DNA from: an uncultured Candidatus Saccharibacteria bacterium
GTDB taxonomy: Bacteria > Patescibacteriota > Saccharimonadia > Saccharimonadales > 2-12-FULL-41-12
NCBI GenBank assembly: GCA_964573095.1
Contig: CAZNIK010000001.1
Span: 313,004 to 377,003, forward strand
Direction of reading: 5' to 3'
Length of the DNA stretch: 64,000 nucleotides
In this document: piece by piece, positions 1 to 64,000 of the stretch
Layout: every line of letters begins with the position of its first letter
Position numbering within the stretch: position 1 is the first letter of the stretch
Notes under the pieces: model-generated
Told to the model about the DNA's origin: nothing
Databases searched by the model: none
The model's input: the letters and a program-made list of their open reading frames with translations, nothing else
Translations under genes and position numbers: made by a program

Positions 1-9
1 GCTAGAATT

Positions 10-633
10 ATGCTAATGCCAAAAGGGAAAACAAACACAAAAAGTTGGTTTGATGGGAGGGCGTTTGGGTACCTTCTGTTAGTAGGTGGGGTGATAGGAG
101 TTTTTGCCTCATTTATGCTTACGGTTGATAAGTTTCGGGTACTCTCGGATCCGAACTTTAAACCAGAGTGCAGCATTAACCCAATTATCGCGTGTGGACC
201 AGTGATGAACTCGTCTCAAGGCGAAGCATTTGGTTTTCCGAACCCATTTTTGGGATTGATTGCCTTTGCTTTGGTCGCCAACCTTGGCGCACTCGTACTT
301 TCTGGGGTGCTACCAAAACGATGGTACTGGCTATCGTTTAATGTCGGTATGTTATTTGCGCTACTGTTTGTGCATTGGCTGATTCATGCAACTCTATACG
401 AAATTGGTGCGGTGTGTATTTATTGCTCAATGGTATGGGCCGTAACGATTCCCGTTTTCTGGTATACAACCCTCTATAATCTTAGAATGAAGTACTTGCC
501 AACACCCAAATCACTAGAGAAGTTGGTTGGGTTTGCCCAACGTCATCACTTTGACATTTTAATACTGTGGTTTCTGGTAATTATTGGCTTGGTGCTCAAT
601 CGATTTTGGTATTATTGGTCGACGCTGCTCTAA
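10..633 (+). CDS. Vitamin K epoxide reductase (VKOR) family membrane protein
   Basis: 207-aa ORF with several hydrophobic segments. It has a loop Cys pair (CSINPIIAC) and a CIYC redox motif, as in bacterial VKOR homologues. Confidence 0.7.
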   Translation: MLMPKGKTNTKSWFDGRAFGYLLLVGGVIGVFASFMLTVDKFRVLSDPNFKPECSINPIIACGPVMNSSQGEAFGFPNPFLGLIAFALVANLGALVLSGVLPKRWYWLSFNVGMLFALLFVHWLIHATLYEIGAVCIYCSMVWAVTIPVFWYTTLYNLRMKYLPTPKSLEKLVGFAQRHHFDILILWFLVIIGLVLNRFWYYWSTLL

Positions 634-1813
634 GCCGCTGGATCGCAATTTCAAACGATGCCTGTTTCATAGATATTTTATTTTTGGCGGCATAAGAAAG
701 AATTTCTTGGGTTGCACGTGTCAGAGTTTCGTCTAGCTCGGAGCGCACACGAGCGATGCTCCATTTCTTGGCCGTTTTGTTTTGAAGCCATTCGTAATAA
801 CTCACAATTACACCGCCGGCATTCGCGAGAATGTCGGGAATAACCGTGACTTTTCTTTTGGTTAAGGCCTCGTGTGCACGGTGATCAATTGGGCCATTTG
901 CCAACTCAAGTACGTATTTTGCACGAACATCCGAAACGTTTTTTTGGGTCACCGTATCGGCCAACGCCGCACAGACCAAAACATCGACCTCTTCACGCAG
1001 CACCGCATTGACGTCTTCTTCAAGATCAGCCTGCAGTGCTAGCTCATCAATAACCTGTCTGGAGTAACTGATTGAGGAAAAGTCAAACCCTTCTGTTGCC
1101 AGCACCGTTTTCTTGGAATTAGAGGCCGCCACAATCACAATCCCTAGCTCCTCTTGAGCAATTTTTGAGAAATAGTACCCAACATTTCCCAGCCCTTGAA
1201 TGGCAACAGTAACACCCTTGGGGTTCACGCCGTCCGCTCTTAATACTTCACGAAGCACGATGGCGCCGCCGCGACCGGTTGCTTCTTCTCGCCCTTCACT
1301 GCCACCATTTTCAAGCGACTTTCCTGTAAAACTCGCCTTGGTGGTATCTCCAGTTGTCTTTTCGTACTCGTCAACCATCCAATCGATTATTTGAGAGCTA
1401 GTATTTACGTCGGGTGCCGGCACATCTTTATCTGGTCCAAGATGCTGATGAAGTGCCTGCACATAACCACGGGCAACTTTTTCAAGGTGTGCTTGGTCAT
1501 GGGCTTTGGCGTCGATCACAACGCCGCCCTTACCGCCGCCCAGCGGAATATCAACCACTGCGGTCTTAAGACTCATCAGTGTTGCGAGCGCTTGCACCTC
1601 CTCAATATCAACCTCATGATGAAAACGAATACCGCCTTTGTAAGGACCCCGCGTATTGTCGTGCTGGACTCGGTAACCATCATATTTCTGCCCTGCCGCC
1701 TCAATGCTCACTTTGTGAACGTGATCGGGATCAAGCAAACCGTTTAGTTGTGTTTTGCTGAGGCCAAGATTGCGGCTCGCCTGCGAAATCATTGCGTGTG
1801 CTGATTTAAGCAT
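596..1813 (-). CDS. gdh: Glu/Leu/Phe/Val dehydrogenase family (glutamate dehydrogenase-like)
   Basis: [11 protein letters not shown]...PLGGGKGGV catalytic-Lys/Gly-rich motif and a GLGNVG Rossmann motif. An alternative start at 1792 (MISQ...) would remove the 8-nt overlap with sodA. Confidence 0.9.
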
Positions 1814-2432
1814 ATTTTTTGGAAGCGTGTATCTCTAATTGACGTGCTACAAAGTCCCAGTTGACCACCTGCCACCAATTTTCTATGTAGTCTGGACGTC
1901 TATTTTGATACTTTAAATAATAGGCATGCTCCCACACATCTAAACCAAGTAGTGGACTGACTCCATCCATTATCGGCGAATCTTGGTTTGGGGTGCTGGT
2001 AATTTCAAGTTTGCCGTCTTTTTGGATTAACCACGCCCACCCGCTGCCAAATCTGCCAATGGCCGCCTCGGCAAATTTTGTCTTAAAATTGGCCAAGTCT
2101 CCAAAATCACGCTCAATCAATTCCGCAAGTTTGCCTTGCGGCTCGGGTGCAGCATCTTGACCCATCATTTGCCAAAAAAGTGAATGATTATAATGCCCGC
2201 CTCCGTTATTCCTCACCGCAACTTGCACAGCTTCTGGTAACCCCTCAAGATTTTGGAGGATTTCCTCAATCGGTTTTGTAGCCCACTCACTACCCGTTAA
2301 TGCCGCATTAAGTTTATCGATATAGGCTTGATGATGCTTGCCATGATGAATCTCCATGGTCCTCGAGTCTATGTATGGCTCCAGCGCGTCATAGCCATAT
2401 GGTAAATTTGGTAATGTAAATCCCATGTGCAT
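1806..2432 (-). CDS. sodA: Fe/Mn superoxide dismutase
   Basis: [13 protein letters not shown]...HHGKHH N-terminus and the DVWEHAYYL metal-ligand motif. Confidence 0.95.
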
Positions 2433-2453
2433 TGCCTTTCGTTATACCACTTA

Positions 2454-3110
2454 TTATAGCGTCTTCTTTGTTGTTGAATTGTCACGACGCCAGTCTTCGA
2501 TCTTAGCGTGGTTTCCCTCCAAAAGCACACGCGGAACCTTCATCCCGCGAAATTCCTCTGGCCGAGTATAGTGTGGGTGTTCTATGGTATGACCGTCCGA
2601 AAAACTCTCTAGCTCCGCACTGGTTTCGCCACCAAGCACGCCAGGTAGCAGACGAACAACTGAGTCAACTAACACCATCGCCGGAAGCTCACCCCCCGTG
2701 ACAATGTAGTCACCAATTGAGATAGTTTGATCAATTATTGACAGCACCCGCTCATCAATCCCTTCATAGCGCCCACAGACAATAATCATCCCCTTTTTTT
2801 GATTTGCAATTTCTTGAGACACGGCTTGAGTAAGCTGTCTACCCCTTGGCCCCATATAGTAAGTTAGGGACGAGGGGTCTTGTGTTTTGGCATGCTCAAT
2901 AGCAGCAAAAAGCGGCTCGGGCTTCAATAGCATTCCGTCTCCCCCGCCGTAGACAATGTCATCTACTTGCTTTCTGTCGCCAACTCCAAAATCACGAAGA
3001 TTGATATAGCTGTAGTCAACAATACCCTTGTGTTTTGCCTTATATAGCATGCTGGCTTCGAGGGCGCTCGGAAACATGCCAGGGAAAAGGGTAATAATTT
3101 GAATTTTCAT
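2454..3110 (-). CDS. trmD: tRNA (guanine37-N1)-methyltransferase
   Basis: Full-length match to the TrmD pattern (ITLFPGMF..., GRYEGIDERV, GGELPAMVL). Confidence 0.95.
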   Translation of the reverse strand: MKIQIITLFPGMFPSALEASMLYKAKHKGIVDYSYINLRDFGVGDRKQVDDIVYGGGDGMLLKPEPLFAAIEHAKTQDPSSLTYYMGPRGRQLTQAVSQEIANQKKGMIIVCGRYEGIDERVLSIIDQTISIGDYIVTGGELPAMVLVDSVVRLLPGVLGGETSAELESFSDGHTIEHPHYTRPEEFRGMKVPRVLLEGNHAKIEDWRRDNSTTKKTL

Positions 3111-3128
3111 CTTTCTTCCATTATATAG

Positions 3129-3152
3129 AAAAACCCCAAGAAAGGGGTTTTT
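3129..3152 (-). terminator. Hairpin AAAAACCCC-N6-GGGGTTTTT downstream of the KH-domain gene
   Basis: Perfect 9-bp stem with T-runs on both strands, seen directly in the sequence. Confidence 0.5.
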
Positions 3153-3243
3153 CTATCACATAAAGCTCCCATTCATCGCTTATGAATGTCTCGCTGAGCT
3201 TTTTTGTTTTTTTGTCCCTGCTTTTTTTCAGTGACTAGATAGA

Positions 3244-3678
3244 TTATACATCAAGATCGTCAAGATCTTCTAGCTCTTTTCTGGTCTTGGCGACAACGTC
3301 GCTCTGTTTTTCCTCGACGAGCTCATCAACAACTTCATCCTCATCTTTTTTCTTGCTGACACCAGACTCTTCGCTCTTCGACCAGGCCTCATCACCCCGA
3401 TCCTCTTGCTTTCGCTGCTCGGGTGCAACTCCGTTATCGACAATTTTTAAGTTGTAGCGAGCGTCATTTTTTGTTCCTAACGCTCTTAAAAGAGTCCGCA
3501 CACTTTGGGCGGTCGCACCGCGTTTGCCAATTACCCTACCCAAATCTTCTGGGTCAACTGTCAACTCTAACAAAACACCCTTCTCGTCAATTGTTCTTGC
3601 GATTTTAACCTCGTCCGGTTTGGTTACGAGAGATTTTATAACAAACTCGACAAATTGCTCGTCAATACTCACAGGCAC
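3244..3678 (-). CDS. KH-domain RNA-binding protein (YlqC/KhpA-like) with a long acidic C-terminal tail
   Basis: The N-terminal ~75 aa match the UPF0109/KH pattern (VIGKRGATAQSVRTLL). The C-terminal ~65 aa are low-complexity and rich in E/D/K. Confidence 0.8.
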   Translation of the reverse strand: MPVSIDEQFVEFVIKSLVTKPDEVKIARTIDEKGVLLELTVDPEDLGRVIGKRGATAQSVRTLLRALGTKNDARYNLKIVDNGVAPEQRKQEDRGDEAWSKSEESGVSKKKDEDEVVDELVEEKQSDVVAKTRKELEDLDDLDV

Positions 3679-3771
3679 ACTCCTCGATTACTGTAATTTA
3701 GATTAGCACTACTATTATATCAAAACCCGAACCCATCCCTCCACATTTTCCGAAAGGTATGTAGATATCGA

Positions 3772-4869
3772 CTAGCTTCTTTGTCCAAGTAGCTGCTGTC
3801 GTTTTATAGTGGCGGCGTATTCTTTTCTTAACCAGTTGAGCCCATCAATGATCAGCTGCCTTTCGGCTTGAAACTCCTTTTTCGACATTTCAAAAAAATG
3901 CTTTTGATCTCGGCGCTGTTTTAGAGTTTTAGCGTGACCGTTAAGCCCAATTTCGGCTGCCAGCTCTATGCAGGTTTCGACCATTTGGTCAGCTTCGTAT
4001 ACTTCGTCCTCATCAAGAAGTGACGGCTCTTTTTCGATCGCATACTGTCGAACGGCATCCAAGAAGCTAGTCCCTTCTTCGGATATACGGATGTTGATAA
4101 TGTGATTATCGTAATTTTTTTTGACTTCGACATAGCGTTTCTCATACACGAGTTCGGTAAGCTTTCTTCCGAACACGTCGGGTTCCATTTCAAGTTCTGC
4201 CGCCACATCTTGAGAGCAAGGTATTTCGTTTGTTTCGAAATATAGCCAGTTACCATTATTACCTTTTCTGAGCGCTTGATCAGAAAGGTGCTCAAGAATC
4301 TTGACCGTCGTGGGCGCATACAAATATGGTCTACCTATTTTTTGCTCCGGGCCATCTTCGCTATAGCGCTCGACAGCTTCATACACCGTCTCTACTAATG
4401 AGGAGCCGCGAGCGGTGAGGCTCAGTTCACTCTCTTCATCGCCGTGCGCTTTATAAACTACGGCATTTTTAGCCTCAAGCCTTCGACTAGCAACCTTGTA
4501 GGCACTTGGGTCAGACTTTCTACCGTACAGATCGCGAACTACAAGATGCGGCCGGGGTCCCAGAATAACGCCTTGATTTTGATCCAAAGCGACCAAAATT
4601 TCTTTTTGGCAAATTCCGAGCTTGGTTTTTTTGTGATCAATATGTTCTGGAAGCGTCACATTAATTGACGCCAAAACTCGGGAGCTGAACTCCTTCAACA
4701 AACCTGGGTCGGGGTTGGTTTGGCCATTTCCGCCAAAGCCTTCATCTAACTGTTCGAGCCAAAGTTGGCCACTCACAGCTTCACCATGGCCAGCAGCAAC
4801 GCCTCGAAAATAGTTGTCGAGTTCTGGATTCCCACCGCCAGTTAGTTGTTGACTCTCTGGACTTTTCAT
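3772..4869 (-). CDS. Hypothetical protein with two winged-helix-like segments
   Basis: Long ORF. I prefer the ATG at 4869, which is preceded by AAGGGGA (SD) and TATAAT, over the GTG at 4911. Two MarR-like wHTH-looking stretches; no family recognised. Confidence 0.55.
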   Translation of the reverse strand: MKSPESQQLTGGGNPELDNYFRGVAAGHGEAVSGQLWLEQLDEGFGGNGQTNPDPGLLKEFSSRVLASINVTLPEHIDHKKTKLGICQKEILVALDQNQGVILGPRPHLVVRDLYGRKSDPSAYKVASRRLEAKNAVVYKAHGDEESELSLTARGSSLVETVYEAVERYSEDGPEQKIGRPYLYAPTTVKILEHLSDQALRKGNNGNWLYFETNEIPCSQDVAAELEMEPDVFGRKLTELVYEKRYVEVKKNYDNHIINIRISEEGTSFLDAVRQYAIEKEPSLLDEDEVYEADQMVETCIELAAEIGLNGHAKTLKQRRDQKHFFEMSKKEFQAERQLIIDGLNWLRKEYAATIKRQQLLGQRS

Positions 4870-4969
4870 ACGCAGTATCCCCTTATTATAAAAGATTCGG
4901 TTATATTCCACAAACTTGAAATATTTCTTGTGTTATAGTGAAAGCTTAAGCACGCGAGAGGAAATAGGC

Positions 4970-5230
4970 ATGCCAAATTCAAAAGATCAATCTGACCAAG
5001 AACACCAACACACACATATTCAATTCAACATTGACGTTCAAAAAACTCCCACCCTCTATGCGGATTCATACCTTATAGTCTCGAACGAAAACGCAGTCAC
5101 CCTCAATTTTGCCCAGGCAATGCCCGACCCAAAGCAACAAAACATTGTCTCGCGAGTTGCGATGAGTCGAGTCCAAGCAAAGGAATTTGTGAAAACGCTC
5201 GAAGACCATATCGCAAAATACGAAGTATAG
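4970..5230 (+). CDS. Small protein, DUF3467-like
   Basis: ATG at 4970 preceded by GAGAGGAAA. The core YADSYLIVSNENAVTLNF resembles DUF3467 as I remember it. Confidence 0.5.
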   Translation: MPNSKDQSDQEHQHTHIQFNIDVQKTPTLYADSYLIVSNENAVTLNFAQAMPDPKQQNIVSRVAMSRVQAKEFVKTLEDHIAKYEV

Positions 5231-5263
5231 GCGCGCGGCCCCACTTCTTAATCAATCCATATT

Positions 5264-5290
5264 AAAAAACCGCCCTAGAAGGCGGTTTTT
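5264..5290. terminator. Bidirectional hairpin AAAAAACCGCC-N6-GGCGGTTTTT between convergent genes
   Basis: Perfect GC-rich stem flanked by A and T runs. Confidence 0.6.
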
Positions 5291-5319
5291 AAGACTAGCT
5301 TTTTTTCTGCACTGAATTT

Positions 5320-5853
5320 TTAGGCTTTTTTGAGTTCTTTTCGAACGGTGTTGGCTTCGATCGCAGCTATTACAAGTGCAATGCCTCCTGCGATGGTACT
5401 AAGACCGATTAGCCATACCAGCGCAACAGCACCTCCCTTGGGATTCGCAAAAATGTAGAACCCAAAGAGCGTGTAGACCACTCCCGCAAATACTTGGAGC
5501 CAGTTGTTCTTTCCCTCAAAACCGGCAACCACTTGAAGCATGCCAACAGCAACTGCCCAAATAGCAATTACGGTCAGTGCGACCAATGCACTGATTTGTG
5601 GATTAGAAAAAACATAAAGCCCCGCAACGGCACTAATTACACCAACAAGAGCTGTTCCAGCCCAACTGCCTTCACGGTTTGCAAATGCCCCAACCAGCAT
5701 AACCACACCAGTGGCAAGCAAATAAACCCCTAGCACTACCAAAAATGCTTTTAGGGTGATGCCTGGCCACGCCAAAATAAGCGCACCAAAAATTACCGAC
5801 AGCGCCCCCCATAAGCCCAATGCCCACGAAGCTGCCTTTAGTTCACTTTGCAT
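5320..5853 (-). CDS. HdeD/DUF308-type membrane protein
   Basis: 177 aa with six repeated hydrophobic helices and the G/A-rich pattern typical of DUF308. Confidence 0.7.
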   Translation of the reverse strand: MQSELKAASWALGLWGALSVIFGALILAWPGITLKAFLVVLGVYLLATGVVMLVGAFANREGSWAGTALVGVISAVAGLYVFSNPQISALVALTVIAIWAVAVGMLQVVAGFEGKNNWLQVFAGVVYTLFGFYIFANPKGGAVALVWLIGLSTIAGGIALVIAAIEANTVRKELKKA

Positions 5854-5940
5854 TGTATCTCCTCCATTAGCTTTGTAATTGCACTATACCACTACGACTA
5901 ACGGATACAAACCATAAGCATTTTCGCTTGTTTGGGAGGC

Positions 5941-6111
5941 TTATTTTTCTACCCGAACGTCTTTAAACGGCGCTCTGTTAGATTTTACGTTTATGAACTT
6001 GCCGGTTTTGGTATCTCTCTCTACATAGCGCTTATTTTTCGGATTGAACGTTTGTGATCGGCCACGAATGCGCCCCACTCTGCCGTGTCCTTTTGGTCCA
6101 TTCTTTGCCAT
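5941..6111 (-). CDS. Small basic protein (56 aa), hypothetical
   Basis: Not in the ORF track because it is under 60 aa. ATG preceded by GGAGGAGGGAG. Translation: MAKNGPKGHGRVGRIRGRSQTFNPKNKRYVERDTKTGKFINVKSNRAPFKDVRVEK. Confidence 0.5.
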   Translation of the reverse strand: MAKNGPKGHGRVGRIRGRSQTFNPKNKRYVERDTKTGKFINVKSNRAPFKDVRVEK

Positions 6112-6194
6112 AACTCCCTCCTCCTTTAGAATTTATGAATTGCGTATTATTTGATTCACATACATCAGTAGCTGCTTCCATCACTATTTTATCA

Positions 6195-6219
6195 ATTTCT
6201 CAAGATTATTTTGAGAAAT
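6195..6219. promoter_or_regulatory. Perfect inverted repeat ATTTCTCAA-N7-TTGAGAAAT, 30 nt upstream of the nuclease start
   Basis: Read directly from the sequence. Its function (operator or hairpin) is unknown. Confidence 0.3.
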
Positions 6220-6248
6220 CTTATATTTTTTCGTGATAGGCTTTATTC

Positions 6249-7199
6249 ATGGAATCAAAGTCTTGGCACAACCCCGTCTTCAAAAAACTTGCAGCTTCTG
6301 AGCTGGGTGGAAGCGGTGGGCATACTTCTGGGATTGTGCCGATAAATAGTACCCGAAGCTATTTTGGAACACCCAAAAAGCCAGCGACGCACAAAATACA
6401 CCAAATTGTAATTGAGTTTTGGCACGACGATGCCAGTAAAACGATTACAACAAATGTGAACTATCATGTCGCACCGACACACCGCCGCCAATATCATGTT
6501 ACGGGTAATATTTTTCCTGCCTACAAGAAAGCTGGGGCCAAAGTTGGGGACATTGTGGTTTTCTGGAAATCACGGAATAACGAAAATGACTTTAAAGCAG
6601 AGCTTATTGCCAAGAATTCCGCACGTTGGATCGAAGCAGAAAAAAACGGCAGCAGCTTGTCTTCTAAAGGGGGCACACTCCGACTAAGCCCTCCTGGGTT
6701 GATAAATTCAATGGACTTTGCGGTTCTCGATGATACGAGTGATTATGCAATTGTCTCTGATATCGAAGACACGTTTACTGACAATAGCTTTCCGACGGTC
6801 CCGCGCGAAGGAAGAAAAAAGCAAGGTGAGAGATATGTGACCTATCGCAGTAAGCGAAAAGGAGATTACGCACTAAAAAAACAGGCTTACGTGTGTCAAA
6901 TTGAATCGAGCCACAAAACCTTCACAACCCCAGCCGGCGTTCCCTATATGGAAAAACACCACCTTATCTCAATGAAGTTTTACGAGGAGTACACCAACGA
7001 TCTGGATGATATCCATAATATCGTTAGCCTGTGTCCGACCTGCCACAGAAAAATTCACTACGGGAAAAAGTCGGAAGTTTCTGACATGCTTGAATTATTA
7101 TTCAAAAAACAAAGTCCAATGCTCGAACGTGCAGGCTTCTTCATCAGTTTGACGGAGCTCAAGAAAAAATACGGAGTAGGCTTACGTCCCCTTTTGTAG
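6249..7199 (+). CDS. Putative restriction endonuclease: EcoRII-N/B3-like DNA-binding domain plus C-terminal HNH nuclease
   Basis: The N-terminal FKKLAASELGGSGGHTSGIVPI resembles the EcoRII N-domain motif (K-L-S-A-N-D-T-G-x-x-G-G-H-Q-x-G-x-x-I-P, from memory). The C-terminus has HHLIS...N-x8-LCPTCHRKIH (HNH). It is convergent with, and overlaps, an m5C methyltransferase gene. Confidence 0.7.
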   Translation: MESKSWHNPVFKKLAASELGGSGGHTSGIVPINSTRSYFGTPKKPATHKIHQIVIEFWHDDASKTITTNVNYHVAPTHRRQYHVTGNIFPAYKKAGAKVGDIVVFWKSRNNENDFKAELIAKNSARWIEAEKNGSSLSSKGGTLRLSPPGLINSMDFAVLDDTSDYAIVSDIEDTFTDNSFPTVPREGRKKQGERYVTYRSKRKGDYALKKQAYVCQIESSHKTFTTPAGVPYMEKHHLISMKFYEEYTNDLDDIHNIVSLCPTCHRKIHYGKKSEVSDMLELLFKKQSPMLERAGFFISLTELKKKYGVGLRPLL

Positions 7200-8237
7200 G
7201 CGAGGGCTGTTGGTAAATAGAGTTTCGAGCACGCTTTTTGCAACGTTAAGCGTTATTGCGTTGCCGGCCTGTCGATAAAGCTGTGTGTCAGAAACGCCGA
7301 CTTTCTGAGCCTTCTCAGCAAAAGAATCATCAAATCCCTGCAAACGAAATGCTTCTTTTGGTGTTAATTTTCTGATTCTATCGTGACCATTTTGGGCGGG
7401 TAGTACCTTTTGCCCATCAAACGCGCCTTGAATAAAGTTGTCAGAATAATAGTTATCTTGATTGGCTCTGTGCATCTTATGCATCGTTGCCGTAAGTGGT
7501 CTGGCGTGAATTCTGTTAATTTCTGATTTCGAATAATAGCCACCGCTGCCGTGTTCCAAAATGGTTTTTATCATTTTTTTTGAAAGGTAATATTTTTCAT
7601 CCACTTCGCGCTCCAAAAGATGCCACACAGTTTTGTACTGAGTTTTGCTGATTGGCTGATCAAATTGAGCATTAGAAATATAACGGAAATCTTTTTTTCT
7701 TTTGACGCCAATAAAGTAGAGTCTCCGTCTGTGTTGTGGCACCCCAAAATCAATACTATTAAGAAGCTCGGTTCTCAAGTTATAGCCAAGTTCCTCAGTT
7801 AATATTTTTACTATTCTCTGGTAGGTTTTGCCTTGGTCGTGCGTTTTTATTCCCCTCACATTCTCCAAGATGAAAAAGTCTGGTTTTTTTACCGACAGAA
7901 TCTTTGCTATTTGGAAAAATAATGTGCCTCGGGCGTCTTCAAAACCGGCCTTGTCTCCCATTAAGCTAAAAGGCTGGCAAGGGAAGCCTGCAAAAAGTAC
8001 ATCAAATTGTGGAATACTTTTTATGTCCGCCAAGGAAAGTTTAGAAATATCACCGATTGGCACCTCGTTTTTATGAAGTCGAAAGTTCGCATGATAGGTT
8101 TTCAGTGCGTGGGCATCTATCTCACTAAAGCCAACGCATTCTGTCGCAAACCCAATATGTTTTGCTGTTTGCTCAATCGCGGCGCGGAACCCGCCAACAC
8201 CTGCAAACAAATCTACATACCGAATTGGCTTTGTCAT
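7182..8237 (-). CDS. DNA (cytosine-5)-methyltransferase (M2)
   Basis: Motifs I DLFAGVGG, IV GFPCQPFS, VI ENV, VIII QHRRRLYFIG and X GNAITLNV. I prefer the ATG at 8237 (MTKPIRY); the track start at 8285 overlaps the upstream gene. Confidence 0.9.
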   Translation of the reverse strand: MTKPIRYVDLFAGVGGFRAAIEQTAKHIGFATECVGFSEIDAHALKTYHANFRLHKNEVPIGDISKLSLADIKSIPQFDVLFAGFPCQPFSLMGDKAGFEDARGTLFFQIAKILSVKKPDFFILENVRGIKTHDQGKTYQRIVKILTEELGYNLRTELLNSIDFGVPQHRRRLYFIGVKRKKDFRYISNAQFDQPISKTQYKTVWHLLEREVDEKYYLSKKMIKTILEHGSGGYYSKSEINRIHARPLTATMHKMHRANQDNYYSDNFIQGAFDGQKVLPAQNGHDRIRKLTPKEAFRLQGFDDSFAEKAQKVGVSDTQLYRQAGNAITLNVAKSVLETLFTNSPRLQKGT

Positions 8238-8244
8238 GGCTCTA

Positions 8245-9402
8245 CTATACCAACCTTTCCATAAGCTTTTTTGCAATAAGCTCACTTAACAGAGGTGGTA
8301 CTGCGTTACCGATTTGGTTGTACCACTGAGAGTATGGCCCCTCAAAAATATAGTCGTCTGGGAAGCTTTGAACTCGAGCCGCCTCTCTGGGCGTAAGGCC
8401 ACGCGCTTCGTAAGGATGAATGTACATGTTACAGTCAAATTTCATGTGGGAAGTGATTGTTTTGCACACTTTATTGGGATCAAGTTTAAAATATTTGTCT
8501 TTGAATATATGCGAACGACTTTTATAAGGCATTATGTGAGCAATGCTTTGGTGGTCAGATTTTCCACCTGGCGGTAAAAGTTTATAGATTTCCAGATCAC
8601 GAGGGTTGTTATATCGCGCCTTATGATTATAGGCGTACAGAGGGGGGGTGCCATGATTGATCCTCGCAATGTAGTTATTTGGCGGTGAGCGTGAAAAGAT
8701 TTTGTCCTTAAAAAACCCACTGTGGGCTGCTTCAATACTTGTATTGCCCTTTTCTCGCCTTGCCGATAGCCTTCTTAGTCCCCACAGTGCGTCTTTGAGG
8801 GGGACTACAGTGGCTGTCTTGGCGCGCTCAATGTCTACGAAAAGCTGACGCAATTGTTGACGAGGATTTGGTAGTTCATCCTTCTTGATGCCAATGTATA
8901 TAAGCCGTTCACGATTTTGCGGTATGCCATAATCTTTGGCGTTTAAAACAACATAATCTGCCATATACCCAATCGCATTAAATGCATCCACCACCACCGG
9001 TGCCACCGACAGCATTCCCTTGACGTTTTCCATAAGAATAATCTTAGGCTTTGTTATTTCAATCGCGTTGATGAATTTTTTAAATAACACATTTCGCGGA
9101 TCATTCAATAAGCGCTGACGGTTGGCCATGCTAAAGCCTTGACACGGTGGCCCACCAACTACAACTGAGATATTGGTTTTCCGCAGTATATCTGTATGTT
9201 TGTCGATAAAATCATCAATATCACTATGGATAATTTTTTCTGCGTTTGCCAAGGGGTGGTTTTTTCGATAGGTAAGGACCGAGGAGAGATCGTTGTCATT
9301 TGCCAAAAAAATCTCAAAACCAGCACGACTAAACCCAAGAGACAGCCCACCGGGACCACAAAATAAATCTACAACAAGAGGTTGTTTTGTTTTTTTCGTC
9401 AT
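8245..9402 (-). CDS. DNA (cytosine-5)-methyltransferase (M1)
   Basis: Motifs I DLFCGPGG, IV GGPPCQGFS, VI ENV, VIII QNRERLIYIG and X GNAVPPLL. Confidence 0.9.
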   Translation of the reverse strand: MTKKTKQPLVVDLFCGPGGLSLGFSRAGFEIFLANDNDLSSVLTYRKNHPLANAEKIIHSDIDDFIDKHTDILRKTNISVVVGGPPCQGFSMANRQRLLNDPRNVLFKKFINAIEITKPKIILMENVKGMLSVAPVVVDAFNAIGYMADYVVLNAKDYGIPQNRERLIYIGIKKDELPNPRQQLRQLFVDIERAKTATVVPLKDALWGLRRLSARREKGNTSIEAAHSGFFKDKIFSRSPPNNYIARINHGTPPLYAYNHKARYNNPRDLEIYKLLPPGGKSDHQSIAHIMPYKSRSHIFKDKYFKLDPNKVCKTITSHMKFDCNMYIHPYEARGLTPREAARVQSFPDDYIFEGPYSQWYNQIGNAVPPLLSELIAKKLMERLV

Positions 9403-9478
9403 TGTCTACAATTATAGTCTAGGCTGACACAAAAAGTCAGGGGCGATTCTTACTTTCCAATTGCATATCCAAAATAGG

Positions 9479-10414
9479 CTACTCGTCTGGTGTGAGCCTA
9501 GTCGCACCGACGCCGCGAGACACTATGCCATCGCGAAGACCAAGCAACAACAGCTGCTCGTACGAGATATTGCCCAGCTTTTGCAGTATCCCAGTCGCAC
9601 GCAACTGTGCAATCGAATTGTGACGCTGCTTGGGTCCGTTTGAAGAATCCTGCACACACCTGTGCATCATATGTATTTCTTTTGGCGTAAGCACCGTAAG
9701 ATCCCTGGTGTCCAGCGGACGCATATCGATTAGTTTTTCTTCAAAAGCCGCCATGATCAGCTCGTCTTTTGCGAGATTGTTTTTTCTTTGGGCATTAGAA
9801 AATAGCCGAAACTGATCAGTTGGATGTATTCCTACGCGCTTGGATATCTCGGCGTTAGTGAGCGCCAGCGAGCCTAAGAATTTGGCTTCTTGAGGTGTAA
9901 GTATTAGGGAGCTTTCTTCGCGGTTATAGGGACTCGGCCTTTCAGAAGCCTTTGGTTTTGGCAACTGCATTTCGTCCCCAACTTCAACCAAATCCCGCTC
10001 AAAATTGATAATTGCGATTAAATCATCGCCCGTAAAATAACCCCTCGTAATCAAGGAAGGTTTTGTCGGTTCATTGGAAGTTGTCCTTGAGCCAAATACA
10101 CGCTGCCCCGCAATAGAGTGTTTTGCATACAGTTCATCTATCTCTTGCTTTGGTGAGACATTTCTCTTTGCCACGGCGTACGTTATTTCGTCGCGGTCTT
10201 TAAAACCGAATGACCAGCTATTGCCCATCAACTCCGAAAACACACCAAGATCACGCCGGGTAATTTCAATATTTCTATGCGGTTCAAGAATCGACTCTAC
10301 CTCGGAAAAAAACTCGGAAAGCGACGTACGTTTTGGGTCCATAGCACCTTTGAGGGCATATCGAAGCGGCGTTTCGTAAGCTTGCAGCCATTGCTCTTGT
10401 TGCAGTTCACTCAT
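9479..10414 (-). CDS. Hypothetical protein with two LuxR/GerE-like HTH segments
   Basis: LTPQEAKFLGSLALTNAEISKRVGIHPTDQFRLFSNAQRK and LTPKEIHMMHRC...SIAQLRATGILQKLG resemble LuxR-type HTH modules. The N-terminal ~170 aa are unrecognised. Confidence 0.4.
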   Translation of the reverse strand: MSELQQEQWLQAYETPLRYALKGAMDPKRTSLSEFFSEVESILEPHRNIEITRRDLGVFSELMGNSWSFGFKDRDEITYAVAKRNVSPKQEIDELYAKHSIAGQRVFGSRTTSNEPTKPSLITRGYFTGDDLIAIINFERDLVEVGDEMQLPKPKASERPSPYNREESSLILTPQEAKFLGSLALTNAEISKRVGIHPTDQFRLFSNAQRKNNLAKDELIMAAFEEKLIDMRPLDTRDLTVLTPKEIHMMHRCVQDSSNGPKQRHNSIAQLRATGILQKLGNISYEQLLLLGLRDGIVSRGVGATRLTPDE

Positions 10415-10546
10415 TTAAAAACTACGTTACCCCAACATTACCGCCAGACGCAAGCATGTGCCGAATGAAAAAATAATCCGCATCAAACGCGACGCGGACT
10501 TATGTGATTGTGAGGCAATCCAAGAACCGGATGTGTTATTACAGTT

Positions 10547-11098
10547 TTATGACTTCTTCTGCTCGCTCTTCTCCTCGGATCCCGCTTCATCAACAGCAAC
10601 GGCCGATTGGTTTTCTTTAACTTCCGAAGCAGGGTCAACTTCATCAACCTTCGTATCCTCCGAGCTAGTTGGTTTCTCAGCAACTGTTTCGCCGTCCGGC
10701 GGTGAAGGAGTTTGTTCGACTTCTGGTTTCTGCTGATCTTCTTGCTGAACATCTTCCGCTTCTGTCTTTGGAGTCGCGGCCTCAGCCGGCTGGTTTTTGC
10801 GAAGTTTCTCGGGATTCCTTGTCGCCCTCGAGTGTTTGGTAGGCTCCTGTACCCAGGTAGGGAGCTTGATGCCCTCTGCACTAAATAGCTGCGCAACTCG
10901 ATCGGAAGGATGGGCGCCATGATCAAGGTAAAATTGGGCTTTGTCTTTTACGAGCGTACTGGTCTTGGTGTGGGGATCGTAACTACCAAGATGTGCGACA
11001 TATTTACCACTTGTGGGGGCTTGACGAACGTCTTGAACAACCACCCTATACGTGGGATGACCTTTTCGACCAAGCCGTTGCATACGAATCGCGAGCAT
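10547..11098 (-). CDS. rpsP: 30S ribosomal protein S16 with a ~100-aa acidic low-complexity C-terminal extension
   Basis: MLAIRMQRLGRKGHPTYRVVV... is canonical S16. The tail is rich in E/P/T/K. Confidence 0.95.
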   Translation of the reverse strand: MLAIRMQRLGRKGHPTYRVVVQDVRQAPTSGKYVAHLGSYDPHTKTSTLVKDKAQFYLDHGAHPSDRVAQLFSAEGIKLPTWVQEPTKHSRATRNPEKLRKNQPAEAATPKTEAEDVQQEDQQKPEVEQTPSPPDGETVAEKPTSSEDTKVDEVDPASEVKENQSAVAVDEAGSEEKSEQKKS

Positions 11099-11208
11099 CT
11101 AAAAAATTATTCTCTTCCTTCTGATTAACGAGGGGAGCCTACGTGGCACATCCCAAGTAGTTACTATTTCACGCTTGGTTGATATTTTACAGATTATTTA
11201 CTCTGTTG

Positions 11209-11943
11209 TCAACGCTTCTTGGGGTTACTTTTATAATACTGCAAGGCTTGTTCAGCGGCATTTTGTTGACCAATTTGCTTGCTAGGACCCAAGCCTTGCC
11301 CTCGAAGTGCGCCATTTACAAATACCCCAATCGTAAAAGTCTTGTCGTGATCTGGACCTTCTTCTTCGAGCACTTTGTAAACAGGCGTGTGATTTTCAAC
11401 ATTTTGGGAAAGTTCTTGCAAATGACTTTTGGGGTCCATCCACGAACCTGACTCCAATATGCCATCTAGCGTCGTGAGCAGGGTGTTCGTAATAAATTCT
11501 CGGGATGGCTCATAGCCCTGGTCTAGATAAAGTGCCCCAATAACTGCTTCGTAGCTATTCGCCAAAATTTGCAACCTTGCGCGCCCCGTACCGCGCTTTT
11601 CTCCTCGACTCAATCTCAGCAACGGTTCAAAATTATGGACATTGGCTGCTTCGCCAATGCTTTCCGTACGGACCAATGCGCTACGCCAGTTCGTCAAAAT
11701 GCCCTCGGGCTCTTTTGGATATTTTCTGTACAGATACTCGGTCACTATTAGTTCTAGCACCGCATCGCCAAGAAACTCTAGTCTTTCGTTATGTTCTTTG
11801 GCAGTTTTTTTGTGTTCATTGACGTATGAACGATGCGTAAACGCAGTCACCAGCAAGCCAACGTCATTGAATGTCACCCCCAAAACCTCTCTCGCAAACA
11901 CTATGTACTTCGAGTAGTCTTGCATCGCCCTAAAGTCCAGCAC
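11209..11943 (-). CDS. rnc: Ribonuclease III
   Basis: NERLEFLGDAVLELIV signature plus a C-terminal dsRBD. Confidence 0.95.
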   Translation of the reverse strand: MLDFRAMQDYSKYIVFAREVLGVTFNDVGLLVTAFTHRSYVNEHKKTAKEHNERLEFLGDAVLELIVTEYLYRKYPKEPEGILTNWRSALVRTESIGEAANVHNFEPLLRLSRGEKRGTGRARLQILANSYEAVIGALYLDQGYEPSREFITNTLLTTLDGILESGSWMDPKSHLQELSQNVENHTPVYKVLEEEGPDHDKTFTIGVFVNGALRGQGLGPSKQIGQQNAAEQALQYYKSNPKKR

Positions 11944-12472
11944 TCCTTATTTTCTTGAGCCCTAATAGTATTATCTTGCCAATATCCTCATATTCGATTT
12001 TTTCTAATGCGTCGGCTGTTGAGAACCAACGAATATCGTTCATCCACTCTTCTGGTTTGAGCTTGTTGGTGTCGCCTTTGGCGTGTACAAGAAATATCTC
12101 GGTGGTCATAAGCACCAAGCTGGTTGCCCGTCGGTATCGAAAGTTAATCTTTCCGAGCCAATTCATGACGGTCATTTCTGATAGTCCCGTCTCTTCGCGT
12201 ATTTCTCGCTCGGCCGTCTGTTTGGCAGACTCACCTTCCTCAATGTGACCTTTCGGTATTGTCCAACGATTTTTTGCGTCTTGAATAAGCAATATCTCGA
12301 TCTCTTGACTCTTTGGATTGCGGCGAAAAACCATGCCGCCGCTCGTTGGCTCGCGGACCACTTCGTTGATTGCGGGCTTGCGCCGCGGGATAAATTTCTT
12401 GAAGCCTTCTATGGGCTTAGGTCTTTTCATTCTTGGTCGTATCTTCTTTCTTAGATGCTTTCTTGTGCTCAT
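11930..12472 (-). CDS. NUDIX hydrolase
   Basis: Nudix box GHIEEGESAKQTAEREIREETGL. The start is uncertain (12472 or 12430). Confidence 0.85.
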   Translation of the reverse strand: MSTRKHLRKKIRPRMKRPKPIEGFKKFIPRRKPAINEVVREPTSGGMVFRRNPKSQEIEILLIQDAKNRWTIPKGHIEEGESAKQTAEREIREETGLSEMTVMNWLGKINFRYRRATSLVLMTTEIFLVHAKGDTNKLKPEEWMNDIRWFSTADALEKIEYEDIGKIILLGLKKIRSAGL

Positions 12473-12920
12473 TGTCGAGCGTTTTGGCGAGCTTGGGATT
12501 AATTTGTCTCAGAAAAGTTCCAAGTACACCATTGATAAATTTTGATGAGTTTTCTCCACCAAAGCCCTTTGCGAGCTCAACCGCTTCGTTGATGACTACC
12601 TTTGGCGGTGTTTCTGGATGATTCTCAAGTTCATAGGCGCCGATCCGAAGTATCCAATGATCGACCTTGGCAATTTGGTCAAGTGGCCACTCCGGGGCGA
12701 TCGGCTGAATTTTAGAATCAAGCTGCGTCGAGTTCTCGCTTACCCCTTTTGCGAGCTGAATGATGAACTCATTGTCATCAAGCTGTGCTCGATACCGACT
12801 AATATTTCTGTCTACGATTTCTTTTTGGTCGACTGTCTCGTCTCCACACGCCCTACGAAACGACTCTTCATAGAGTGATTGCAAGACAATTATTCGACCA
12901 AGATGACGATTTGATGCCAT
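12417..12920 (-). CDS. nusB: Transcription antitermination factor NusB
   Basis: NusB pattern (R..A.Q.LY..., INEAVELAK.FG), with a short K/E-rich tail. Confidence 0.9.
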   Translation of the reverse strand: MASNRHLGRIIVLQSLYEESFRRACGDETVDQKEIVDRNISRYRAQLDDNEFIIQLAKGVSENSTQLDSKIQPIAPEWPLDQIAKVDHWILRIGAYELENHPETPPKVVINEAVELAKGFGGENSSKFINGVLGTFLRQINPKLAKTLDNEHKKASKKEDTTKNEKT

Positions 12921-12957
12921 ATTGTTAATTCGTAGTATCCCTACTAGTTAGTATATC

Positions 12958-13128
12958 TTATTTCTCCGCAGCGCGATTCTGCGTGGCTTTTTTTGCACCA
13001 GATTCGCGGCGGGTAGTGTAGGCCTTGACTGGACTTTTGGCGTTTACCGCTCGAGCCAACTTAACAACAAGATGACTGCGTCGAGATCCAGTGCGTCTAT
13101 GGCTGGTGCGCTTCTTGGGCTTACCCAT
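12958..13128 (-). CDS. rpmF: 50S ribosomal protein L32
   Basis: Not in the ORF track (56 aa). The N-terminus MGKPKKRTSHRRTGSRRSH matches the L32 N-terminal consensus. Confidence 0.85.
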   Translation of the reverse strand: MGKPKKRTSHRRTGSRRSHLVVKLARAVNAKSPVKAYTTRRESGAKKATQNRAAEK

Positions 13129-13285
13129 ACAATATCCATCCTTTCTTTAGGTGAGGTGGGCTAATAAAGTTACTTGGTATTTTACACGTAGTTCCGTCTT
13201 GTATCAAGAAATTGACATTTACAAAGAAACGATTTTATGTAGTTGAATATTGACTTTTATTGCTTTTTGTGTTATTTTTGAGATA

Positions 13286-13630
13286 ATGGAAAAATATGAG
13301 TACAACAGATCGCCTTCTACGTTCGGTGCAAAGGGCAGACTCTTTCGAGGCCTGGCAGCCATAGCGGGCATATCAGCCATAGCGACAACTGGGTACGTCG
13401 CCAGCAAAGATCTACAAGAAGACGCGAGAACGCCGATTGATTGCTACCTTAGTCCACCCGCAGAAGCAGGTGACACCGAGTTTGGCCTATCAAGAGAAGC
13501 GTATCCGAAATTGGATGACATCGATCCAACCAATGTTGACATTGCGGTAATTCCAGGAAACACAGAGGGCGTCGGCAATGACCGCATACTAAACCAAGGC
13601 GATACCGTCCGTGTCTGCGTAAACGATTAA
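13286..13630 (+). CDS. Membrane-anchored small protein, LysM-like (paralogue 1)
   Basis: N-terminal TM segment. GDTEFGL...QGDTVRV spacing resembles a degenerate LysM. Tandem paralogue of the next gene. Confidence 0.45.
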   Translation: MEKYEYNRSPSTFGAKGRLFRGLAAIAGISAIATTGYVASKDLQEDARTPIDCYLSPPAEAGDTEFGLSREAYPKLDDIDPTNVDIAVIPGNTEGVGNDRILNQGDTVRVCVND

Positions 13631-13675
13631 CCTAAAGCGTTTTTTGCCAACATAAAAACCCGCTACAATAACGCT

Positions 13676-14053
13676 GTGCGCAAATCAAATGAAGTCCTAT
13701 CCACCAATTCAATGAGCCCTTCGGAATTATATCCAAGCAGAGAAGGTAGCATGATTGCCGTCGCCGCAACAGTACTCGCGCTGGTAGCGGGTTTTTATGC
13801 TGCAAAAGAATTGATGAATGAAGGGCAAACAAAGTGTAGTGGACAACAAAAAGTTGAGGTAAACGGCGGTGACACAGTATACGGAATTATCGACGAGAAC
13901 ATAAAAGTCACGGATGGTTACATAGACTTTTCACAAGTCCCCGTAACCGTACTCCGCTATAGAGAAAGCCAAAAACCAACCGAAGTTGAAAATGCAGGAC
14001 AGATAATGCCCGGTGACATTGCCGTCCTGCCCACCACCTGTCACGAAGAATAA
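13676..14053 (+). CDS. Membrane-anchored small protein, LysM-like (paralogue 2)
   Basis: TM segment and VEVNGGDTVYGII...MPGDIAVLP pattern. The start may be the ATG at 13712. Confidence 0.45.
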   Translation: MRKSNEVLSTNSMSPSELYPSREGSMIAVAATVLALVAGFYAAKELMNEGQTKCSGQQKVEVNGGDTVYGIIDENIKVTDGYIDFSQVPVTVLRYRESQKPTEVENAGQIMPGDIAVLPTTCHEE

Positions 14054-14059
14054 TTTACG

Positions 14060-16513
14060 CTAGACCACAAAATTGACTAGCTTTTTCGGGATGTACACAG
14101 TTTTGCGCACGTCTTTTACTAGATAAGGTTGAACTTTGGTATCTGCTTTGGCAGCCGCAACAATTGTGTCTTGGTCTGCATCAGCTGGCATTAATATATT
14201 CGCCCTTACCCTGCCGTTGACTTGGACAACAATGGTTATTTCTTCGAGCGTCAAGTATTTTTCATCATGCACAGGCCAACTGTTCACATGGACAGATCCC
14301 TCGTTGCCCATGTCGTGCCACAACTCTTCGGCAATGTGTGGCGCAAACGGGGCAACACAAGCCACCAGGTTTGAGAGTGACTCTTGCCACACTTTGTGCT
14401 TTACAAATCCATTCTCGGCTTTTTCAAGGTACAACTTGTTTACCGCCTGCATTGCGGCGGCAATTGCCGTATTGTAGTGATTTCTCTCAATGTCTTCACT
14501 CATTTTTTTAATTGTGGAGTGGGTGATGTTTTGCAGTTTTTTTTGCAGCTCTTGGGTAACGCTACCTTCGTTCGCTGCTTGATACTCTTGAACTAACGCC
14601 CATAATCTTGCCAAAAAACGATAGCAACCTGGTACACCTTGTGGGTCCCAACGAGCACCAAGTTCTAGGGGCGCCGCAAACATCAGATAAGTCCTCAGTG
14701 CGTCTGCTCCGTATCCGCTATCAATAATTTCGAGGGGATCAACCCCGTTACCCTTCGATTTTGAAAAAGCACTGCCGTCACTCGCAGTGACTTTTCCATT
14801 AAACAACATGTGCTTAAACGGTTCTGGATTATCAACGATTCCAATTTTGGTAAAGAAACGAGTAATAAATCGAGCATAGAGCAAATGAGCAGTGGCGTGA
14901 TCCCCCCCATTATAGAAGTCAACTGGCATCCATTTGTTCACGACGTGAGAATCGAATATTTTTTCCTCGTTTGACGGATCAAAGTATCGAAACATGTACC
15001 AACTGCTACAAATATACGTGTCGAGCGTGTCCGTTTCGCGCTCGGCGGGACTCCCGCACTGAGGGCAGGCAACTTTGAGCCAATCCGTGGCACGTGCTAA
15101 CGCACTTCGGCCATCACCGCTGGGCTGATAGTCTTTCAAGATTGGCAGCTCAACAGGTAAATCTTCGTCTGGAACTAATACCAAACCACATGCCTGGCAA
15201 TTGATAATCGGTATTGGTGCTCCCCAGTAACGCTGACGACTGACGCTCCAATCACGCATTTTGTAGTTGGTTTTCTCGGCGGCTTGACCTTTTTGAACCA
15301 ACTCGTCGGTAATTTTTTCTCGAGCTTCTTCAGAAGCCATACCATTGTACGACCCAGAGTTGATCATCGTGCCTTCTTCGTGAGTACACTCATCATCACT
15401 CGCGTCATTTTGAACCACTCTGATAATGGGCAGCTCATACTTCTTGGCAAATTCGTGATCTCGTTCGTCGTGAGCCGGAACAGCCATGATTGCTCCGGTG
15501 CCATACCCCATCAACACATAGTCAGCTATCCATACCGGTAACTTCTCATTGTTTACTGGATTGATGGCATATGCCCCTATAAAGACACCTGTTTTGTCTT
15601 TCTCTGCTTGACGTTCAATTTCTGTCTTTTTTTGCGCCTGTTTAACATATTCGGCAGTGAGTTGCTTGTGTTCCGCAGATGCAATCAGATTCACAAGTGG
15701 GTGTTCTGGAGCTAGAACCATAAAAGTTGCGCCGAATAGTGTATCTGGTCGCGTCGTAAAAACAGTGACTGTCTCGTCCATTCCCTCAAGCCGAAACACA
15801 ACCTCAGCGCCCTTACTCTTGCCTATCCAGCTCTTTTGCGCAAGCTTAACGCTGGCGGTCCAATCCAGCTCATCAATCGCGTCGAGTAGCTCGTCGGCAT
15901 ATTCGGTTATCTTGAAAAACCATTGTTTCACTTCCTTTTTTTCTACCTGCGGATCTCCAGGCCCATCGTGCCTCCAGCACTTGCCGTCGATCACTTGCTC
16001 GTTCGCGAGTACCGTCTGACACTTCTCGCACCACCACTGCATTCGTGCATCTTGATACGCTAAGCCGTTTTGATACATCTGACTAAAAATCCACTGTGTC
16101 CACTTGTAATAGATCGGTTCATGAGTAGCGATTTCTTTTGACCAATCATTACTCCAGCCCATCGCTTTGTACTGCTTGTGGTAGCTAGGAATGATATTCG
16201 CCATGCTTTCTTGGGGCGAAACACCAGCCTTAATGGCGTAATTTTCTGCAGGAAGACCAAATGCATCCCAACCAACAGGGTGATAACTTTCGTACCCTTG
16301 TTGGCGCTTGTAGCGTGCCTTTACGTCGCTGATCGTGTAGTTCATCGCGTGTCCAATATGAATACCGGCACCGCTTGGGTAATTAAACATACTCATAGCG
16401 ATATACTTCGGTTTAGAGCTTGCTAAATCGGCAATATAGACGTTAGTCTCGTCCCAGATTTTTTGCCACTTTGGCTCGATTTCTTTCGGATTATACCTCT
16501 TCATTAGGTGCAT
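14060..16513 (-). CDS. leuS: Leucyl-tRNA synthetase
   Basis: 817 aa with HIGH (HIGHAMNY) and KMSKS-like (FSKSKGN) motifs and the LeuRS CP1/zinc region. Confidence 0.97.
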   Translation of the reverse strand: MHLMKRYNPKEIEPKWQKIWDETNVYIADLASSKPKYIAMSMFNYPSGAGIHIGHAMNYTISDVKARYKRQQGYESYHPVGWDAFGLPAENYAIKAGVSPQESMANIIPSYHKQYKAMGWSNDWSKEIATHEPIYYKWTQWIFSQMYQNGLAYQDARMQWWCEKCQTVLANEQVIDGKCWRHDGPGDPQVEKKEVKQWFFKITEYADELLDAIDELDWTASVKLAQKSWIGKSKGAEVVFRLEGMDETVTVFTTRPDTLFGATFMVLAPEHPLVNLIASAEHKQLTAEYVKQAQKKTEIERQAEKDKTGVFIGAYAINPVNNEKLPVWIADYVLMGYGTGAIMAVPAHDERDHEFAKKYELPIIRVVQNDASDDECTHEEGTMINSGSYNGMASEEAREKITDELVQKGQAAEKTNYKMRDWSVSRQRYWGAPIPIINCQACGLVLVPDEDLPVELPILKDYQPSGDGRSALARATDWLKVACPQCGSPAERETDTLDTYICSSWYMFRYFDPSNEEKIFDSHVVNKWMPVDFYNGGDHATAHLLYARFITRFFTKIGIVDNPEPFKHMLFNGKVTASDGSAFSKSKGNGVDPLEIIDSGYGADALRTYLMFAAPLELGARWDPQGVPGCYRFLARLWALVQEYQAANEGSVTQELQKKLQNITHSTIKKMSEDIERNHYNTAIAAAMQAVNKLYLEKAENGFVKHKVWQESLSNLVACVAPFAPHIAEELWHDMGNEGSVHVNSWPVHDEKYLTLEEITIVVQVNGRVRANILMPADADQDTIVAAAKADTKVQPYLVKDVRKTVYIPKKLVNFVV

Positions 16514-16548
16514 ATTATAACAAGAAGCGCACGCAGTTACTTATTGAT

Positions 16549-17451
16549 TTATCTCTTACCGCAAACTAAGTCAATGCAATAACTCATAAGTTTCGGCATA
16601 TCCATCTCTGCCACCTCAGCCGAAAGAGGAAACAAGCTTTTTGAAGTAAGACCAGGCATAGTATTGACTTCCAGTACGTAAAATTCTTTATCAGAGATAA
16701 TTATATCGACCCTGGAAATGTGCCGACAGCCCAGCGCCTTATGCGCACGCTTAGCGAGTTCTATTGCCTCGTTTTGAAGTGCTTGGCTCACATGAATTGG
16801 AGGACATAACTCTCTAGTTTTGCCGTTATATTTGTTCGCGTAGTCAAATGTTTCACCGGTGGGAGGAATAATCTCGATTACGGGAAGATCGTAGCCGTCC
16901 AAGATTGGTACAGTAATTTCATTGCCACTAATAAATTGCTCGAGCAACATTGTTTTGTGTTTTGAGAAAAGTTTTTTTAACGAGACTGGATCGACGTCTT
17001 GTTTCTTGACGCCTATTAGCATGTCAATACTAGACCCACCTTCATTGGGTTTAAGAATATGAAGTGAGTCACTTAACTCTGAGGTGATGTATTGATCATA
17101 CCCTACCTCTTCACCGTTAGGCGTGTTGATGAGGTGTGAATGTAGAACCTTTTTGGTATCAACTTTCGAAAAACACACTTTTGAAGATTCCGCTTTTGTA
17201 CCCAGAAATAATTTATTCTTGCTTTCTAGGAACTGCTGAATCTGCCCATCTTCGCCTCCCCGACCATGAAGAATTGGTAGTATGACCTTAAACCTACCGA
17301 TATTGTTCTCAAGCCATTCGTAACCGCCTCGCCAATCATAGTATTCGGCTTCATAGCCTAATGAACTCACCGCCTCGTACACGGAGGCAGAAGAGCGGAG
17401 TGAGACTTCTCTTTCATCCGAAATTCCACCGCCAATTACTAAAACCTTCAC
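16549..17451 (-). CDS. ddl: D-alanine--D-alanine ligase
   Basis: ATP-grasp Ddl pattern (ILHGRGGEDG..., EVNTMPG). Confidence 0.9.
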   Translation of the reverse strand: MKVLVIGGGISDEREVSLRSSASVYEAVSSLGYEAEYYDWRGGYEWLENNIGRFKVILPILHGRGGEDGQIQQFLESKNKLFLGTKAESSKVCFSKVDTKKVLHSHLINTPNGEEVGYDQYITSELSDSLHILKPNEGGSSIDMLIGVKKQDVDPVSLKKLFSKHKTMLLEQFISGNEITVPILDGYDLPVIEIIPPTGETFDYANKYNGKTRELCPPIHVSQALQNEAIELAKRAHKALGCRHISRVDIIISDKEFYVLEVNTMPGLTSKSLFPLSAEVAEMDMPKLMSYCIDLVCGKR

Positions 17452-18695
17452 GAGACAATTACTTTTTTCTTCTTAGTGAGCCAGTCGGGAGATTGGCGGA
17501 CAAGTTTAGACGTGTGTTCTGGGTTTTTCAGAATTGACTTAATGGCCTCTTCTAAAAAGACGCCATTTTGCGAGCCTTTCAACAAAACAACGCCGTTATT
17601 CTGCAACTTTTTCTTGAGCACAGCGCCGACCTCGTAAGGCGTTTTGCAGCGCATCACTTTGCAGCCTCGCTGCTGGGCAGCCTCCGCTAGATACCTATTT
17701 GCGTCTTTTCCAAGCGTAATTAACAGATCAACTTTTTTGGGATCAACGTAATGACCAACCGACGAGTGAACTGCCTGTGACAATTTTCCCATCTCGTTCA
17801 TGTTACCAAGTACAGCAATTTTTTGTGGAGCATCAAGATCATACAGCACATCGAGAGCGGCAATCATGGCTTCGGCGTTTGCGTTATACGTATCATCAAT
17901 GATTGTAGAGTCCTTAATGCCTTCCAGTTTCTGCATTCTGCCGGGCATCGCGGTAATCTTTTTCAGACCAGCTTGAATTTGTTCTTTTGGAACGCCGAGC
18001 TGGTAAGCAGCAAGCGCTGCTGCTGCCAACCCCCACATCTGTTGCCTACCCAATAGTTGCACTATCACCTCAACCCGCTGTCCATCGAACGAAACACCCA
18101 ACTTTGGGGGTGAGTAGTCAAACTTGGCCGTGGCATTTTGGGCATCACCAAAGGTACTAAAGGAAGCGGTTAGAAGCCTCTTATACTCTTTTGCGGCATC
18201 GTCATGAACAATCAGACTCTTCGAAAAAGCTTGGATTGAAAGTTCTTCTTTTGCAACTGCTTCAATATCACCAAAAAATTCCATATGCTCGGGGGCAATT
18301 CTCGTGACAATACCGATATCAAGCTGCAGATACTTACCGAACTTGTCGAGCTGCCCGGGTCCGTCCGTGCCTAGCTCTAAAACCACGATTTCATACGCAT
18401 AATTATTTACTTCTTGATTCATTTTTATGAAACATCTCAACCACGCAAATGGGTTAAATAAGCTTGGCATCGACAACCCAAAGAAAACCAAAGGCACACT
18501 GACAAGATCATTGTAGTTTCCGTCTTGCCATCTCACCCGGTATTTTTGTGAAAGCAGCGTTGCGACTGCACGTTTAGTGCCACTTTTTCCCAAGCTTCCC
18601 GCTACCCCGACAACCGTAATATGGTTCTTTTTGAGCAATCTCCGAACCAGTGTCCACGATATGGCAACCACGATTGGCTTTAATAGATTTTTCAT
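17448..18695 (-). CDS. murF: UDP-MurNAc-tripeptide--D-Ala-D-Ala ligase
   Basis: Mur ligase P-loop GVAGSLGKSGTK and DDTYNAN motif. 4-nt overlap with ddl. Confidence 0.88.
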   Translation of the reverse strand: MKNLLKPIVVAISWTLVRRLLKKNHITVVGVAGSLGKSGTKRAVATLLSQKYRVRWQDGNYNDLVSVPLVFFGLSMPSLFNPFAWLRCFIKMNQEVNNYAYEIVVLELGTDGPGQLDKFGKYLQLDIGIVTRIAPEHMEFFGDIEAVAKEELSIQAFSKSLIVHDDAAKEYKRLLTASFSTFGDAQNATAKFDYSPPKLGVSFDGQRVEVIVQLLGRQQMWGLAAAALAAYQLGVPKEQIQAGLKKITAMPGRMQKLEGIKDSTIIDDTYNANAEAMIAALDVLYDLDAPQKIAVLGNMNEMGKLSQAVHSSVGHYVDPKKVDLLITLGKDANRYLAEAAQQRGCKVMRCKTPYEVGAVLKKKLQNNGVVLLKGSQNGVFLEEAIKSILKNPEHTSKLVRQSPDWLTKKKKVIVS

Positions 18696-18697
18696 TG

Positions 18698-19468
18698 TTA
18701 TTTGTTGTGTGTATTCGCAAGAAATTCAGTCACTATTTTTGCCGTCTCATTTAACTCATCAATATGCACAAAATGCCCTGCTTCTTCCAGTACGTGCAAC
18801 TGCGAGTTCGTGATAGCTTCTGTAAACAGCGCACCGTATAACTGTGGAGTCGCGTGGTCCTCATCGCCGTATATAAGTACTGTGGGAATTTTGATATTTC
18901 GCGCATGATCAAGCACATCTTCACTGACGATGTTTTTAAAAGTCTCTTTCATTCCTTCGACCACCAAGTAGTCTGATCCGATCCGACGATATAGCTTGTG
19001 CTTAAGCTGTTCGCGCGACTTCTCTGGGGCAAGGTGAAGAATAAATTTGCTAGATTTTGTCAGTGCTTTAAGCGCAGTGTTGCGAAAAGTATATGGTCTT
19101 CGAATTCCCGCCGAGGCAATAAGAACAAGTTTTTTGGGTTTTAAAATGCCACTGGCCACGCCTTTTATTGAAATTGCACCCCCGTTGGAGTGGCCAACCA
19201 GCGCAAATAGCGGAAGTTCTAATTTCTGCAAGAAGTGAGCCGTAAAAAGCGCAAAGTCTGCAAGCGTCCACGCGCTCTTTGGACCTTCGGTTTTCCCAAA
19301 TCCGGGTAAATCTAACGAAATAACACGGTAGTGAGAAGAAAGCTTTTTTGCCAGATCACTAAATGACGCGGCGCTGTCCGCCCAACCATGCAAAATGAGC
19401 ACAGTTGGCTTGTTGCTTTTCCCTGTGTCGAGGTAGTTTGTCGAAAGGCCGTCGACGATTACTTGCAT
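18698..19468 (-). CDS. Alpha/beta hydrolase
   Basis: HGW oxyanion region, GHSNGG nucleophile elbow and a C-terminal GH. Confidence 0.8.
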   Translation of the reverse strand: MQVIVDGLSTNYLDTGKSNKPTVLILHGWADSAASFSDLAKKLSSHYRVISLDLPGFGKTEGPKSAWTLADFALFTAHFLQKLELPLFALVGHSNGGAISIKGVASGILKPKKLVLIASAGIRRPYTFRNTALKALTKSSKFILHLAPEKSREQLKHKLYRRIGSDYLVVEGMKETFKNIVSEDVLDHARNIKIPTVLIYGDEDHATPQLYGALFTEAITNSQLHVLEEAGHFVHIDELNETAKIVTEFLANTHNK

Positions 19469-19516
19469 CTTGCCTTAATTATACCAAGGTTAGCCAATTA
19501 TTGACCGAAGAAACCT

Positions 19517-20461
19517 CTACTGAAACTGTTGGAGCCGACTTTGGAGCTCATCAATAGAAATCGATTCACTCGGAAAAGTAATCTGTCGCTTTAGCCCGTA
19601 GGCCCCATAGTTTTCAACACGCTGCGTATCGGTAAACTTGACACTTTTGACATGTCGACTGATCAAATCGACGGTCATGACAATGTTAATGTCGGGTGAA
19701 TCCTTATATTGTTTCGGGTCAAGCTGCTCTTTGTCACCCACGCCGGTTACTTCTGAATATTTCGAGAGGACTTTTAGTAAGGACTCTGGTTTGAGCGCAA
19801 TATTGTAGGAGATTTGCGGCCTTACCCCGTCGTAGCTAACCTTACTTTGTTGATAGTTGTACAGTTTTTGCTTGTTGACTTCTTGAATGATGACATCCCT
19901 TTGGGCTGCCGATAAATTCCCAAATGGCACAATAGAGAAGATGCTTTCGTTTAGAAATGTCGGCTTTGCACCAGTTTTTTTGTCTTGTACTCTCTTGCCC
20001 CACACATTGATCACTTTGCCAAAATCTTTGTTTCCGGCGCCTTCTGGTAGCTCAATCGAGGTGTACCGTACAAAATCTTGTGTGGCATTTCCAGTTGTCT
20101 CGTTTGTTACTTTCGTAACTTTACCGCTCTGTAAATTACCTTCTCGCAACTGCACTTCTGACTGCATTGCTAATTGCGGTACAAACGTATTGTAATAAAC
20201 CTGGTCAATGCTACTTTGTGGACCACTTTGAATAATGTTTCTCTGAACGCTGTTCACTTGAAGGCTTTTGTTAAGCATTGCGGCAAGGACTCTGTCCGGG
20301 TTGGTAAAGACGTTCTTGTAGTACACATACCCGCTGGTGGCGAACAAGATCACACCAACACAAAGCATGAGGGTCACAAGCTTTTTGTAACTTAAGTTGA
20401 CGCGCTGATATTCAATGAGTTTCTTTTTTGAAGAACTAGATTTTTTGGTTGGTTTTGCCAC
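19517..20461 (-). CDS. Hypothetical membrane-anchored protein
   Basis: Basic N-terminus, a single TM segment and a ~260-aa extracytoplasmic part. No family recognised. Confidence 0.55.
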   Translation of the reverse strand: MAKPTKKSSSSKKKLIEYQRVNLSYKKLVTLMLCVGVILFATSGYVYYKNVFTNPDRVLAAMLNKSLQVNSVQRNIIQSGPQSSIDQVYYNTFVPQLAMQSEVQLREGNLQSGKVTKVTNETTGNATQDFVRYTSIELPEGAGNKDFGKVINVWGKRVQDKKTGAKPTFLNESIFSIVPFGNLSAAQRDVIIQEVNKQKLYNYQQSKVSYDGVRPQISYNIALKPESLLKVLSKYSEVTGVGDKEQLDPKQYKDSPDINIVMTVDLISRHVKSVKFTDTQRVENYGAYGLKRQITFPSESISIDELQSRLQQFQ

Positions 20462-20582
20462 TTAGTGATTCCTTTACATTTGTCTTCGCGCAAGCCTGGG
20501 TTGCTCTGCCCTCCAAAACGCCGAACTGCTGGTTCTTTAGACGCATTTTATACTATCTGAGCTCGTTAGGCGAGAAAATCCG

Positions 20583-20659
20583 TGGTGGAGCATATCGGAT
20601 TCGAACCGATGACCTCTTCCATGCCATGGAAGCGCGCTAGCCAACTGCGCCAATGCCCC
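20583..20659 (-). tRNA. tRNA-Ala (GGC), CCA encoded
   Basis: Folded by hand into a cloverleaf. The acceptor stem has the G3:U70 Ala identity pair; anticodon loop ATGGCAT. Confidence 0.9.
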
Positions 20660-20758
20660 TTCGATGTAAAAATTGGGGCGCTTTTTTATAACGTCCCCCA
20701 TTCGCTTACTTCTTAGATTGTATCACAGACGATTATTGTTTACAGATGAAGCACGCAC

Positions 20759-23724
<2,966 letters not shown>

Positions 23725-24627
23725 GATCTTCTATCGGGGGATGGGTGCTAAAAAGCCCGCTAAACGAGCCAGATTTGAGTGGGTTTGCAAAAAATAAATG
23801 AGCGGTCGAACTATTCGCTCTCGCGGTAGCGCTTCCCTGCTGTTGAATTTTTTCGAGAGCACTGGCGAGACCTTCGGGGTAGCGCGTTGCCAACGCGCCG
23901 GTTGCATCGGCCAAATACTCTCGTTTACGAGAAATCGCAAGCTGGATCATCGTCGCTACTATTGGAGCAAGGACGATGGCTGCAATGCCAAGAATCGCCG
24001 TCAGCTGACTGCCTTCTCGGTCACGACCCCAAGACATCCACCAGATTATGTCAGTAATAACACCGACAATTGCGACCAAAGCAAAGGCGATCATCGAAAC
24101 TCGAATGTCAAAGTTCTTCACATGTCCCAGTTCATGCGCCATCACGCCCTCTAACTCTTTATCGTCCAAGGCATCAAGCAGACCGCGAGTTGCGCAGACC
24201 GCTGCGTTTTGTGGATTTCTCCCTGTCGCGAAGGCATTCAATGCCGGGTCTTCCATGATGTACACCTTGGGCATCGGTAGCCCCTCGGTGATTGCCAGGT
24301 TTTCAACGATTCTCCACAAACGAGGATCGTCGCGCTTTTCTATTTGTTTCGCGCCATTTACCGCCAGCGACATTTTTGTGCCGCTATAGTAGACAATTAG
24401 TCCATATATTAGTCCGCCAATAAGCACGTAAGGGGTGATAAAAGGAGAGTCAAGATACATACCAACAAGCCAACCGAGCCCGGAAATCAGAACAATGAAT
24501 ACTAGGAATATAAAAACGGTTTTTCTTTTGTTTGCTGCAATACTCGAATACATAGTCTTAAAAACTCACTTCTAAAGTTTGTGTTCTTGGGATCACTGTC
24601 AAGTCTAACCAGAAATTTTTGGATTGG

Positions 24628-25191
24628 CTAAAACTTGACTTCTGTTGGCTTGGACACCGCTTCGGCTTCGCCCTCTTCGACCTCAAAGAACTCTCTTTCG
24701 CTAAACCCAAGCGTGCCTGCAAACAAAATATTTGGAAACGTTTTGATCTTGATATTTAGATCCCGCGCCGAACCGTTATAAAATCGTCTGGCGGCCTGGA
24801 TTTTATCCTCTGTGTCTACAAGTTCCTCTTGCAAGTGCTTAAAATTCTCGTCTGCCTTTAGATCTGGGTAGTCTTCTGCGACCGCAAACAGACTCTTCAG
24901 TGTTTCGGAAAACATATTCTCGGCTTTGGCTTGATCTTTTGGTCCTTGCGCGCTCATGGCATTGCTACGAGCTTCGGTTACATTTTCAAACACTGTTTTT
25001 TCGTGAGAGGCGTACCCCTTCACCGTATTTACAAGATTTGGAATTAGGTCATAGCGCCGCTTGAGCTGAACTGTGATGTCGCTCCACGCCTCGTCAACCC
25101 GTACTTTGCTTTTTACTAAACTGTTGTAGATGTAGATTCCGAAAACAACTACTAGAACTACAACCCCCAACAAGATATACAATCCTATCAT
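24628..25191 (-). CDS. lemA: LemA family protein
   Basis: N-terminal TM segment and the LemA pattern (RRYDLIPNLV, RRFYN). Confidence 0.9.
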   Translation of the reverse strand: MIGLYILLGVVVLVVVFGIYIYNSLVKSKVRVDEAWSDITVQLKRRYDLIPNLVNTVKGYASHEKTVFENVTEARSNAMSAQGPKDQAKAENMFSETLKSLFAVAEDYPDLKADENFKHLQEELVDTEDKIQAARRFYNGSARDLNIKIKTFPNILFAGTLGFSEREFFEVEEGEAEAVSKPTEVKF

Positions 25192-25265
25192 CTAGTTTCT
25201 CCCCCTTTACAATAACAATTCTAGTATAGCACCTGTGTCGTTGGTTTTCATCGAATTATTGCCAG

Positions 25266-25351
25266 TGGTGGGCGAGGTGGGATTCGAACCCACAACCGTT
25301 TTAGCGGCAAGGATTTTAAGTCCTCTGTGTAAACCATTCCACCACTCGCCC
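25266..25351 (-). tRNA. tRNA-Leu (TAA), long variable arm, CCA encoded
   Basis: Hand-folded. Acceptor GGGCGAG/CTCGCCC; anticodon loop CTTAAAA. Confidence 0.88.
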
Positions 25352-25356
25352 TGGTT

Positions 25357-25430
25357 TGGAGGCACCTACCGGGATCGAACCGGTGTTTAGGGTTTTGCAG
25401 ACCCTCGCGTAACCACTCCGCCAAGGTGCC
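25357..25430 (-). tRNA. tRNA-Cys (GCA), CCA encoded
   Basis: Hand-folded. Acceptor GGCACCT/AGGTGCC; anticodon loop CTGCAAA. It lies 5 nt upstream of tRNA-Leu. Confidence 0.88.
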
Positions 25431-25470
25431 AAAATACATAGGCTATTGTATCTTTTATCGACGGTTTCAC

Positions 25471-25494
25471 AAAAAGCACAGAATTAAGCTGTGC
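25471..25494 (-). terminator. Rho-independent terminator after the csoR operon
   Basis: On the minus strand: GCACAG-N7-CTGTGC followed by TTTTT. Confidence 0.55.
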
Positions 25495-25548
25495 CGTGCT
25501 GAGGGAGGAAAGATTGCTTGTTACAAATAAAGGTCAAGCTATACGGCT

Positions 25549-26019
25549 CTACGTTTCATGGTGGTATTCGTGTGCAATAGCATGTCCTTTGCCACGAGCG
25601 ATCAAATACCTATTTAGCGGAAATGCTACCAAGAACGCAACTATTAAAGAAAAGGCTAGGCTGCCCCAAAACAAAAATGTCGTGAGGCCTGCATATATAG
25701 CTCCCGGTATGACAACCAAAACTGCGTTGTCCGTAATCTCCATAACGGTAATCGAAGCGGTGTCTGCAGCAAAAGCAATTGTTAAGGACTTTTTCCAGCC
25801 CAAGCCGTGCCTTATGAGTGGCATAAGGCTCAGTAAATAGCCAAAAAAGAAGGCAAGCAAAACTGATAACGCAATGCTAGGAAAAGTGGCCCAGCCTAGC
25901 GCCGATGATATGACCATTCCCAAAACCTCACCAATCGCACATCCACTCAAGCAGTGTAGTGTCGCGCTAGCCGCAGTTCTATTTAACGATCCATGATTTG
26001 CTGGATGATCATCGTGCAT
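25549..26019 (-). CDS. DUF4396-type membrane protein
   Basis: LHCLSGCAIGEVLGM motif and 4 TM segments. Confidence 0.65.
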   Translation of the reverse strand: MHDDHPANHGSLNRTAASATLHCLSGCAIGEVLGMVISSALGWATFPSIALSVLLAFFFGYLLSLMPLIRHGLGWKKSLTIAFAADTASITVMEITDNAVLVVIPGAIYAGLTTFLFWGSLAFSLIVAFLVAFPLNRYLIARGKGHAIAHEYHHET

Positions 26020-26020
26020 G

Positions 26021-26458
26021 TTAGCGGCTGCCGTGCATCATATTCATCATTTCATCAGATGAGTAAGACCAGTCTTTTTGCCATTGCTTCATGTTTGCAA
26101 TTTCTTTTTCTTGGGCAACAATAATGTCCTTGCTAAGTTGTTTTATTTCTTGGTGCTTTGCTCGAGCAGCTGAAAGTCTGGCCATATCAATCGCCCCTTG
26201 GTGGTGGTCAATCATCATCTCTATAAAGGCCTTGTCATAATCATCACCTTTTAAGCCTTCGAGCTGCCTGCTCATCTCAGCCATAGACATTGTGCGATGG
26301 TCACTAGCGGTGCGCCGCTCGGTCCTAGTAGTATCCATGCCCATCATCCGCATCATGCCTGTGTTGTTATTGTTCACAGACTGTCCAGCCACAAAACCAG
26401 CTATCACAACTCCCGCCAGTAGGCCTATTATTGCAAACATTGCATTGTCTTTATTCAT
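26021..26458 (-). CDS. DUF305 domain protein (secreted or anchored)
   Basis: DKAFIEMMIDHHQGAIDMA...IIVAQEKEI pattern. Confidence 0.8.
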   Translation of the reverse strand: MNKDNAMFAIIGLLAGVVIAGFVAGQSVNNNNTGMMRMMGMDTTRTERRTASDHRTMSMAEMSRQLEGLKGDDYDKAFIEMMIDHHQGAIDMARLSAARAKHQEIKQLSKDIIVAQEKEIANMKQWQKDWSYSSDEMMNMMHGSR

Positions 26459-26467
26459 AAATACCTC

Positions 26468-26752
26468 CTATTTACTTCTCACGTTTGATAGCTCGTATAG
26501 GCCCAGCAGCTCCGCAACCGCCTGTTCTTGGGCTTTTTCTGAACTGGAACTAAGTTTTTCCTTGATATGTGTACGAACATGGTTCTCGAGTATTAGTTTG
26601 TTGAGCGAGCCGATAGATTTTTGAATAGCCAGGCTCTGCGTCAGTATATCCATACAGTAATCTTCGTTCTCAATCATTTTCTGGATGCCACGCATCTGAC
26701 CCTCGAGTATCTTAGAACGATGCAAGGCGCGTTTTTTTAGATCAGAAATCAT
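26468..26752 (-). CDS. csoR: CsoR/RcnR-family metal-sensing repressor
   Basis: 94 aa with the LxRIEGQxRGIxxMI-like helix (ILEGQMRGIQKMIENEDYCMDIL) and the conserved Cys/His positions. Confidence 0.85.
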   Translation of the reverse strand: MISDLKKRALHRSKILEGQMRGIQKMIENEDYCMDILTQSLAIQKSIGSLNKLILENHVRTHIKEKLSSSSEKAQEQAVAELLGLYELSNVRSK

Positions 26753-26762
26753 ATTAAAATAA

Positions 26763-26781
26763 TAATACCCCCTGGGGGTAT
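26763..26781. promoter_or_regulatory. CsoR-type operator AATACCCCC-T-GGGGGTATT
   Basis: Perfect 9+9 inverted repeat 11 nt upstream of the csoR start. It matches the GC-tract palindrome style of known CsoR boxes. Confidence 0.7.
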
Positions 26782-26784
26782 TGT

Positions 26785-26812
26785 CAATATAAAAATATTA
26801 CCTCATTTTGCA
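26785..26812 (-). promoter_or_regulatory. Candidate csoR promoter (TTGCAA-16 nt-TATATT)
   Basis: Hexamers read on the minus strand. The operator begins 4 nt after the -10 element. Confidence 0.4.
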
Positions 26813-26830
26813 AAAGTTACCTCAGTTTTC

Positions 26831-26951
26831 TATTGGTGCGATACGTGGATGAAAAGTTACACATTATTAGAGAAGAAATTGAATATTGGCGTAACGTTCT
26901 AGCTATTCCATATCAAGAGTTTAAGCAAGATGCCACTAAATTACGGAGATA
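26831..26951 (+). repeat. Junction repeat copy D (most diverged; right arm only)
   Basis: ATTGGTGCGATACGTGG versus AATGGTGCCAGATAGCGG. Downstream patches (ACACATT, GAGTTTAA) align with copies A and C. The match is weak. Confidence 0.3.
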
Positions 26952-27051
26952 AGGGACTTACACTTTCTAATGCGTCAATCTTATTTTAGAGATATGTTGA
27001 TAAAAGATGTTACTTTATAGGTGGTAATTAGTTATTTATACCGAGAGAGTT

Positions 27052-29103
27052 ATGAAGATAAACTGGATAGAAATCGATAATGTAAAAAGCTTTAAGTCTA
27101 AAGTTAAAGTACAACTAAATTCTGATCACAATTTTGTTGTGGGCACAAACGGTAGTGGCAAGACTACCTTGCTGCAAGTGTTGAGCAGCTGTCTGCTTGT
27201 CTTGGTACCGCTTAGACGCACAAAGTCAGAATCTCGTGGTAACGAAAAGTGGCTTACATTTGAGACGCCTCCACACAATGTAATATTACCTAGAAACTTT
27301 GAGCGACAAGGAGATAATCAAACTATACGACTTGAAATATCGTTTGAGTCATCAAAAGACGGACTCATAAGTGAGCTTGAAAAATATCAAGCAGCATTTA
27401 GTGATAACAAAGAGTATCTGCGTAGCAAATTTTTAGATTTAGAGGGACTTTTATCAGAATTCGACAGTTATCTTGCTGCTTTAAAGGGATATAGCAGCTA
27501 TGTGTATACTTTTGATTTTTATGTTGACAGCAATTCTGGAATCGTCAGTCTTACTGGTGAGTCGCGCCAAAACAATAAAGGTATTCTAGATATTTTGGAT
27601 AACCTTGAGATCTTCCGACAAATTTATGATCATTTATTTAAGGCCGGAAAGGCGACAGAGGTCGTTACTCGAGGTTTCCAAATAATTTATTTGAATGCTG
27701 ATAGACTTATTGGTTTTCCAGCAGAGGTGCCTCAAGTTAGAGGAAATTTAGATGAATACTTTATAAACTCGTCATATGGGCAAAGAGCTAATCTTACAGG
27801 CAATATTTATTCCAATAGTAGCTTTAATTATATAGACCAAACGCTAACATCCATCGCAGAGGAACACTTCCATAGGAAATGGGACTTGCAGGATGCTGAA
27901 CCACTTGAAAATATAAAACAGTATACGGACTTGAAAGCTCGAATAAAGGATATTTTAGGCCTTGATTTTGGACTTGAAATATCACCACTAATTAACGAGC
28001 CTATCAAGCCTTATTTCCTTTGTGATGGTAACAAGATTTATTTTGATCAATTTAGTAGTGGCGAAAAGAGCTTAATCTACCTTTTGTTTACTCTTGCCAA
28101 TTCAGATATACAAAACTCATTTATCCTCATTGACGAAGCCGAAATACACCTGCACGGTAATATGCAGGACAAGTTATTATCAATTTTATATGAATTTAAA
28201 GAACTGAATAATCAACATTTTATAACCACGCACTCCCCGAAATTGATAAATAAACTAACCATATCCTCTGTCTTGCGATTCTATAAAACTGAAGGATCTA
28301 CTCAACATATAAACTTTAGGAATGACACGAATCAGCGTACAGATTACGATATTATTCGACTAATAAATAGCCAAAACAACGAAAAAATATTTTTTGCGGA
28401 TAAGGTCGTACTTGTCGAGGGCATTAAGGATCGAATTCTAATCGAAGCGATCATAAATCAGGTTAATGATACGAAAGAAATCATAGAAGTAATTGATGTA
28501 GGTGGCAAATTAAACTTGAGCTTTTATAGAGACTACCTTGAAGAGATCAAGGTATCTAACTACACACTTTCCGACTTCGATTACCTATACGATATCTGTA
28601 AAAAAGAGCTTGGCTCACTATTTGTCACAAGTAACAGTAAAATTGATGCCATTATTAAGCACAAAAAATCAGAGGACAGAAAAACACTGATAGATGCTAT
28701 GGAAGGCTTTGTATCGAGCAATGATAAAACCACTTTAAATAAAGTCACTGACTACCTTAAAACCAGGGGAATAGTCTTGAAAGATAATCTTAAGAAAGAA
28801 GAAAAAGTGTTATTAACAAACACCATTGATAAATTGAGAAGTAACAATATCTATATAATCTCCGCAGGGTTACTGTCAGATAAATCTAAATATTCTGGAG
28901 AGATTGAAGACTATTTACAGTATATTCAAACAAGCAAAAATCGAGACGATTCTATATCCAATCTCGTCAAATACATATCGAAAGATAACTTTGTAAACGC
29001 AATGGTAAAAAAATTAGAAACTAACGTTGCCGAGGAATTACTTGGGTTTATTGCTGCGGTTGTCTACAACGATGTAAGTAGAGGCTCGGACCTTATTAGG
29101 TAG
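27052..29103 (+). CDS. OLD-family ATP-dependent endonuclease (ABC-type ATPase plus Toprim)
   Basis: Walker A GTNGSGKTT, signature/Walker B FSSGEKSLIYLL...FILIDEAEIHLH, and C-terminal Toprim motifs VVLVEGIKD and DFD. Strongly AT-rich. Confidence 0.8.
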   Translation: MKINWIEIDNVKSFKSKVKVQLNSDHNFVVGTNGSGKTTLLQVLSSCLLVLVPLRRTKSESRGNEKWLTFETPPHNVILPRNFERQGDNQTIRLEISFESSKDGLISELEKYQAAFSDNKEYLRSKFLDLEGLLSEFDSYLAALKGYSSYVYTFDFYVDSNSGIVSLTGESRQNNKGILDILDNLEIFRQIYDHLFKAGKATEVVTRGFQIIYLNADRLIGFPAEVPQVRGNLDEYFINSSYGQRANLTGNIYSNSSFNYIDQTLTSIAEEHFHRKWDLQDAEPLENIKQYTDLKARIKDILGLDFGLEISPLINEPIKPYFLCDGNKIYFDQFSSGEKSLIYLLFTLANSDIQNSFILIDEAEIHLHGNMQDKLLSILYEFKELNNQHFITTHSPKLINKLTISSVLRFYKTEGSTQHINFRNDTNQRTDYDIIRLINSQNNEKIFFADKVVLVEGIKDRILIEAIINQVNDTKEIIEVIDVGGKLNLSFYRDYLEEIKVSNYTLSDFDYLYDICKKELGSLFVTSNSKIDAIIKHKKSEDRKTLIDAMEGFVSSNDKTTLNKVTDYLKTRGIVLKDNLKKEEKVLLTNTIDKLRSNNIYIISAGLLSDKSKYSGEIEDYLQYIQTSKNRDDSISNLVKYISKDNFVNAMVKKLETNVAEELLGFIAAVVYNDVSRGSDLIR

Positions 29104-29287
29104 CTGTAAAGGACAGTTCCGCCTTAGAAGAGAACTTTCTTTTCTCTATAAAGGCTTGGCCAGCATTCTGTCTAATTCTAAACTTAGTGCCGTGATTATG
29201 TCCTGTACGTGCATCAAAATCTACTAATGCGGTGTAAAAACATAGTTTTTCCGGCTGGTTTTTACATAGACGCACATAACAAAGTTT

Positions 29288-29476
29288 ACACGCCCGAAAT
29301 TAGTGTCTTTTACAGATTGGCTGCAAAGAAAAAGGACGCCGAAGCGTCCGAAATTTCCCAAATGGTGCCAGATAGCGGACTTATTGCTAACTATAAATCA
29401 CAGTAACGTTGACAGCTACAAGCTAAGGGGACTAGTTCAGCAGTTCAACCTTGCTGGCGATTTGATAGCACCTTGA
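29288..29476 (+). repeat. Junction repeat copy C (left arm + core + right arm)
   Basis: Contains the exact 20-mer AATGGTGCCAGATAGCGGAC (29361-29380). The left arm is homologous to copies A and B, with a 24-nt hairpin insertion. Confidence 0.7.
29303..29476 (+). CDS. Small conserved ORF (57 aa from GTG), paralogue C
   Basis: ...WCQIADLLLTINHSNVDSYKLRGLVQQFNLAGDLIAP. It aligns without gaps to the ORF at 30817-30960, with many synonymous differences. The start codon is uncertain and there is no clear SD. Confidence 0.35.
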   Translation: MSFTDWLQRKRTPKRPKFPKWCQIADLLLTINHSNVDSYKLRGLVQQFNLAGDLIAP

Positions 29477-29553
29477 TATAGATTCAAGTAGAATAGATGT
29501 ATAGGTGAGCTGGGAAGTCTGGTCGGCGCTTATTTTTTAATGCAAGGACTTCT

Positions 29554-30765
29554 GTGAAAGAAAAAGTAAAAAACCTAGCTCTCAAACTCCACCCGAAACG
29601 TGTAGCGACTTTATTTGATACATTTCTGAAAGATGAATCTATCGGCGGGAAGTTGATTCTTGTTGCTGCGTTGCTCTCTTTGATTGTCGTAAACTCGCCA
29701 CTTGCTGATGAGTTCAATACCTTTTGGCATACCCAGCTTTCAATCGGTATGGGTAGTTGGAGTTTGTCTCTTGATTTAAGACATTGGGTCAATGAGGGTC
29801 TTATGGCTTTCTTTTTCTTGGTAGTAGGTTTGGAAATTAAACGTGAACTTGTTAAAGGGGAGCTAAGAGATGTGAAGACTGCAGTCCTGCCGATAGGTGC
29901 TGCCGTCGGCGGAATGTTAATCCCCGCATTCATATATTTACTCTTTAACTTTAATACGGAAGCCGTCCAAGGCTGGGGCATACCTATTGCAACCGACATA
30001 GCGTTTGCCGTAGCAGTACTTTCGTTACTAAGCAACCGAGTGCCTGTACCTTTAAAGATATTCTTACTTACTCTTGCCATTGCTGATGACATAGGTGCTA
30101 TTTTTGTCATCGCCTTATTCTATGCAGAAATCATAAATTATTGGTATCTTGCTGCTTCGTTCCTGCTAGCTATTGGTATTTTCTTATTTAGGAAACAACT
30201 AACTTACCGCATTTTTATAGTGAGCTTACTTGGCGTTCTTCTATGGGTTACTACACATCTTTCAGGAATACACGCCAGCATTGTAGGTGCGGTTATGGGC
30301 TTCTTAGCACCAGTCGCAAGGTCTAATGACAAAGTGGGTGTTTCAGAAAAAGTTGAAAAACTGTTCCTGCCAATAACCACATTCTTTGTTTTACCAGTTT
30401 TTGCCTTCGCTAATGCGGGTTTCCCGATTAGTGCGAATGCATTAACGTCCAACCAATCCGTGTTATGGGGAGTTATCTTTGGGTTAGTAGCTGGCAAAGT
30501 TATTGGCATAACTCTGGCTTCTTGGTTGCTCGTCAAACTTAAGGTAGCGAAGTTGCCAAACGGCGTATTGTGGAAACATATTATAGGAATTGGCTTTATT
30601 GCAGGTATCGGCTTTACCGTTTCAATTTTTATAACTGAACTAGCTTTTTCAGATAGCCAATCGTTAATAAACACTGCGAAGATAGGTATATTTATTGCTT
30701 CGGCAGTTAGCGCATTGCTTGGCTACGCAATTTTGCGACTCACACGTTCTCGCCAAATTAATTAA
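29554..30765 (+). CDS. nhaA: Na+/H+ antiporter NhaA
   Basis: 403 aa, about 11-12 TM segments, NhaA signature GIPIATDIAFAVAVL. GTG start. Confidence 0.9.
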   Translation: MKEKVKNLALKLHPKRVATLFDTFLKDESIGGKLILVAALLSLIVVNSPLADEFNTFWHTQLSIGMGSWSLSLDLRHWVNEGLMAFFFLVVGLEIKRELVKGELRDVKTAVLPIGAAVGGMLIPAFIYLLFNFNTEAVQGWGIPIATDIAFAVAVLSLLSNRVPVPLKIFLLTLAIADDIGAIFVIALFYAEIINYWYLAASFLLAIGIFLFRKQLTYRIFIVSLLGVLLWVTTHLSGIHASIVGAVMGFLAPVARSNDKVGVSEKVEKLFLPITTFFVLPVFAFANAGFPISANALTSNQSVLWGVIFGLVAGKVIGITLASWLLVKLKVAKLPNGVLWKHIIGIGFIAGIGFTVSIFITELAFSDSQSLINTAKIGIFIASAVSALLGYAILRLTRSRQIN

Positions 30766-30775
30766 CATTATGTTT

Positions 30776-30960
30776 GAGTCCTTTTTGAGTTGAACGATAA
30801 AACACCGATTTTCTCGGTGCTTAACAGATACAGTAGCTTGCAATTTCAATGGTGCCAGATAGCGGACACATTTCTAACACTTAATCCCAGCAATATAGAC
30901 AATTACGAGCTCAAACATCTCGTAAATGAGTTTAATCTTTCTGGCAGTTTTATATTATAA
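30776..30960 (+). repeat. Junction repeat copy A (left arm + core + right arm)
   Basis: Exact 20-mer at 30848-30867. The left arm is roughly two-thirds identical to 31533-31611 by hand alignment. Confidence 0.7.
30817..30960 (+). CDS. Small conserved ORF (47 aa from GTG), paralogue A
   Basis: ...WCQIADTFLTLNPSNIDNYELKHLVNEFNLSGSFIL. Same frame and length as paralogue C from the W codon onward. The stop codon directly abuts the CIRCE element. Confidence 0.35.
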   Translation: MLNRYSSLQFQWCQIADTFLTLNPSNIDNYELKHLVNEFNLSGSFIL

Positions 30961-30987
30961 TTAGCACTCTTGACACGAGAGTGCTAA
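30961..30987. promoter_or_regulatory. CIRCE element (HrcA operator) TTAGCACTC-N9-GAGTGCTAA
   Basis: Exact match to the CIRCE consensus half-sites with a 9-nt spacer, 75 nt upstream of hsp20. Confidence 0.85.
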
Positions 30988-30998
30988 TTTTCTAAAAT
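30970..30998 (+). promoter_or_regulatory. Sigma-70-type promoter TTGACA-17 nt-TAAAAT for hsp20
   Basis: The -35 hexamer lies inside the CIRCE spacer and the -10 element follows the right half-site. Confidence 0.6.
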
Positions 30999-31061
30999 CA
31001 AGATAGAAGCTAGTTATGCTTCTCTAAGTAAGTTACTAATAATAACGAAAGGAGAAATATA

Positions 31062-31493
31062 ATGAGTAATCTTACTAGATGGGACCCTTTCGCAGAGCTG
31101 AGCGCTTTGCAAAAGCAATTTTTTGGTGATGACTGGATGACACCATTCAAGGGCGTAAACATACCTACTACGGACGTCTATACAAAAGATAACCAGCTTA
31201 AGGTTGAAGCTCACTTGCCAAACTTTGAACAAGACGATGTAAACATTCAGGTAGAGAACAACGCACTTGTTATAAGTGCCGAACGACACGAAAAAGAAGA
31301 GGATAAGGATAAGAAGTACGTGGTTCGTGAAAGCTCTAGTAGCTTTTACCGACGCATTGCACTACCAGATAGGGCTGATACAGATAAAATTGAAGCCAAA
31401 CTGGATGATGGCGTTCTTAAGGTAAGCGTACCATTAACACCATTACCAGAACCCAAGAAAATTGCTATCGCTGCTTCAAATAAAAAGAAGTAG
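31062..31493 (+). CDS. Hsp20/alpha-crystallin small heat-shock protein
   Basis: 143 aa with an ACD pattern (...VDVYTKDNQLKVEAHLPNF..., GVLKVSVP). Strong SD AAAGGAGA. Confidence 0.92.
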   Translation: MSNLTRWDPFAELSALQKQFFGDDWMTPFKGVNIPTTDVYTKDNQLKVEAHLPNFEQDDVNIQVENNALVISAERHEKEEDKDKKYVVRESSSSFYRRIALPDRADTDKIEAKLDDGVLKVSVPLTPLPEPKKIAIAASNKKK

Positions 31494-31515
31494 TCTAGTT
31501 CGGCCTTGCAGAAAA

Positions 31516-31546
31516 AAAGAGACTCTTTATTTGAGTCTCTTTTGAG
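31516..31546 (+). terminator. Rho-independent terminator after hsp20
   Basis: AAAGAGACTC-N7-GAGTCTCTTT followed by a T-rich run. Confidence 0.7.
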
Positions 31547-31611
31547 TTTGACGGAAAAGCACTAATTTCATTGGCGTTTAACAGATGAGCAATATCAGAA
31601 ATCAATGGTGC
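31533..31611 (+). repeat. Junction repeat copy B (left arm only, fused to the tRNA-Gly 3' end)
   Basis: Homologous to 30776-30856. Homology ends at CAATGGTGC, and TGGTGC is the complement of the tRNA-Gly GCACCA terminus. Confidence 0.65.
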
Positions 31612-31682
31612 GGGTGCGGGGACTCTAACCCCGGGCCTCATCCTTGGCAAGGATGCGCTCTAAACAACTGAGCTACACCCGC
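31606..31682 (-). tRNA. tRNA-Gly (GCC), CCA encoded, atypical D-loop and T-loop
   Basis: Hand-folded. Acceptor GCGGGTG/CACCCGC; anticodon loop TTGCCAA. The D-loop is AGTTGTTTA (no GG) and the T-loop is TTAGAGT (A at position 56). Confidence 0.85.
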
Positions 31683-31707
31683 TCGTTATTGAGATAAACA
31701 GTAAGTT

Positions 31708-31783
31708 TGGTGGCTCCTCCCAGACTCGAACTGGGGACACAAGGCTCTTCAGGCCTCTGCTCTACCAACTGAGCTAAAGAGCC
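31708..31783 (-). tRNA. tRNA-Phe (GAA), CCA encoded
   Basis: Hand-folded. Acceptor GGCTCTT/AGGAGCC; anticodon loop CTGAAGA. Confidence 0.9.
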
Positions 31784-31799
31784 CAATATTACGGAATAT

Positions 31800-31822
31800 T
31801 GGTGGTGATGAGGGACTCGACC
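31800..31822 (-). pseudogene. 3' fragment resembling the tRNA-Val T-arm, acceptor and CCA
   Basis: TGGTGGTGATGAGGGACTCGACC versus the tRNA-Val 3' end TGGTGGGTGATGAGGGACTCGAACC (two 1-nt gaps). No 5' half lies adjacent. Confidence 0.5.
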
Positions 31823-31931
31823 TTAACCCGTAAAAATTGCTTTTTGCTTGGTTCACTCGGCTTCCGTGGTCGCCGAGCAAGGGCGGCTGAGTGCCACCGG
31901 CACTCGCGTTCGATTCCAAACAAATAACTCT

Positions 31932-31970
31932 AATGAAAATTATATGACAGAAGTCATAAAAATTTTCATT
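31932..31970. terminator. Long AT-rich hairpin immediately 3' of tRNA-Val
   Basis: AATGAAAATT-T-TATGAC-TTCT-GTCATA-T-AATTTTCATT (minus strand), about 16 bp of pairing. Confidence 0.4.
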
Positions 31971-32046
31971 GGTGGGTGATGAGGGACTCGAACCCCCGAC
32001 CCCCTCGGTGTAAACGAGATGCTCTAGCCAACTGAGCTAATCACCC
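31970..32046 (-). tRNA. tRNA-Val (TAC), CCA encoded
   Basis: Hand-folded canonical cloverleaf; anticodon loop TTTACAC. Confidence 0.9.
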
Positions 32047-32186
32047 ATGATCCTTATTGTAAATTATTCGTATGGTTCGAATCTAGGACTTGACTCACCT
32101 TCGGCGAGCCCGAAACTTCGCGATTGGCAAGCCAGTCGCCATCGGAAGATTTCCTTGCAAACAACCACCGGCTGTTCTCACCCCGT

Positions 32187-32233
32187 CCCCTCGGTGCAAG
32201 CGAGAGGCCAGCACCAACCAAAGCGAATCACCC
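32187..32233 (-). pseudogene. tRNA-like 5' fragment (acceptor 5' strand to anticodon arm, loop CTTGCAC)
   Basis: The minus strand reads GGGTGATTCGCTTTGGTTGGTGCTGGCCTCTCGCTTGCACCGAGGGG, which parallels tRNA-Val positions 1-43. No T-arm or 3' acceptor follows. Confidence 0.4.
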
Positions 32234-32309
32234 AAGAACAAGAAACAACAGACGTTATAGTAGCAAATACCCCTGTTTTTTTCAAACTAATTGCCGTTAG
32301 TTGAAGCTG

Positions 32310-33263
32310 CTATGCTGCTTGCAATAATGCGTGCTTGACGTCGTCCAAGTTCGGTCGATCTTGCGGGCGAATACTGAGACCTTCGAGCATCAGTTTTGCA
32401 ATCTTCTTTGGAATCTCGCTGTTTAGCTCTCGGGGATTAACCGGCGTTGTCTGTTCTAAGGATTGCCTATACGACTCTACGCTGGTTGCATTAAAAGGCA
32501 TTTTTTGGGTTGTTGCTTGATAGGCTGTTGCTGCCAAACTGAAGACATCACCTTTGGCGTCGACTGCTCCGTCGGTGATTGACTCTGGTGGCATAAACCC
32601 AACGGTCCCAACTATCCTATCGGCCCTTGTCCCGAATTCGTCCGCTGGAGCTAGTGAACCTAGCTGACTAACTTGCTCGGTGTCAGCATGGTCTTCTGAA
32701 ACCACACCAAAATCGGCAAGCCAACCTTCTCCCTGGGAATTAACCAGAATATTGCCAGGCTTTACGTCGCGGTGCACCAAACCGTTTTCGTGCATTCCCC
32801 CAATAGCACCCACTGCAGATTGTAGGGCAACGATAACTCGCTTCGGATCACCCTCAAGGTCGCTCAGCGTACCTTCTGCAAGTTCCATGACAACATGGCG
32901 ATATTTTTTACCCTCAAACTCAAATGTACCCAGACCCTTTAGTGGAACCGCACCTGGAGTTTCCGTCTCACTCAGCAACAAATGCGTTGCCAACTCTTTG
33001 TCAACACGAAGTCGATAAGACTCATCGGGTTCGCTAAAGGTTTTGAGCGCAAAACGATTTTCATGCTGGTCTTCGACCTCGAATATGGCGGTGTCCTTCA
33101 TGCTGGAGCCACCAATTTTTCTAATTACTTCGTAATCCTGGCCATTTTCTGGATCTTCAATATGATGCCCAAAGTGAATATTTGGCAAATTCTCTGTGTG
33201 GTCAGCTTGGGGCAAAGTGTCAGAATTTAGATATCGTCCCAAACTCTGTTGATATACATTCAT
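32310..33263 (-). CDS. Ser/Thr protein kinase (soluble, no sensor domain)
   Basis: HRDVKPGNILV catalytic loop, DFG, and a PPE activation-loop end. Confidence 0.9.
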   Translation of the reverse strand: MNVYQQSLGRYLNSDTLPQADHTENLPNIHFGHHIEDPENGQDYEVIRKIGGSSMKDTAIFEVEDQHENRFALKTFSEPDESYRLRVDKELATHLLLSETETPGAVPLKGLGTFEFEGKKYRHVVMELAEGTLSDLEGDPKRVIVALQSAVGAIGGMHENGLVHRDVKPGNILVNSQGEGWLADFGVVSEDHADTEQVSQLGSLAPADEFGTRADRIVGTVGFMPPESITDGAVDAKGDVFSLAATAYQATTQKMPFNATSVESYRQSLEQTTPVNPRELNSEIPKKIAKLMLEGLSIRPQDRPNLDDVKHALLQAA

Positions 33264-33314
33264 TTTAGCTCCTAGACTAAAACTGCTTTTCTACAAAATA
33301 TCCTCTTTAGGGTT

Positions 33315-33740
33315 TTAGGCCGCCATTTGGTTGTTGGTTGCAAGATACTGATTTAGCATTTGGACCACTTCTTGCCCGGGGATTTGAGGCGGAGCTGCTA
33401 CTTCTAGGGCGACCTCTGGACTCGCGGCGTTCACCCCTACCGCTCGCTTGGCAACTTCTGCAACGGCTGGCATGGGCGCATGTGGGTCTAATATATCAAC
33501 ATGAAGAATGCCCTCGCCTTGTTCTTCGTGGTATTCGGCAAGTGCTTCTATGGTATCGGGGTCAATTTCGGCAACAGGCGTGTCATTGTGCCGACTTTTT
33601 TCAACGAGACAAAGCGCGAGCCGACCGTCGCCGACGGCCGTTTTGTATATTGCGAGGTCGGTTTCGTCCTCAAATACTTCGGGAGTGCTCATGAATCCAA
33701 CAAATTCTGGATTGCGCAAGTCTAGTTCTGAGACAGTCAT
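33315..33740 (-). CDS. Hypothetical acidic protein
   Basis: I prefer the ATG at 33740, preceded by AAGGAA. No family recognised. Confidence 0.5.
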   Translation of the reverse strand: MTVSELDLRNPEFVGFMSTPEVFEDETDLAIYKTAVGDGRLALCLVEKSRHNDTPVAEIDPDTIEALAEYHEEQGEGILHVDILDPHAPMPAVAEVAKRAVGVNAASPEVALEVAAPPQIPGQEVVQMLNQYLATNNQMAA

Positions 33741-33942
33741 GTTTTTGATTCCTTTTAAAATGTTTATGTTTTCATAAATATCTATCAATTTATTGTACTC
33801 CTCTGCTGCACGGTTTCAACAGTTACAATACTTTTTAACAACATTTCTTTATCTGTGATTGAATTATTTAATAAATATACCATGGATGATATTTTTCACC
33901 ACATCGTCTCAAAAATATAGAACACTATTGAAAAAAGCTAAT

Positions 33943-34029
33943 TGGTGGGGATGAGAAGACTTGAACTTCCACGAGGTTGCCCTCACTAGCCCCTCAAGCT
34001 AGCGCGTCTACCAATTCCGCCACATCCCC
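33943..34029 (-). tRNA. tRNA-Leu (GAG), long variable arm, CCA encoded
   Basis: Hand-folded. Acceptor GGGGATG/CATCCCC; anticodon loop TTGAGGG. Confidence 0.88.
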
Positions 34030-34102
34030 AAAACACAGCGATTAACAGATTATAGATTACGATACAATAGTTTTTTTCTCAAGAGATGCATTGTTTTCTT
34101 GC

Positions 34103-35740
34103 TTACGTTCTCGGCATATGAGCGTGCAAATGATCCATCGAAAACTCTTGGCGCAAAATTGGCTTAATGTCGTCGAGTGTGACATCAACTTTTACCCCTG
34201 GGTTGAGCGTGCCATGGGGATCAAATATCTTTTTTAGCTTTTTGAACACATTATATGCCTCTGGACCGTATACTTTTTCAAGATAGGGTGCTCGAAGCCG
34301 TCCATCTCCGTGTTCTCCAGTGGTAGTTCCACCCAAATCGATGACAAGCGCATAGTATTCGTCCATGAGCTTGAAGGCTTTTTGCCGATCGCCAACTTGT
34401 GCCAAGTCAAGATATGGCTGGATATGAAGGTTGGCATTGCCAGCATGTCCCCACACCGCAACTTGCAGGCCGTGCTTTTGGAATAGCTTATAAACACCTC
34501 CCAGATATTCGCCAAATCGGTCGACTGGGACTACGCCGTCTTCGATGATTGGCACCGCAACCGCTCGACCCTGGTTTTGGGAAATTGCCGTTGCTGCAGC
34601 GTGTCGTACTTTCCAGAGCTGCTCTTGGTTTACCTCTTCGGTTTCGATTTGAAAGGTAAGACCGCGTTTGTCGAGCAGCTTGCTCACCTTTTTGGACATT
34701 TTCTTTTGATGTTTTGATGACTGGTCATTAAACTCGACCAACAACACTAATTTTGGAAACGGACTCTTGATTATACCTTTTAGCTGGTTGGGGTTTTGCT
34801 TTTCTACAAACGCCAGCAGGTTTTGGTCGACAACTTCTATGGCGCTCGGGATCTTTGGTAGTTTTAGAAGTTCATCGACAATTTCTTGGGCTTGTTCTAG
34901 GCTTGGAATCTGAATCATAAATAAAGTGTTGGTTGGATTGTGAGGCTCGACGGCAATTTTTGCCTCTGTCACGATACCGAGCGTGCCCTCGGAACCAACC
35001 AGCAGCGGTGTAAGATCAAAGCTGCCCTTCTTGTCCTTTACGAGGTCAAGGGCGTATCCCGCCGAGTTTTTACTAACGTTGCGCGCCAGGCTCGCAATAA
35101 TATCGTGATTCTCCTCGATAAGTGTGTCCAGCGCACGATAAATTTCTCCCTCGAAAGTCGAGAGGCCCATTTTTTTGTTAAGCTCACGCTTGCTTAAGCG
35201 CTTCGTCTCAATAACTTCGCCATTGGCCAGCACGACTCGAAGACTATCAACAAAGTTGCGAGTACTTCCATACTTGACTGACTTTTCGCCACTGGCATTA
35301 TTAGCGATCGCGCCACCAACAGTGGAATATTCGAGTGACGCTGGATAAGGTGGCAGAAACAACCCGTGGGTATGAAGGGCCTGTTGAAGTTTGCCGTAAT
35401 TAACCCCGGGCTCGATGGTGACCGTGCCTCGTTTTGTATCAAGCTCAATAACCTTGTTCATGTGTGCTGGAAAAACCAGCATTATGCCCTTGCCGATGGC
35501 AGAACCACTCTCGTCGGTTCCTGCTCCACGAGGAGTAATCGGTATTACCCGACCCCTTTCAGCGAGCTGCCATGTGAACCGAGCAGTTTTTCGGACGTCG
35601 TTCTCTCCCCTGGGGTAGGCAACAATTGCCGGCACGATTCGAAATATGCTGGCATCGGTAGAAAAGTAACGCCGGGCATCATCTCCAGTCATAACCTCGC
35701 CGACTAAATGTTCTTGTAAATAATGAGCAACCTTATTCAT
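34103..35740 (-). CDS. FAD-linked oxidase (GlcD/D-lactate dehydrogenase family)
   Basis: FAD-binding PCMH pattern (PRGAGTDESGSAIG) and a C-terminal FAD-oxidase domain (GEHGDGRLR). I prefer the ATG at 35740 (MNKVAHY). Confidence 0.85.
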   Translation of the reverse strand: MNKVAHYLQEHLVGEVMTGDDARRYFSTDASIFRIVPAIVAYPRGENDVRKTARFTWQLAERGRVIPITPRGAGTDESGSAIGKGIMLVFPAHMNKVIELDTKRGTVTIEPGVNYGKLQQALHTHGLFLPPYPASLEYSTVGGAIANNASGEKSVKYGSTRNFVDSLRVVLANGEVIETKRLSKRELNKKMGLSTFEGEIYRALDTLIEENHDIIASLARNVSKNSAGYALDLVKDKKGSFDLTPLLVGSEGTLGIVTEAKIAVEPHNPTNTLFMIQIPSLEQAQEIVDELLKLPKIPSAIEVVDQNLLAFVEKQNPNQLKGIIKSPFPKLVLLVEFNDQSSKHQKKMSKKVSKLLDKRGLTFQIETEEVNQEQLWKVRHAAATAISQNQGRAVAVPIIEDGVVPVDRFGEYLGGVYKLFQKHGLQVAVWGHAGNANLHIQPYLDLAQVGDRQKAFKLMDEYYALVIDLGGTTTGEHGDGRLRAPYLEKVYGPEAYNVFKKLKKIFDPHGTLNPGVKVDVTLDDIKPILRQEFSMDHLHAHMPRT

Positions 35741-35874
35741 AGATAACCGAAAAAACCCTTTTGTTGATATGTCCTTGTTCAAGAGACATAGTAGCATAAA
35801 AGCGCTTGTGTTTGGTGCGCCCAAAGCTGTCATGAACGCTGCAGGTCGCCACACTGCTTTCCGACTTCACCTGT

Positions 35875-37653
35875 TTAGCGAGCTGCACTTCGCACCTTCC
35901 ATTCATCAACGTTGGCAAAACGTTCACTGGGAGTCGCCACCAGGGTCGAATTGAAGTCGTAGAGTGGTTGCCGCGCAATGTATAAAAACCTAGTTTGGTA
36001 AAGCGCCAACGCCGGATTATCGTTTTTCCATGCTTCTAAAAAGGGGCGGTATTTTATGGCACGATTTGCAGGATCGGATCGAGTTCGACCGGCTTCGAGG
36101 GACCTATCAGCGGCAGTTGACTTGTACTCGCTGAAGTTGAGTCGCGTTTCCGAGCGAGGATCGGCCTGCGAACTGTGCCAATATGCAAAAACGTCGGGAT
36201 CGGGACCAATCGAAATACCATACAGTAGCGCATCGTAGCTGTGCGTTGCGACCGTGGACTGCAATTCTGAATCTGATTGCAGCAGTACCTGCACATCTAC
36301 CCCAAGCTCCCGCCACTGCTTCTGGAGAGCTCCACTGACCGCCGTCAGCTCGCTGTCGTTTCCACTAAACAGCCGAAATGTCAGTTTTTTGCCATCCTTT
36401 GTCCGAATGCCAGTACTCGGATCTTGCTTCCAGCCCAAACCGTCAAGAAGCACCTTTGCCTCGTCACGCTTATTCGTCACCTGGGCATATCGTTTGTCAT
36501 ATCCTGGCTGCGAACGAAGTAGGGGCTCATCAATCGCGAGCAGTGGATATGGAACTTGGGAAAACAATTCGAGCTTGTTGACACCCAAAACCAGCGCCCG
36601 GCGAATGGTGGGATCTTTTAGAACTTCTTGGTCATTTTTAAAAAACGTCATAACTTGCCCAGTGAGCGTGATTGGGTACTCCCTTGTTTGATCATCATTC
36701 GACAAAAAGTCTGGCAGTTGGTTTAGCCCGACAATTGCGTCTACTTGCTTGTCTTTGTAGGTGTTAATCAATTGATCTTCCTGGCTATAGGCCTTGAGGA
36801 TAAACTTGTCTAGGCTGGGGGTACCTTGGTGATAGTTTTCAAATTTTTGCAGCACCACACTAGATATTCTCTCGTTGTCGCCTTGCTGCTTTACCTCGAT
36901 ATCAACAAAGCTAAATGGACCCGTTCCTACGGGAGATTGATTATTGAAGGTGTTTGATCGAAGTTGGGCTGGGTTAACCTTTGACAAAATATGTTCGGGG
37001 ACGATGCCGTTGGTCAACGAGTGCGGGAAGGCGCTTAGTTTATTGGGTAAGGTAAATTGAACCGTGTAGTCATCGACGGCCTTAATTTTTATCCCGCGCC
37101 AACTCGACAACAGATATGATTTGGTTTCGGGGTTTTGAATAAGGCTATAGGTGTAAAGCACATCTTTTGAGGTGAATGGTTTCCCGTCGTGCCATTTTAC
37201 ATTCTGTCGCAACTTTACGGTGTACACGGTTTCTGATGGGTCATACGAATAGTTTTCTGCTAAATCCCCAGTCAGCTGCCCATTCTCGTCATACGCAAAC
37301 AAACTAGAAAACACTAGCTTAGATACGGAACTATCAACTAGGTTTGATGCGTAGAGGGGATTTGCATTGGTGAAACTACCAAGCACTCCCTCGGTGTAGA
37401 TGCCGCCGTCAACTGGGACGCTGACTTGATACTTGTTCGAAAGCGCCCGGGATTGCATGAGCACCCCAACGACAAGAATAGCAATCAGTCCTATCCACCC
37501 TATCAAAAAGCGTCTTACACTGGTAAGTTTTGTAATTCGACGAACTAAGTGTTTGTCGATGTGTTCTTCGGTTACGTAGCCAATGTCTTCTACCTGTCGA
37601 CGTCTTTTTCGGAGTATTCTCCGCATACGCAACTTTGATCTACGACTCACCAT
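35875..37653 (-). CDS. ABC-transporter substrate-binding protein, family 5 (peptide/nickel type), membrane-anchored
   Basis: N-terminal TM segment and a typical SBP_bac_5 layout. No permease or ATPase genes lie adjacent. Confidence 0.8.
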   Translation of the reverse strand: MVSRRSKLRMRRILRKRRRQVEDIGYVTEEHIDKHLVRRITKLTSVRRFLIGWIGLIAILVVGVLMQSRALSNKYQVSVPVDGGIYTEGVLGSFTNANPLYASNLVDSSVSKLVFSSLFAYDENGQLTGDLAENYSYDPSETVYTVKLRQNVKWHDGKPFTSKDVLYTYSLIQNPETKSYLLSSWRGIKIKAVDDYTVQFTLPNKLSAFPHSLTNGIVPEHILSKVNPAQLRSNTFNNQSPVGTGPFSFVDIEVKQQGDNERISSVVLQKFENYHQGTPSLDKFILKAYSQEDQLINTYKDKQVDAIVGLNQLPDFLSNDDQTREYPITLTGQVMTFFKNDQEVLKDPTIRRALVLGVNKLELFSQVPYPLLAIDEPLLRSQPGYDKRYAQVTNKRDEAKVLLDGLGWKQDPSTGIRTKDGKKLTFRLFSGNDSELTAVSGALQKQWRELGVDVQVLLQSDSELQSTVATHSYDALLYGISIGPDPDVFAYWHSSQADPRSETRLNFSEYKSTAADRSLEAGRTRSDPANRAIKYRPFLEAWKNDNPALALYQTRFLYIARQPLYDFNSTLVATPSERFANVDEWKVRSAAR

Positions 37654-37671
37654 ATTTATATGTATTTGTTC

Positions 37672-37884
37672 CTACGCCAATACGTTGAGTAGTAGCGAAA
37701 CGGAAAAAATGATTGCCAGAATAATGGTAATTTGGTGAATTGTTTTGTCGGTACCTCGACGAACAGTATTTACCTCACCGCCACCACCGAGACCAGCTCC
37801 CAAGCCCGCTCCCCGAGTTTGCATTAGTATTAGGACCGTCATAATCACCCCGGAAATAATCGCAATGTAGCCGAATACGTTCAT
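37672..37884 (-). CDS. secG: Preprotein translocase subunit SecG
   Basis: 70 aa with two TM segments around a G-rich loop (LMQTRGAGLGAGLGGGG). Confidence 0.8.
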   Translation of the reverse strand: MNVFGYIAIISGVIMTVLILMQTRGAGLGAGLGGGGEVNTVRRGTDKTIHQITIILAIIFSVSLLLNVLA

Positions 37885-38261
37885 CTAGTTTGGTCCTCTA
37901 AGATAGTCACTACTAGATAGTTTACCAAGCCAATCACCATCCCAGCAAGCATTGCCGACCATAAACTCGTCACGTTCAGAGGTGCGTAGAGCCAACTTGC
38001 CAAAAGCACCATTAATCCGTTGATTACAATCATGAATAGTCCCAGGCTAAGTAAGATTGCTGGCAAAGAAAGAAGCACGACTATTGGCTTTATGACCATG
38101 TTTACAAGCGCCAAGATGAGACCAGAGACCACAATAACTCCAAGCTCACTCTGGTAATCTATCTTATCGCCAAGTAACCCAGCAGCTATCCACAAACCAA
38201 GTCCGCTGACAAACCACTGAAGTAAAAATCGACCAAACAGAGAATGTCTTCGTTTTATCAT
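37881..38261 (-). CDS. DUF360 / phage-holin-4_2 family membrane protein
   Basis: 126 aa with 4 TM segments, YvlD-like. Confidence 0.6.
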   Translation of the reverse strand: MIKRRHSLFGRFLLQWFVSGLGLWIAAGLLGDKIDYQSELGVIVVSGLILALVNMVIKPIVVLLSLPAILLSLGLFMIVINGLMVLLASWLYAPLNVTSLWSAMLAGMVIGLVNYLVVTILEDQTR

Positions 38262-39502
38262 CTCTGATCTATTGTAAGCGAGTGGCTATTCTTCGGCAAA
38301 GCACGTGTAAGATTTTCGTTTCCGTTGTCGGTAATTAATATCTCGTCTTCGAGACGGATACCCAAGCCCTCTTCGGCAATGTAAATGGCCGGCTCGACTG
38401 TAAGCACAGTTCCGACGTCCAGCGGTGCATCATAATCGCCAAGGTCGTGCGCATCGATTCCCAAGAAATGCGACGTCAGTTGAGGATAGTACTTTCTGAC
38501 CGACGCCTTTGATAGTGTGCGAATAAGACCAAGTTCTTGGAGTTTTTTGCCTAGATAGTGCTGTACGGCTTGTTCGTAGGTTTTTAGATTCGTGCCTGGC
38601 TTTAGCAAAGAACACGCGAAGTTATGTACCGCTAGTACGGCGTCGTACACTTGTTGCTGGCGTGGTGTGGGGTTTTCAAACACTGTTCGAGTAATATCGG
38701 CGCAATATCCTTGGTACTTCAGCCCAATATCAAGCAGTAGCGCATTTGAGTTTATTGGCTGGTTGTTTTGTTGGTAGTGCAGCACCACCGAGTTTGAGCC
38801 GGCGGCGATAATCGGGCTATAGGCAAAAGATAGGTCATTCTCGATAGTGTACTTTGCTGCCAGTGCATGAAGTTGGCTTTCGTTCGTTACTTTTTTTCGG
38901 TTTGTCTCTATAGTTTCGAATACTTTCACAGTGTGGGCGATTGCACTTTTCATCAGCCGAAGTTCTTGGGGTTGTTTTTTCATTCTCTGCTGTCGTAAAT
39001 ACGGAGTAATATCTACAAGGTCGACTGAACTGCGTATGTTACTTAATAATGCCAACAACCGTGCTGGGCTCGGATTTGTAAACATATCGTGCGACTCGAT
39101 ATACGAGGGACCAGGCTTGAGACCAGCAATCTGCGTTGATTTTTTTACCAGTTTCTCTAAACGACTCCAGCCTTCTTTCCACTCATACACGGTGTCTACC
39201 CCAGAAATTTTTTGTAAAGAACTGTGATCAATTTGGCCGTCAAACGCAGCTCGAACCGGATCCCGCTTCGGTACAATAATATATTCCGAAGACGCCTCCA
39301 TAACCAAGATTATTCCCGGCACCTGGATGCCACTTAAGTACCAGACATTGCTGTTTTGAACAAAAGGATATGTGCTGCTTGATGATTCTTGGATTAAGCA
39401 GTTCCCCGCCAGTACGATGGGGTCGCTTCGACCAAAAAGTTCGCGCAAACGAGCGCGATTGGCCCCAAAAAATTCAGCTGTTAAGCCCCTATGAGATTCC
39501 AT
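38258..39502 (-). CDS. M24 family Xaa-Pro aminopeptidase
   Basis: Metal ligands in DIGLKYQGYCADITRT, HFLGIDAHD, TVEP and RLEDE. Confidence 0.85.
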   Translation of the reverse strand: MESHRGLTAEFFGANRARLRELFGRSDPIVLAGNCLIQESSSSTYPFVQNSNVWYLSGIQVPGIILVMEASSEYIIVPKRDPVRAAFDGQIDHSSLQKISGVDTVYEWKEGWSRLEKLVKKSTQIAGLKPGPSYIESHDMFTNPSPARLLALLSNIRSSVDLVDITPYLRQQRMKKQPQELRLMKSAIAHTVKVFETIETNRKKVTNESQLHALAAKYTIENDLSFAYSPIIAAGSNSVVLHYQQNNQPINSNALLLDIGLKYQGYCADITRTVFENPTPRQQQVYDAVLAVHNFACSLLKPGTNLKTYEQAVQHYLGKKLQELGLIRTLSKASVRKYYPQLTSHFLGIDAHDLGDYDAPLDVGTVLTVEPAIYIAEEGLGIRLEDEILITDNGNENLTRALPKNSHSLTIDQR

Positions 39503-39540
39503 ATGTAGAGGCTCATTCTAACACGCTATCTAAAACGGCT

Positions 39541-40263
39541 TCAATCTTCCTTAATCTGTTGCAAAAATACTGGGGCCCAATTTTCTCTATAACCTTTGTT
39601 TGAGGGATGAAAGAGGTCAGCACCAAAAGTTAACAGGCCGCGATTATTTTTGGTACGCTCGTGCAACGGCGCCAGCGTAAAGCCGTGTTTCTCGGCAAGC
39701 CGATACACAATATTGTTTGCGATTGTCACATTTTTCTCCAATTTTGACAGCCTGCTGCCACTGAAATTTGGTATATCAGAGATAATTGTCTGTTTCGGGA
39801 GCCTGCTCATCAGTTGATCCATATCTTGCTCAAAGCGCTGCTCGTTAAAACTTGTAATGTCATTCGCACCGATTTCGACGGTAACTATGGTTTTATTGTC
39901 CTTTGCAAGGGCGTCGTAGGCCGGCAGTTGCCTATCGAGCACATCACGAATCTTGGCGCCGCTTTTGCTAAGATTTACCAGCCCAACTTCTCTGCCGCTT
40001 CGTTTGGATAGCTCTTGTTGAATAAGACCAACGTAGCCTTTGTCTGGCTTACTCGCACCCACGCCTTGAGCCGCCGAGTCACCAAAGGCAACATAGTCGA
40101 TCCGTTGATTTTGTATAGTGCGCTGGTTCTGTGCATTCCAGTGGTTTTGGTACCGAGAAAGTTGGGTATAGAGTTCGATAACCCTTAGCCCGACGATTGC
40201 CAAGACGACTACAAAAATTATTACTATAATCTTTAGCGCACTGAGGCTGTTCATGCGTTTCAC
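39541..40263 (-). CDS. SGNH/GDSL hydrolase, membrane-anchored
   Basis: FGDSAAQG block I, later GxND and DxxH blocks, and an N-terminal TM segment. Confidence 0.8.
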   Translation of the reverse strand: MKRMNSLSALKIIVIIFVVVLAIVGLRVIELYTQLSRYQNHWNAQNQRTIQNQRIDYVAFGDSAAQGVGASKPDKGYVGLIQQELSKRSGREVGLVNLSKSGAKIRDVLDRQLPAYDALAKDNKTIVTVEIGANDITSFNEQRFEQDMDQLMSRLPKQTIISDIPNFSGSRLSKLEKNVTIANNIVYRLAEKHGFTLAPLHERTKNNRGLLTFGADLFHPSNKGYRENWAPVFLQQIKED

Positions 40264-41699
40264 TATACGCTACTGCGCTGACTTGTTATAAGCTTGGCTT
40301 TTGATTTTCCAACAACTTTTGCCACTTCTTCCTCGGTGGCCAGATTGAGCGATTTCGTGCTTCCGAAGTGTTTGATGAGCGCTTTTCTTGTCGCTGGCCC
40401 TATTCCAGGAATGTCGTCGAGTTGACTTGCGGTTTGCCGCTGTTTTCGGATTGTCGAATGATAACTGACAGCAAAACGGTGGCTTTCGTCTCGAATCCGC
40501 ATCAGTAGTTTGAGACCATCATCATTTTTCGGTAGTTGGAGAACTTCAAATTGCCCGATGCTTTTTGGCACTATTATTTCCTCATGTCTTTTTGCAAGAC
40601 CAATCAGCGGAATCTGACAACCAAGTTCCTGCACCGCGCCCTGTGCCGCACTAACCTGTCCTTTGCCACCGTCTATCAGAAGTAGCTCTGGAAGCCCCCA
40701 TGCTTTCACGTTCCGTGGTTGCAAGCGACGCGTAATTACTTCTCTCATATGGGCAAAGTCGTCGTTTCCCCCAATTCGTAGCTTAAACTTTCGGTATTGA
40801 CCCTTGTTGGGGACGCCCGCAACAAACACCACCATACTCGCGACATTGTCGGTCCCTTGCAAGTGACTGATGTCAAAGCCTTCGATTCGGCGTGGTGGCG
40901 CTGGCAGCCCCAAAAGCTTTTCAAGTCGTAGCAGCCCATTGTCTTTGCTAATATCCATCAGCTCTCGATCACCGAAAATGACTTGTCGCTCAAGATTTTT
41001 TAAGGCGTAGAGTTTATTGCGAAGCTTGCTGGCTTCCTCAAAATTGTGGGCCTTGGCTTGAGCCGTCATAGCTTTTTCGATCTGGACAGTAATTGTTTTT
41101 CTTGAGCCTCTTAGGTACATCATGAGCTGACGCAAATTCTGTCGATATTCATCAAGTGAGGTTAAGTGAGCTTCGAGTCCAGGGCACAAACCAAGTTGAG
41201 CCTGTAAACACGCTCGCTTAGGGATATTTGTTGGGCTATGAGTCGAATAAGGAAAGGCCTTTCTCAAGTATTTTAAAGCCCGAGAAATTCCTTGCTTGCT
41301 TAAATAAGGACCGAAATACTCGGCACCGTCATCCAAAGGGCGTCTTGTGTAACTGACTGTCGGATGAGAGCTGTGAGTATCTATTCGAACATAGATAAAA
41401 CTCTTGTCATCACGAAGCAGAATGTTGTACCTGGGCATGTACCGACGTATCATCTCCGCTTCGACAAAAAGCGCATCAAGCTCGGTTTCGAGCACTGTCC
41501 AGTCCGTATCTACAATTTCGCTCACCAACGCGTCGGTCTTGGGGTCCCTCACTCGACTGGCTTGAAAATACTGGCGAACACGATTGCGCAGATTTGCCGC
41601 TTTGCCGATATAGATTATTTCGCCGTGACTATCTTTATGAAAATAAACTCCCGGGTCTTTGGGCAAATCCTTTAATTTGGCTTGGAGTTTTTCGTTCAT
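40263..41699 (-). CDS. uvrC: Excinuclease ABC subunit C (compact, 478 aa)
   Basis: GIY-YIG (GVYFHKD...IIYIGKAANLRNRV), a UVR motif, the endonuclease V-like domain and a C-terminal (HhH)2. Confidence 0.92.
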   Translation of the reverse strand: MNEKLQAKLKDLPKDPGVYFHKDSHGEIIYIGKAANLRNRVRQYFQASRVRDPKTDALVSEIVDTDWTVLETELDALFVEAEMIRRYMPRYNILLRDDKSFIYVRIDTHSSHPTVSYTRRPLDDGAEYFGPYLSKQGISRALKYLRKAFPYSTHSPTNIPKRACLQAQLGLCPGLEAHLTSLDEYRQNLRQLMMYLRGSRKTITVQIEKAMTAQAKAHNFEEASKLRNKLYALKNLERQVIFGDRELMDISKDNGLLRLEKLLGLPAPPRRIEGFDISHLQGTDNVASMVVFVAGVPNKGQYRKFKLRIGGNDDFAHMREVITRRLQPRNVKAWGLPELLLIDGGKGQVSAAQGAVQELGCQIPLIGLAKRHEEIIVPKSIGQFEVLQLPKNDDGLKLLMRIRDESHRFAVSYHSTIRKQRQTASQLDDIPGIGPATRKALIKHFGSTKSLNLATEEEVAKVVGKSKAKLITSQRSSV

Positions 41700-41705
41700 A
41701 TAATT

Positions 41706-42575
41706 TTAAGACGAGCTTTTCGCAACTCGCGCAGACAGATGACTTACACAAGACGAATATTTTGTGGCACATTCCTGGCACATCAAAATTTGACGATTAC
41801 AGTCTTTCTCGGTGCAATTTATCTGATCGCTCGTCGCCTTATTGCAGCGATTACACACTCCAACATCTTTGCTCTTTTCGGAGAACTGCACGTTCATTCT
41901 TTTATCAAACACATAACACTTACCGTCCCAATACCCTTCGTCCTTAAATTCTTCGCCGTACTTCACAATTCCACCATCTAAGTGATACACGTCCTTGAAT
42001 CCTTTGTGGTTCATATAGGCGCTCAAATACTCGCAGCGGACATCGCCAGTACAATAGGTTAAAACCGTTTGGTCTTTTGGTATATCTTTGAGCACTTCCT
42101 TGATTTGTTTGAAGGCTTTTATCTTAGGCTTGATGACATTTTTGGCCCGAAATGCCCCTATATCACTCTCGTATTCGTTGCGAGCATCCAGTACCACTAC
42201 ATCGGGGTTCTTCTTGAGATAATCGTGCCATTTTTGGGGCCTCAGACCTTTGGTGCTGTTAAACACATCAAATTTTTCATCTGGAGCAAGGGTTACAAGT
42301 TCTGAACGTACTTTTACGCTCAGTTTTGGAAAGTCGCCCGCCGAACCATCACTCCACTTGAACTCCGCGCCTTTAAACAACGGGTGTTGCTTCATTTCTT
42401 TCACGTAAGCTTTTACCGAAGCGATGGGGCCGCCAAGTGTGCCGTTTATACCTTGTTCGGCTATGATAATCCGGCCCTTGAGCCCCAATCGTTCGCAGAG
42501 GTTTCGTTGCCAAAACATAACACTGGTTGGGTCGGTAACTGGCACAAATTTATAGTATAGAATCACCTTTTCCAT
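41706..42575 (-). CDS. trhO: Rhodanese-domain protein, UPF0176/TrhO-like tRNA U34 hydroxylase
   Basis: YceA-like N-terminus, rhodanese active-site loop YCTGDVRCE and a Cys-rich C-terminus. Confidence 0.75.
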   Translation of the reverse strand: MEKVILYYKFVPVTDPTSVMFWQRNLCERLGLKGRIIIAEQGINGTLGGPIASVKAYVKEMKQHPLFKGAEFKWSDGSAGDFPKLSVKVRSELVTLAPDEKFDVFNSTKGLRPQKWHDYLKKNPDVVVLDARNEYESDIGAFRAKNVIKPKIKAFKQIKEVLKDIPKDQTVLTYCTGDVRCEYLSAYMNHKGFKDVYHLDGGIVKYGEEFKDEGYWDGKCYVFDKRMNVQFSEKSKDVGVCNRCNKATSDQINCTEKDCNRQILMCQECATKYSSCVSHLSARVAKSSS

Positions 42576-42618
42576 CTATCTATTCTACCAGTTGTCACTC
42601 AAGGCTTAGAAAACAAGA

Positions 42619-43290
42619 CTATTCTTCCTCTGAAGCGGCTTCGGCAGCTTGAGTATCGGCTGCTTCTTCGCCTTCAACGGACTCTTCACCAGCTTCGGAC
42701 GCCAGGTCGGCTGCAGCAGCATCTGCTTCAGCAGCTTGGTCTTTTGGCATCTCGACGGTTGCAATAACTTGCTCTGGTTCAGTTTTAATCGTTACGGTGG
42801 CAGGAACCTTTAGATCAGCTACGGTCAGTTTGTCGCCAACTTCGGCCAGTGAGGTGGCATCAACCTCGATAACGTCAATAAGGTCCTTGGGAAGCGCCTC
42901 TATTTCAATGCGGTCAATCTTCTTTAATACTTGGAGACTTGCCTTCTCGGCGGGAATTTCTCCAACCAGCTGAAGAGGAACCTCTGCGGCCGCCTTTTCG
43001 TCGGCTTTTATAGCTTGAAAAACCGTGTGGTAGATGCTTGCCGTTGCCGGCTTATAGGTCACTTCCTTTATCATGGTTGTATACTTTTTTTTGTCGACCG
43101 TAACATCTACGGGGTGGTGCTTTCCTGAGCTCGCGTACACTTTCTTTAGTTGAGCTTCGGGAACTGCAATGTGAATTGAATCACTCCCATGATCGTGAAT
43201 CACAGCAGGAGTGTGCCCTTTTGCTCTAAGTTGTTTTACTTTTTTACCAATTGTGTCGCGCTTTACCGCGGCAAGGGTGCTGTCGCCCAT
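42619..43290 (-). CDS. rplY: 50S ribosomal protein L25/Ctc with an acidic tail
   Basis: L25/Ctc two-domain pattern. The C-terminus is A/E-rich low complexity. Confidence 0.85.
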   Translation of the reverse strand: MGDSTLAAVKRDTIGKKVKQLRAKGHTPAVIHDHGSDSIHIAVPEAQLKKVYASSGKHHPVDVTVDKKKYTTMIKEVTYKPATASIYHTVFQAIKADEKAAAEVPLQLVGEIPAEKASLQVLKKIDRIEIEALPKDLIDVIEVDATSLAEVGDKLTVADLKVPATVTIKTEPEQVIATVEMPKDQAAEADAAAADLASEAGEESVEGEEAADTQAAEAASEEE

Positions 43291-43371
43291 TGTACCTCCA
43301 GTGTTAGACAGTCATCATTATAGCACGCGAGAGTGACAGCATAAGGTGAGTGGTATACTGCTAGTTAAAGT

Positions 43372-43989
43372 ATGTTGGATGCAGATATTTTTGTAAGTGG
43401 TGGCTTGTTGCTAATCGCATTTATTGTATTCGCCGAATCTGGACTTTTATTTGGCTTTTTCTTTCCTGGAGATACATTATTGATTGCCGCGGGTCTGCTT
43501 GCAAGCCAAGGCAAATTCGAGCTTTTGACCCTCCTTCCAACTATCGCCGTAAGTGCAACACTTGGCGGAATTGCAGGTTACTACATCGGAGAAAAAGCCG
43601 GCCCAAAGCTTTTTAAAAAAGAAGATGGGATTGTATTTAGAAAAGCTTATGTAGCTCGAGCCGAAGAATTTTATGAAAAGCATGGCGGAAAAACCATTAT
43701 GTTAGCTCGCTTCATTCCAATCATCCGGACCTTTGCCCCAGTTGTTGCAGGAATTGGACACATGAACAAGTTCGCGTTTAATGCCTATAACTTTTTCGGG
43801 AGTATTGTGTGGGGTGTTGGTGTCACATTGCTCGGATATTTTTTTGGAAGCAAAATCCCGAATCTTGATCATTTCATCCTGCCGATTATCGTTTTGGTAA
43901 TGGTGGCCAGTTTTGGACCGACGGCGTACCACATAATTAGCAACCCGCTGTCACGGCGCAAGCTCAAACAACTATTTTTTCGACGCTGA
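43372..43989 (+). CDS. DedA/VTT-domain membrane protein
   Basis: FFPGDTLLIAAG motif and ARFIPIIRTFAP. Confidence 0.85.
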   Translation: MLDADIFVSGGLLLIAFIVFAESGLLFGFFFPGDTLLIAAGLLASQGKFELLTLLPTIAVSATLGGIAGYYIGEKAGPKLFKKEDGIVFRKAYVARAEEFYEKHGGKTIMLARFIPIIRTFAPVVAGIGHMNKFAFNAYNFFGSIVWGVGVTLLGYFFGSKIPNLDHFILPIIVLVMVASFGPTAYHIISNPLSRRKLKQLFFRR

Positions 43990-44475
43990 AGCACTAATAG
44001 AAACTACGTTCGGTGCCAGCTCGGTTCGCCTAACGGCCAATCTTCCAGTTGCGACCGCCACCGCAAAAGAAGTGCCGTCTACGGGACCGCCATACTCCGG
44101 AAACTGCAGCAAAGCTTCTACTTGCGCGTCAGCCAGTAGGTCAGCTTGCAGGTTACGATTATTGGGCTGGAACAACTTGGTTTTTCCAATATCGCTTGAG
44201 AGATGTGTTCTTCGGGAAAAAGATCGAAGTTTGTGCAGGGCTGCCGAAACCCAAAAGTCTTCCTTGTACGGAGACGGATCCAAGCAAACCATTGCGTGAT
44301 GGACGAGCGCTATCTCCTTTAGCACATTATCGTGGGCTTTTATTTCGGGCGGGTAGGTGTAAGGGTCGAACTGAGGATGCGCTTTGCGAAAATTTTGCAA
44401 AGACTCCCACGAGCGAAAGCTCATTGCGTCCAACGATTGTTGGTGCTGCATTTTTTCCGGCAACTCTATCGACAT
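43972..44475 (-). CDS. Hypothetical protein
   Basis: 167-aa ORF filling the gap between dedA and uvrA. No family recognised. Confidence 0.45.
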   Translation of the reverse strand: MSIELPEKMQHQQSLDAMSFRSWESLQNFRKAHPQFDPYTYPPEIKAHDNVLKEIALVHHAMVCLDPSPYKEDFWVSAALHKLRSFSRRTHLSSDIGKTKLFQPNNRNLQADLLADAQVEALLQFPEYGGPVDGTSFAVAVATGRLAVRRTELAPNVVSISASASKK

Positions 44476-44483
44476 TTTTAATA

Positions 44484-47291
44484 TTATAATACGGCTGTCA
44501 AAAAATGCCCGGTATGACTCTTCTTATTTTTGGCAACCTGTTCGGGTGTTCCATCAGCAACAATATAGCCACCTTTATCCCCGCCCTCTGGACCCATGTC
44601 AATAATGTGATCCGCGGATTTGATAACGTCAAGGTTGTGTTCGATCACGATCATGCTATTGCCCGTATCAACCAGCGCATGTAGCACTTGCAACAATTTG
44701 TCCACATCAGCAATATGCAGCCCGGTCGTTGGCTCATCAAGGACATAGAGCGTCCTTCCCGTCGATCGGCGAGATAGCTCCGTGGCCAGCTTTATTCGCT
44801 GGGCTTCTCCACCGCTAAGCGTGGTAGCAGACTGGCCTAAGCTTATATAGCCCAAACCAACGTCCACTAGTGTTTGCAGTTTTCGGGCAATCGCAGGAAT
44901 ATTCTCAAAAAAACCAAGCGCTACGTCGGTAGTCATCTCTAATACGTCACTAATGCTTTTTCCTTTGTAGTGAATTTCCAGTGCCTCTCGGTTGTAGCGT
45001 TTGCCGCCACATTGTTCGCAAGTCACATACACATCCGGAAGAAAGTGCATCTCGATCTTGATTATGCCATCTCCCGCGCAGTTCTCGCAGCGACCCCCTC
45101 GAACATTGAAACTAAATCTTCCAGCGCTATAGCCTCTAAGCTTCGCTTCTGGCAGGCCCGCAAAAAGTTCCCGAATTGGCGTAAATAGACCCGTGTAGGT
45201 TGCCGGGTTGCTGCGTGGAGTCCTGCCTATTGGTGACTGATCGATCACAATAACCTTATCGAGGTGTTTTATTCCGTCTATGTGATCGTGTCGACCGGGT
45301 ACCGTCTGGGCCCTCATAAGGCGTGCCGATAGCTCTTTTGCGAGTATATCGTTGATGAGGCTTGATTTTCCCGAGCCAGACACGCCACTCACCACCACCA
45401 TTTTTCCAAGCGGAATATTCACCGTTAGGTCTTTCAAATTGTTCTCACGAGCGCCAACAACTTGAAGTTGCTTGCCATTTCCCTGGCGGCGTTTTTTGGG
45501 TACCGCAATTTTTTTCTTGCCACTCAAATATTGACCCGTAATTGAGGCTTGGTTCTTGGCAACTTGAGCTGGAGTTCCTTCTGCAATAACCCTTCCACCA
45601 TGTATTCCAGCGCCCGGCCCAATATCTAGCACGTGATCAGCGACGCGTATTGTCTCTTCGTCATGTTCAACGACTAGCACCGTGTTGCCGAGATCCTTAA
45701 GGTGTCTGAGCGTATTGATCAAACGTGCATTATCCCGTTGGTGAAGGCCGATGCTAGGTTCGTCGAGCACATAGAGTACGCCTTGTAACCCACTACCGAT
45801 TTGGGTGGCGAGTCGTATTCGCTGGGCTTCTCCCCCACTTAGACTAACCGCGCTACGTAGCAAATCTAAATAATTGAGTCCGACGTTTTGAAGAAAGGTG
45901 AGGCGTGCCGTAATTTCTTTTAGTATTTGATTGGCGATCTTCAGCTCAGCGTCGGTCAGTTTTAGGGTCTTAAAGAATGTATGGGCGTTATCTATCGAAA
46001 GACGACATATGTCCATGATTGATTTGTCCGCAACCGTGATCGCCAAAACTTCTGGCTTGAGCCGTAGGCCGTGACAGGCATGGCAAGGACGCTCTTGCAT
46101 GAAACGCTCAATATCGCGGCGCATAAAGTCACTCTCTGTCTCCTTATGGCGTCGCTCCAGGTTTGGTATTACCCCCTCATACGTAGTATCGAACGCTCGG
46201 CCGCTTCCAAGCTGAACCTCATATACCTCGCCCCCCGTACCATAGAGTAGCTTCTCTAAATCGACAGCTTTGAGTTCACCGGTCGGAACATGAAGAGAAA
46301 AATTATAGCGATCGGCAACAGCTTGCATTTTTTTCATATACCACGCATCGGCATTCACGCGATTGAACGGTCGTATTGCGCCTTCGGCAATGGTTAAACG
46401 ACCATTGGGAATCACCAAGTCTGGATCAACTTCGAGGCGACTACCTAGACCAGTACATACTGCGCACGCGCCGTGGGGGCTATTAAAGCTAAAGGTTCTT
46501 GGTTCGAGCTCTGGAATCGAAATTTCTGGGTGATCAACACAGGCGTACATGAGACTATAGCGATGCTCGTCTTTGCTATCAGCATTTGCGATCAAGAGCT
46601 TGCCATCAGCTACATCAAGCGCCTGCTCGACACTCTGGGCCAGTCGACCACGACTTTCCTCGTCGTTCACCATCCTATCAACCACAATTTCGATTTTGTG
46701 TTTGTGGTTTTTGTCGAGCGCTGGCCACTCATCAAGCGAATAGACTACCCCGTCAACTCTAGCCCTGGCAAATCCGAGTCGCTGATATTGCTCGGGGATG
46801 TGTTCGAACAATCCCTTTTTGTCATTCACTATCGGTGCCAGAACAAGCAGACGAGCACCAGCTGTGGTCTCGATTACTTGATCCACAATCATCGAAGGCG
46901 TCTGTCGGGCAACTGTTTTGCCACAAATAGGACAGTGCGGGGTGCCAATTCGAGCGAATAATAATCTTAGATAGTCATAAATTTCGGTGACGGTGGCAAC
47001 AGTACTTCGTGGGTTTCGACTTGTCGATTTTTGGTCAATAGATATCGCAGGACTTAATCCGTCAATTTGATCAACGTTTGGCTTCTCCATAAGCCCCAAA
47101 AATTGTCGTGCGTAGGCGCTCAAACTCTCAACATAACGTCTTTGTCCCTCAGCGTAAATTGTGTCAAATGCGAGACTTGACTTGCCTGACCCACTAAGAC
47201 CCGTGATGACTACCAGTTTATTTCTAGGAATAGAAACGTCGAGGTTTTTGAGGTTGTGCTCCCGCGCGCCTTTTACATGAATAAAGTCCAT
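44484..47291 (-). CDS. uvrA: Excinuclease ABC subunit A
   Basis: 935 aa with two ABC modules ([18 protein letters not shown]) and Zn-finger cysteines. Confidence 0.97.
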
Positions 47292-47331
47292 AGGTCCGAA
47301 GTATTATACGCGCATAAAGTGTTTTATACTA

Positions 47332-47760
47332 GTGTTTGTGAATAGTTCATTCAAAAAACACAACCTGTTAAAGCGAGTTCTTATCGACATTGCTGGATTT
47401 GGTCTTATGATCCTCGCTCCATTTTTAGGCTGGCTGCCTGGCCCCGGAGGAATCCCTTTATTTTTAGCTGGGCTCGGCTTGGTATCGATTAATCACGCAT
47501 GGGCACGCAAACTCCTAAAGGACTTCGATGTGAGACGCGTTGCATTTACAGATCGTTATCTTATGGCTGGATGGTTGTTTTCGATTACGCTCGATCTTGT
47601 GTGCCTAATTCTCCTTGGTATAGGTATTTATGTAGCCTTCACAGCCGATCAGCTCTATGCAAGAGCCATAGCTTTGGGTATCTGCAGTTTGGCGCTGGTT
47701 GTTATTCTTAGCAACCAAAAGCGGCTCGATCGCATATTTGCGAAGTTCAAAAAGCCATAA
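47332..47760 (+). CDS. PGPGW-motif membrane protein
   Basis: LGWLPGPGGIPLFLAGL motif and 3-4 TM segments. Confidence 0.55.
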   Translation: MFVNSSFKKHNLLKRVLIDIAGFGLMILAPFLGWLPGPGGIPLFLAGLGLVSINHAWARKLLKDFDVRRVAFTDRYLMAGWLFSITLDLVCLILLGIGIYVAFTADQLYARAIALGICSLALVVILSNQKRLDRIFAKFKKP

Positions 47761-47861
47761 GTAACGACACCTTAGCATAAGCTTCTTATATTATATAGTT
47801 GCATTATTATCAATTTTGTGGATAATATATGTCACTAACTAAGTCGTGGTGAGGTGGCTCA

Positions 47862-48041
47862 ATGCTCAACTACATCGTTCTCGGCCAAATTCCCGGGACA
47901 AACATTTTCCTTTCTTTTACGTTCGTTTCGATCGGTTTTATTATGATCGGAATTGGCGCACTCGCGTTCCTGCATCGCAAAGAAATTGACCAATTTCGAA
48001 AAAAGCATTCTCGAAATCATATTGATCAATCCTCAATGTAA
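47862..48041 (+). CDS. Possible small membrane protein (59 aa)
   Basis: Not in the ORF track. ATG preceded by GGTGAGGTGG, one or two hydrophobic segments. It overlaps the sbcB 3' end by 9 nt. Confidence 0.3.
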   Translation: MLNYIVLGQIPGTNIFLSFTFVSIGFIMIGIGALAFLHRKEIDQFRKKHSRNHIDQSSM

Positions 48042-49469
48042 AATCGATTGGGCGTACAGTCGTAGCTCTTCGAGTAGATATTGATTGGCTTTTGACTGAG
48101 TTGGATCAGATAATAAATTCTCTAAGGTTTCGCTAAATTTTGGAAGCTGTTTTGCAACACGAACTTGGCAGTGTGCCTCCCAGTCTTTTCGCTCGGCATC
48201 TGACAGAGATTTTGGATAGTTCCGGGCCTTGTACAGAGGAAGTAGCGCGTTCAGCCGGCTATCTTGAAATAAAAAGTGTTCTTTGTCGAGCTTGCTTACC
48301 TCGCTTTTTCTAAGATGCGTGGCTTTTTTGCGGTCATCGTCGTCAAAAAATCCATCGTACAATTTTTCTTCCACTTCTTGGGCATTTTCCAAAAGCGCTG
48401 TTTGCTCAACACGTTCCTTTTCTATTAGGTTGAGGGCTTTGCGTAGGTTTGGGTAAAATGTTGGCTCATCATCAATCACTTTCTTGTGGTGGTGGTGTTG
48501 GTCGAGGTCAATCCCAAGCCGATCGGCATCGGCGGCGGTGAGTACCGATAGTGGCGCAACTGCGGGACACCTATTGTACTTGAGCGTTTTTACCGGCAGT
48601 CTCGGCTCACGAGAGTCTTTCTTATATTTCCAGGCGTCGGCAAGCTCCTCGGGAGTCATTGAAATGTATCGCGACGGATCATGCCTTAGGTCATATACAA
48701 GAGAGGCCCCGGGGTTTGGATGTTCACCAAGTCGGCAGACAACAGCAAGTTTCTCGGACTCACTCGCATATTTGCCGCTGACGTACACGAACATCTGGCT
48801 GGTTTCAACCAACTGTTTAATCTGATTTTTATCTCGCATTCCTAGCAAGTAGCTAAACAGTTTTGGTTGGTTTTTTTGGATAAGACGCGCAACAGCAATC
48901 GTCGCCTTTACGTCACTGAGCGCGTCGTGGGCATCGCTGTGCGCCAGTGAGTTTAGTGCGGTAAGCAGCTCAAGTCGATTTGTGGGCTTTCCGTCACTTG
49001 AAATTGGCCACTTTATATCACTTGGGCGAAGCGCTCGAGTCATGCGCACTACATCGAGCAAATCCCAACGGCTACGTCCTTCTTGCCACTGCCAGGAGTA
49101 AGGATCGTAGAAATTGCGATACATTAGAAATCTCATAAACTCATCATCAAAACGAATGTTATTGAAACCAACAAAAATTGTGTGTGGATAATTAACTTCT
49201 TGATCAAACAGCTCAATAAATTCCGCCTCGGTTATCCCTTCGGCGATGGTTTTTTGGGGGGTAATGCCAGTAACAAGAACTGCGTGTGGCTCTGGCAAAG
49301 TATCTTCCGAGAGTTTGATGAGACAATTTACGGCTTCACCTTGCGGCTTGAGCTCCATGTCGGTTCTTTGACCCGCAAATTGTATGATCCGAGATGACCG
49401 TGGCGATACCCCGCTGGTCTCAAGATCATAAAAAAACAGACTATGTTGTTTCATCAGCGAACCCCACAC
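48033..49469 (-). CDS. sbcB: Exodeoxyribonuclease I
   Basis: DEDDh exonuclease motifs (FYDLETSG, the H-x4-D region DAHDALSD) plus ExoI-type C-terminal domains. Confidence 0.85.
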   Translation of the reverse strand: MWGSLMKQHSLFFYDLETSGVSPRSSRIIQFAGQRTDMELKPQGEAVNCLIKLSEDTLPEPHAVLVTGITPQKTIAEGITEAEFIELFDQEVNYPHTIFVGFNNIRFDDEFMRFLMYRNFYDPYSWQWQEGRSRWDLLDVVRMTRALRPSDIKWPISSDGKPTNRLELLTALNSLAHSDAHDALSDVKATIAVARLIQKNQPKLFSYLLGMRDKNQIKQLVETSQMFVYVSGKYASESEKLAVVCRLGEHPNPGASLVYDLRHDPSRYISMTPEELADAWKYKKDSREPRLPVKTLKYNRCPAVAPLSVLTAADADRLGIDLDQHHHHKKVIDDEPTFYPNLRKALNLIEKERVEQTALLENAQEVEEKLYDGFFDDDDRKKATHLRKSEVSKLDKEHFLFQDSRLNALLPLYKARNYPKSLSDAERKDWEAHCQVRVAKQLPKFSETLENLLSDPTQSKANQYLLEELRLYAQSILH

Positions 49470-49496
49470 ACAAAAAATGCGGAATCATGTATGCGC

Positions 49497-50771
49497 TTAG
49501 TATTCAAAGCGGCCGTACTCGTGTGGCGAACCAACAACAATCTGATCGCCTGGATTAATTTTCTGACGCTCCAACTCATGCATTATCCCCATTTTTCTCA
49601 TAATATCACGCAAGCGATCTATCCCAGCCGGGTTGTCAAAGTTAGTGCGCTTTGCAAACCGTTCAATTTTTGGACCAGTTACCGTAAAGGTCGTATCGTT
49701 ATGGCGAACCGACCAGGCTGGAGTTTTATCGCCGAGCGTAATAATCGGAATCGTGTTTGGTAGGTTGGTATCGACTTCCTTTTGAGCGCTTAGTTCTTTT
49801 GCAACTGCAAAAAGTAGCTCTCGTACTCCATGGCCACTCATCGCAGAAATCGGAAATAGTTTTGTATTTTTGTGTATCACCTGACGTAACTTCGAAAGTT
49901 GATCCGCAACTATCTCCTCGTCTAAGCCATCAATTTTGTTGAGTGCTACTACTTCTTGGCGGGCTGACAGATCGATTCGATAGGCCTTAAGCTCCTGCCG
50001 AATTGTTAAGTAGGCGGTTGTGACATCTTCTTGATACGCGTCAATGACATGGATGAGTATCTTAGTGCGCTCGATATGGCGTAAAAATTCATCTCCCAAT
50101 CCTCTCCCAGCGCTCGCCCCTTTAATAAGTCCAGGTATGTCAGCAACGAGCAGGCTCTTGTGGTTATCAAGATCGGCGACACCAAGATTTGGCTTTGTAG
50201 TGGTAAACGGGTAGTCGGCAATCTCGGGCTTGGCGTTAGAAATACGGGCAAGAAGCGTTGACTTCCCCGCATTTGGCAGACCAACGAGACCAACTTCGGC
50301 GATAAGTTTGAGCTCCATGGTAACTTCGAGTTCCACCCCTGGCTCTCCCTTTTCGGCAATTTTTGGTGCCTGGCGTCGACTACTTACAAAGTGGGCATTG
50401 CCATACCCGCCCTTACCTCCTTTTGCGACCACCACGCGCTGACCATCTTGGATAATGTCTGCGATTAGTGTTCCCTGCTCGTCGTACATAACGGTACCAA
50501 TCGGCACTTTGACCTCGAGATCACCCCCTCGCCTACCATGTTTTTTTTGCTTCGCTCCAGCGTGTCCAGACTTTGCGATAAGCTCCTTGTGAAAGCGAAA
50601 CGAGGCCAGAGTATTTTGGTTAGTGCTTCCAATGGCGACAATATCTCCGCCGTCTCCGCCGTCTCCGCCGTCGGGACCACCTCGGTCAATAAACTTTTCG
50701 TGGCGAAAACTAACCACGCCGTCTCCGCCGTCTCCGCCGGCAACTTTAACCTTTACTTTATCTACAAACAT
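49497..50771 (-). CDS. obg: GTPase Obg/CgtA
   Basis: Gly-rich Obg fold (GGDGGDG repeats), G-domain GLPNAGKST/DIPG/NKID and a C-terminal OCT-like domain. Confidence 0.95.
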   Translation of the reverse strand: MFVDKVKVKVAGGDGGDGVVSFRHEKFIDRGGPDGGDGGDGGDIVAIGSTNQNTLASFRFHKELIAKSGHAGAKQKKHGRRGGDLEVKVPIGTVMYDEQGTLIADIIQDGQRVVVAKGGKGGYGNAHFVSSRRQAPKIAEKGEPGVELEVTMELKLIAEVGLVGLPNAGKSTLLARISNAKPEIADYPFTTTKPNLGVADLDNHKSLLVADIPGLIKGASAGRGLGDEFLRHIERTKILIHVIDAYQEDVTTAYLTIRQELKAYRIDLSARQEVVALNKIDGLDEEIVADQLSKLRQVIHKNTKLFPISAMSGHGVRELLFAVAKELSAQKEVDTNLPNTIPIITLGDKTPAWSVRHNDTTFTVTGPKIERFAKRTNFDNPAGIDRLRDIMRKMGIMHELERQKINPGDQIVVGSPHEYGRFEY

Positions 50772-50870
50772 CTACTTTATAGAGTAGTGAGTATTCGGTG
50801 ATGAGTCTAGAGCATTTTCGTTTCGATGGCCACAAAACCACCCAACATCTTACTGCAACTCCCAATGAAA

Positions 50871-51911
50871 CTAATAGATGAAGGCGTAGTTGCCCATTTC
50901 TGATGCGGGCACTGTTCGATATGTCACTTTGCCCCAAATAGGATAATTCATGTCTGAAAATAATGCTGACCCATCTGGGTTTACCTTTTCAACAAACGCA
51001 ACGTGTCCAAGCCCACCTATTGACTTGTGGTAGACCACAGCACCGTCTTGCGGCACATTCCCAGTTGGTAAACCAGCTTTGCGCGCGAGACTAAGCCAAG
51101 AGATGGCGTTGCCGAGGTTGCTCGGAATTGGACGACCTATTTCGCGCCGTCGATTTGCGGCGTGCCACGTACACCAGCCATAGTCATAGCCATTCGCGCT
51201 ATAAACTGGCGCGGAACCAAAGGCAAAACTAGATCCATACCCGCCAAACGCGGCAGTACCAACCGCCCTGTTCATTGTAGTGGTCGGCTGGATCGCGTCG
51301 GGAATAACTATCGTCTCTCCAACCGCAAATCCGCCAGTTATTTCTGCGTCGTTAAACGCAACCAGCTGATCCTTGTTGGAAAAATATCGATTGGCGATGG
51401 CATCTGGCGTATCGCCAGGCTTAACCACATACGTCATACCATTTACAGGACTAATAATAAGCACTTTTCCGACCGCCACCGCTTCGCCGCTCAATCCGTT
51501 GGAATTCCTTACAGTATCGGCGGTGATGCCAAATTTGGCAGCTATTGAACTGATGGTGTCGCCGGCTACGACGGTGTATTGTTTAATATCTTTCTTGGAC
51601 TTGAGGCCAGCCCCCACAATCTGTGGCTTCGCCACAACTTGATCGTCGGTACCAGCAACTGCGAGTTCGGCATTGAAGGTATCGGCCTTATTCACAACCG
51701 CAGTTGCCTCTTGCAAACCAGTTAATCGAGCCACATGAACCGCAACATCAGCTGACGAAATAGCGTCAAGTGGTTGACTTTGACTGGTTCCGCCAACTAA
51801 TTGGGCTTTGGCGGGCTCCTTGCTTGGTGAATCCACAGATTGTGCAGACACCGCAAAAAACCCTATACCCACCAGGAGCATAAGGTTGGCACTGATAACA
51901 CCAAAGCGCAC
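50871..51911 (-). CDS. Peptidoglycan hydrolase with LysM repeats and a C-terminal CHAP domain
   Basis: YTVVAGDTISSIAAKFG and YVVKPGDTPDAIANRY (LysM); GWCTWHAANRR...GHVAFVE (CHAP Cys/His). GTG start; the in-frame basic stretch upstream has no start codon. Confidence 0.8.
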   Translation of the reverse strand: MRFGVISANLMLLVGIGFFAVSAQSVDSPSKEPAKAQLVGGTSQSQPLDAISSADVAVHVARLTGLQEATAVVNKADTFNAELAVAGTDDQVVAKPQIVGAGLKSKKDIKQYTVVAGDTISSIAAKFGITADTVRNSNGLSGEAVAVGKVLIISPVNGMTYVVKPGDTPDAIANRYFSNKDQLVAFNDAEITGGFAVGETIVIPDAIQPTTTMNRAVGTAAFGGYGSSFAFGSAPVYSANGYDYGWCTWHAANRRREIGRPIPSNLGNAISWLSLARKAGLPTGNVPQDGAVVYHKSIGGLGHVAFVEKVNPDGSALFSDMNYPIWGKVTYRTVPASEMGNYAFIY

Positions 51912-52324
51912 AAAGCGCTTCTTCGTTCTCTTATTAAGACGCCGGTACGTTCGACGTACTGACGTAATAGGGTTTTTTGCAGATTTTCTAGAAGTTGAGC
52001 GGGTACCTGCAACAACACTAAAGTTACGAATAAACTTCTCCTAGCACCTGTAAGCTCTTTATTTCTTACTTATATTGGTGCCTGCACGTACACGGGTTGT
52101 TAATTATTATTTTCAAGAGCGATCGACCGTTCTTGACTTTCATAGTTATTCTTTGTGATCCGCGTAAGTGATAGTATCGACGAGATGACCCTTTATGATG
52201 ATAAAGCTTTGGCATTCATCAATACTATGAAGACGATTTTAGCAAAAAATGGGTATCAATTCAAGGCGTTTTTTGTTTTGCGACCCCTGTTAATATGCTT
52301 TTTTACAGAGGTGATTTTATGGGT

Positions 52325-53341
52325 TTAGCTACACAGTTTCGTGCAATACTTTTTGGTAAGTTCTTGATGCTCTTGGAGTGTCTTTGAAAAGTGAGTTTTT
52401 CCGTCATCACCAGAGACAAAATACAGCCAATCCGTTTGGGCGGGATTTGCGACGGCCGCAAGTGAACTTTCGGTTATGTTTCCAATAGGACCGGGGGGTA
52501 AACCCGCGATCTCGTAGGTGTTGTAGGCAGGACTGAGTTTTGCATAGTCGTTTGTTGCGTCGGATTCCAAACGAATACCTTCTTTTAGTCTCTTCTGAAA
52601 CACTTGCGAAACAAGGGCTCTGTCTTCTGGGCGACTCACTTCTTGCTCAATTATCGACGCTAGAATAATTGCTTGATGCAAAGAGAGTCCCCGCTTGGCC
52701 ACTTCCTGTCTCAGCTCGGGCGTAAGACGAAGTTGCATTTCATCCAAAGAACTCTTCACAATTTGCTTTGCGGAGGTTTCTGCGGTCTTCTGAAAGCTCT
52801 CTGGATACAAATACCCCTCCAGGCTTGCTTCTTTGGGTTTGTCGACAAGAGCTGGGTGTCCTTGATACTGCGCAGGATCAAGTGCAGTATCCACGTCGGA
52901 TGAACTGAAGCCAGATTTTATCAGCGAGGCTTTTACTTGATCAAGCCGTTGCCCTGGCAGAATGGTAACAAGGTCCGTCGCAACTTTGCCTTCAACCAAA
53001 ATACTCACCAGCTCTGGTACACTTTTTGACTGATCAAGTATGTACGTGCCAGCCTTGATATCGTCTTGAAGTTGGTGATTTCTCACGTACCACTCAAATG
53101 CCCAGCCATTTTTAATAACTTGTTTTGTTTGCAAGAGATCACCGACCTCCGGCGTTGTCATACCGGGCTGAATGGTCACCACATGGGTTTTGCCGACAGT
53201 ACTTAACGGCTTAAGGTTTTCATTATAGGCGTGACGAACAACTGCTGCACTTACAACAAGCGTAAGAACGAGAACAGCCCCCACGACTATCACAACTAGC
53301 TTGGTACGATTCCTTTTTGACTTACCTATTTCAAACTTCAT
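52325..53341 (-). CDS. mltG: Endolytic murein transglycosylase MltG (YceG-like)
   Basis: N-terminal TM segment, LEGYLYPESF and SIIEQE motifs. Confidence 0.9.
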   Translation of the reverse strand: MKFEIGKSKRNRTKLVVIVVGAVLVLTLVVSAAVVRHAYNENLKPLSTVGKTHVVTIQPGMTTPEVGDLLQTKQVIKNGWAFEWYVRNHQLQDDIKAGTYILDQSKSVPELVSILVEGKVATDLVTILPGQRLDQVKASLIKSGFSSSDVDTALDPAQYQGHPALVDKPKEASLEGYLYPESFQKTAETSAKQIVKSSLDEMQLRLTPELRQEVAKRGLSLHQAIILASIIEQEVSRPEDRALVSQVFQKRLKEGIRLESDATNDYAKLSPAYNTYEIAGLPPGPIGNITESSLAAVANPAQTDWLYFVSGDDGKTHFSKTLQEHQELTKKYCTKLCS

Positions 53342-53760
53342 GCACTGTCTATGATATCGAAATATTCCTTAAGAATGAAACAGGCCGCCACAGAATCTTG
53401 TGAAATTTTTGTCCCTTTCCTGCCTTCCAACCACTGATCAGCACGCGTCGAACTTAGTGATTCGTCCACAAAAACAGGGTGAATCCGCAGCGTAGCTTCA
53501 AGTTCCTTGGTAAACTCCCTTATTGACTGACTTTGGGCGGTTTCCTCTCCGCTGAGGTTTCTCGGAATACCAATAACAACTACGCTGATTGATTCGCGCT
53601 GTAGTATCAATGATAATTGCTCGAACAGTGTTTTATCGCGAGGCAAAGTTTCGATGGGACGGGGTAATTTTGCAACTGTACCAGCAACCGCCAGCCCAAC
53701 GCGGGCATCACCAACATCCAGACCCAGAACAAAGACGTTACGGTTTGAGGGTTGTGCCAT
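53338..53760 (-). CDS. ruvX: Holliday-junction resolvase-like RuvX/YqgF
   Basis: LGLDVGDARVGLA N-terminus and the YqgF pattern. Confidence 0.9.
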   Translation of the reverse strand: MAQPSNRNVFVLGLDVGDARVGLAVAGTVAKLPRPIETLPRDKTLFEQLSLILQRESISVVVIGIPRNLSGEETAQSQSIREFTKELEATLRIHPVFVDESLSSTRADQWLEGRKGTKISQDSVAACFILKEYFDIIDSA

Positions 53761-55420
53761 CAGACTCTTGGATTACGATGGTAATTCTTGCATCCTTCTT
53801 TGGAACGGAGTAAATCCAGAATGGCTTGGTTTCGATGCGAACTTCCTTGATGCCTGGGCGTGCAGCGATAGCTTGCTCGGCTTCCCCCCTCTTTTTGCCA
53901 GCAATATCCTTCTTTATGGCATTTTGATCTATTTCGGGACCGGCCACTATTTGTGCTTGGACACCAATTGGTGTCCGGGTAGTTTTCTTCGTTCCCAGTT
54001 TGTAGCTCGCATCATCAATCCCATAACTTAAAATGGCTTGTTTTTGAGTATCAATTTGTTCACCCGCCGCTTTTTTTATCAAATTCTTCAAATCATCCTC
54101 CTTGACACCAAGCATTGTGTACGTCGTCTCGCTGGTGACACTCACTTCGCTGGCCTCACTATCTACTGCAGGAGTTACTGAAATCTTGGGGGTGCCAGCA
54201 TTAAATGTATCACCAATGGCAATAAAGCCTTCTTTTTTAAGGTTCTTCTTAAGTTCATCTTGAAAGCTCCCTTGTTTGGCGGTAAGTTTTTGCTTTGCTG
54301 ACTCTACATCGCTTGCAGAGACAACTTTCACAACTTGACTTGTGCCGCCACTCATTGCCGAACCATTGGCATTCACGCCGCCAAAACCAGCAACACTATA
54401 GGATCTTGCGCTGACATTATATTTATCGCCTGGGTTTTGAGCGATTACCGAAACGTCTTTTGTGCTCGATAAACAAGTTCCGCCTCCAGAAAATACACTC
54501 GGATCAAGGGTGACAGCGGCCTGGGTTATGAAAGTAAACTCGCCAGAACTGACCCCGCTACCAGCGGGAATAGTGAGTGCACCGTCACTCTGTGAACAGT
54601 TTTTCATGGTCATCGTGCCGGAAGCTTTGTTGCCTTTGTCTTTTTGGCCCGTGGCAGCAACTTTTTCGGTATCAGTTTTTTTTAGTTCTTGGTTTTTGGC
54701 AGGAATCACCCCAGTTTCTTCATCCAGCGATGTGGCTGCAGTATCAGCAATCATATCGAAGTTCACCGAAAGATTGCTGGTTTCACCCTTTAGCGTCACA
54801 ACTGCTTTTGGCGCAATAAAATACGCCCAATACCACCCAAGAATCAGCAATAGTAGAGCGGCAAGGCCTCCAAAAAGTAACACCCGAAATTTATTAAAGT
54901 TTGGAACCTTCATTTTGCCTTTTTTCCCGGATTTTTTGGCTTTGTTCTTGCTTTTTGACGACGTGCCATCGCCCGCGGTCTGAGGCGTACTGTTGTCTAT
55001 CTCGATTGCCGCTGGTTCCTGCTGACTGGCAGACGTGGCCTCTTGGGCGGCAGTCACATCACCAACGGTGGTGTCTGGCTCAATCGCAACTGGTTCCTTG
55101 GGAACTTGCTCTGCATTTTCGGACGGGGGCAACGGTAATGTCGGTTTAGAACTCAAGCTAGACGCCACATACAAACCAGCCATTCCAGCCAGTGGCAGAA
55201 GAGTTGATTCACTAGTGATAAGCACAACCTGTTTATCGTTTTGATCGGCAGCTCGTTTCAACAGCTTCATATTGACACTTGACTGCAATACGCTGGCACG
55301 TTTTGGTAATACTAAGGCTACGATTGACGTCGTAGATGACGTCACCTTGTCAACAATGCTCGTAATCTCTTCGTCAACGTCGACGTAGACGGTGCTTTTT
55401 TTCGAATTATCGGCACTCAT
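53738..55420 (-). CDS. Hypothetical bitopic membrane protein downstream of ftsA
   Basis: 560 aa: cytoplasmic N-domain, S/T/A/K-rich linker, one TM segment and a ~330-aa external domain. No family recognised. Confidence 0.55.
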   Translation of the reverse strand: MSADNSKKSTVYVDVDEEITSIVDKVTSSTTSIVALVLPKRASVLQSSVNMKLLKRAADQNDKQVVLITSESTLLPLAGMAGLYVASSLSSKPTLPLPPSENAEQVPKEPVAIEPDTTVGDVTAAQEATSASQQEPAAIEIDNSTPQTAGDGTSSKSKNKAKKSGKKGKMKVPNFNKFRVLLFGGLAALLLLILGWYWAYFIAPKAVVTLKGETSNLSVNFDMIADTAATSLDEETGVIPAKNQELKKTDTEKVAATGQKDKGNKASGTMTMKNCSQSDGALTIPAGSGVSSGEFTFITQAAVTLDPSVFSGGGTCLSSTKDVSVIAQNPGDKYNVSARSYSVAGFGGVNANGSAMSGGTSQVVKVVSASDVESAKQKLTAKQGSFQDELKKNLKKEGFIAIGDTFNAGTPKISVTPAVDSEASEVSVTSETTYTMLGVKEDDLKNLIKKAAGEQIDTQKQAILSYGIDDASYKLGTKKTTRTPIGVQAQIVAGPEIDQNAIKKDIAGKKRGEAEQAIAARPGIKEVRIETKPFWIYSVPKKDARITIVIQESDGTTLKP

Positions 55421-56712
55421 ATACGTAGTATCCTATCAAATTTCTCTCTTATAGAGCTATCCTTTGCCACTTGACTTTGTTCAAGCGTATCTAGGCCAAC
55501 TCGCAATAAACCCATGGCGGTCACGAAGGTGTGGTCGCTTACGGCAGCCGTTGTGTCTTTGATGCCAACGACTTGGTCGGGCGAAATAAAGTCAATTGAC
55601 GGTTTGCGCGTAAACGGGACATTCGCGTACCAATTGGTTTCGTCGAGTGCCTGGCGTAGGTTTTGAAGACTCGCTCCGCCTCCACACAAGAGAATGCGGT
55701 GAGGAATGTTATCTAAGTTCGTAAACTCGCTCAAAGCCAGCTCAACGCCGGCAATCCATACATCACAGGTTTTATTGAGTGCCCTATCAACATCTTCTTG
55801 TTGTTTTGGGGGCATAACTTGATGTTCAACACTGAGTTTCAGTTTTTCAGCAAGCGCGTAATCGATGCCAAGGTCGCGTTCAATCGCCCTTGTAAACGCC
55901 CGCCCGCCAATTCCAAACATTTTCGTACCTTGAACTCCTCCATCGTTGATAATCGCAATATCAGTGGTGCCACCGCCAACGTCCATCAGTACGGCACTCA
56001 TGCTGGCGTTTGGGTTATCACCGATAACGGAACGGGCGACTGCAAAGGGCTCTGCCGCAACTGCCAGAAGATCCAGATCAAGTTCTTGAGCAACTCTCTC
56101 AAGTGCCGAGATGTGTATCATTGGCGCAAAAGCTGTATATAGCTGCACCACCACGTCACGACCCTTAAAACCAATGGGATTTGTAACAGTATAGCCGTCG
56201 ATGGTTATGCCCACCAACGCACTATTCACCAGTCGCACATCAAGATTCTTTCCACCCATCTCAGTTAAAATGTTCTTTTTTGCCTGCGTGCTGGCGCGTT
56301 CTTGCACCAGTGCGACAATTTGCTCCATCTCATCAATGTCTATTTCCAAATTGGGATCTTTTCGTGTACAGGTAACTGTACTCGTCGTGCCTTTTACCAG
56401 CTCTCCGGCGATGCCCATGATCGCTGTTCTCGCGCTTACCCCAGCCTGCTCTTCGGCCTTTGCGAGCGCTTGATTGCAGTTTTGAACAACCCCCCCAATA
56501 TCAGCGATGGCACCGGCTTGCATATCAGAAAGTTGTTGATGTGCTCGGCCAACGCCCACGATCTCAATTTCTTCGGCGTTCACTTTTCCAATTAACGCTT
56601 TTACGTACTCTGTGCCAACGTCCAAAGCCACAATATACCGTTCGGGGGTTATTTTCGCGCCCTTGACCTTCGACAGCGCCTTTGACTGAGCCTGTTTTAT
56701 TTTATGAAGCAT
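55417..56712 (-). CDS. ftsA: Actin-like cell-division ATPase FtsA
   Basis: ALDVGTEYVKA phosphate-1, DVGGGTTDIA phosphate-2, LCGGGA adenosine motif. Confidence 0.8.
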   Translation of the reverse strand: MLHKIKQAQSKALSKVKGAKITPERYIVALDVGTEYVKALIGKVNAEEIEIVGVGRAHQQLSDMQAGAIADIGGVVQNCNQALAKAEEQAGVSARTAIMGIAGELVKGTTSTVTCTRKDPNLEIDIDEMEQIVALVQERASTQAKKNILTEMGGKNLDVRLVNSALVGITIDGYTVTNPIGFKGRDVVVQLYTAFAPMIHISALERVAQELDLDLLAVAAEPFAVARSVIGDNPNASMSAVLMDVGGGTTDIAIINDGGVQGTKMFGIGGRAFTRAIERDLGIDYALAEKLKLSVEHQVMPPKQQEDVDRALNKTCDVWIAGVELALSEFTNLDNIPHRILLCGGGASLQNLRQALDETNWYANVPFTRKPSIDFISPDQVVGIKDTTAAVSDHTFVTAMGLLRVGLDTLEQSQVAKDSSIREKFDRILRI

Positions 56713-56748
56713 ACTCTACTACAGTATAACGCTCGCGCAAGGGAGAAA

Positions 56749-58626
56749 CTACCCTAAAATAGCTTTAATTCGACGCACACCAGCACTCGATGCCTCTTCT
56801 TTGATTACCTTAAAGCGCTTTCCGCCCTCAGCCAACACGCCGGTATGCGCAACATGGGGTCCGCCACAAATCTCAACACTAAAAGGTTCCTCGCCGTCTC
56901 TTCCCATGCTATAGACTTTTACGATATCGCCGTATTTGTCTCCAAACGCACCTTTCGCACCACGCTCAAATGCTTCTTTGGTTGGGTAGTCCTTCACCGT
57001 TACTTGCAAATCTTTGTCTATTTGTTCGTTGACTATTTGCTCAACGCTTCTGAGCTGTTCGGGCGTTACTTTTTCGGGATGGGAAAAATCAAATCGAGTT
57101 CGCTCGGCAGTCACGTTCGAACCTCTTTGAACCACATGTTCTCCGAGCACCCGACGCAGGGCTTCGTAGAGAAGATGGGTCGCCGTATGAAGTTTGGTGG
57201 TTTCGAGCGAGTGATCGGCAAGTCCGCCCTTAAATACTCCTTTGCCGGCGGTCTGTGATCTTTCGCGTTGTTCAGCCATTTTTCGATCAAACACTGCGTG
57301 CCAGTCAGCCGCAAGACCTATACCTCGCCTCTGCGCCTCTTCCAAGCTTAGCTCAAGAGGAAAACCATAGGTGTCGTACAGCGTAAAAAGTTCTTCTCCA
57401 GTAAGTCCGTCACTACTGAACTTATCGAGCACTCGTAAGCCCTTGCGAAGTGTCTCGCGGAAAATCTTCTCTTCGCGCACCATAAACTGGATGGTCTTCT
57501 CTCGACTCTCTCCGACTTCTGGAAAATCTTGGTGATATATGTCAATGATTTTCGGGGCGAGTTGGCTACACAAATCCTTCTCAACCCCCAAGTCAAACGC
57601 AAAACGAATTGATCGACGCATCAACCGTCTCACGACATAGCCTTGCTCCTTGTTGCTTGGTGATGCCCCATCAGTAATCAACAACACCACCGCGCGAAGG
57701 TGGTCGGCAATGACTCGCATACTTTCGTTGTGGTCGGCATATGCTTTTTGAGTGAGTTTTTCAAGTTGTTTGATAATCGGCCACAAGACGCTAATTTTGA
57801 ATACGTCTGGGGTATCGAGTGCCGCGGCAGCAATTCTTTCGAGACCACCCCCGTAATCTACGTTTTTGTTGGGTAGTTTTTCAAAGCCATTTTTAGTTTT
57901 TATATATTCAATAAATACAGAATTCCCAAGCTCAATATACCTGCCACAATCACAATTAACATGACATTTTTCGCCATAACTCTCATCATGCTGTTGGCTG
58001 GGATATAAGTAGAACATTTCTGTGTCTGGTCCGCCAATTTCACCGACCGGCATATGCCTTGCGCTACCTGCGCGAGACCACCAGTTTTTGTCACCGTAAA
58101 ATGAAATACGAGCGTTTTGGCCTCCCTTTTTGTACCCATCTTCTTCTGATCCGACGTCCAATTGATCGTGGTCAAGGCCTGCGCTACGAAAGATTTTCTT
58201 CCATATTTCAGCACTTTCAACATCTCTTGGTACTCCTAGTGTTTCATCACCTATAAAGCACGTTACATAAATCCGATTTGGATCTAGCTTTATAACTTGA
58301 GTAAGGAATTCCCAAAACCAATTAATCTGCTCTTGCTTAAAATAATCACCGAAAGACCAGTTGCCAAGCATTTCAAAAAAAGTCGTATGACGATTGTTGC
58401 CAACCTCATCCATGTCCTCAGCTCGAAAACACGCTTGACTATCAACAACGCGCTTTCCAGCAGGGTGCGACTCTCCGAGCAAGTATGGCACCAAAGGCTG
58501 CATACCCGAACCAGTAAACAATGTGGTTGGATCGTTTTGGGGTATTAGCGAAGCCCGAGGTATAACCGCGTGTCCTCGCTCCTCGAAAAAGGCCAAATAC
58601 ATTTGGCGGATTTTTTGTGCATCCAT
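56749..58626 (-). CDS. alaS: Alanyl-tRNA synthetase, short form (~625 aa, no C-Ala domain)
   Basis: FFEMLGNWSFGDYFK class II core and editing-domain HxxxH (HTATHLL)...CGGPHV. The ORF ends right after the editing domain. I prefer the ATG at 58626. Confidence 0.93.
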   Translation of the reverse strand: MDAQKIRQMYLAFFEERGHAVIPRASLIPQNDPTTLFTGSGMQPLVPYLLGESHPAGKRVVDSQACFRAEDMDEVGNNRHTTFFEMLGNWSFGDYFKQEQINWFWEFLTQVIKLDPNRIYVTCFIGDETLGVPRDVESAEIWKKIFRSAGLDHDQLDVGSEEDGYKKGGQNARISFYGDKNWWSRAGSARHMPVGEIGGPDTEMFYLYPSQQHDESYGEKCHVNCDCGRYIELGNSVFIEYIKTKNGFEKLPNKNVDYGGGLERIAAAALDTPDVFKISVLWPIIKQLEKLTQKAYADHNESMRVIADHLRAVVLLITDGASPSNKEQGYVVRRLMRRSIRFAFDLGVEKDLCSQLAPKIIDIYHQDFPEVGESREKTIQFMVREEKIFRETLRKGLRVLDKFSSDGLTGEELFTLYDTYGFPLELSLEEAQRRGIGLAADWHAVFDRKMAEQRERSQTAGKGVFKGGLADHSLETTKLHTATHLLYEALRRVLGEHVVQRGSNVTAERTRFDFSHPEKVTPEQLRSVEQIVNEQIDKDLQVTVKDYPTKEAFERGAKGAFGDKYGDIVKVYSMGRDGEEPFSVEICGGPHVAHTGVLAEGGKRFKVIKEEASSAGVRRIKAILG

Positions 58627-58661
58627 TTGTACTATTCTAACAGATATAAACGCCGTTCCTG

Positions 58662-59720
58662 TCAATTATTTGTAAGACGGCTCTGCGAGATAATTCCCCC
58701 GCCCAGCACTTTATCCTTGTCGTATATGACAGCGGACTGGCCGGGAGCAATCGCCCGTTGCGGCTCTTGAAGCTGGAGTTTTACGCAATCTTGGTCTTTT
58801 TTGATCGTTGTCGCCACCAAAGGCCCCCGATATCGAAGCCGAACCGTGTAGCTTTGGTCGCCTGGCGCTTTGTTTATCCAGTGGATTGATCGAATTGTGA
58901 CTTCGTTCGCCCATAAGTGGCTATCTTGGAGGTCAGTTGTTACGTACACGGTATTAGTTTTCATATCTTTATGCGTCACGTAATATGGTAGACCTCCACC
59001 GACTCGAAGCCCGTGTCGCTGACCAATAGTATAAAAAATGGCTCCCTCGTGCTCACCAAGCTCAATACCGTAGGCGTCTACGATTGGCCCAGGCATGGCT
59101 TCAAGGTATTGCGACAAAAAGTCCTTTATGCCGACCTTGCCCACAAAGCAAATGCCCTGGCTGTCTTTCTTGTCCGCAGTTACCAGACCTTGCTTCTGGG
59201 CATACCGACGCACCTCAACCTTGGACGAAAAATCACCAATCGGAAATAAGGTTTTTTTTAAGGCTTCGGTTTTGAGCCGATAAAGAAAATAGGTTTGGTC
59301 TTTTTCGCGATTTTGGGCAACGTAAAGCGATCCGTTTTTGGTGCGAGCATAATGACCCATCGCAATTGCTTCTGCCCCTTCTGCTGTCGCGGTGTCCAGA
59401 AATAGCTTAAACTTAATTTCTTGGTTGCACATGATGTCGGGGTTTGGGGTGCGACCAGCTTTATACTCCTCAATCATATAGTCAACGACCTTTTGCTTGT
59501 ATTGGTTCTCAAAATCAAACACCGTAAAATCAATACCAAGCTTGACTGAGACACGTTTGGCATCTCGAAAATCATCTTTCCACGGACAACTAAACCCAGG
59601 GAGATCTTGGGTCCAGTTCTTCATGTAGACACCCACGACGTTGTAGCCTTGGTCTTTCAACACGGCGGCCGCCACAGAGCTATCAACCCCGCCACTCATA
59701 CCAACAAATACTGTCTTCAT
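58662..59720 (-). CDS. mnmA: tRNA 2-thiouridine(34) synthase
   Basis: PP-loop GMSGGVDSSVAA and catalytic Cys residues. I prefer the ATG at 59720. Confidence 0.93.
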   Translation of the reverse strand: MKTVFVGMSGGVDSSVAAAVLKDQGYNVVGVYMKNWTQDLPGFSCPWKDDFRDAKRVSVKLGIDFTVFDFENQYKQKVVDYMIEEYKAGRTPNPDIMCNQEIKFKLFLDTATAEGAEAIAMGHYARTKNGSLYVAQNREKDQTYFLYRLKTEALKKTLFPIGDFSSKVEVRRYAQKQGLVTADKKDSQGICFVGKVGIKDFLSQYLEAMPGPIVDAYGIELGEHEGAIFYTIGQRHGLRVGGGLPYYVTHKDMKTNTVYVTTDLQDSHLWANEVTIRSIHWINKAPGDQSYTVRLRYRGPLVATTIKKDQDCVKLQLQEPQRAIAPGQSAVIYDKDKVLGGGIISQSRLTNN

Positions 59721-59761
59721 CGTTATCAAATCATACCACACATAACAGAGGTGGGGTTTTA

Positions 59762-60673
59762 TTACTTACGATTTTCGAGCTGTCTACGAATTCTCTGTAG
59801 TTCGTATTTTTTTCCGAGCCAAAACGTCGTCGCCAGAAGTGGAATAGTGAGGAGCACAGGAAGCCATAAGACTTTGGTTGCACCTTGGGCTTGAACCTGC
59901 TTGTCTTTGGACTTATCCCCTTGCACCGCTTGAGAGAGCGGGCCATTCGCAACACCAACCAGCTGCAAAAACGCGACTTGACCCTCTTTGTCCGTCGCCC
60001 GAACCACTACGTTATAGATTCCAGCTTGATCATACACATGCGTGATATTAAACGTGCCTGGAAATGCTTGACTAATAATGGCGGGGGTTTTTCCGTCTCC
60101 CCAATCTACGCTAATGGCGTATGGGCCGATTCCGCCGCTCAGCGAAATTGGCCAGGTGAGAGTTTTTCCTGGATCAGCACCTTTTTTCGCAAAGCTACTC
60201 GTCAACGAAACCCTAGAAGAAAATCCGAACTGCGCCGTTGGGAAGTTGAGCACTACGAGATTTGAATCCGGTCCAGCTTGATCGAGCGCATCGTACACCC
60301 TCGCAATTATTTCGTTTCTGCCACTAAAAAGGTCGATCTGAATCGAATAACTACCGTTTCTACACTCCACAGAACCAGCAAACACGTTATTCTTGAAAAT
60401 CTTTACAAGCGTCCCGGTTGGACACAAACCGCTGACCGTAACGGGCAAGCTGTTGATTGTAGTTCCATCTCTTGGTAACGCAATAGTTGCGGGGGTCTTA
60501 GGCGGCTCGGTATTTATTTTGCCCTCCAAGCCCACTGAGCCACTTTCTTCAGCTGCAAACACTGGACCTTGGGCGAAAGCGCAGCCACACATTACTACAC
60601 ACGCGGCGAAGACCACTAACCTAAATCGGTTTTTGACAAAGGTGCTCATTTGCTCCAATAGTACCATAAGCAC
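59762..60673 (-). CDS. Secreted PKD-domain protein with a C-terminal TM anchor
   Basis: Signal peptide, Ig-like N-domain, PKD signature ISVDWGDG...ITHVYDQAGIYNVVVRATD, then a terminal hydrophobic helix with a basic tail. The start may be 60649. Confidence 0.75.
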   Translation of the reverse strand: MLMVLLEQMSTFVKNRFRLVVFAACVVMCGCAFAQGPVFAAEESGSVGLEGKINTEPPKTPATIALPRDGTTINSLPVTVSGLCPTGTLVKIFKNNVFAGSVECRNGSYSIQIDLFSGRNEIIARVYDALDQAGPDSNLVVLNFPTAQFGFSSRVSLTSSFAKKGADPGKTLTWPISLSGGIGPYAISVDWGDGKTPAIISQAFPGTFNITHVYDQAGIYNVVVRATDKEGQVAFLQLVGVANGPLSQAVQGDKSKDKQVQAQGATKVLWLPVLLTIPLLATTFWLGKKYELQRIRRQLENRK

Positions 60674-60708
60674 TGCCCGGGGTCCCCCGCCTTAGCTTAA
60701 GTCACGGG

Positions 60709-61680
60709 CTATTTCTTTTTTTTGCGGTGAAAGGTGTATTTTTTGCGATAAATCAAGACAATGAAGGTAACAACTGCCACGAAAAGGAGCGTAAGAAGAA
60801 TGAGCAGCCACACGGGAATGTACCAGAAAGAAGATTTGTAGTTTACAACTTCTCCCCCGTTGCCATAGGCAATTGAGGCGGTAGCAGTATACTTACCCGG
60901 TACCTTTACGTTTTTTATGTCGTCAGTAAATACTCTCGAGGAGTTTGGTAATACAATTCCCCTCGGATCTCGGCTATTTACATCGTAGGAGTACACTTGA
61001 CCACCGAGGGTTCGAGATATACTCACCTTGCCAAAGGGGCGCGAAAAGCCATTTCCTAAATTCTTTACGGTCACGTTGGCTTTTGTGGGGGTTTTTAGGA
61101 AAAACCAGCCCTTTTTATCACCACTTTGCATCTGAAGATTTTCGATCTTGATTTGTTCGACAATATTGCCAGGAACTTCGACAAATACCAAATGAGCAAC
61201 ACTTGCGGTTAGTGCAACTTGTCGATCTTGCTCATTAAGTGTTTGTCCTTTTGGAACAGCAGCGTACCGAACGGCACCAAAATAGGCACCCGGGGAAACG
61301 CCGGCCGGAATATCAACCGCCAACTTCACTTGCTTGGTCTCACCAGGCTGAAGCTCAACATCTTGAAGTCCCCGAATCATTTTGCTTATTGAGTACGGAC
61401 TTGCCTCTTTCTTTGGGTCAACAATTATTTGCGGGGTGCCAGAAGAGTTGTCAGATTCGAAGTCATTGATAAAGGCCTTGGCCGTCAACCCACCCTTAGT
61501 AATGTTTTTCAGATTTATGGTAAAGGTTTTGAGTTCGCCTGAAGCGCCGGATATTTCTGTTCGAGTGGGGGAAACTTGAAGCCCACTCCCGCTTTGTTGC
61601 GCGTTAGATGTACTGTTAAAACCAAAAATTGCTAATGTTAATACTACTACTCCAGCCAGAACCATTATTCTGCGTCGCAT
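60709..61680 (-). CDS. DUF916/DUF3324-like (CscA-like) cell-surface protein with a C-terminal TM anchor
   Basis: Signal peptide and two beta-rich domains whose pattern matches my memory of DUF916 (...PGAYFGAV...) and DUF3324 (...LPNSSRVF...PGKYTA...), ending in a TM segment plus a KKKK tail. Confidence 0.5.
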   Translation of the reverse strand: MRRRIMVLAGVVVLTLAIFGFNSTSNAQQSGSGLQVSPTRTEISGASGELKTFTINLKNITKGGLTAKAFINDFESDNSSGTPQIIVDPKKEASPYSISKMIRGLQDVELQPGETKQVKLAVDIPAGVSPGAYFGAVRYAAVPKGQTLNEQDRQVALTASVAHLVFVEVPGNIVEQIKIENLQMQSGDKKGWFFLKTPTKANVTVKNLGNGFSRPFGKVSISRTLGGQVYSYDVNSRDPRGIVLPNSSRVFTDDIKNVKVPGKYTATASIAYGNGGEVVNYKSSFWYIPVWLLILLTLLFVAVVTFIVLIYRKKYTFHRKKKK

Positions 61681-61770
61681 TACCTCAATTACCCTCCAAA
61701 ATTTTACTTTTCTTAGTAGTTACCAAAAAGTATAAGCGCTGGTGCTTTGTTTGTAAACCAATTTAATCAT

Positions 61771-62817
61771 CTAAAATGCGGCGGTCGCGACGTAGGTAAG
61801 CGTGGTGCTGTATATCCCTGGTGGTTGCCCGGCCGAAACATTGACGATATAGCTTGCTGTAAACTTGTTAAAGTTTGTCGAGAGCGGAGAAGAGAGGATC
61901 GCAATATTATTAAAATAAAATTGATTCTGACTGGACATTTGGGGGGCGGCTACCGCTGTTCCAGAGCCTATAGGATCGGCACCCACCGAAGGTGCGTTGT
62001 TGGCCCTTAGGTTCATTCCAAACTGACTAGTACCAGGCTGGCTGGCTGTGGGACTCCCCAGCGCTGTGATGACATTGTTACCAGAAGTCATAGTATTGCC
62101 ATTTAAAAATACTGAGTATCCCCCGGGGTCATTTGTTGAACCAGAAAGCTCTGATGCCACCTGTCGACTTTGGGTTGGCCTTAGTTCTCCAAAATCCAAA
62201 ATATTGCCAGAGGCTGTTGAGCAATCGAGCGAAACAGTTACTCCAACGCAGAAAGTAAGGTACGGAGGCACGTACCCATCTACTCCAATGCCGTTTACTG
62301 TTGCGAAGACTACCGCACCAGTATCAGTCCTTGGGCCAGATGCATTTACTGTGGCGTAGGTCGCAATGCGCACAAATACCGACTGGTTGACGACACTAGG
62401 GTTCGTAATATTTCCAAGTACATACGTCGCAGGAACACCTACAGATGGCACCGATGCCCGAGTAAGCACAACTTTGCTACTCGTTGTAAGCCCTCCATCA
62501 ACGCTAAAGCCCGTCTCACCGATTTGAGAATCAAGGGTGACTCCACTACTATCAAAGCCCGCGGGAGTTGTACAGGCTGTCCCTATGTACGGGTTGTTGG
62601 TACAAAATTCAAACTCAATCGACCCCAGGTTTGAAAAAGACGGAATAGTGAAGTCGAATTGGTAGGTTGTGACTGCGCTAGGCCGCGAACTACCCACAAT
62701 CACTCGACGACTATAAAGGTCGCTCGCTTCAACTTGATGAGAATACAACAAGGGCGCTACCACTATGAGTAGCGCCGCAAGTATCTGTCTAGTTTTGAAT
62801 TGTCGTATATCCACCAC
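61771..62817 (-). CDS. Secreted beta-rich protein, WxL-like (Y-for-W variant), paralogue 1
   Basis: Signal peptide. Motifs GGYSVFL and C-terminal PGIYSTTLTYVATAAF. Paralogous to the next gene. Confidence 0.6.
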   Translation of the reverse strand: MVDIRQFKTRQILAALLIVVAPLLYSHQVEASDLYSRRVIVGSSRPSAVTTYQFDFTIPSFSNLGSIEFEFCTNNPYIGTACTTPAGFDSSGVTLDSQIGETGFSVDGGLTTSSKVVLTRASVPSVGVPATYVLGNITNPSVVNQSVFVRIATYATVNASGPRTDTGAVVFATVNGIGVDGYVPPYLTFCVGVTVSLDCSTASGNILDFGELRPTQSRQVASELSGSTNDPGGYSVFLNGNTMTSGNNVITALGSPTASQPGTSQFGMNLRANNAPSVGADPIGSGTAVAAPQMSSQNQFYFNNIAILSSPLSTNFNKFTASYIVNVSAGQPPGIYSTTLTYVATAAF

Positions 62818-62863
62818 GATACAGCTTATTCTAAACCACCATCTCTAGGTTTGTATAATTCGC

Positions 62864-64000
62864 CTAAAACGTAGGTGTTGCGATGTAAGTACTCACTACC
62901 GTGTAGGCACCGGTTGGGGTGGTGGCTTCAGCGCTGGCGCCGAAAGCAAGTTTTACGATCTCGTCATCTACCACTTTTACGCTTGAGCCGGCTGAGGTAG
63001 CAATTTCGGTAGCTGTAGAAGTGTCGTTCCAGGCAAAGGTAGTGTTGGTGTCGGTATTTTCGCAGTTTGCAGCTGAAGTAGTGGTGCCATCACCGTCGAA
63101 GTCGGTGTCTGCAACGAGGTTTACAGTTGAACCCTGGGTCGTATCAATACAAGGGATGTTCATGCCAAAGTACTCGTTCCCGGCAGTCACCGCAGTACCA
63201 CCAGAGGTATCGCCCGCAGCTGAACGGAAACATTGGTCAGTGAGTGTCGCAGCGGAGGCGTTACAGGTCGCACCAGTCACACGGAAGGCTCGAAGTTGGT
63301 TCGTACCAGAACCGGCTTGTTCGGAGAAGAAAGTGATTGACACGCCGTTTGAGGCATTGGTATTGACCATGGCAATGCCGTAGTCGTCGTTGCCTTGGGA
63401 GGTCGGCGGGTTGTCATCGACAGGAGATTTTGCAACGGTCGTGTTGTCGACGACCCCAATATCTACCACGGTAGTAGTGAGAGCACTACAGGTTGCGACA
63501 TCAGCCGGTAAGGCGGCGGCGTCGTCAATCGCGGCGACACAGAAGGCCAGACGCTCTTGCACACGGCCGTTGACCGTTAGTTGGTCGTTGAAGGCAACGG
63601 CAACTGCGCCCTGGTCTAATTTATTTGCACCCAGAAAGGCGTTATCACTATAGATGGCGATACGAATGTAGACGGTTTGTTGAGAGCTAGGAGCAGTAAT
63701 ACCACTAATCGTATGGGTGACTGCGCCGCCGCCAGTCGTAGCCGAGGTGCGCTCAAAACACATCTTGCTGTTGGTTGTGCTCATGTCACAATCGTTTTCG
63801 TCGGTAACAGCGTGGGCGGTAAAGGCCGTACCGTTCGAAGGCCAGCCGGTTTGCGCATCATGGGTTGCAGCTTGCACTGACATGCCAGTTGGCAACGTAC
63901 AGCTGCCGAGCGCCGTGGTACAAAACTGGTAGATGATACCTTGCTTCGCAGCCGCGGTATTGGGGATTGAGTAGCTAAACGCAAATTCAACGTCTGTAGA
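62864..64000 (-). CDS. Secreted beta-rich protein, WxL-like, paralogue 2 (5' end outside the window)
   Basis: The reading frame stays open from 63895 to the window edge (...STDVEFAFSYSIPNTAAAKQGIIYQFCTT...). That stretch aligns to the paralogue-1 N-region. C-terminus: TGAYTVVSTYIATPTF. Confidence 0.6.
   Translation of the reverse strand, partial: STDVEFAFSYSIPNTAAAKQGIIYQFCTTALGSCTLPTGMSVQAATHDAQTGWPSNGTAFTAHAVTDENDCDMSTTNSKMCFERTSATTGGGAVTHTISGITAPSSQQTVYIRIAIYSDNAFLGANKLDQGAVAVAFNDQLTVNGRVQERLAFCVAAIDDAAALPADVATCSALTTTVVDIGVVDNTTVAKSPVDDNPPTSQGNDDYGIAMVNTNASNGVSITFFSEQAGSGTNQLRAFRVTGATCNASAATLTDQCFRSAAGDTSGGTAVTAGNEYFGMNIPCIDTTQGSTVNLVADTDFDGDGTTTSAANCENTDTNTTFAWNDTSTATEIATSAGSSVKVVDDEIVKLAFGASAEATTPTGAYTVVSTYIATPTF

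What the first reader, a model, noticed from the sequence alone, without database searches (positions are those of the whole stretch)
59762..64000. Surface-protein locus resembling a Csc/WxL cluster, with Y-for-W variants of the WxL-like motifs
Four consecutive minus-strand genes all encode signal-peptide proteins. Two are long paralogues; the second runs off the window and its frame is open to position 64000. These share blocks such as FCT..C..P.G, (V/I)(Y/F)(V/I)RIA.Y, GAV..A, L.FCV, (L/V)D(F/I)G and FGMN(L/I), and end in G.Y....(T)Y(V/I)AT..F. The third protein has an architecture matching my memory of DUF916+DUF3324 (CscA of lactobacilli and enterococci): two beta domains, a terminal TM segment and a poly-basic tail. 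The fourth is a PKD-domain protein with the same kind of C-terminal anchor. In Firmicutes, CscA genes travel with WxL-domain proteins whose hallmarks are an internal GW.L and a C-terminal ..Y....LTW.L. The paralogues here have GGYSVFL and ..Y....LTYVA at the corresponding positions. This may be a divergent, non-covalently assembled cell-surface complex in a lineage that depends on attachment to host cells.
Basis: inference. Interest (0 to 1): 0.6.

Follow-up and report, generated by a model that had tools for sequence, protein, structure and literature searches.

The report
Pam pilus operon of a Saccharibacterium
These four genes are the membrane-proximal half of the recently described "Pam" pilus operon, which ultrasmall CPR/Saccharibacteria are thought to use to reach host cells; it is not a WxL cluster, but its membrane-anchored chaperone-like protein is a real relative of the WxL-interacting protein of Firmicutes.

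Summary
Four co-directional minus-strand genes encode secreted proteins: two paralogous beta-rich proteins with the listed motifs, a two-Ig-domain protein with a C-terminal TM helix and basic tail, and a second TM-anchored Ig/PKD-like protein.

The locus is a known system, the Pam pilus operon of CPR bacteria (bioRxiv 10.64898/2026.03.03.709456; NCBIfam NF058578/79/81).
- g1 is PamR (394 bits, cutoff 300).
- g3 carries the Pam pilin C-domain (144 bits, cutoff 55).
- Gene order g1-g2-g3-g4 matches PamR-PamD-PamE-PamA of Ca. Mycosynbacter amalyticus.
- PamT and ATP synthase genes follow in 20 syntenic Saccharimonadia loci, so the window cuts the operon.

The WxL reading fails for the pilins:
- No PF13731 hit in any of 32 pilins.
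- hhalign probability 0.2-0.3%.
- g3 has no Trp.

The reading is right for the third protein. Its family hits DUF916/WxLIP_PGBD in 25 of 27 members. It aligns to a bona fide Enterococcus WxLIP at 94-95% hhalign probability. Its best PDB fold match is E. faecium WxLIP (9i1y/9i25). DUF3324 is not detectable by sequence.

The PamD-WxLIP link is not mentioned in the Pam preprint, and it is the only new element. The locus is a new member of a known kind, of moderate interest.

The parts
59762..60673 (-). g1 = pamR. It encodes an RbmA-like two-domain protein with a signal peptide, a conserved mature N-terminal strand (SGSVGLEGKI), Ig/PKD-like domains, a C-terminal TM helix (about residues 268-287, nt 59813-59872) and a basic tail. 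The true start is probably the ATG at 60649 (MSTFVKN...).
   Evidence: NCBIfam NF058578 CPR_pilus_PamR equivalog scores 394 bits against a cutoff of 300. Pfam gives Glucodextran_B 29.7 bits and a borderline PKD hit. The TM helix and tail are shown. The mature N-terminus is conserved in 20 orthologues.
60709..61680 (-). g2 = pamD-like membrane-anchored chaperone, a WxLIP homologue. It has a signal peptide, an N-terminal DUF916-like Ig domain (about residues 39-170, nt 61171-61566), a second Ig-like domain, a TM helix (about residues 288-311, nt 60748-60819) and a poly-basic tail.
   Evidence: The AF2 model has pLDDT 80.9 and shows two beta-sandwich domains plus a TM helix. Foldseek top hits are WxLIP 9i1y/9i25 at E 2-4e-10, with chaperone-usher chaperones at about 3e-8. 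PF06030 matches 25 of 27 family members. hhalign against E. mundtii WxLIP gives 95.5% probability. The gene sits between pamR and pamE, as PamD (QHN43271) does.
61771..62817 (-). g3 = pamE-like two-domain pilin. It has a signal peptide, an N-terminal beta-sandwich domain, a conserved linker that is the putative donor strand (VDGYVPPYLTFCVGV, residues ~175-192, nt 62242-62295) and a C-terminal Pam pilin domain (residues ~196-348, nt 61774-62232). It has two Cys pairs and no Trp.
   Evidence: NCBIfam NF058581 CPR_Pam_pilin_C scores 143.9 bits against a cutoff of 55. In the AF2 model the N-terminal domain has pLDDT 80-94 and the linker falls below 50. The linker and C-terminus are invariant-rich in 29 homologues. 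Cysteine positions are C72/C82/C190/C199.
62864..64000 (-). g4 = pamA-like large pilin, truncated by the window end. 378 aa are visible, and about 95 N-terminal residues including the signal peptide are missing. It has ten cysteines.
   Evidence: The frame is open to position 64000. It is a paralogue of g3 at E 2e-12. Its Pam_pilin_C hit is weak, 19.8 bits against a cutoff of 55. Orthologues of 424-495 aa occupy the same position in 14 related loci.

Best explanation
The locus is the promoter-distal part (pamA'-pamE-pamD-pamR) of a Pam pilus operon in a Saccharimonadia (CPR/Patescibacteria) genome.

Proposed mechanism: all products are exported by Sec.
- The pilins g4 (PamA-like) and g3 (PamE-like) each have an N-terminal beta-sandwich domain, a conserved linker strand, and an incomplete Ig-like C-terminal domain that ends in the G.Y..T.TY.A...F strand.
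- g2 (PamD-like) stays in the cytoplasmic membrane through its C-terminal helix. It transiently completes the open C-terminal domain of a pilin with one of its own strands (donor-strand complementation).
- The linker strand of the next pilin then replaces that strand (donor-strand exchange). This builds a non-covalent linear filament from the tip (PamT, encoded just beyond the window) towards the cell. No usher or outer membrane is involved.
- g1 (PamR) would insert its conserved mature N-terminal strand into the last pilin. That would terminate growth and tether the pilus to the membrane through its own TM helix. The filament is thought to make first contact with the host bacterium.

Basis of each step:
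- Shown experimentally elsewhere (M. amalyticus): the PamA and PamB filament structures and their donor-strand assembly.
- Shown here: family membership, architecture, synteny and conservation.
- Inferred only: the roles of PamD, PamE and PamR.

By sequence, the PamD-like protein belongs to the DUF916/WxLIP family of Firmicutes, not to the PapD family.
For: - Family models: NCBIfam PamR equivalog is above its cutoff, and the Pam pilin C-domain is above its cutoff in g3.
- Published system: the preprint describes cryo-EM filaments of PamA/PamB, donor-strand exchange, TM-anchored PamC/PamD, TM-anchored RbmA-like PamR and the tip pilin PamT.
- Gene order and sizes: g1-g2-g3-g4 matches QHN43270 PamR (32.8 kDa), 43271 PamD (37.4), 43272 PamE (38.6), then PamA and 43274 PamT.
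- Synteny: 20 Saccharimonadia loci from different species keep the syntenic order; the 14 that extend far enough show all of atpD - 227-aa gene - PamT - large pilin (1-2 copies) - 348-aa pilin - g2 homologue - PamR - mnmA - alaS.
- g2 structure: the AF2 model shows two Ig-like domains plus a TM helix. It matches WxLIP and chaperone-usher chaperones such as CupB2, Caf1M, CsuC and CfaA.
- g3 structure: the model has a confident N-terminal domain and a disordered but highly conserved linker, as expected for a donor strand that is only ordered in the polymer.
- Cysteines: paired cysteines are present, as reported for PamA/PamB.
- PamR: the mature N-terminus SGSVGLEG(K/R)I is conserved in 20 orthologues.
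- WxLIP relationship of g2.
Against: - No experiment exists on this organism.
- g4 scores below the cutoff on the Pam pilin C-domain model (19.8 against 55). No NCBIfam model hits g2.
- No M. amalyticus sequences could be retrieved. Orthology to PamD, PamE and PamA therefore rests on order, size, architecture and the HMMs, not on direct alignment.
- The chaperone role of PamC/PamD and the terminator role of PamR are AlphaFold-based proposals even in the source preprint, which is not peer reviewed.
- No pamB or pamC equivalent is present on the mnmA side of pamR in this lineage, so the system here is a reduced version.
- No multimer prediction could be run here.
Confidence: 0.88

Rival explanations
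1. This is a divergent Csc/WxL cell-surface complex. The two paralogues would be WxL-domain proteins in which Tyr replaces Trp. They would be held on the wall or peptidoglycan by a CscA/WxLIP protein as a static adhesive complex, not a polymer.
For: - g2 is a WxLIP relative.
- The cluster composition is parallel. A WxL cluster has a small WxL protein, a large WxL protein and a WxLIP. Here there is a single-domain PamT, two-domain pilins and a WxLIP-like protein.
- AF2 predicts that a WxLIP strand completes the WxL beta-sandwich, which is the same principle as chaperone-pilin complementation.
- There is a superficial motif resemblance: NDGWDL and TLTWEL in WxL proteins against NDPGGYSVFL and TLTYVA in the Pam pilins.
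Against: - PF13731 hit 0 of 32 Pam pilins even at E<=10.
- Profile-profile comparison gave 0.2-0.3% probability in local and global modes.
- No WxL chain of 9i25 appeared among the top 50 fold hits of the g3 model.
- No PF11797 hit was found.
- There is no LPxTG partner.
- The homologous PamA and PamB proteins have been seen directly as helical filaments by cryo-EM.
Confidence: 0.07
2. This is a classical or archaic chaperone-usher pilus of the Gram-negative type (Pap/Fim/Csu) acquired by a CPR bacterium.
For: - The g2 model matches CupB2, Caf1M, CsuC, CfaA, FimC and similar chaperones at E about 3e-8, with the highest TM-scores (up to 0.55) for CfaA.
- The CupB6 tip adhesin is among the g3 fold hits.
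- One pilin gave a non-significant SCPU hit at E 0.43.
Against: - No PapD_N or PapD_C Pfam hit was found in 27 g2-family members, while PF06030 hits 25 of them.
- No usher-sized ORF lies anywhere between the ATP synthase genes and mnmA in the syntenic loci. The largest ORF there is a pilin of about 490 aa.
- The chaperone is TM-anchored, and CPR bacteria lack an outer membrane.
- The pilins have two domains and use an internal linker as the donor strand, not an N-terminal extension.
Confidence: 0.03
3. These are unrelated Ig-fold adhesins (MSCRAMM-like or S-layer-like) that merely sit together. g2 and g1 would be independent membrane-anchored adhesins with no assembly relationship.
For: Top fold hits of the g3 model are MSCRAMM adhesins (FnBPA, CNA, SdrE, ClfA) and integrins. 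Generic Ig-like Pfam hits are seen for g1 and g2.
Against: - TM-scores of those hits are only about 0.2.
- The gene order is strictly conserved in 20 species.
- Specific NCBIfam Pam models match.
- Cryo-EM filaments of the homologues exist.
Confidence: 0.02

Closest known systems
Pam pilus system of Ca. Mycosynbacter amalyticus (PamA/B/E/T pilins, PamC/D chaperones, PamR tether; bioRxiv 10.64898/2026.03.03.709456; NCBIfam NF058578, NF058579, NF058581)
   Same: - The PamR equivalog HMM matches above its cutoff, and the Pam pilin C-domain matches above its cutoff in g3.
- The gene order PamR-PamD-PamE-PamA(-PamT) is the same, and the product sizes are similar.
- The chaperone-like protein and PamR are both TM-anchored.
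- The pilins carry paired cysteines.
- The locus neighbours ATP synthase genes in syntenic relatives.
- The lineage is Saccharimonadia.
   Different: - This lineage has only one chaperone-like gene at the locus, and no pamB or pamC next to pamR. mnmA follows pamR directly.
- g4 scores weakly on the pilin C-domain model.
- Some relatives carry two tandem PamA-like genes.
- A conserved 227-aa N-terminally anchored gene precedes pamT.
WxL-interacting protein (WxLIP / CscA; DUF916 PF06030 + DUF3324 PF11797 + TM helix) of WxL/Csc clusters in Lactobacillales and Listeria (PMC10599100; PDB 9i1y, 9i25)
   Same: - g2 has the same architecture and length: signal peptide, two perpendicular Ig-like domains, a C-terminal TM helix and a basic tail.
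- The N-terminal domain shows sequence-profile homology (hhalign 94.6%, E 6.8e-8; PF06030 hits across the family).
- WxLIP is the best PDB fold hit.
- Like WxLIP, g2 is encoded next to one small and one or more large secreted beta-rich proteins whose sandwich it is predicted to complete with a strand.
   Different: - The second domain is not recognisable as DUF3324 by sequence.
- The partner proteins are Pam pilins, not WxL-domain proteins.
- There is no LPxTG (CscD-like) gene.
- The host is a CPR bacterium.
- The partners polymerise into filaments, whereas WxL proteins are described as peptidoglycan-bound.
Chaperone-usher pili (Pap/Fim, Caf1, Csu, CFA/I) of Gram-negative bacteria
   Same: The assembly principle is donor-strand complementation and exchange on an incomplete Ig fold. 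The chaperone has two Ig-like domains, and the fold similarity of g2 reaches TM up to 0.55 to CfaA.
   Different: - There is no usher and no outer membrane.
- The chaperone is membrane-anchored.
- The pilins have two domains and use an internal linker as the donor strand.
- The filament is linear rather than coiled.
- No sequence similarity to the PapD or fimbrial Pfam families was found.
Vibrio cholerae RbmA (biofilm matrix scaffold, tandem FnIII domains)
   Same: PamR (g1) is described as RbmA-like. RbmA structures are also among the top fold hits of the g2 model (4kkp, E 7.5e-10).
   Different: RbmA is secreted and soluble, with no TM helix and no N-terminal donor strand. The TM-scores of the hits are low (0.25-0.34).

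Membership tests
Pam pilus system (CPR) | PamR: RbmA-like protein with a C-terminal TM helix that matches the NCBIfam equivalog NF058578 above its cutoff | tested here: met
   g1 scores 394 bits against a cutoff of 300, covering profile positions 11-296 of 297. TM helix and basic tail.
Pam pilus system (CPR) | Pilins carrying the Pam pilin C-terminal domain (NF058581) above its cutoff | tested here: met
   g3 scores 143.9 bits against a cutoff of 55. g4 scores only 19.8 bits, which is below the cutoff. g4 is nevertheless a paralogue of g3 (E 2e-12) and shares the C-terminal strand motif.
Pam pilus system (CPR) | Two-domain pilin: N-terminal beta-sandwich, conserved linker donor strand, and a truncated Ig-like C-terminal domain | tested here: inconclusive
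   The AF2 monomer model shows a confident N-terminal domain, a linker with pLDDT below 50 and a moderately confident C-terminal domain. The linker is highly conserved. The strand-exchanged state was not modelled because no multimer tool was available.
Pam pilus system (CPR) | Membrane-anchored chaperone (PamC/PamD) with two beta domains, encoded in the operon | tested here: met
   The g2 model shows two beta-sandwich domains plus a TM helix, with fold hits to chaperone-usher chaperones. g2 occupies the position of PamD, QHN43271. No direct alignment to PamD was possible.
Pam pilus system (CPR) | Operon order and neighbourhood: PamR-PamD-PamE-PamA-PamT, next to ATP synthase genes | tested here: met
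   Order in M. amalyticus follows from consecutive QHN accession numbers. The 14 syntenic loci that extend far enough upstream show PamT, a 227-aa gene and atpD beyond the g4 orthologue; the shorter ones are cut first. The window itself ends inside g4.
Pam pilus system (CPR) | Formation of helical filaments by donor-strand exchange | not testable with these tools
   This needs cryo-EM, cryo-ET or multimer modelling. It has been shown only for M. amalyticus PamA and PamB.
Csc / WxL cluster (Firmicutes) | At least two WxL-domain proteins (PF13731, with the dual Trp-x-Leu motif) in the cluster | tested here: not met
   PF13731 hit 0 of 32 Pam pilins at E<=10. Enterococcus controls all carry PF13731. 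hhalign gave 0.2-0.3% probability. g3 has no Trp, and neither pilin has a W.L motif.
Csc / WxL cluster (Firmicutes) | WxLIP N-terminal domain DUF916 / PGBD (PF06030) | tested here: inconclusive
   g2 itself scores 20.6 bits, below the gathering score of 27.3. At family level the feature is met: 25 of 27 members at E<=0.01, best 6.5e-10, and remote members at 28.8-34.7 bits are above the gathering score. hhalign of the N-domain gives 94.6%, E 6.8e-8, against shuffled-sequence scores of at most 23 versus 55.8. NCBI names one homologue 'DUF916 domain-containing protein'.
Csc / WxL cluster (Firmicutes) | WxLIP second domain DUF3324 / HBD (PF11797) | tested here: not met
   No PF11797 hit was found in 27 members. 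The C-domain alone gives 0.4% by hhalign. The positive control, E. mundtii WxLIP, scores 169 bits. A second Ig-like domain is present structurally.
Csc / WxL cluster (Firmicutes) | C-terminal transmembrane helix on the WxLIP/CscA protein | tested here: met
   g2 residues ~288-311 are hydrophobic (KD maximum 3.3) and are followed by RKKYTFHRKKKK. The model shows a helix at 290-320.
Csc / WxL cluster (Firmicutes) | Small LPXTG-anchored CscD-type protein | tested here: not met
   None of the four proteins, nor PamT or the 227-aa protein of L001, has an LPxTG motif.
Classical chaperone-usher pili | PapD-family periplasmic chaperone (PF00345/PF02753) and an outer-membrane usher (PF00577) | tested here: not met
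   No PapD Pfam hit was found in the g2 family. No usher-sized ORF lies between atpD and mnmA in the syntenic loci. There is fold-level resemblance only.

The most novel reading that the evidence does not exclude
The Pam pili of CPR bacteria and the Csc/WxL clusters of Firmicutes would be two branches of one ancient surface-assembly system of monoderm (single-membrane) bacteria. The system would have no usher. A membrane-anchored DUF916-type protein (PamC/D = WxLIP/CscA) would complete the open beta-sandwich of small and large secreted subunits with a donated strand.

If this is true, one of two things follows. Either WxL proteins are pilin-like subunits that may polymerise or be handed over by strand exchange, or PamC/D act as WxLIP-type anchors rather than as transient chaperones.

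The evidence here establishes the PamD-WxLIP link for the N-terminal domain and for the overall architecture. It leaves the relation between the pilin C-terminal domain and the WxL domain unsupported by sequence and untested by a proper structural comparison.
Probability: 0.3. Interest if true: 0.8.

Novelty: new member of a known kind. Interest (0 to 1): 0.42.

Why it matters
As a locus this is an orthologue of a system already described in 2026, so it adds little on its own. It confirms that a reduced, single-chaperone pam operon (pamT-pamA-pamE-pamD-pamR, wedged between the ATP synthase genes and mnmA/alaS) is conserved across many Saccharimonadia species.

The useful by-product is the sequence-level link between the Pam 'chaperone' and the WxLIP/CscA (DUF916) family of lactobacilli, enterococci and Listeria. 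The Pam preprint does not mention this link.

The link connects two literatures. WxL clusters are linked to adhesion and virulence, and their assembly is poorly understood. Pam pili are an usher-less donor-strand pilus. The connection gives a concrete, testable hypothesis in both directions, using crystal structures that already exist (9i1y, 9i25) and the PamA/PamB cryo-EM models.

It also shows that the g2 family is very large. The profile search found 7157 clusters at 50% identity with E<=1e-3, so this type of membrane-anchored Ig-domain assembly factor may be widespread.

Tried and rejected
- **Extending the contig.** Exact look-ups of g3 and of the identical NCBI protein P0001 found no contig on record. 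The source genome was not among the 20 GTDB loci, whose closest members are 57-60% identical. I inferred the missing part from syntenic relatives instead.
- **PDB sequence searches.** Profiles of the g2 and g3 families gave nothing relevant. The PamA/PamB and WxLIP entries were not hit by sequence.
- **Pilin against WxL.** Every test failed: Pfam at E<=10, hhalign of the full-length alignment against a single WxL protein, hhalign of the full-length pilin alignment against a WxL alignment, hhalign of the C-terminal domain in local mode at mact 0.05 and in global mode, and Foldseek of the g3 model. I therefore rejected the 'Y-for-W WxL' reading. Both alignments are shallow (Neff 2.3-3.1), so remote homology is not excluded.
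- **Representative-library search.** The A1 profile search was meant to reach Firmicutes WxLIPs. The family is so large that all 150 listed hits have E<1e-40 and match the profile over most of its length like the CPR query family (their taxa were not checked, apart from a few named Saccharibacteria), so only the counts were useful.
- **tblastn of g2 against plasmids.** This gave only two weak hits. One (E=2) landed on an E. mundtii DUF916/DUF3324 gene and served as the WxL-cluster comparator. The other is a Deinococcus hypothetical protein with generic Ig-like Pfam hits, which I did not pursue.
- **Promoter and terminator scan.** Counts were no higher than in shuffled sequence.
- **Paralogues in the window.** I looked for further Pam paralogues elsewhere in the 64 kb and found none.

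Full report
**1. Observation.**

The region holds four co-directional minus-strand ORFs with short gaps:
- g1, 59762-60673, 303 aa
- g2, 60709-61680, 323 aa
- g3, 61771-62817, 348 aa
- g4, 62864 to the window end; its frame has no stop in 379 codons

g1, g2 and g3 begin with signal-peptide-like segments. g1 and g2 each end in a single hydrophobic helix followed by a basic tail. g3 and g4 are paralogues (BLASTP E 2e-12, 33% identity over 155 aa). In an alignment of 29 homologues many of these positions are invariant, so they are family signatures. The only caveat is that the signal peptide of g4 lies off the window; it is present in the 472-aa orthologue of locus L001.

**2. What it is.**

Pfam gives little:
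- g1 has Glucodextran_B and a borderline PKD hit.
- g2 has a sub-threshold PF06030 (DUF916/WxLIP_PGBD) hit, 20.6 bits against 27.3.
- g3 and g4 have no hit.

NCBIfam is decisive:
- g1 is the equivalog 'pilus system RbmA-like protein PamR' (NF058578, 394 bits, cutoff 300).
- g3 carries 'Pam pilus system pilin subunit' (NF058581, 143.9 bits, cutoff 55).
- g4 hits the same model weakly (19.8 bits).

These models derive from a 2026 preprint (10.64898/2026.03.03.709456). The preprint reports:
- It solved cryo-EM structures of two filaments of Ca. Mycosynbacter amalyticus, made of the two-domain pilins PamA and PamB.
- Assembly is by donor-strand exchange, using the inter-domain linker strand.
- From AlphaFold and Foldseek, it proposed that PamC and PamD are PapD/FimC-like chaperones that keep a C-terminal TM helix.
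- It proposed PamT as a single-domain tip, PamE as a minor pilin, and the RbmA-like, TM-anchored PamR as terminator and tether.

The preprint's proteomics table gives consecutive GenBank ids and masses: QHN43270 PamR (32.8 kDa), 43271 PamD (37.4), 43272 PamE (38.6) and 43274 PamT (25.6). This is exactly the order and sizes of g1, g2 and g3, with g4 taking the PamA slot.

**3. Context from relatives.**

A scan of GTDB species genomes with an alignment of g2 homologues returned 20 Saccharimonadia loci. Every locus long enough shows the same arrangement: atpD ... a 227-aa N-terminally anchored protein, PamT (NF058579, 233.5 bits), one or two PamA-like pilins, the 348-aa pilin, the g2 homologue, PamR, mnmA and alaS.

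The window therefore cuts the operon. Missing are about 95 residues of g4, pamT and the 227-aa gene. Immediately downstream of pamR the window has mnmA, alaS and ftsA, as in the relatives. No further Pam paralogue is present in the 64 kb. Unlike M. amalyticus, this lineage has one chaperone-like gene at the locus and no pamB or pamC beside pamR.

**4. Structure and mechanism.**

g2 model (pLDDT 80.9):
- It shows two beta-sandwich domains and a C-terminal TM helix.
- Foldseek against the PDB ranks E. faecium WxLIP first (9i1y, E 1.9e-10; 9i25 chain C, 'WxLIP bound to long WxL', 4.4e-10). RbmA follows, then many chaperone-usher chaperones at about 3e-8.
- By TM-score, CfaA (0.54-0.55) is at least as good as WxLIP (0.43-0.45). 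Fold alone does not separate the two classes.

g3 model (pLDDT 73):
- The N-terminal domain is confident. The linker falls below pLDDT 50 (residues 175-187) although it is among the most conserved segments (V183, P184, P185, C190 and G192 are invariant). The C-terminal domain is moderately confident.
- This is what one expects of a donor strand and an incomplete Ig fold that only become ordered in the polymer. That reading is an inference.

Other supporting features:
- g3 has two Cys pairs and the visible part of g4 has ten Cys. This agrees with the paired cysteines reported for PamA and PamB.
- The mature N-terminus of PamR, SGSVGLEG(K/R)IS.PPP, is conserved in all 20 orthologues. This fits the proposed terminating donor strand.

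The most likely mechanism is therefore as follows. Subunits are exported by Sec. g2 provides membrane-anchored donor-strand complementation. Filament growth proceeds by donor-strand exchange, in the order PamT, then PamA-like g4 and PamE-like g3. PamR terminates growth and tethers the pilus. No usher is involved. The filament structure is shown experimentally only in M. amalyticus. The roles of PamD, PamE and PamR are model-based even there.

**5.

*(a) The WxLIP/CscA analogy for g2 is real.*
- 25 of 27 family members match PF06030 at E<=0.01, with a best E of 6.5e-10. None matches PapD families.
- Remote members found by an exhaustive profile search exceed the Pfam gathering score at 28.8-34.7 bits.
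- NCBI already names one homologue 'DUF916 domain-containing protein'.
- A tblastn against plasmids landed, at a non-significant E of 2, on an Enterococcus mundtii 'DUF916 and DUF3324 domain-containing protein' inside a textbook WxL cluster of LPXTG protein, small WxL, WxLIP and large WxL. That protein is a bona fide WxLIP: PF06030 121 bits, PF11797 169 bits.
- hhalign of the g2-family alignment against this protein gives 95.5% probability (E 1.4e-8, 260 collinear columns).
- After removing the signal peptide and TM helix, the probability is 94.1%.
- The signal comes from the N-terminal domain (94.6%, E 6.8e-8). The second domain alone gives nothing (0.4%).
- Thirty shuffles of the target scored at most 23, against 55.8 observed.
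- In short, DUF916 homology is supported. DUF3324 is not detectable, although the overall architecture is the same.

*(b) The 'Y-for-W WxL' idea for the pilins is not supported.*
- PF13731 hit 0 of 32 Pam pilins at E<=10. Every Enterococcus small WxL homologue carries it.
- hhalign of Pam pilins against a WxL alignment gives 0.2% probability. C-terminal-domain-only comparisons give 0.3% (local) and 0.05% (global).
- The g3 model does not retrieve the WxL chain of 9i25 in its top 50. It finds generic two-Ig adhesins at TM about 0.2.
- g3 has no tryptophan, and no LPxTG protein is present.
- The motif resemblance (NDGWDL / TLTWEL against NDPGGYSVFL / TLTYVA) is therefore not evidence of membership.
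- The alignments are shallow (Neff 2.3-3.1) and the monomer C-terminal-domain model is imperfect. Deep homology is untested rather than excluded.

**6. What is new.**

The locus is a new member of a known kind. The one element I could not find in the literature available here is the PamD-WxLIP relationship:
- The Pam preprint contains no occurrence of WxL, DUF916, DUF3324 or Csc.
- No paper in the library other than a 2013 review (PMC3796261) contained both 'WxL' and 'donor strand'.

The WxLIP paper (PMC10599100) reports that a WxL cluster is typically one small WxL protein, one large WxL protein and one WxLIP. It also reports that AlphaFold2 places a WxLIP hairpin strand into a gap of the WxL beta-sandwich. 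This parallels PamT (single domain), PamA/E (two domains) and the PamD-pilin complexes.

This motivates the novel reading that both are branches of one usher-less system of monoderm bacteria with a membrane-anchored chaperone. I give it about 0.3 probability, because the subunit-level relationship failed every sequence test.

**7. Verdict.**

- Observation: confirmed.
- Interpretation: partly supported. It is right for the CscA/WxLIP-like protein and for 'non-covalent surface assembly for host attachment'. It is wrong for WxL, and the known identity was missed.
- Identity: Pam pilus operon, pamA'-pamE-pamD-pamR, confidence about 0.88.
- Interest: moderate (0.42), owing to the cross-phylum WxLIP link rather than to the locus itself.

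Noticed in passing
window 26000-31500 (OLD-family gene 27052-29103, + strand): A low-GC stretch (0.37-0.41 against about 0.46 elsewhere) lies between two tRNA clusters: Leu/Cys at 25266-25430 and Gly/Phe/Val at 31606-32046. It carries a stand-alone OLD-family ATPase-TOPRIM nuclease (Pfam AAA_15 + OLD-like_TOPRIM; PADLOC Old 2.5e-28, AriA/GajA-like) on the opposite strand to most genes, followed by an NhaA antiporter gene. It looks like a small defence or genomic island in a reduced CPR genome.
   Followed up: partly
L001 5803-6486 and its orthologues in 14 loci (just beyond window position 64000 by synteny): A conserved 227-aa protein with one N-terminal TM segment is encoded immediately upstream of pamT in every complete syntenic locus (36-50% identity). 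It has no Pfam or NCBIfam assignment and is not among the named Pam components in the parts of the preprint I read. It may be an unrecognised part of the operon.
   Followed up: partly
L004, L005, L012, L015 (PamA-like genes): Four related species carry two tandem PamA-like large-pilin genes where the others have one. This suggests lineage-specific duplication and diversification of the major pilin.
   Followed up: no
search with the g2-family profile; P0393 (4220 aa): The g2/WxLIP-like profile retrieves 7157 clusters at 50% identity with E<=1e-3, and 3413 with E<=1e-10. This is far more than the roughly 500 WxLIPs catalogued in 2023. One hit is a 4220-aa protein with 33 matched stretches whose Pfam hits are Sm_like and CarboxypepD_reg repeats, so part of the tail is probably repeat-driven Ig-like similarity.
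   Followed up: partly
L022 (Deinococcus sp. AB2017081 plasmid NZ_CP140100.1, 5905-6723): A 272-aa hypothetical protein aligns to 73% of g2 (22.6% identity, tblastn E 0.1). It sits among small hypothetical genes next to a 1090-aa carboxypeptidase-regulatory-domain protein. Only generic Ig-like Pfam hits were found (NPCBM_assoc, CARDB). It could be an analogous surface-assembly cluster or chance.
   Followed up: partly
window 53738-55420 (- strand): A 560-aa ORF lies directly downstream of ftsA and overlaps its stop by 4 nt. It has one internal TM segment, no Pfam hit, and is conserved in position in L001 (569 aa). It may be a CPR-specific partner in cell division.
   Followed up: no
window 60649-60673: The longest ORF of g1 starts at the GTG at 60673. 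However, the PamR model and its orthologues align from about residue 9-19, so the ATG at 60649 (MSTFVKNRF...) is the more likely start.
   Followed up: partly
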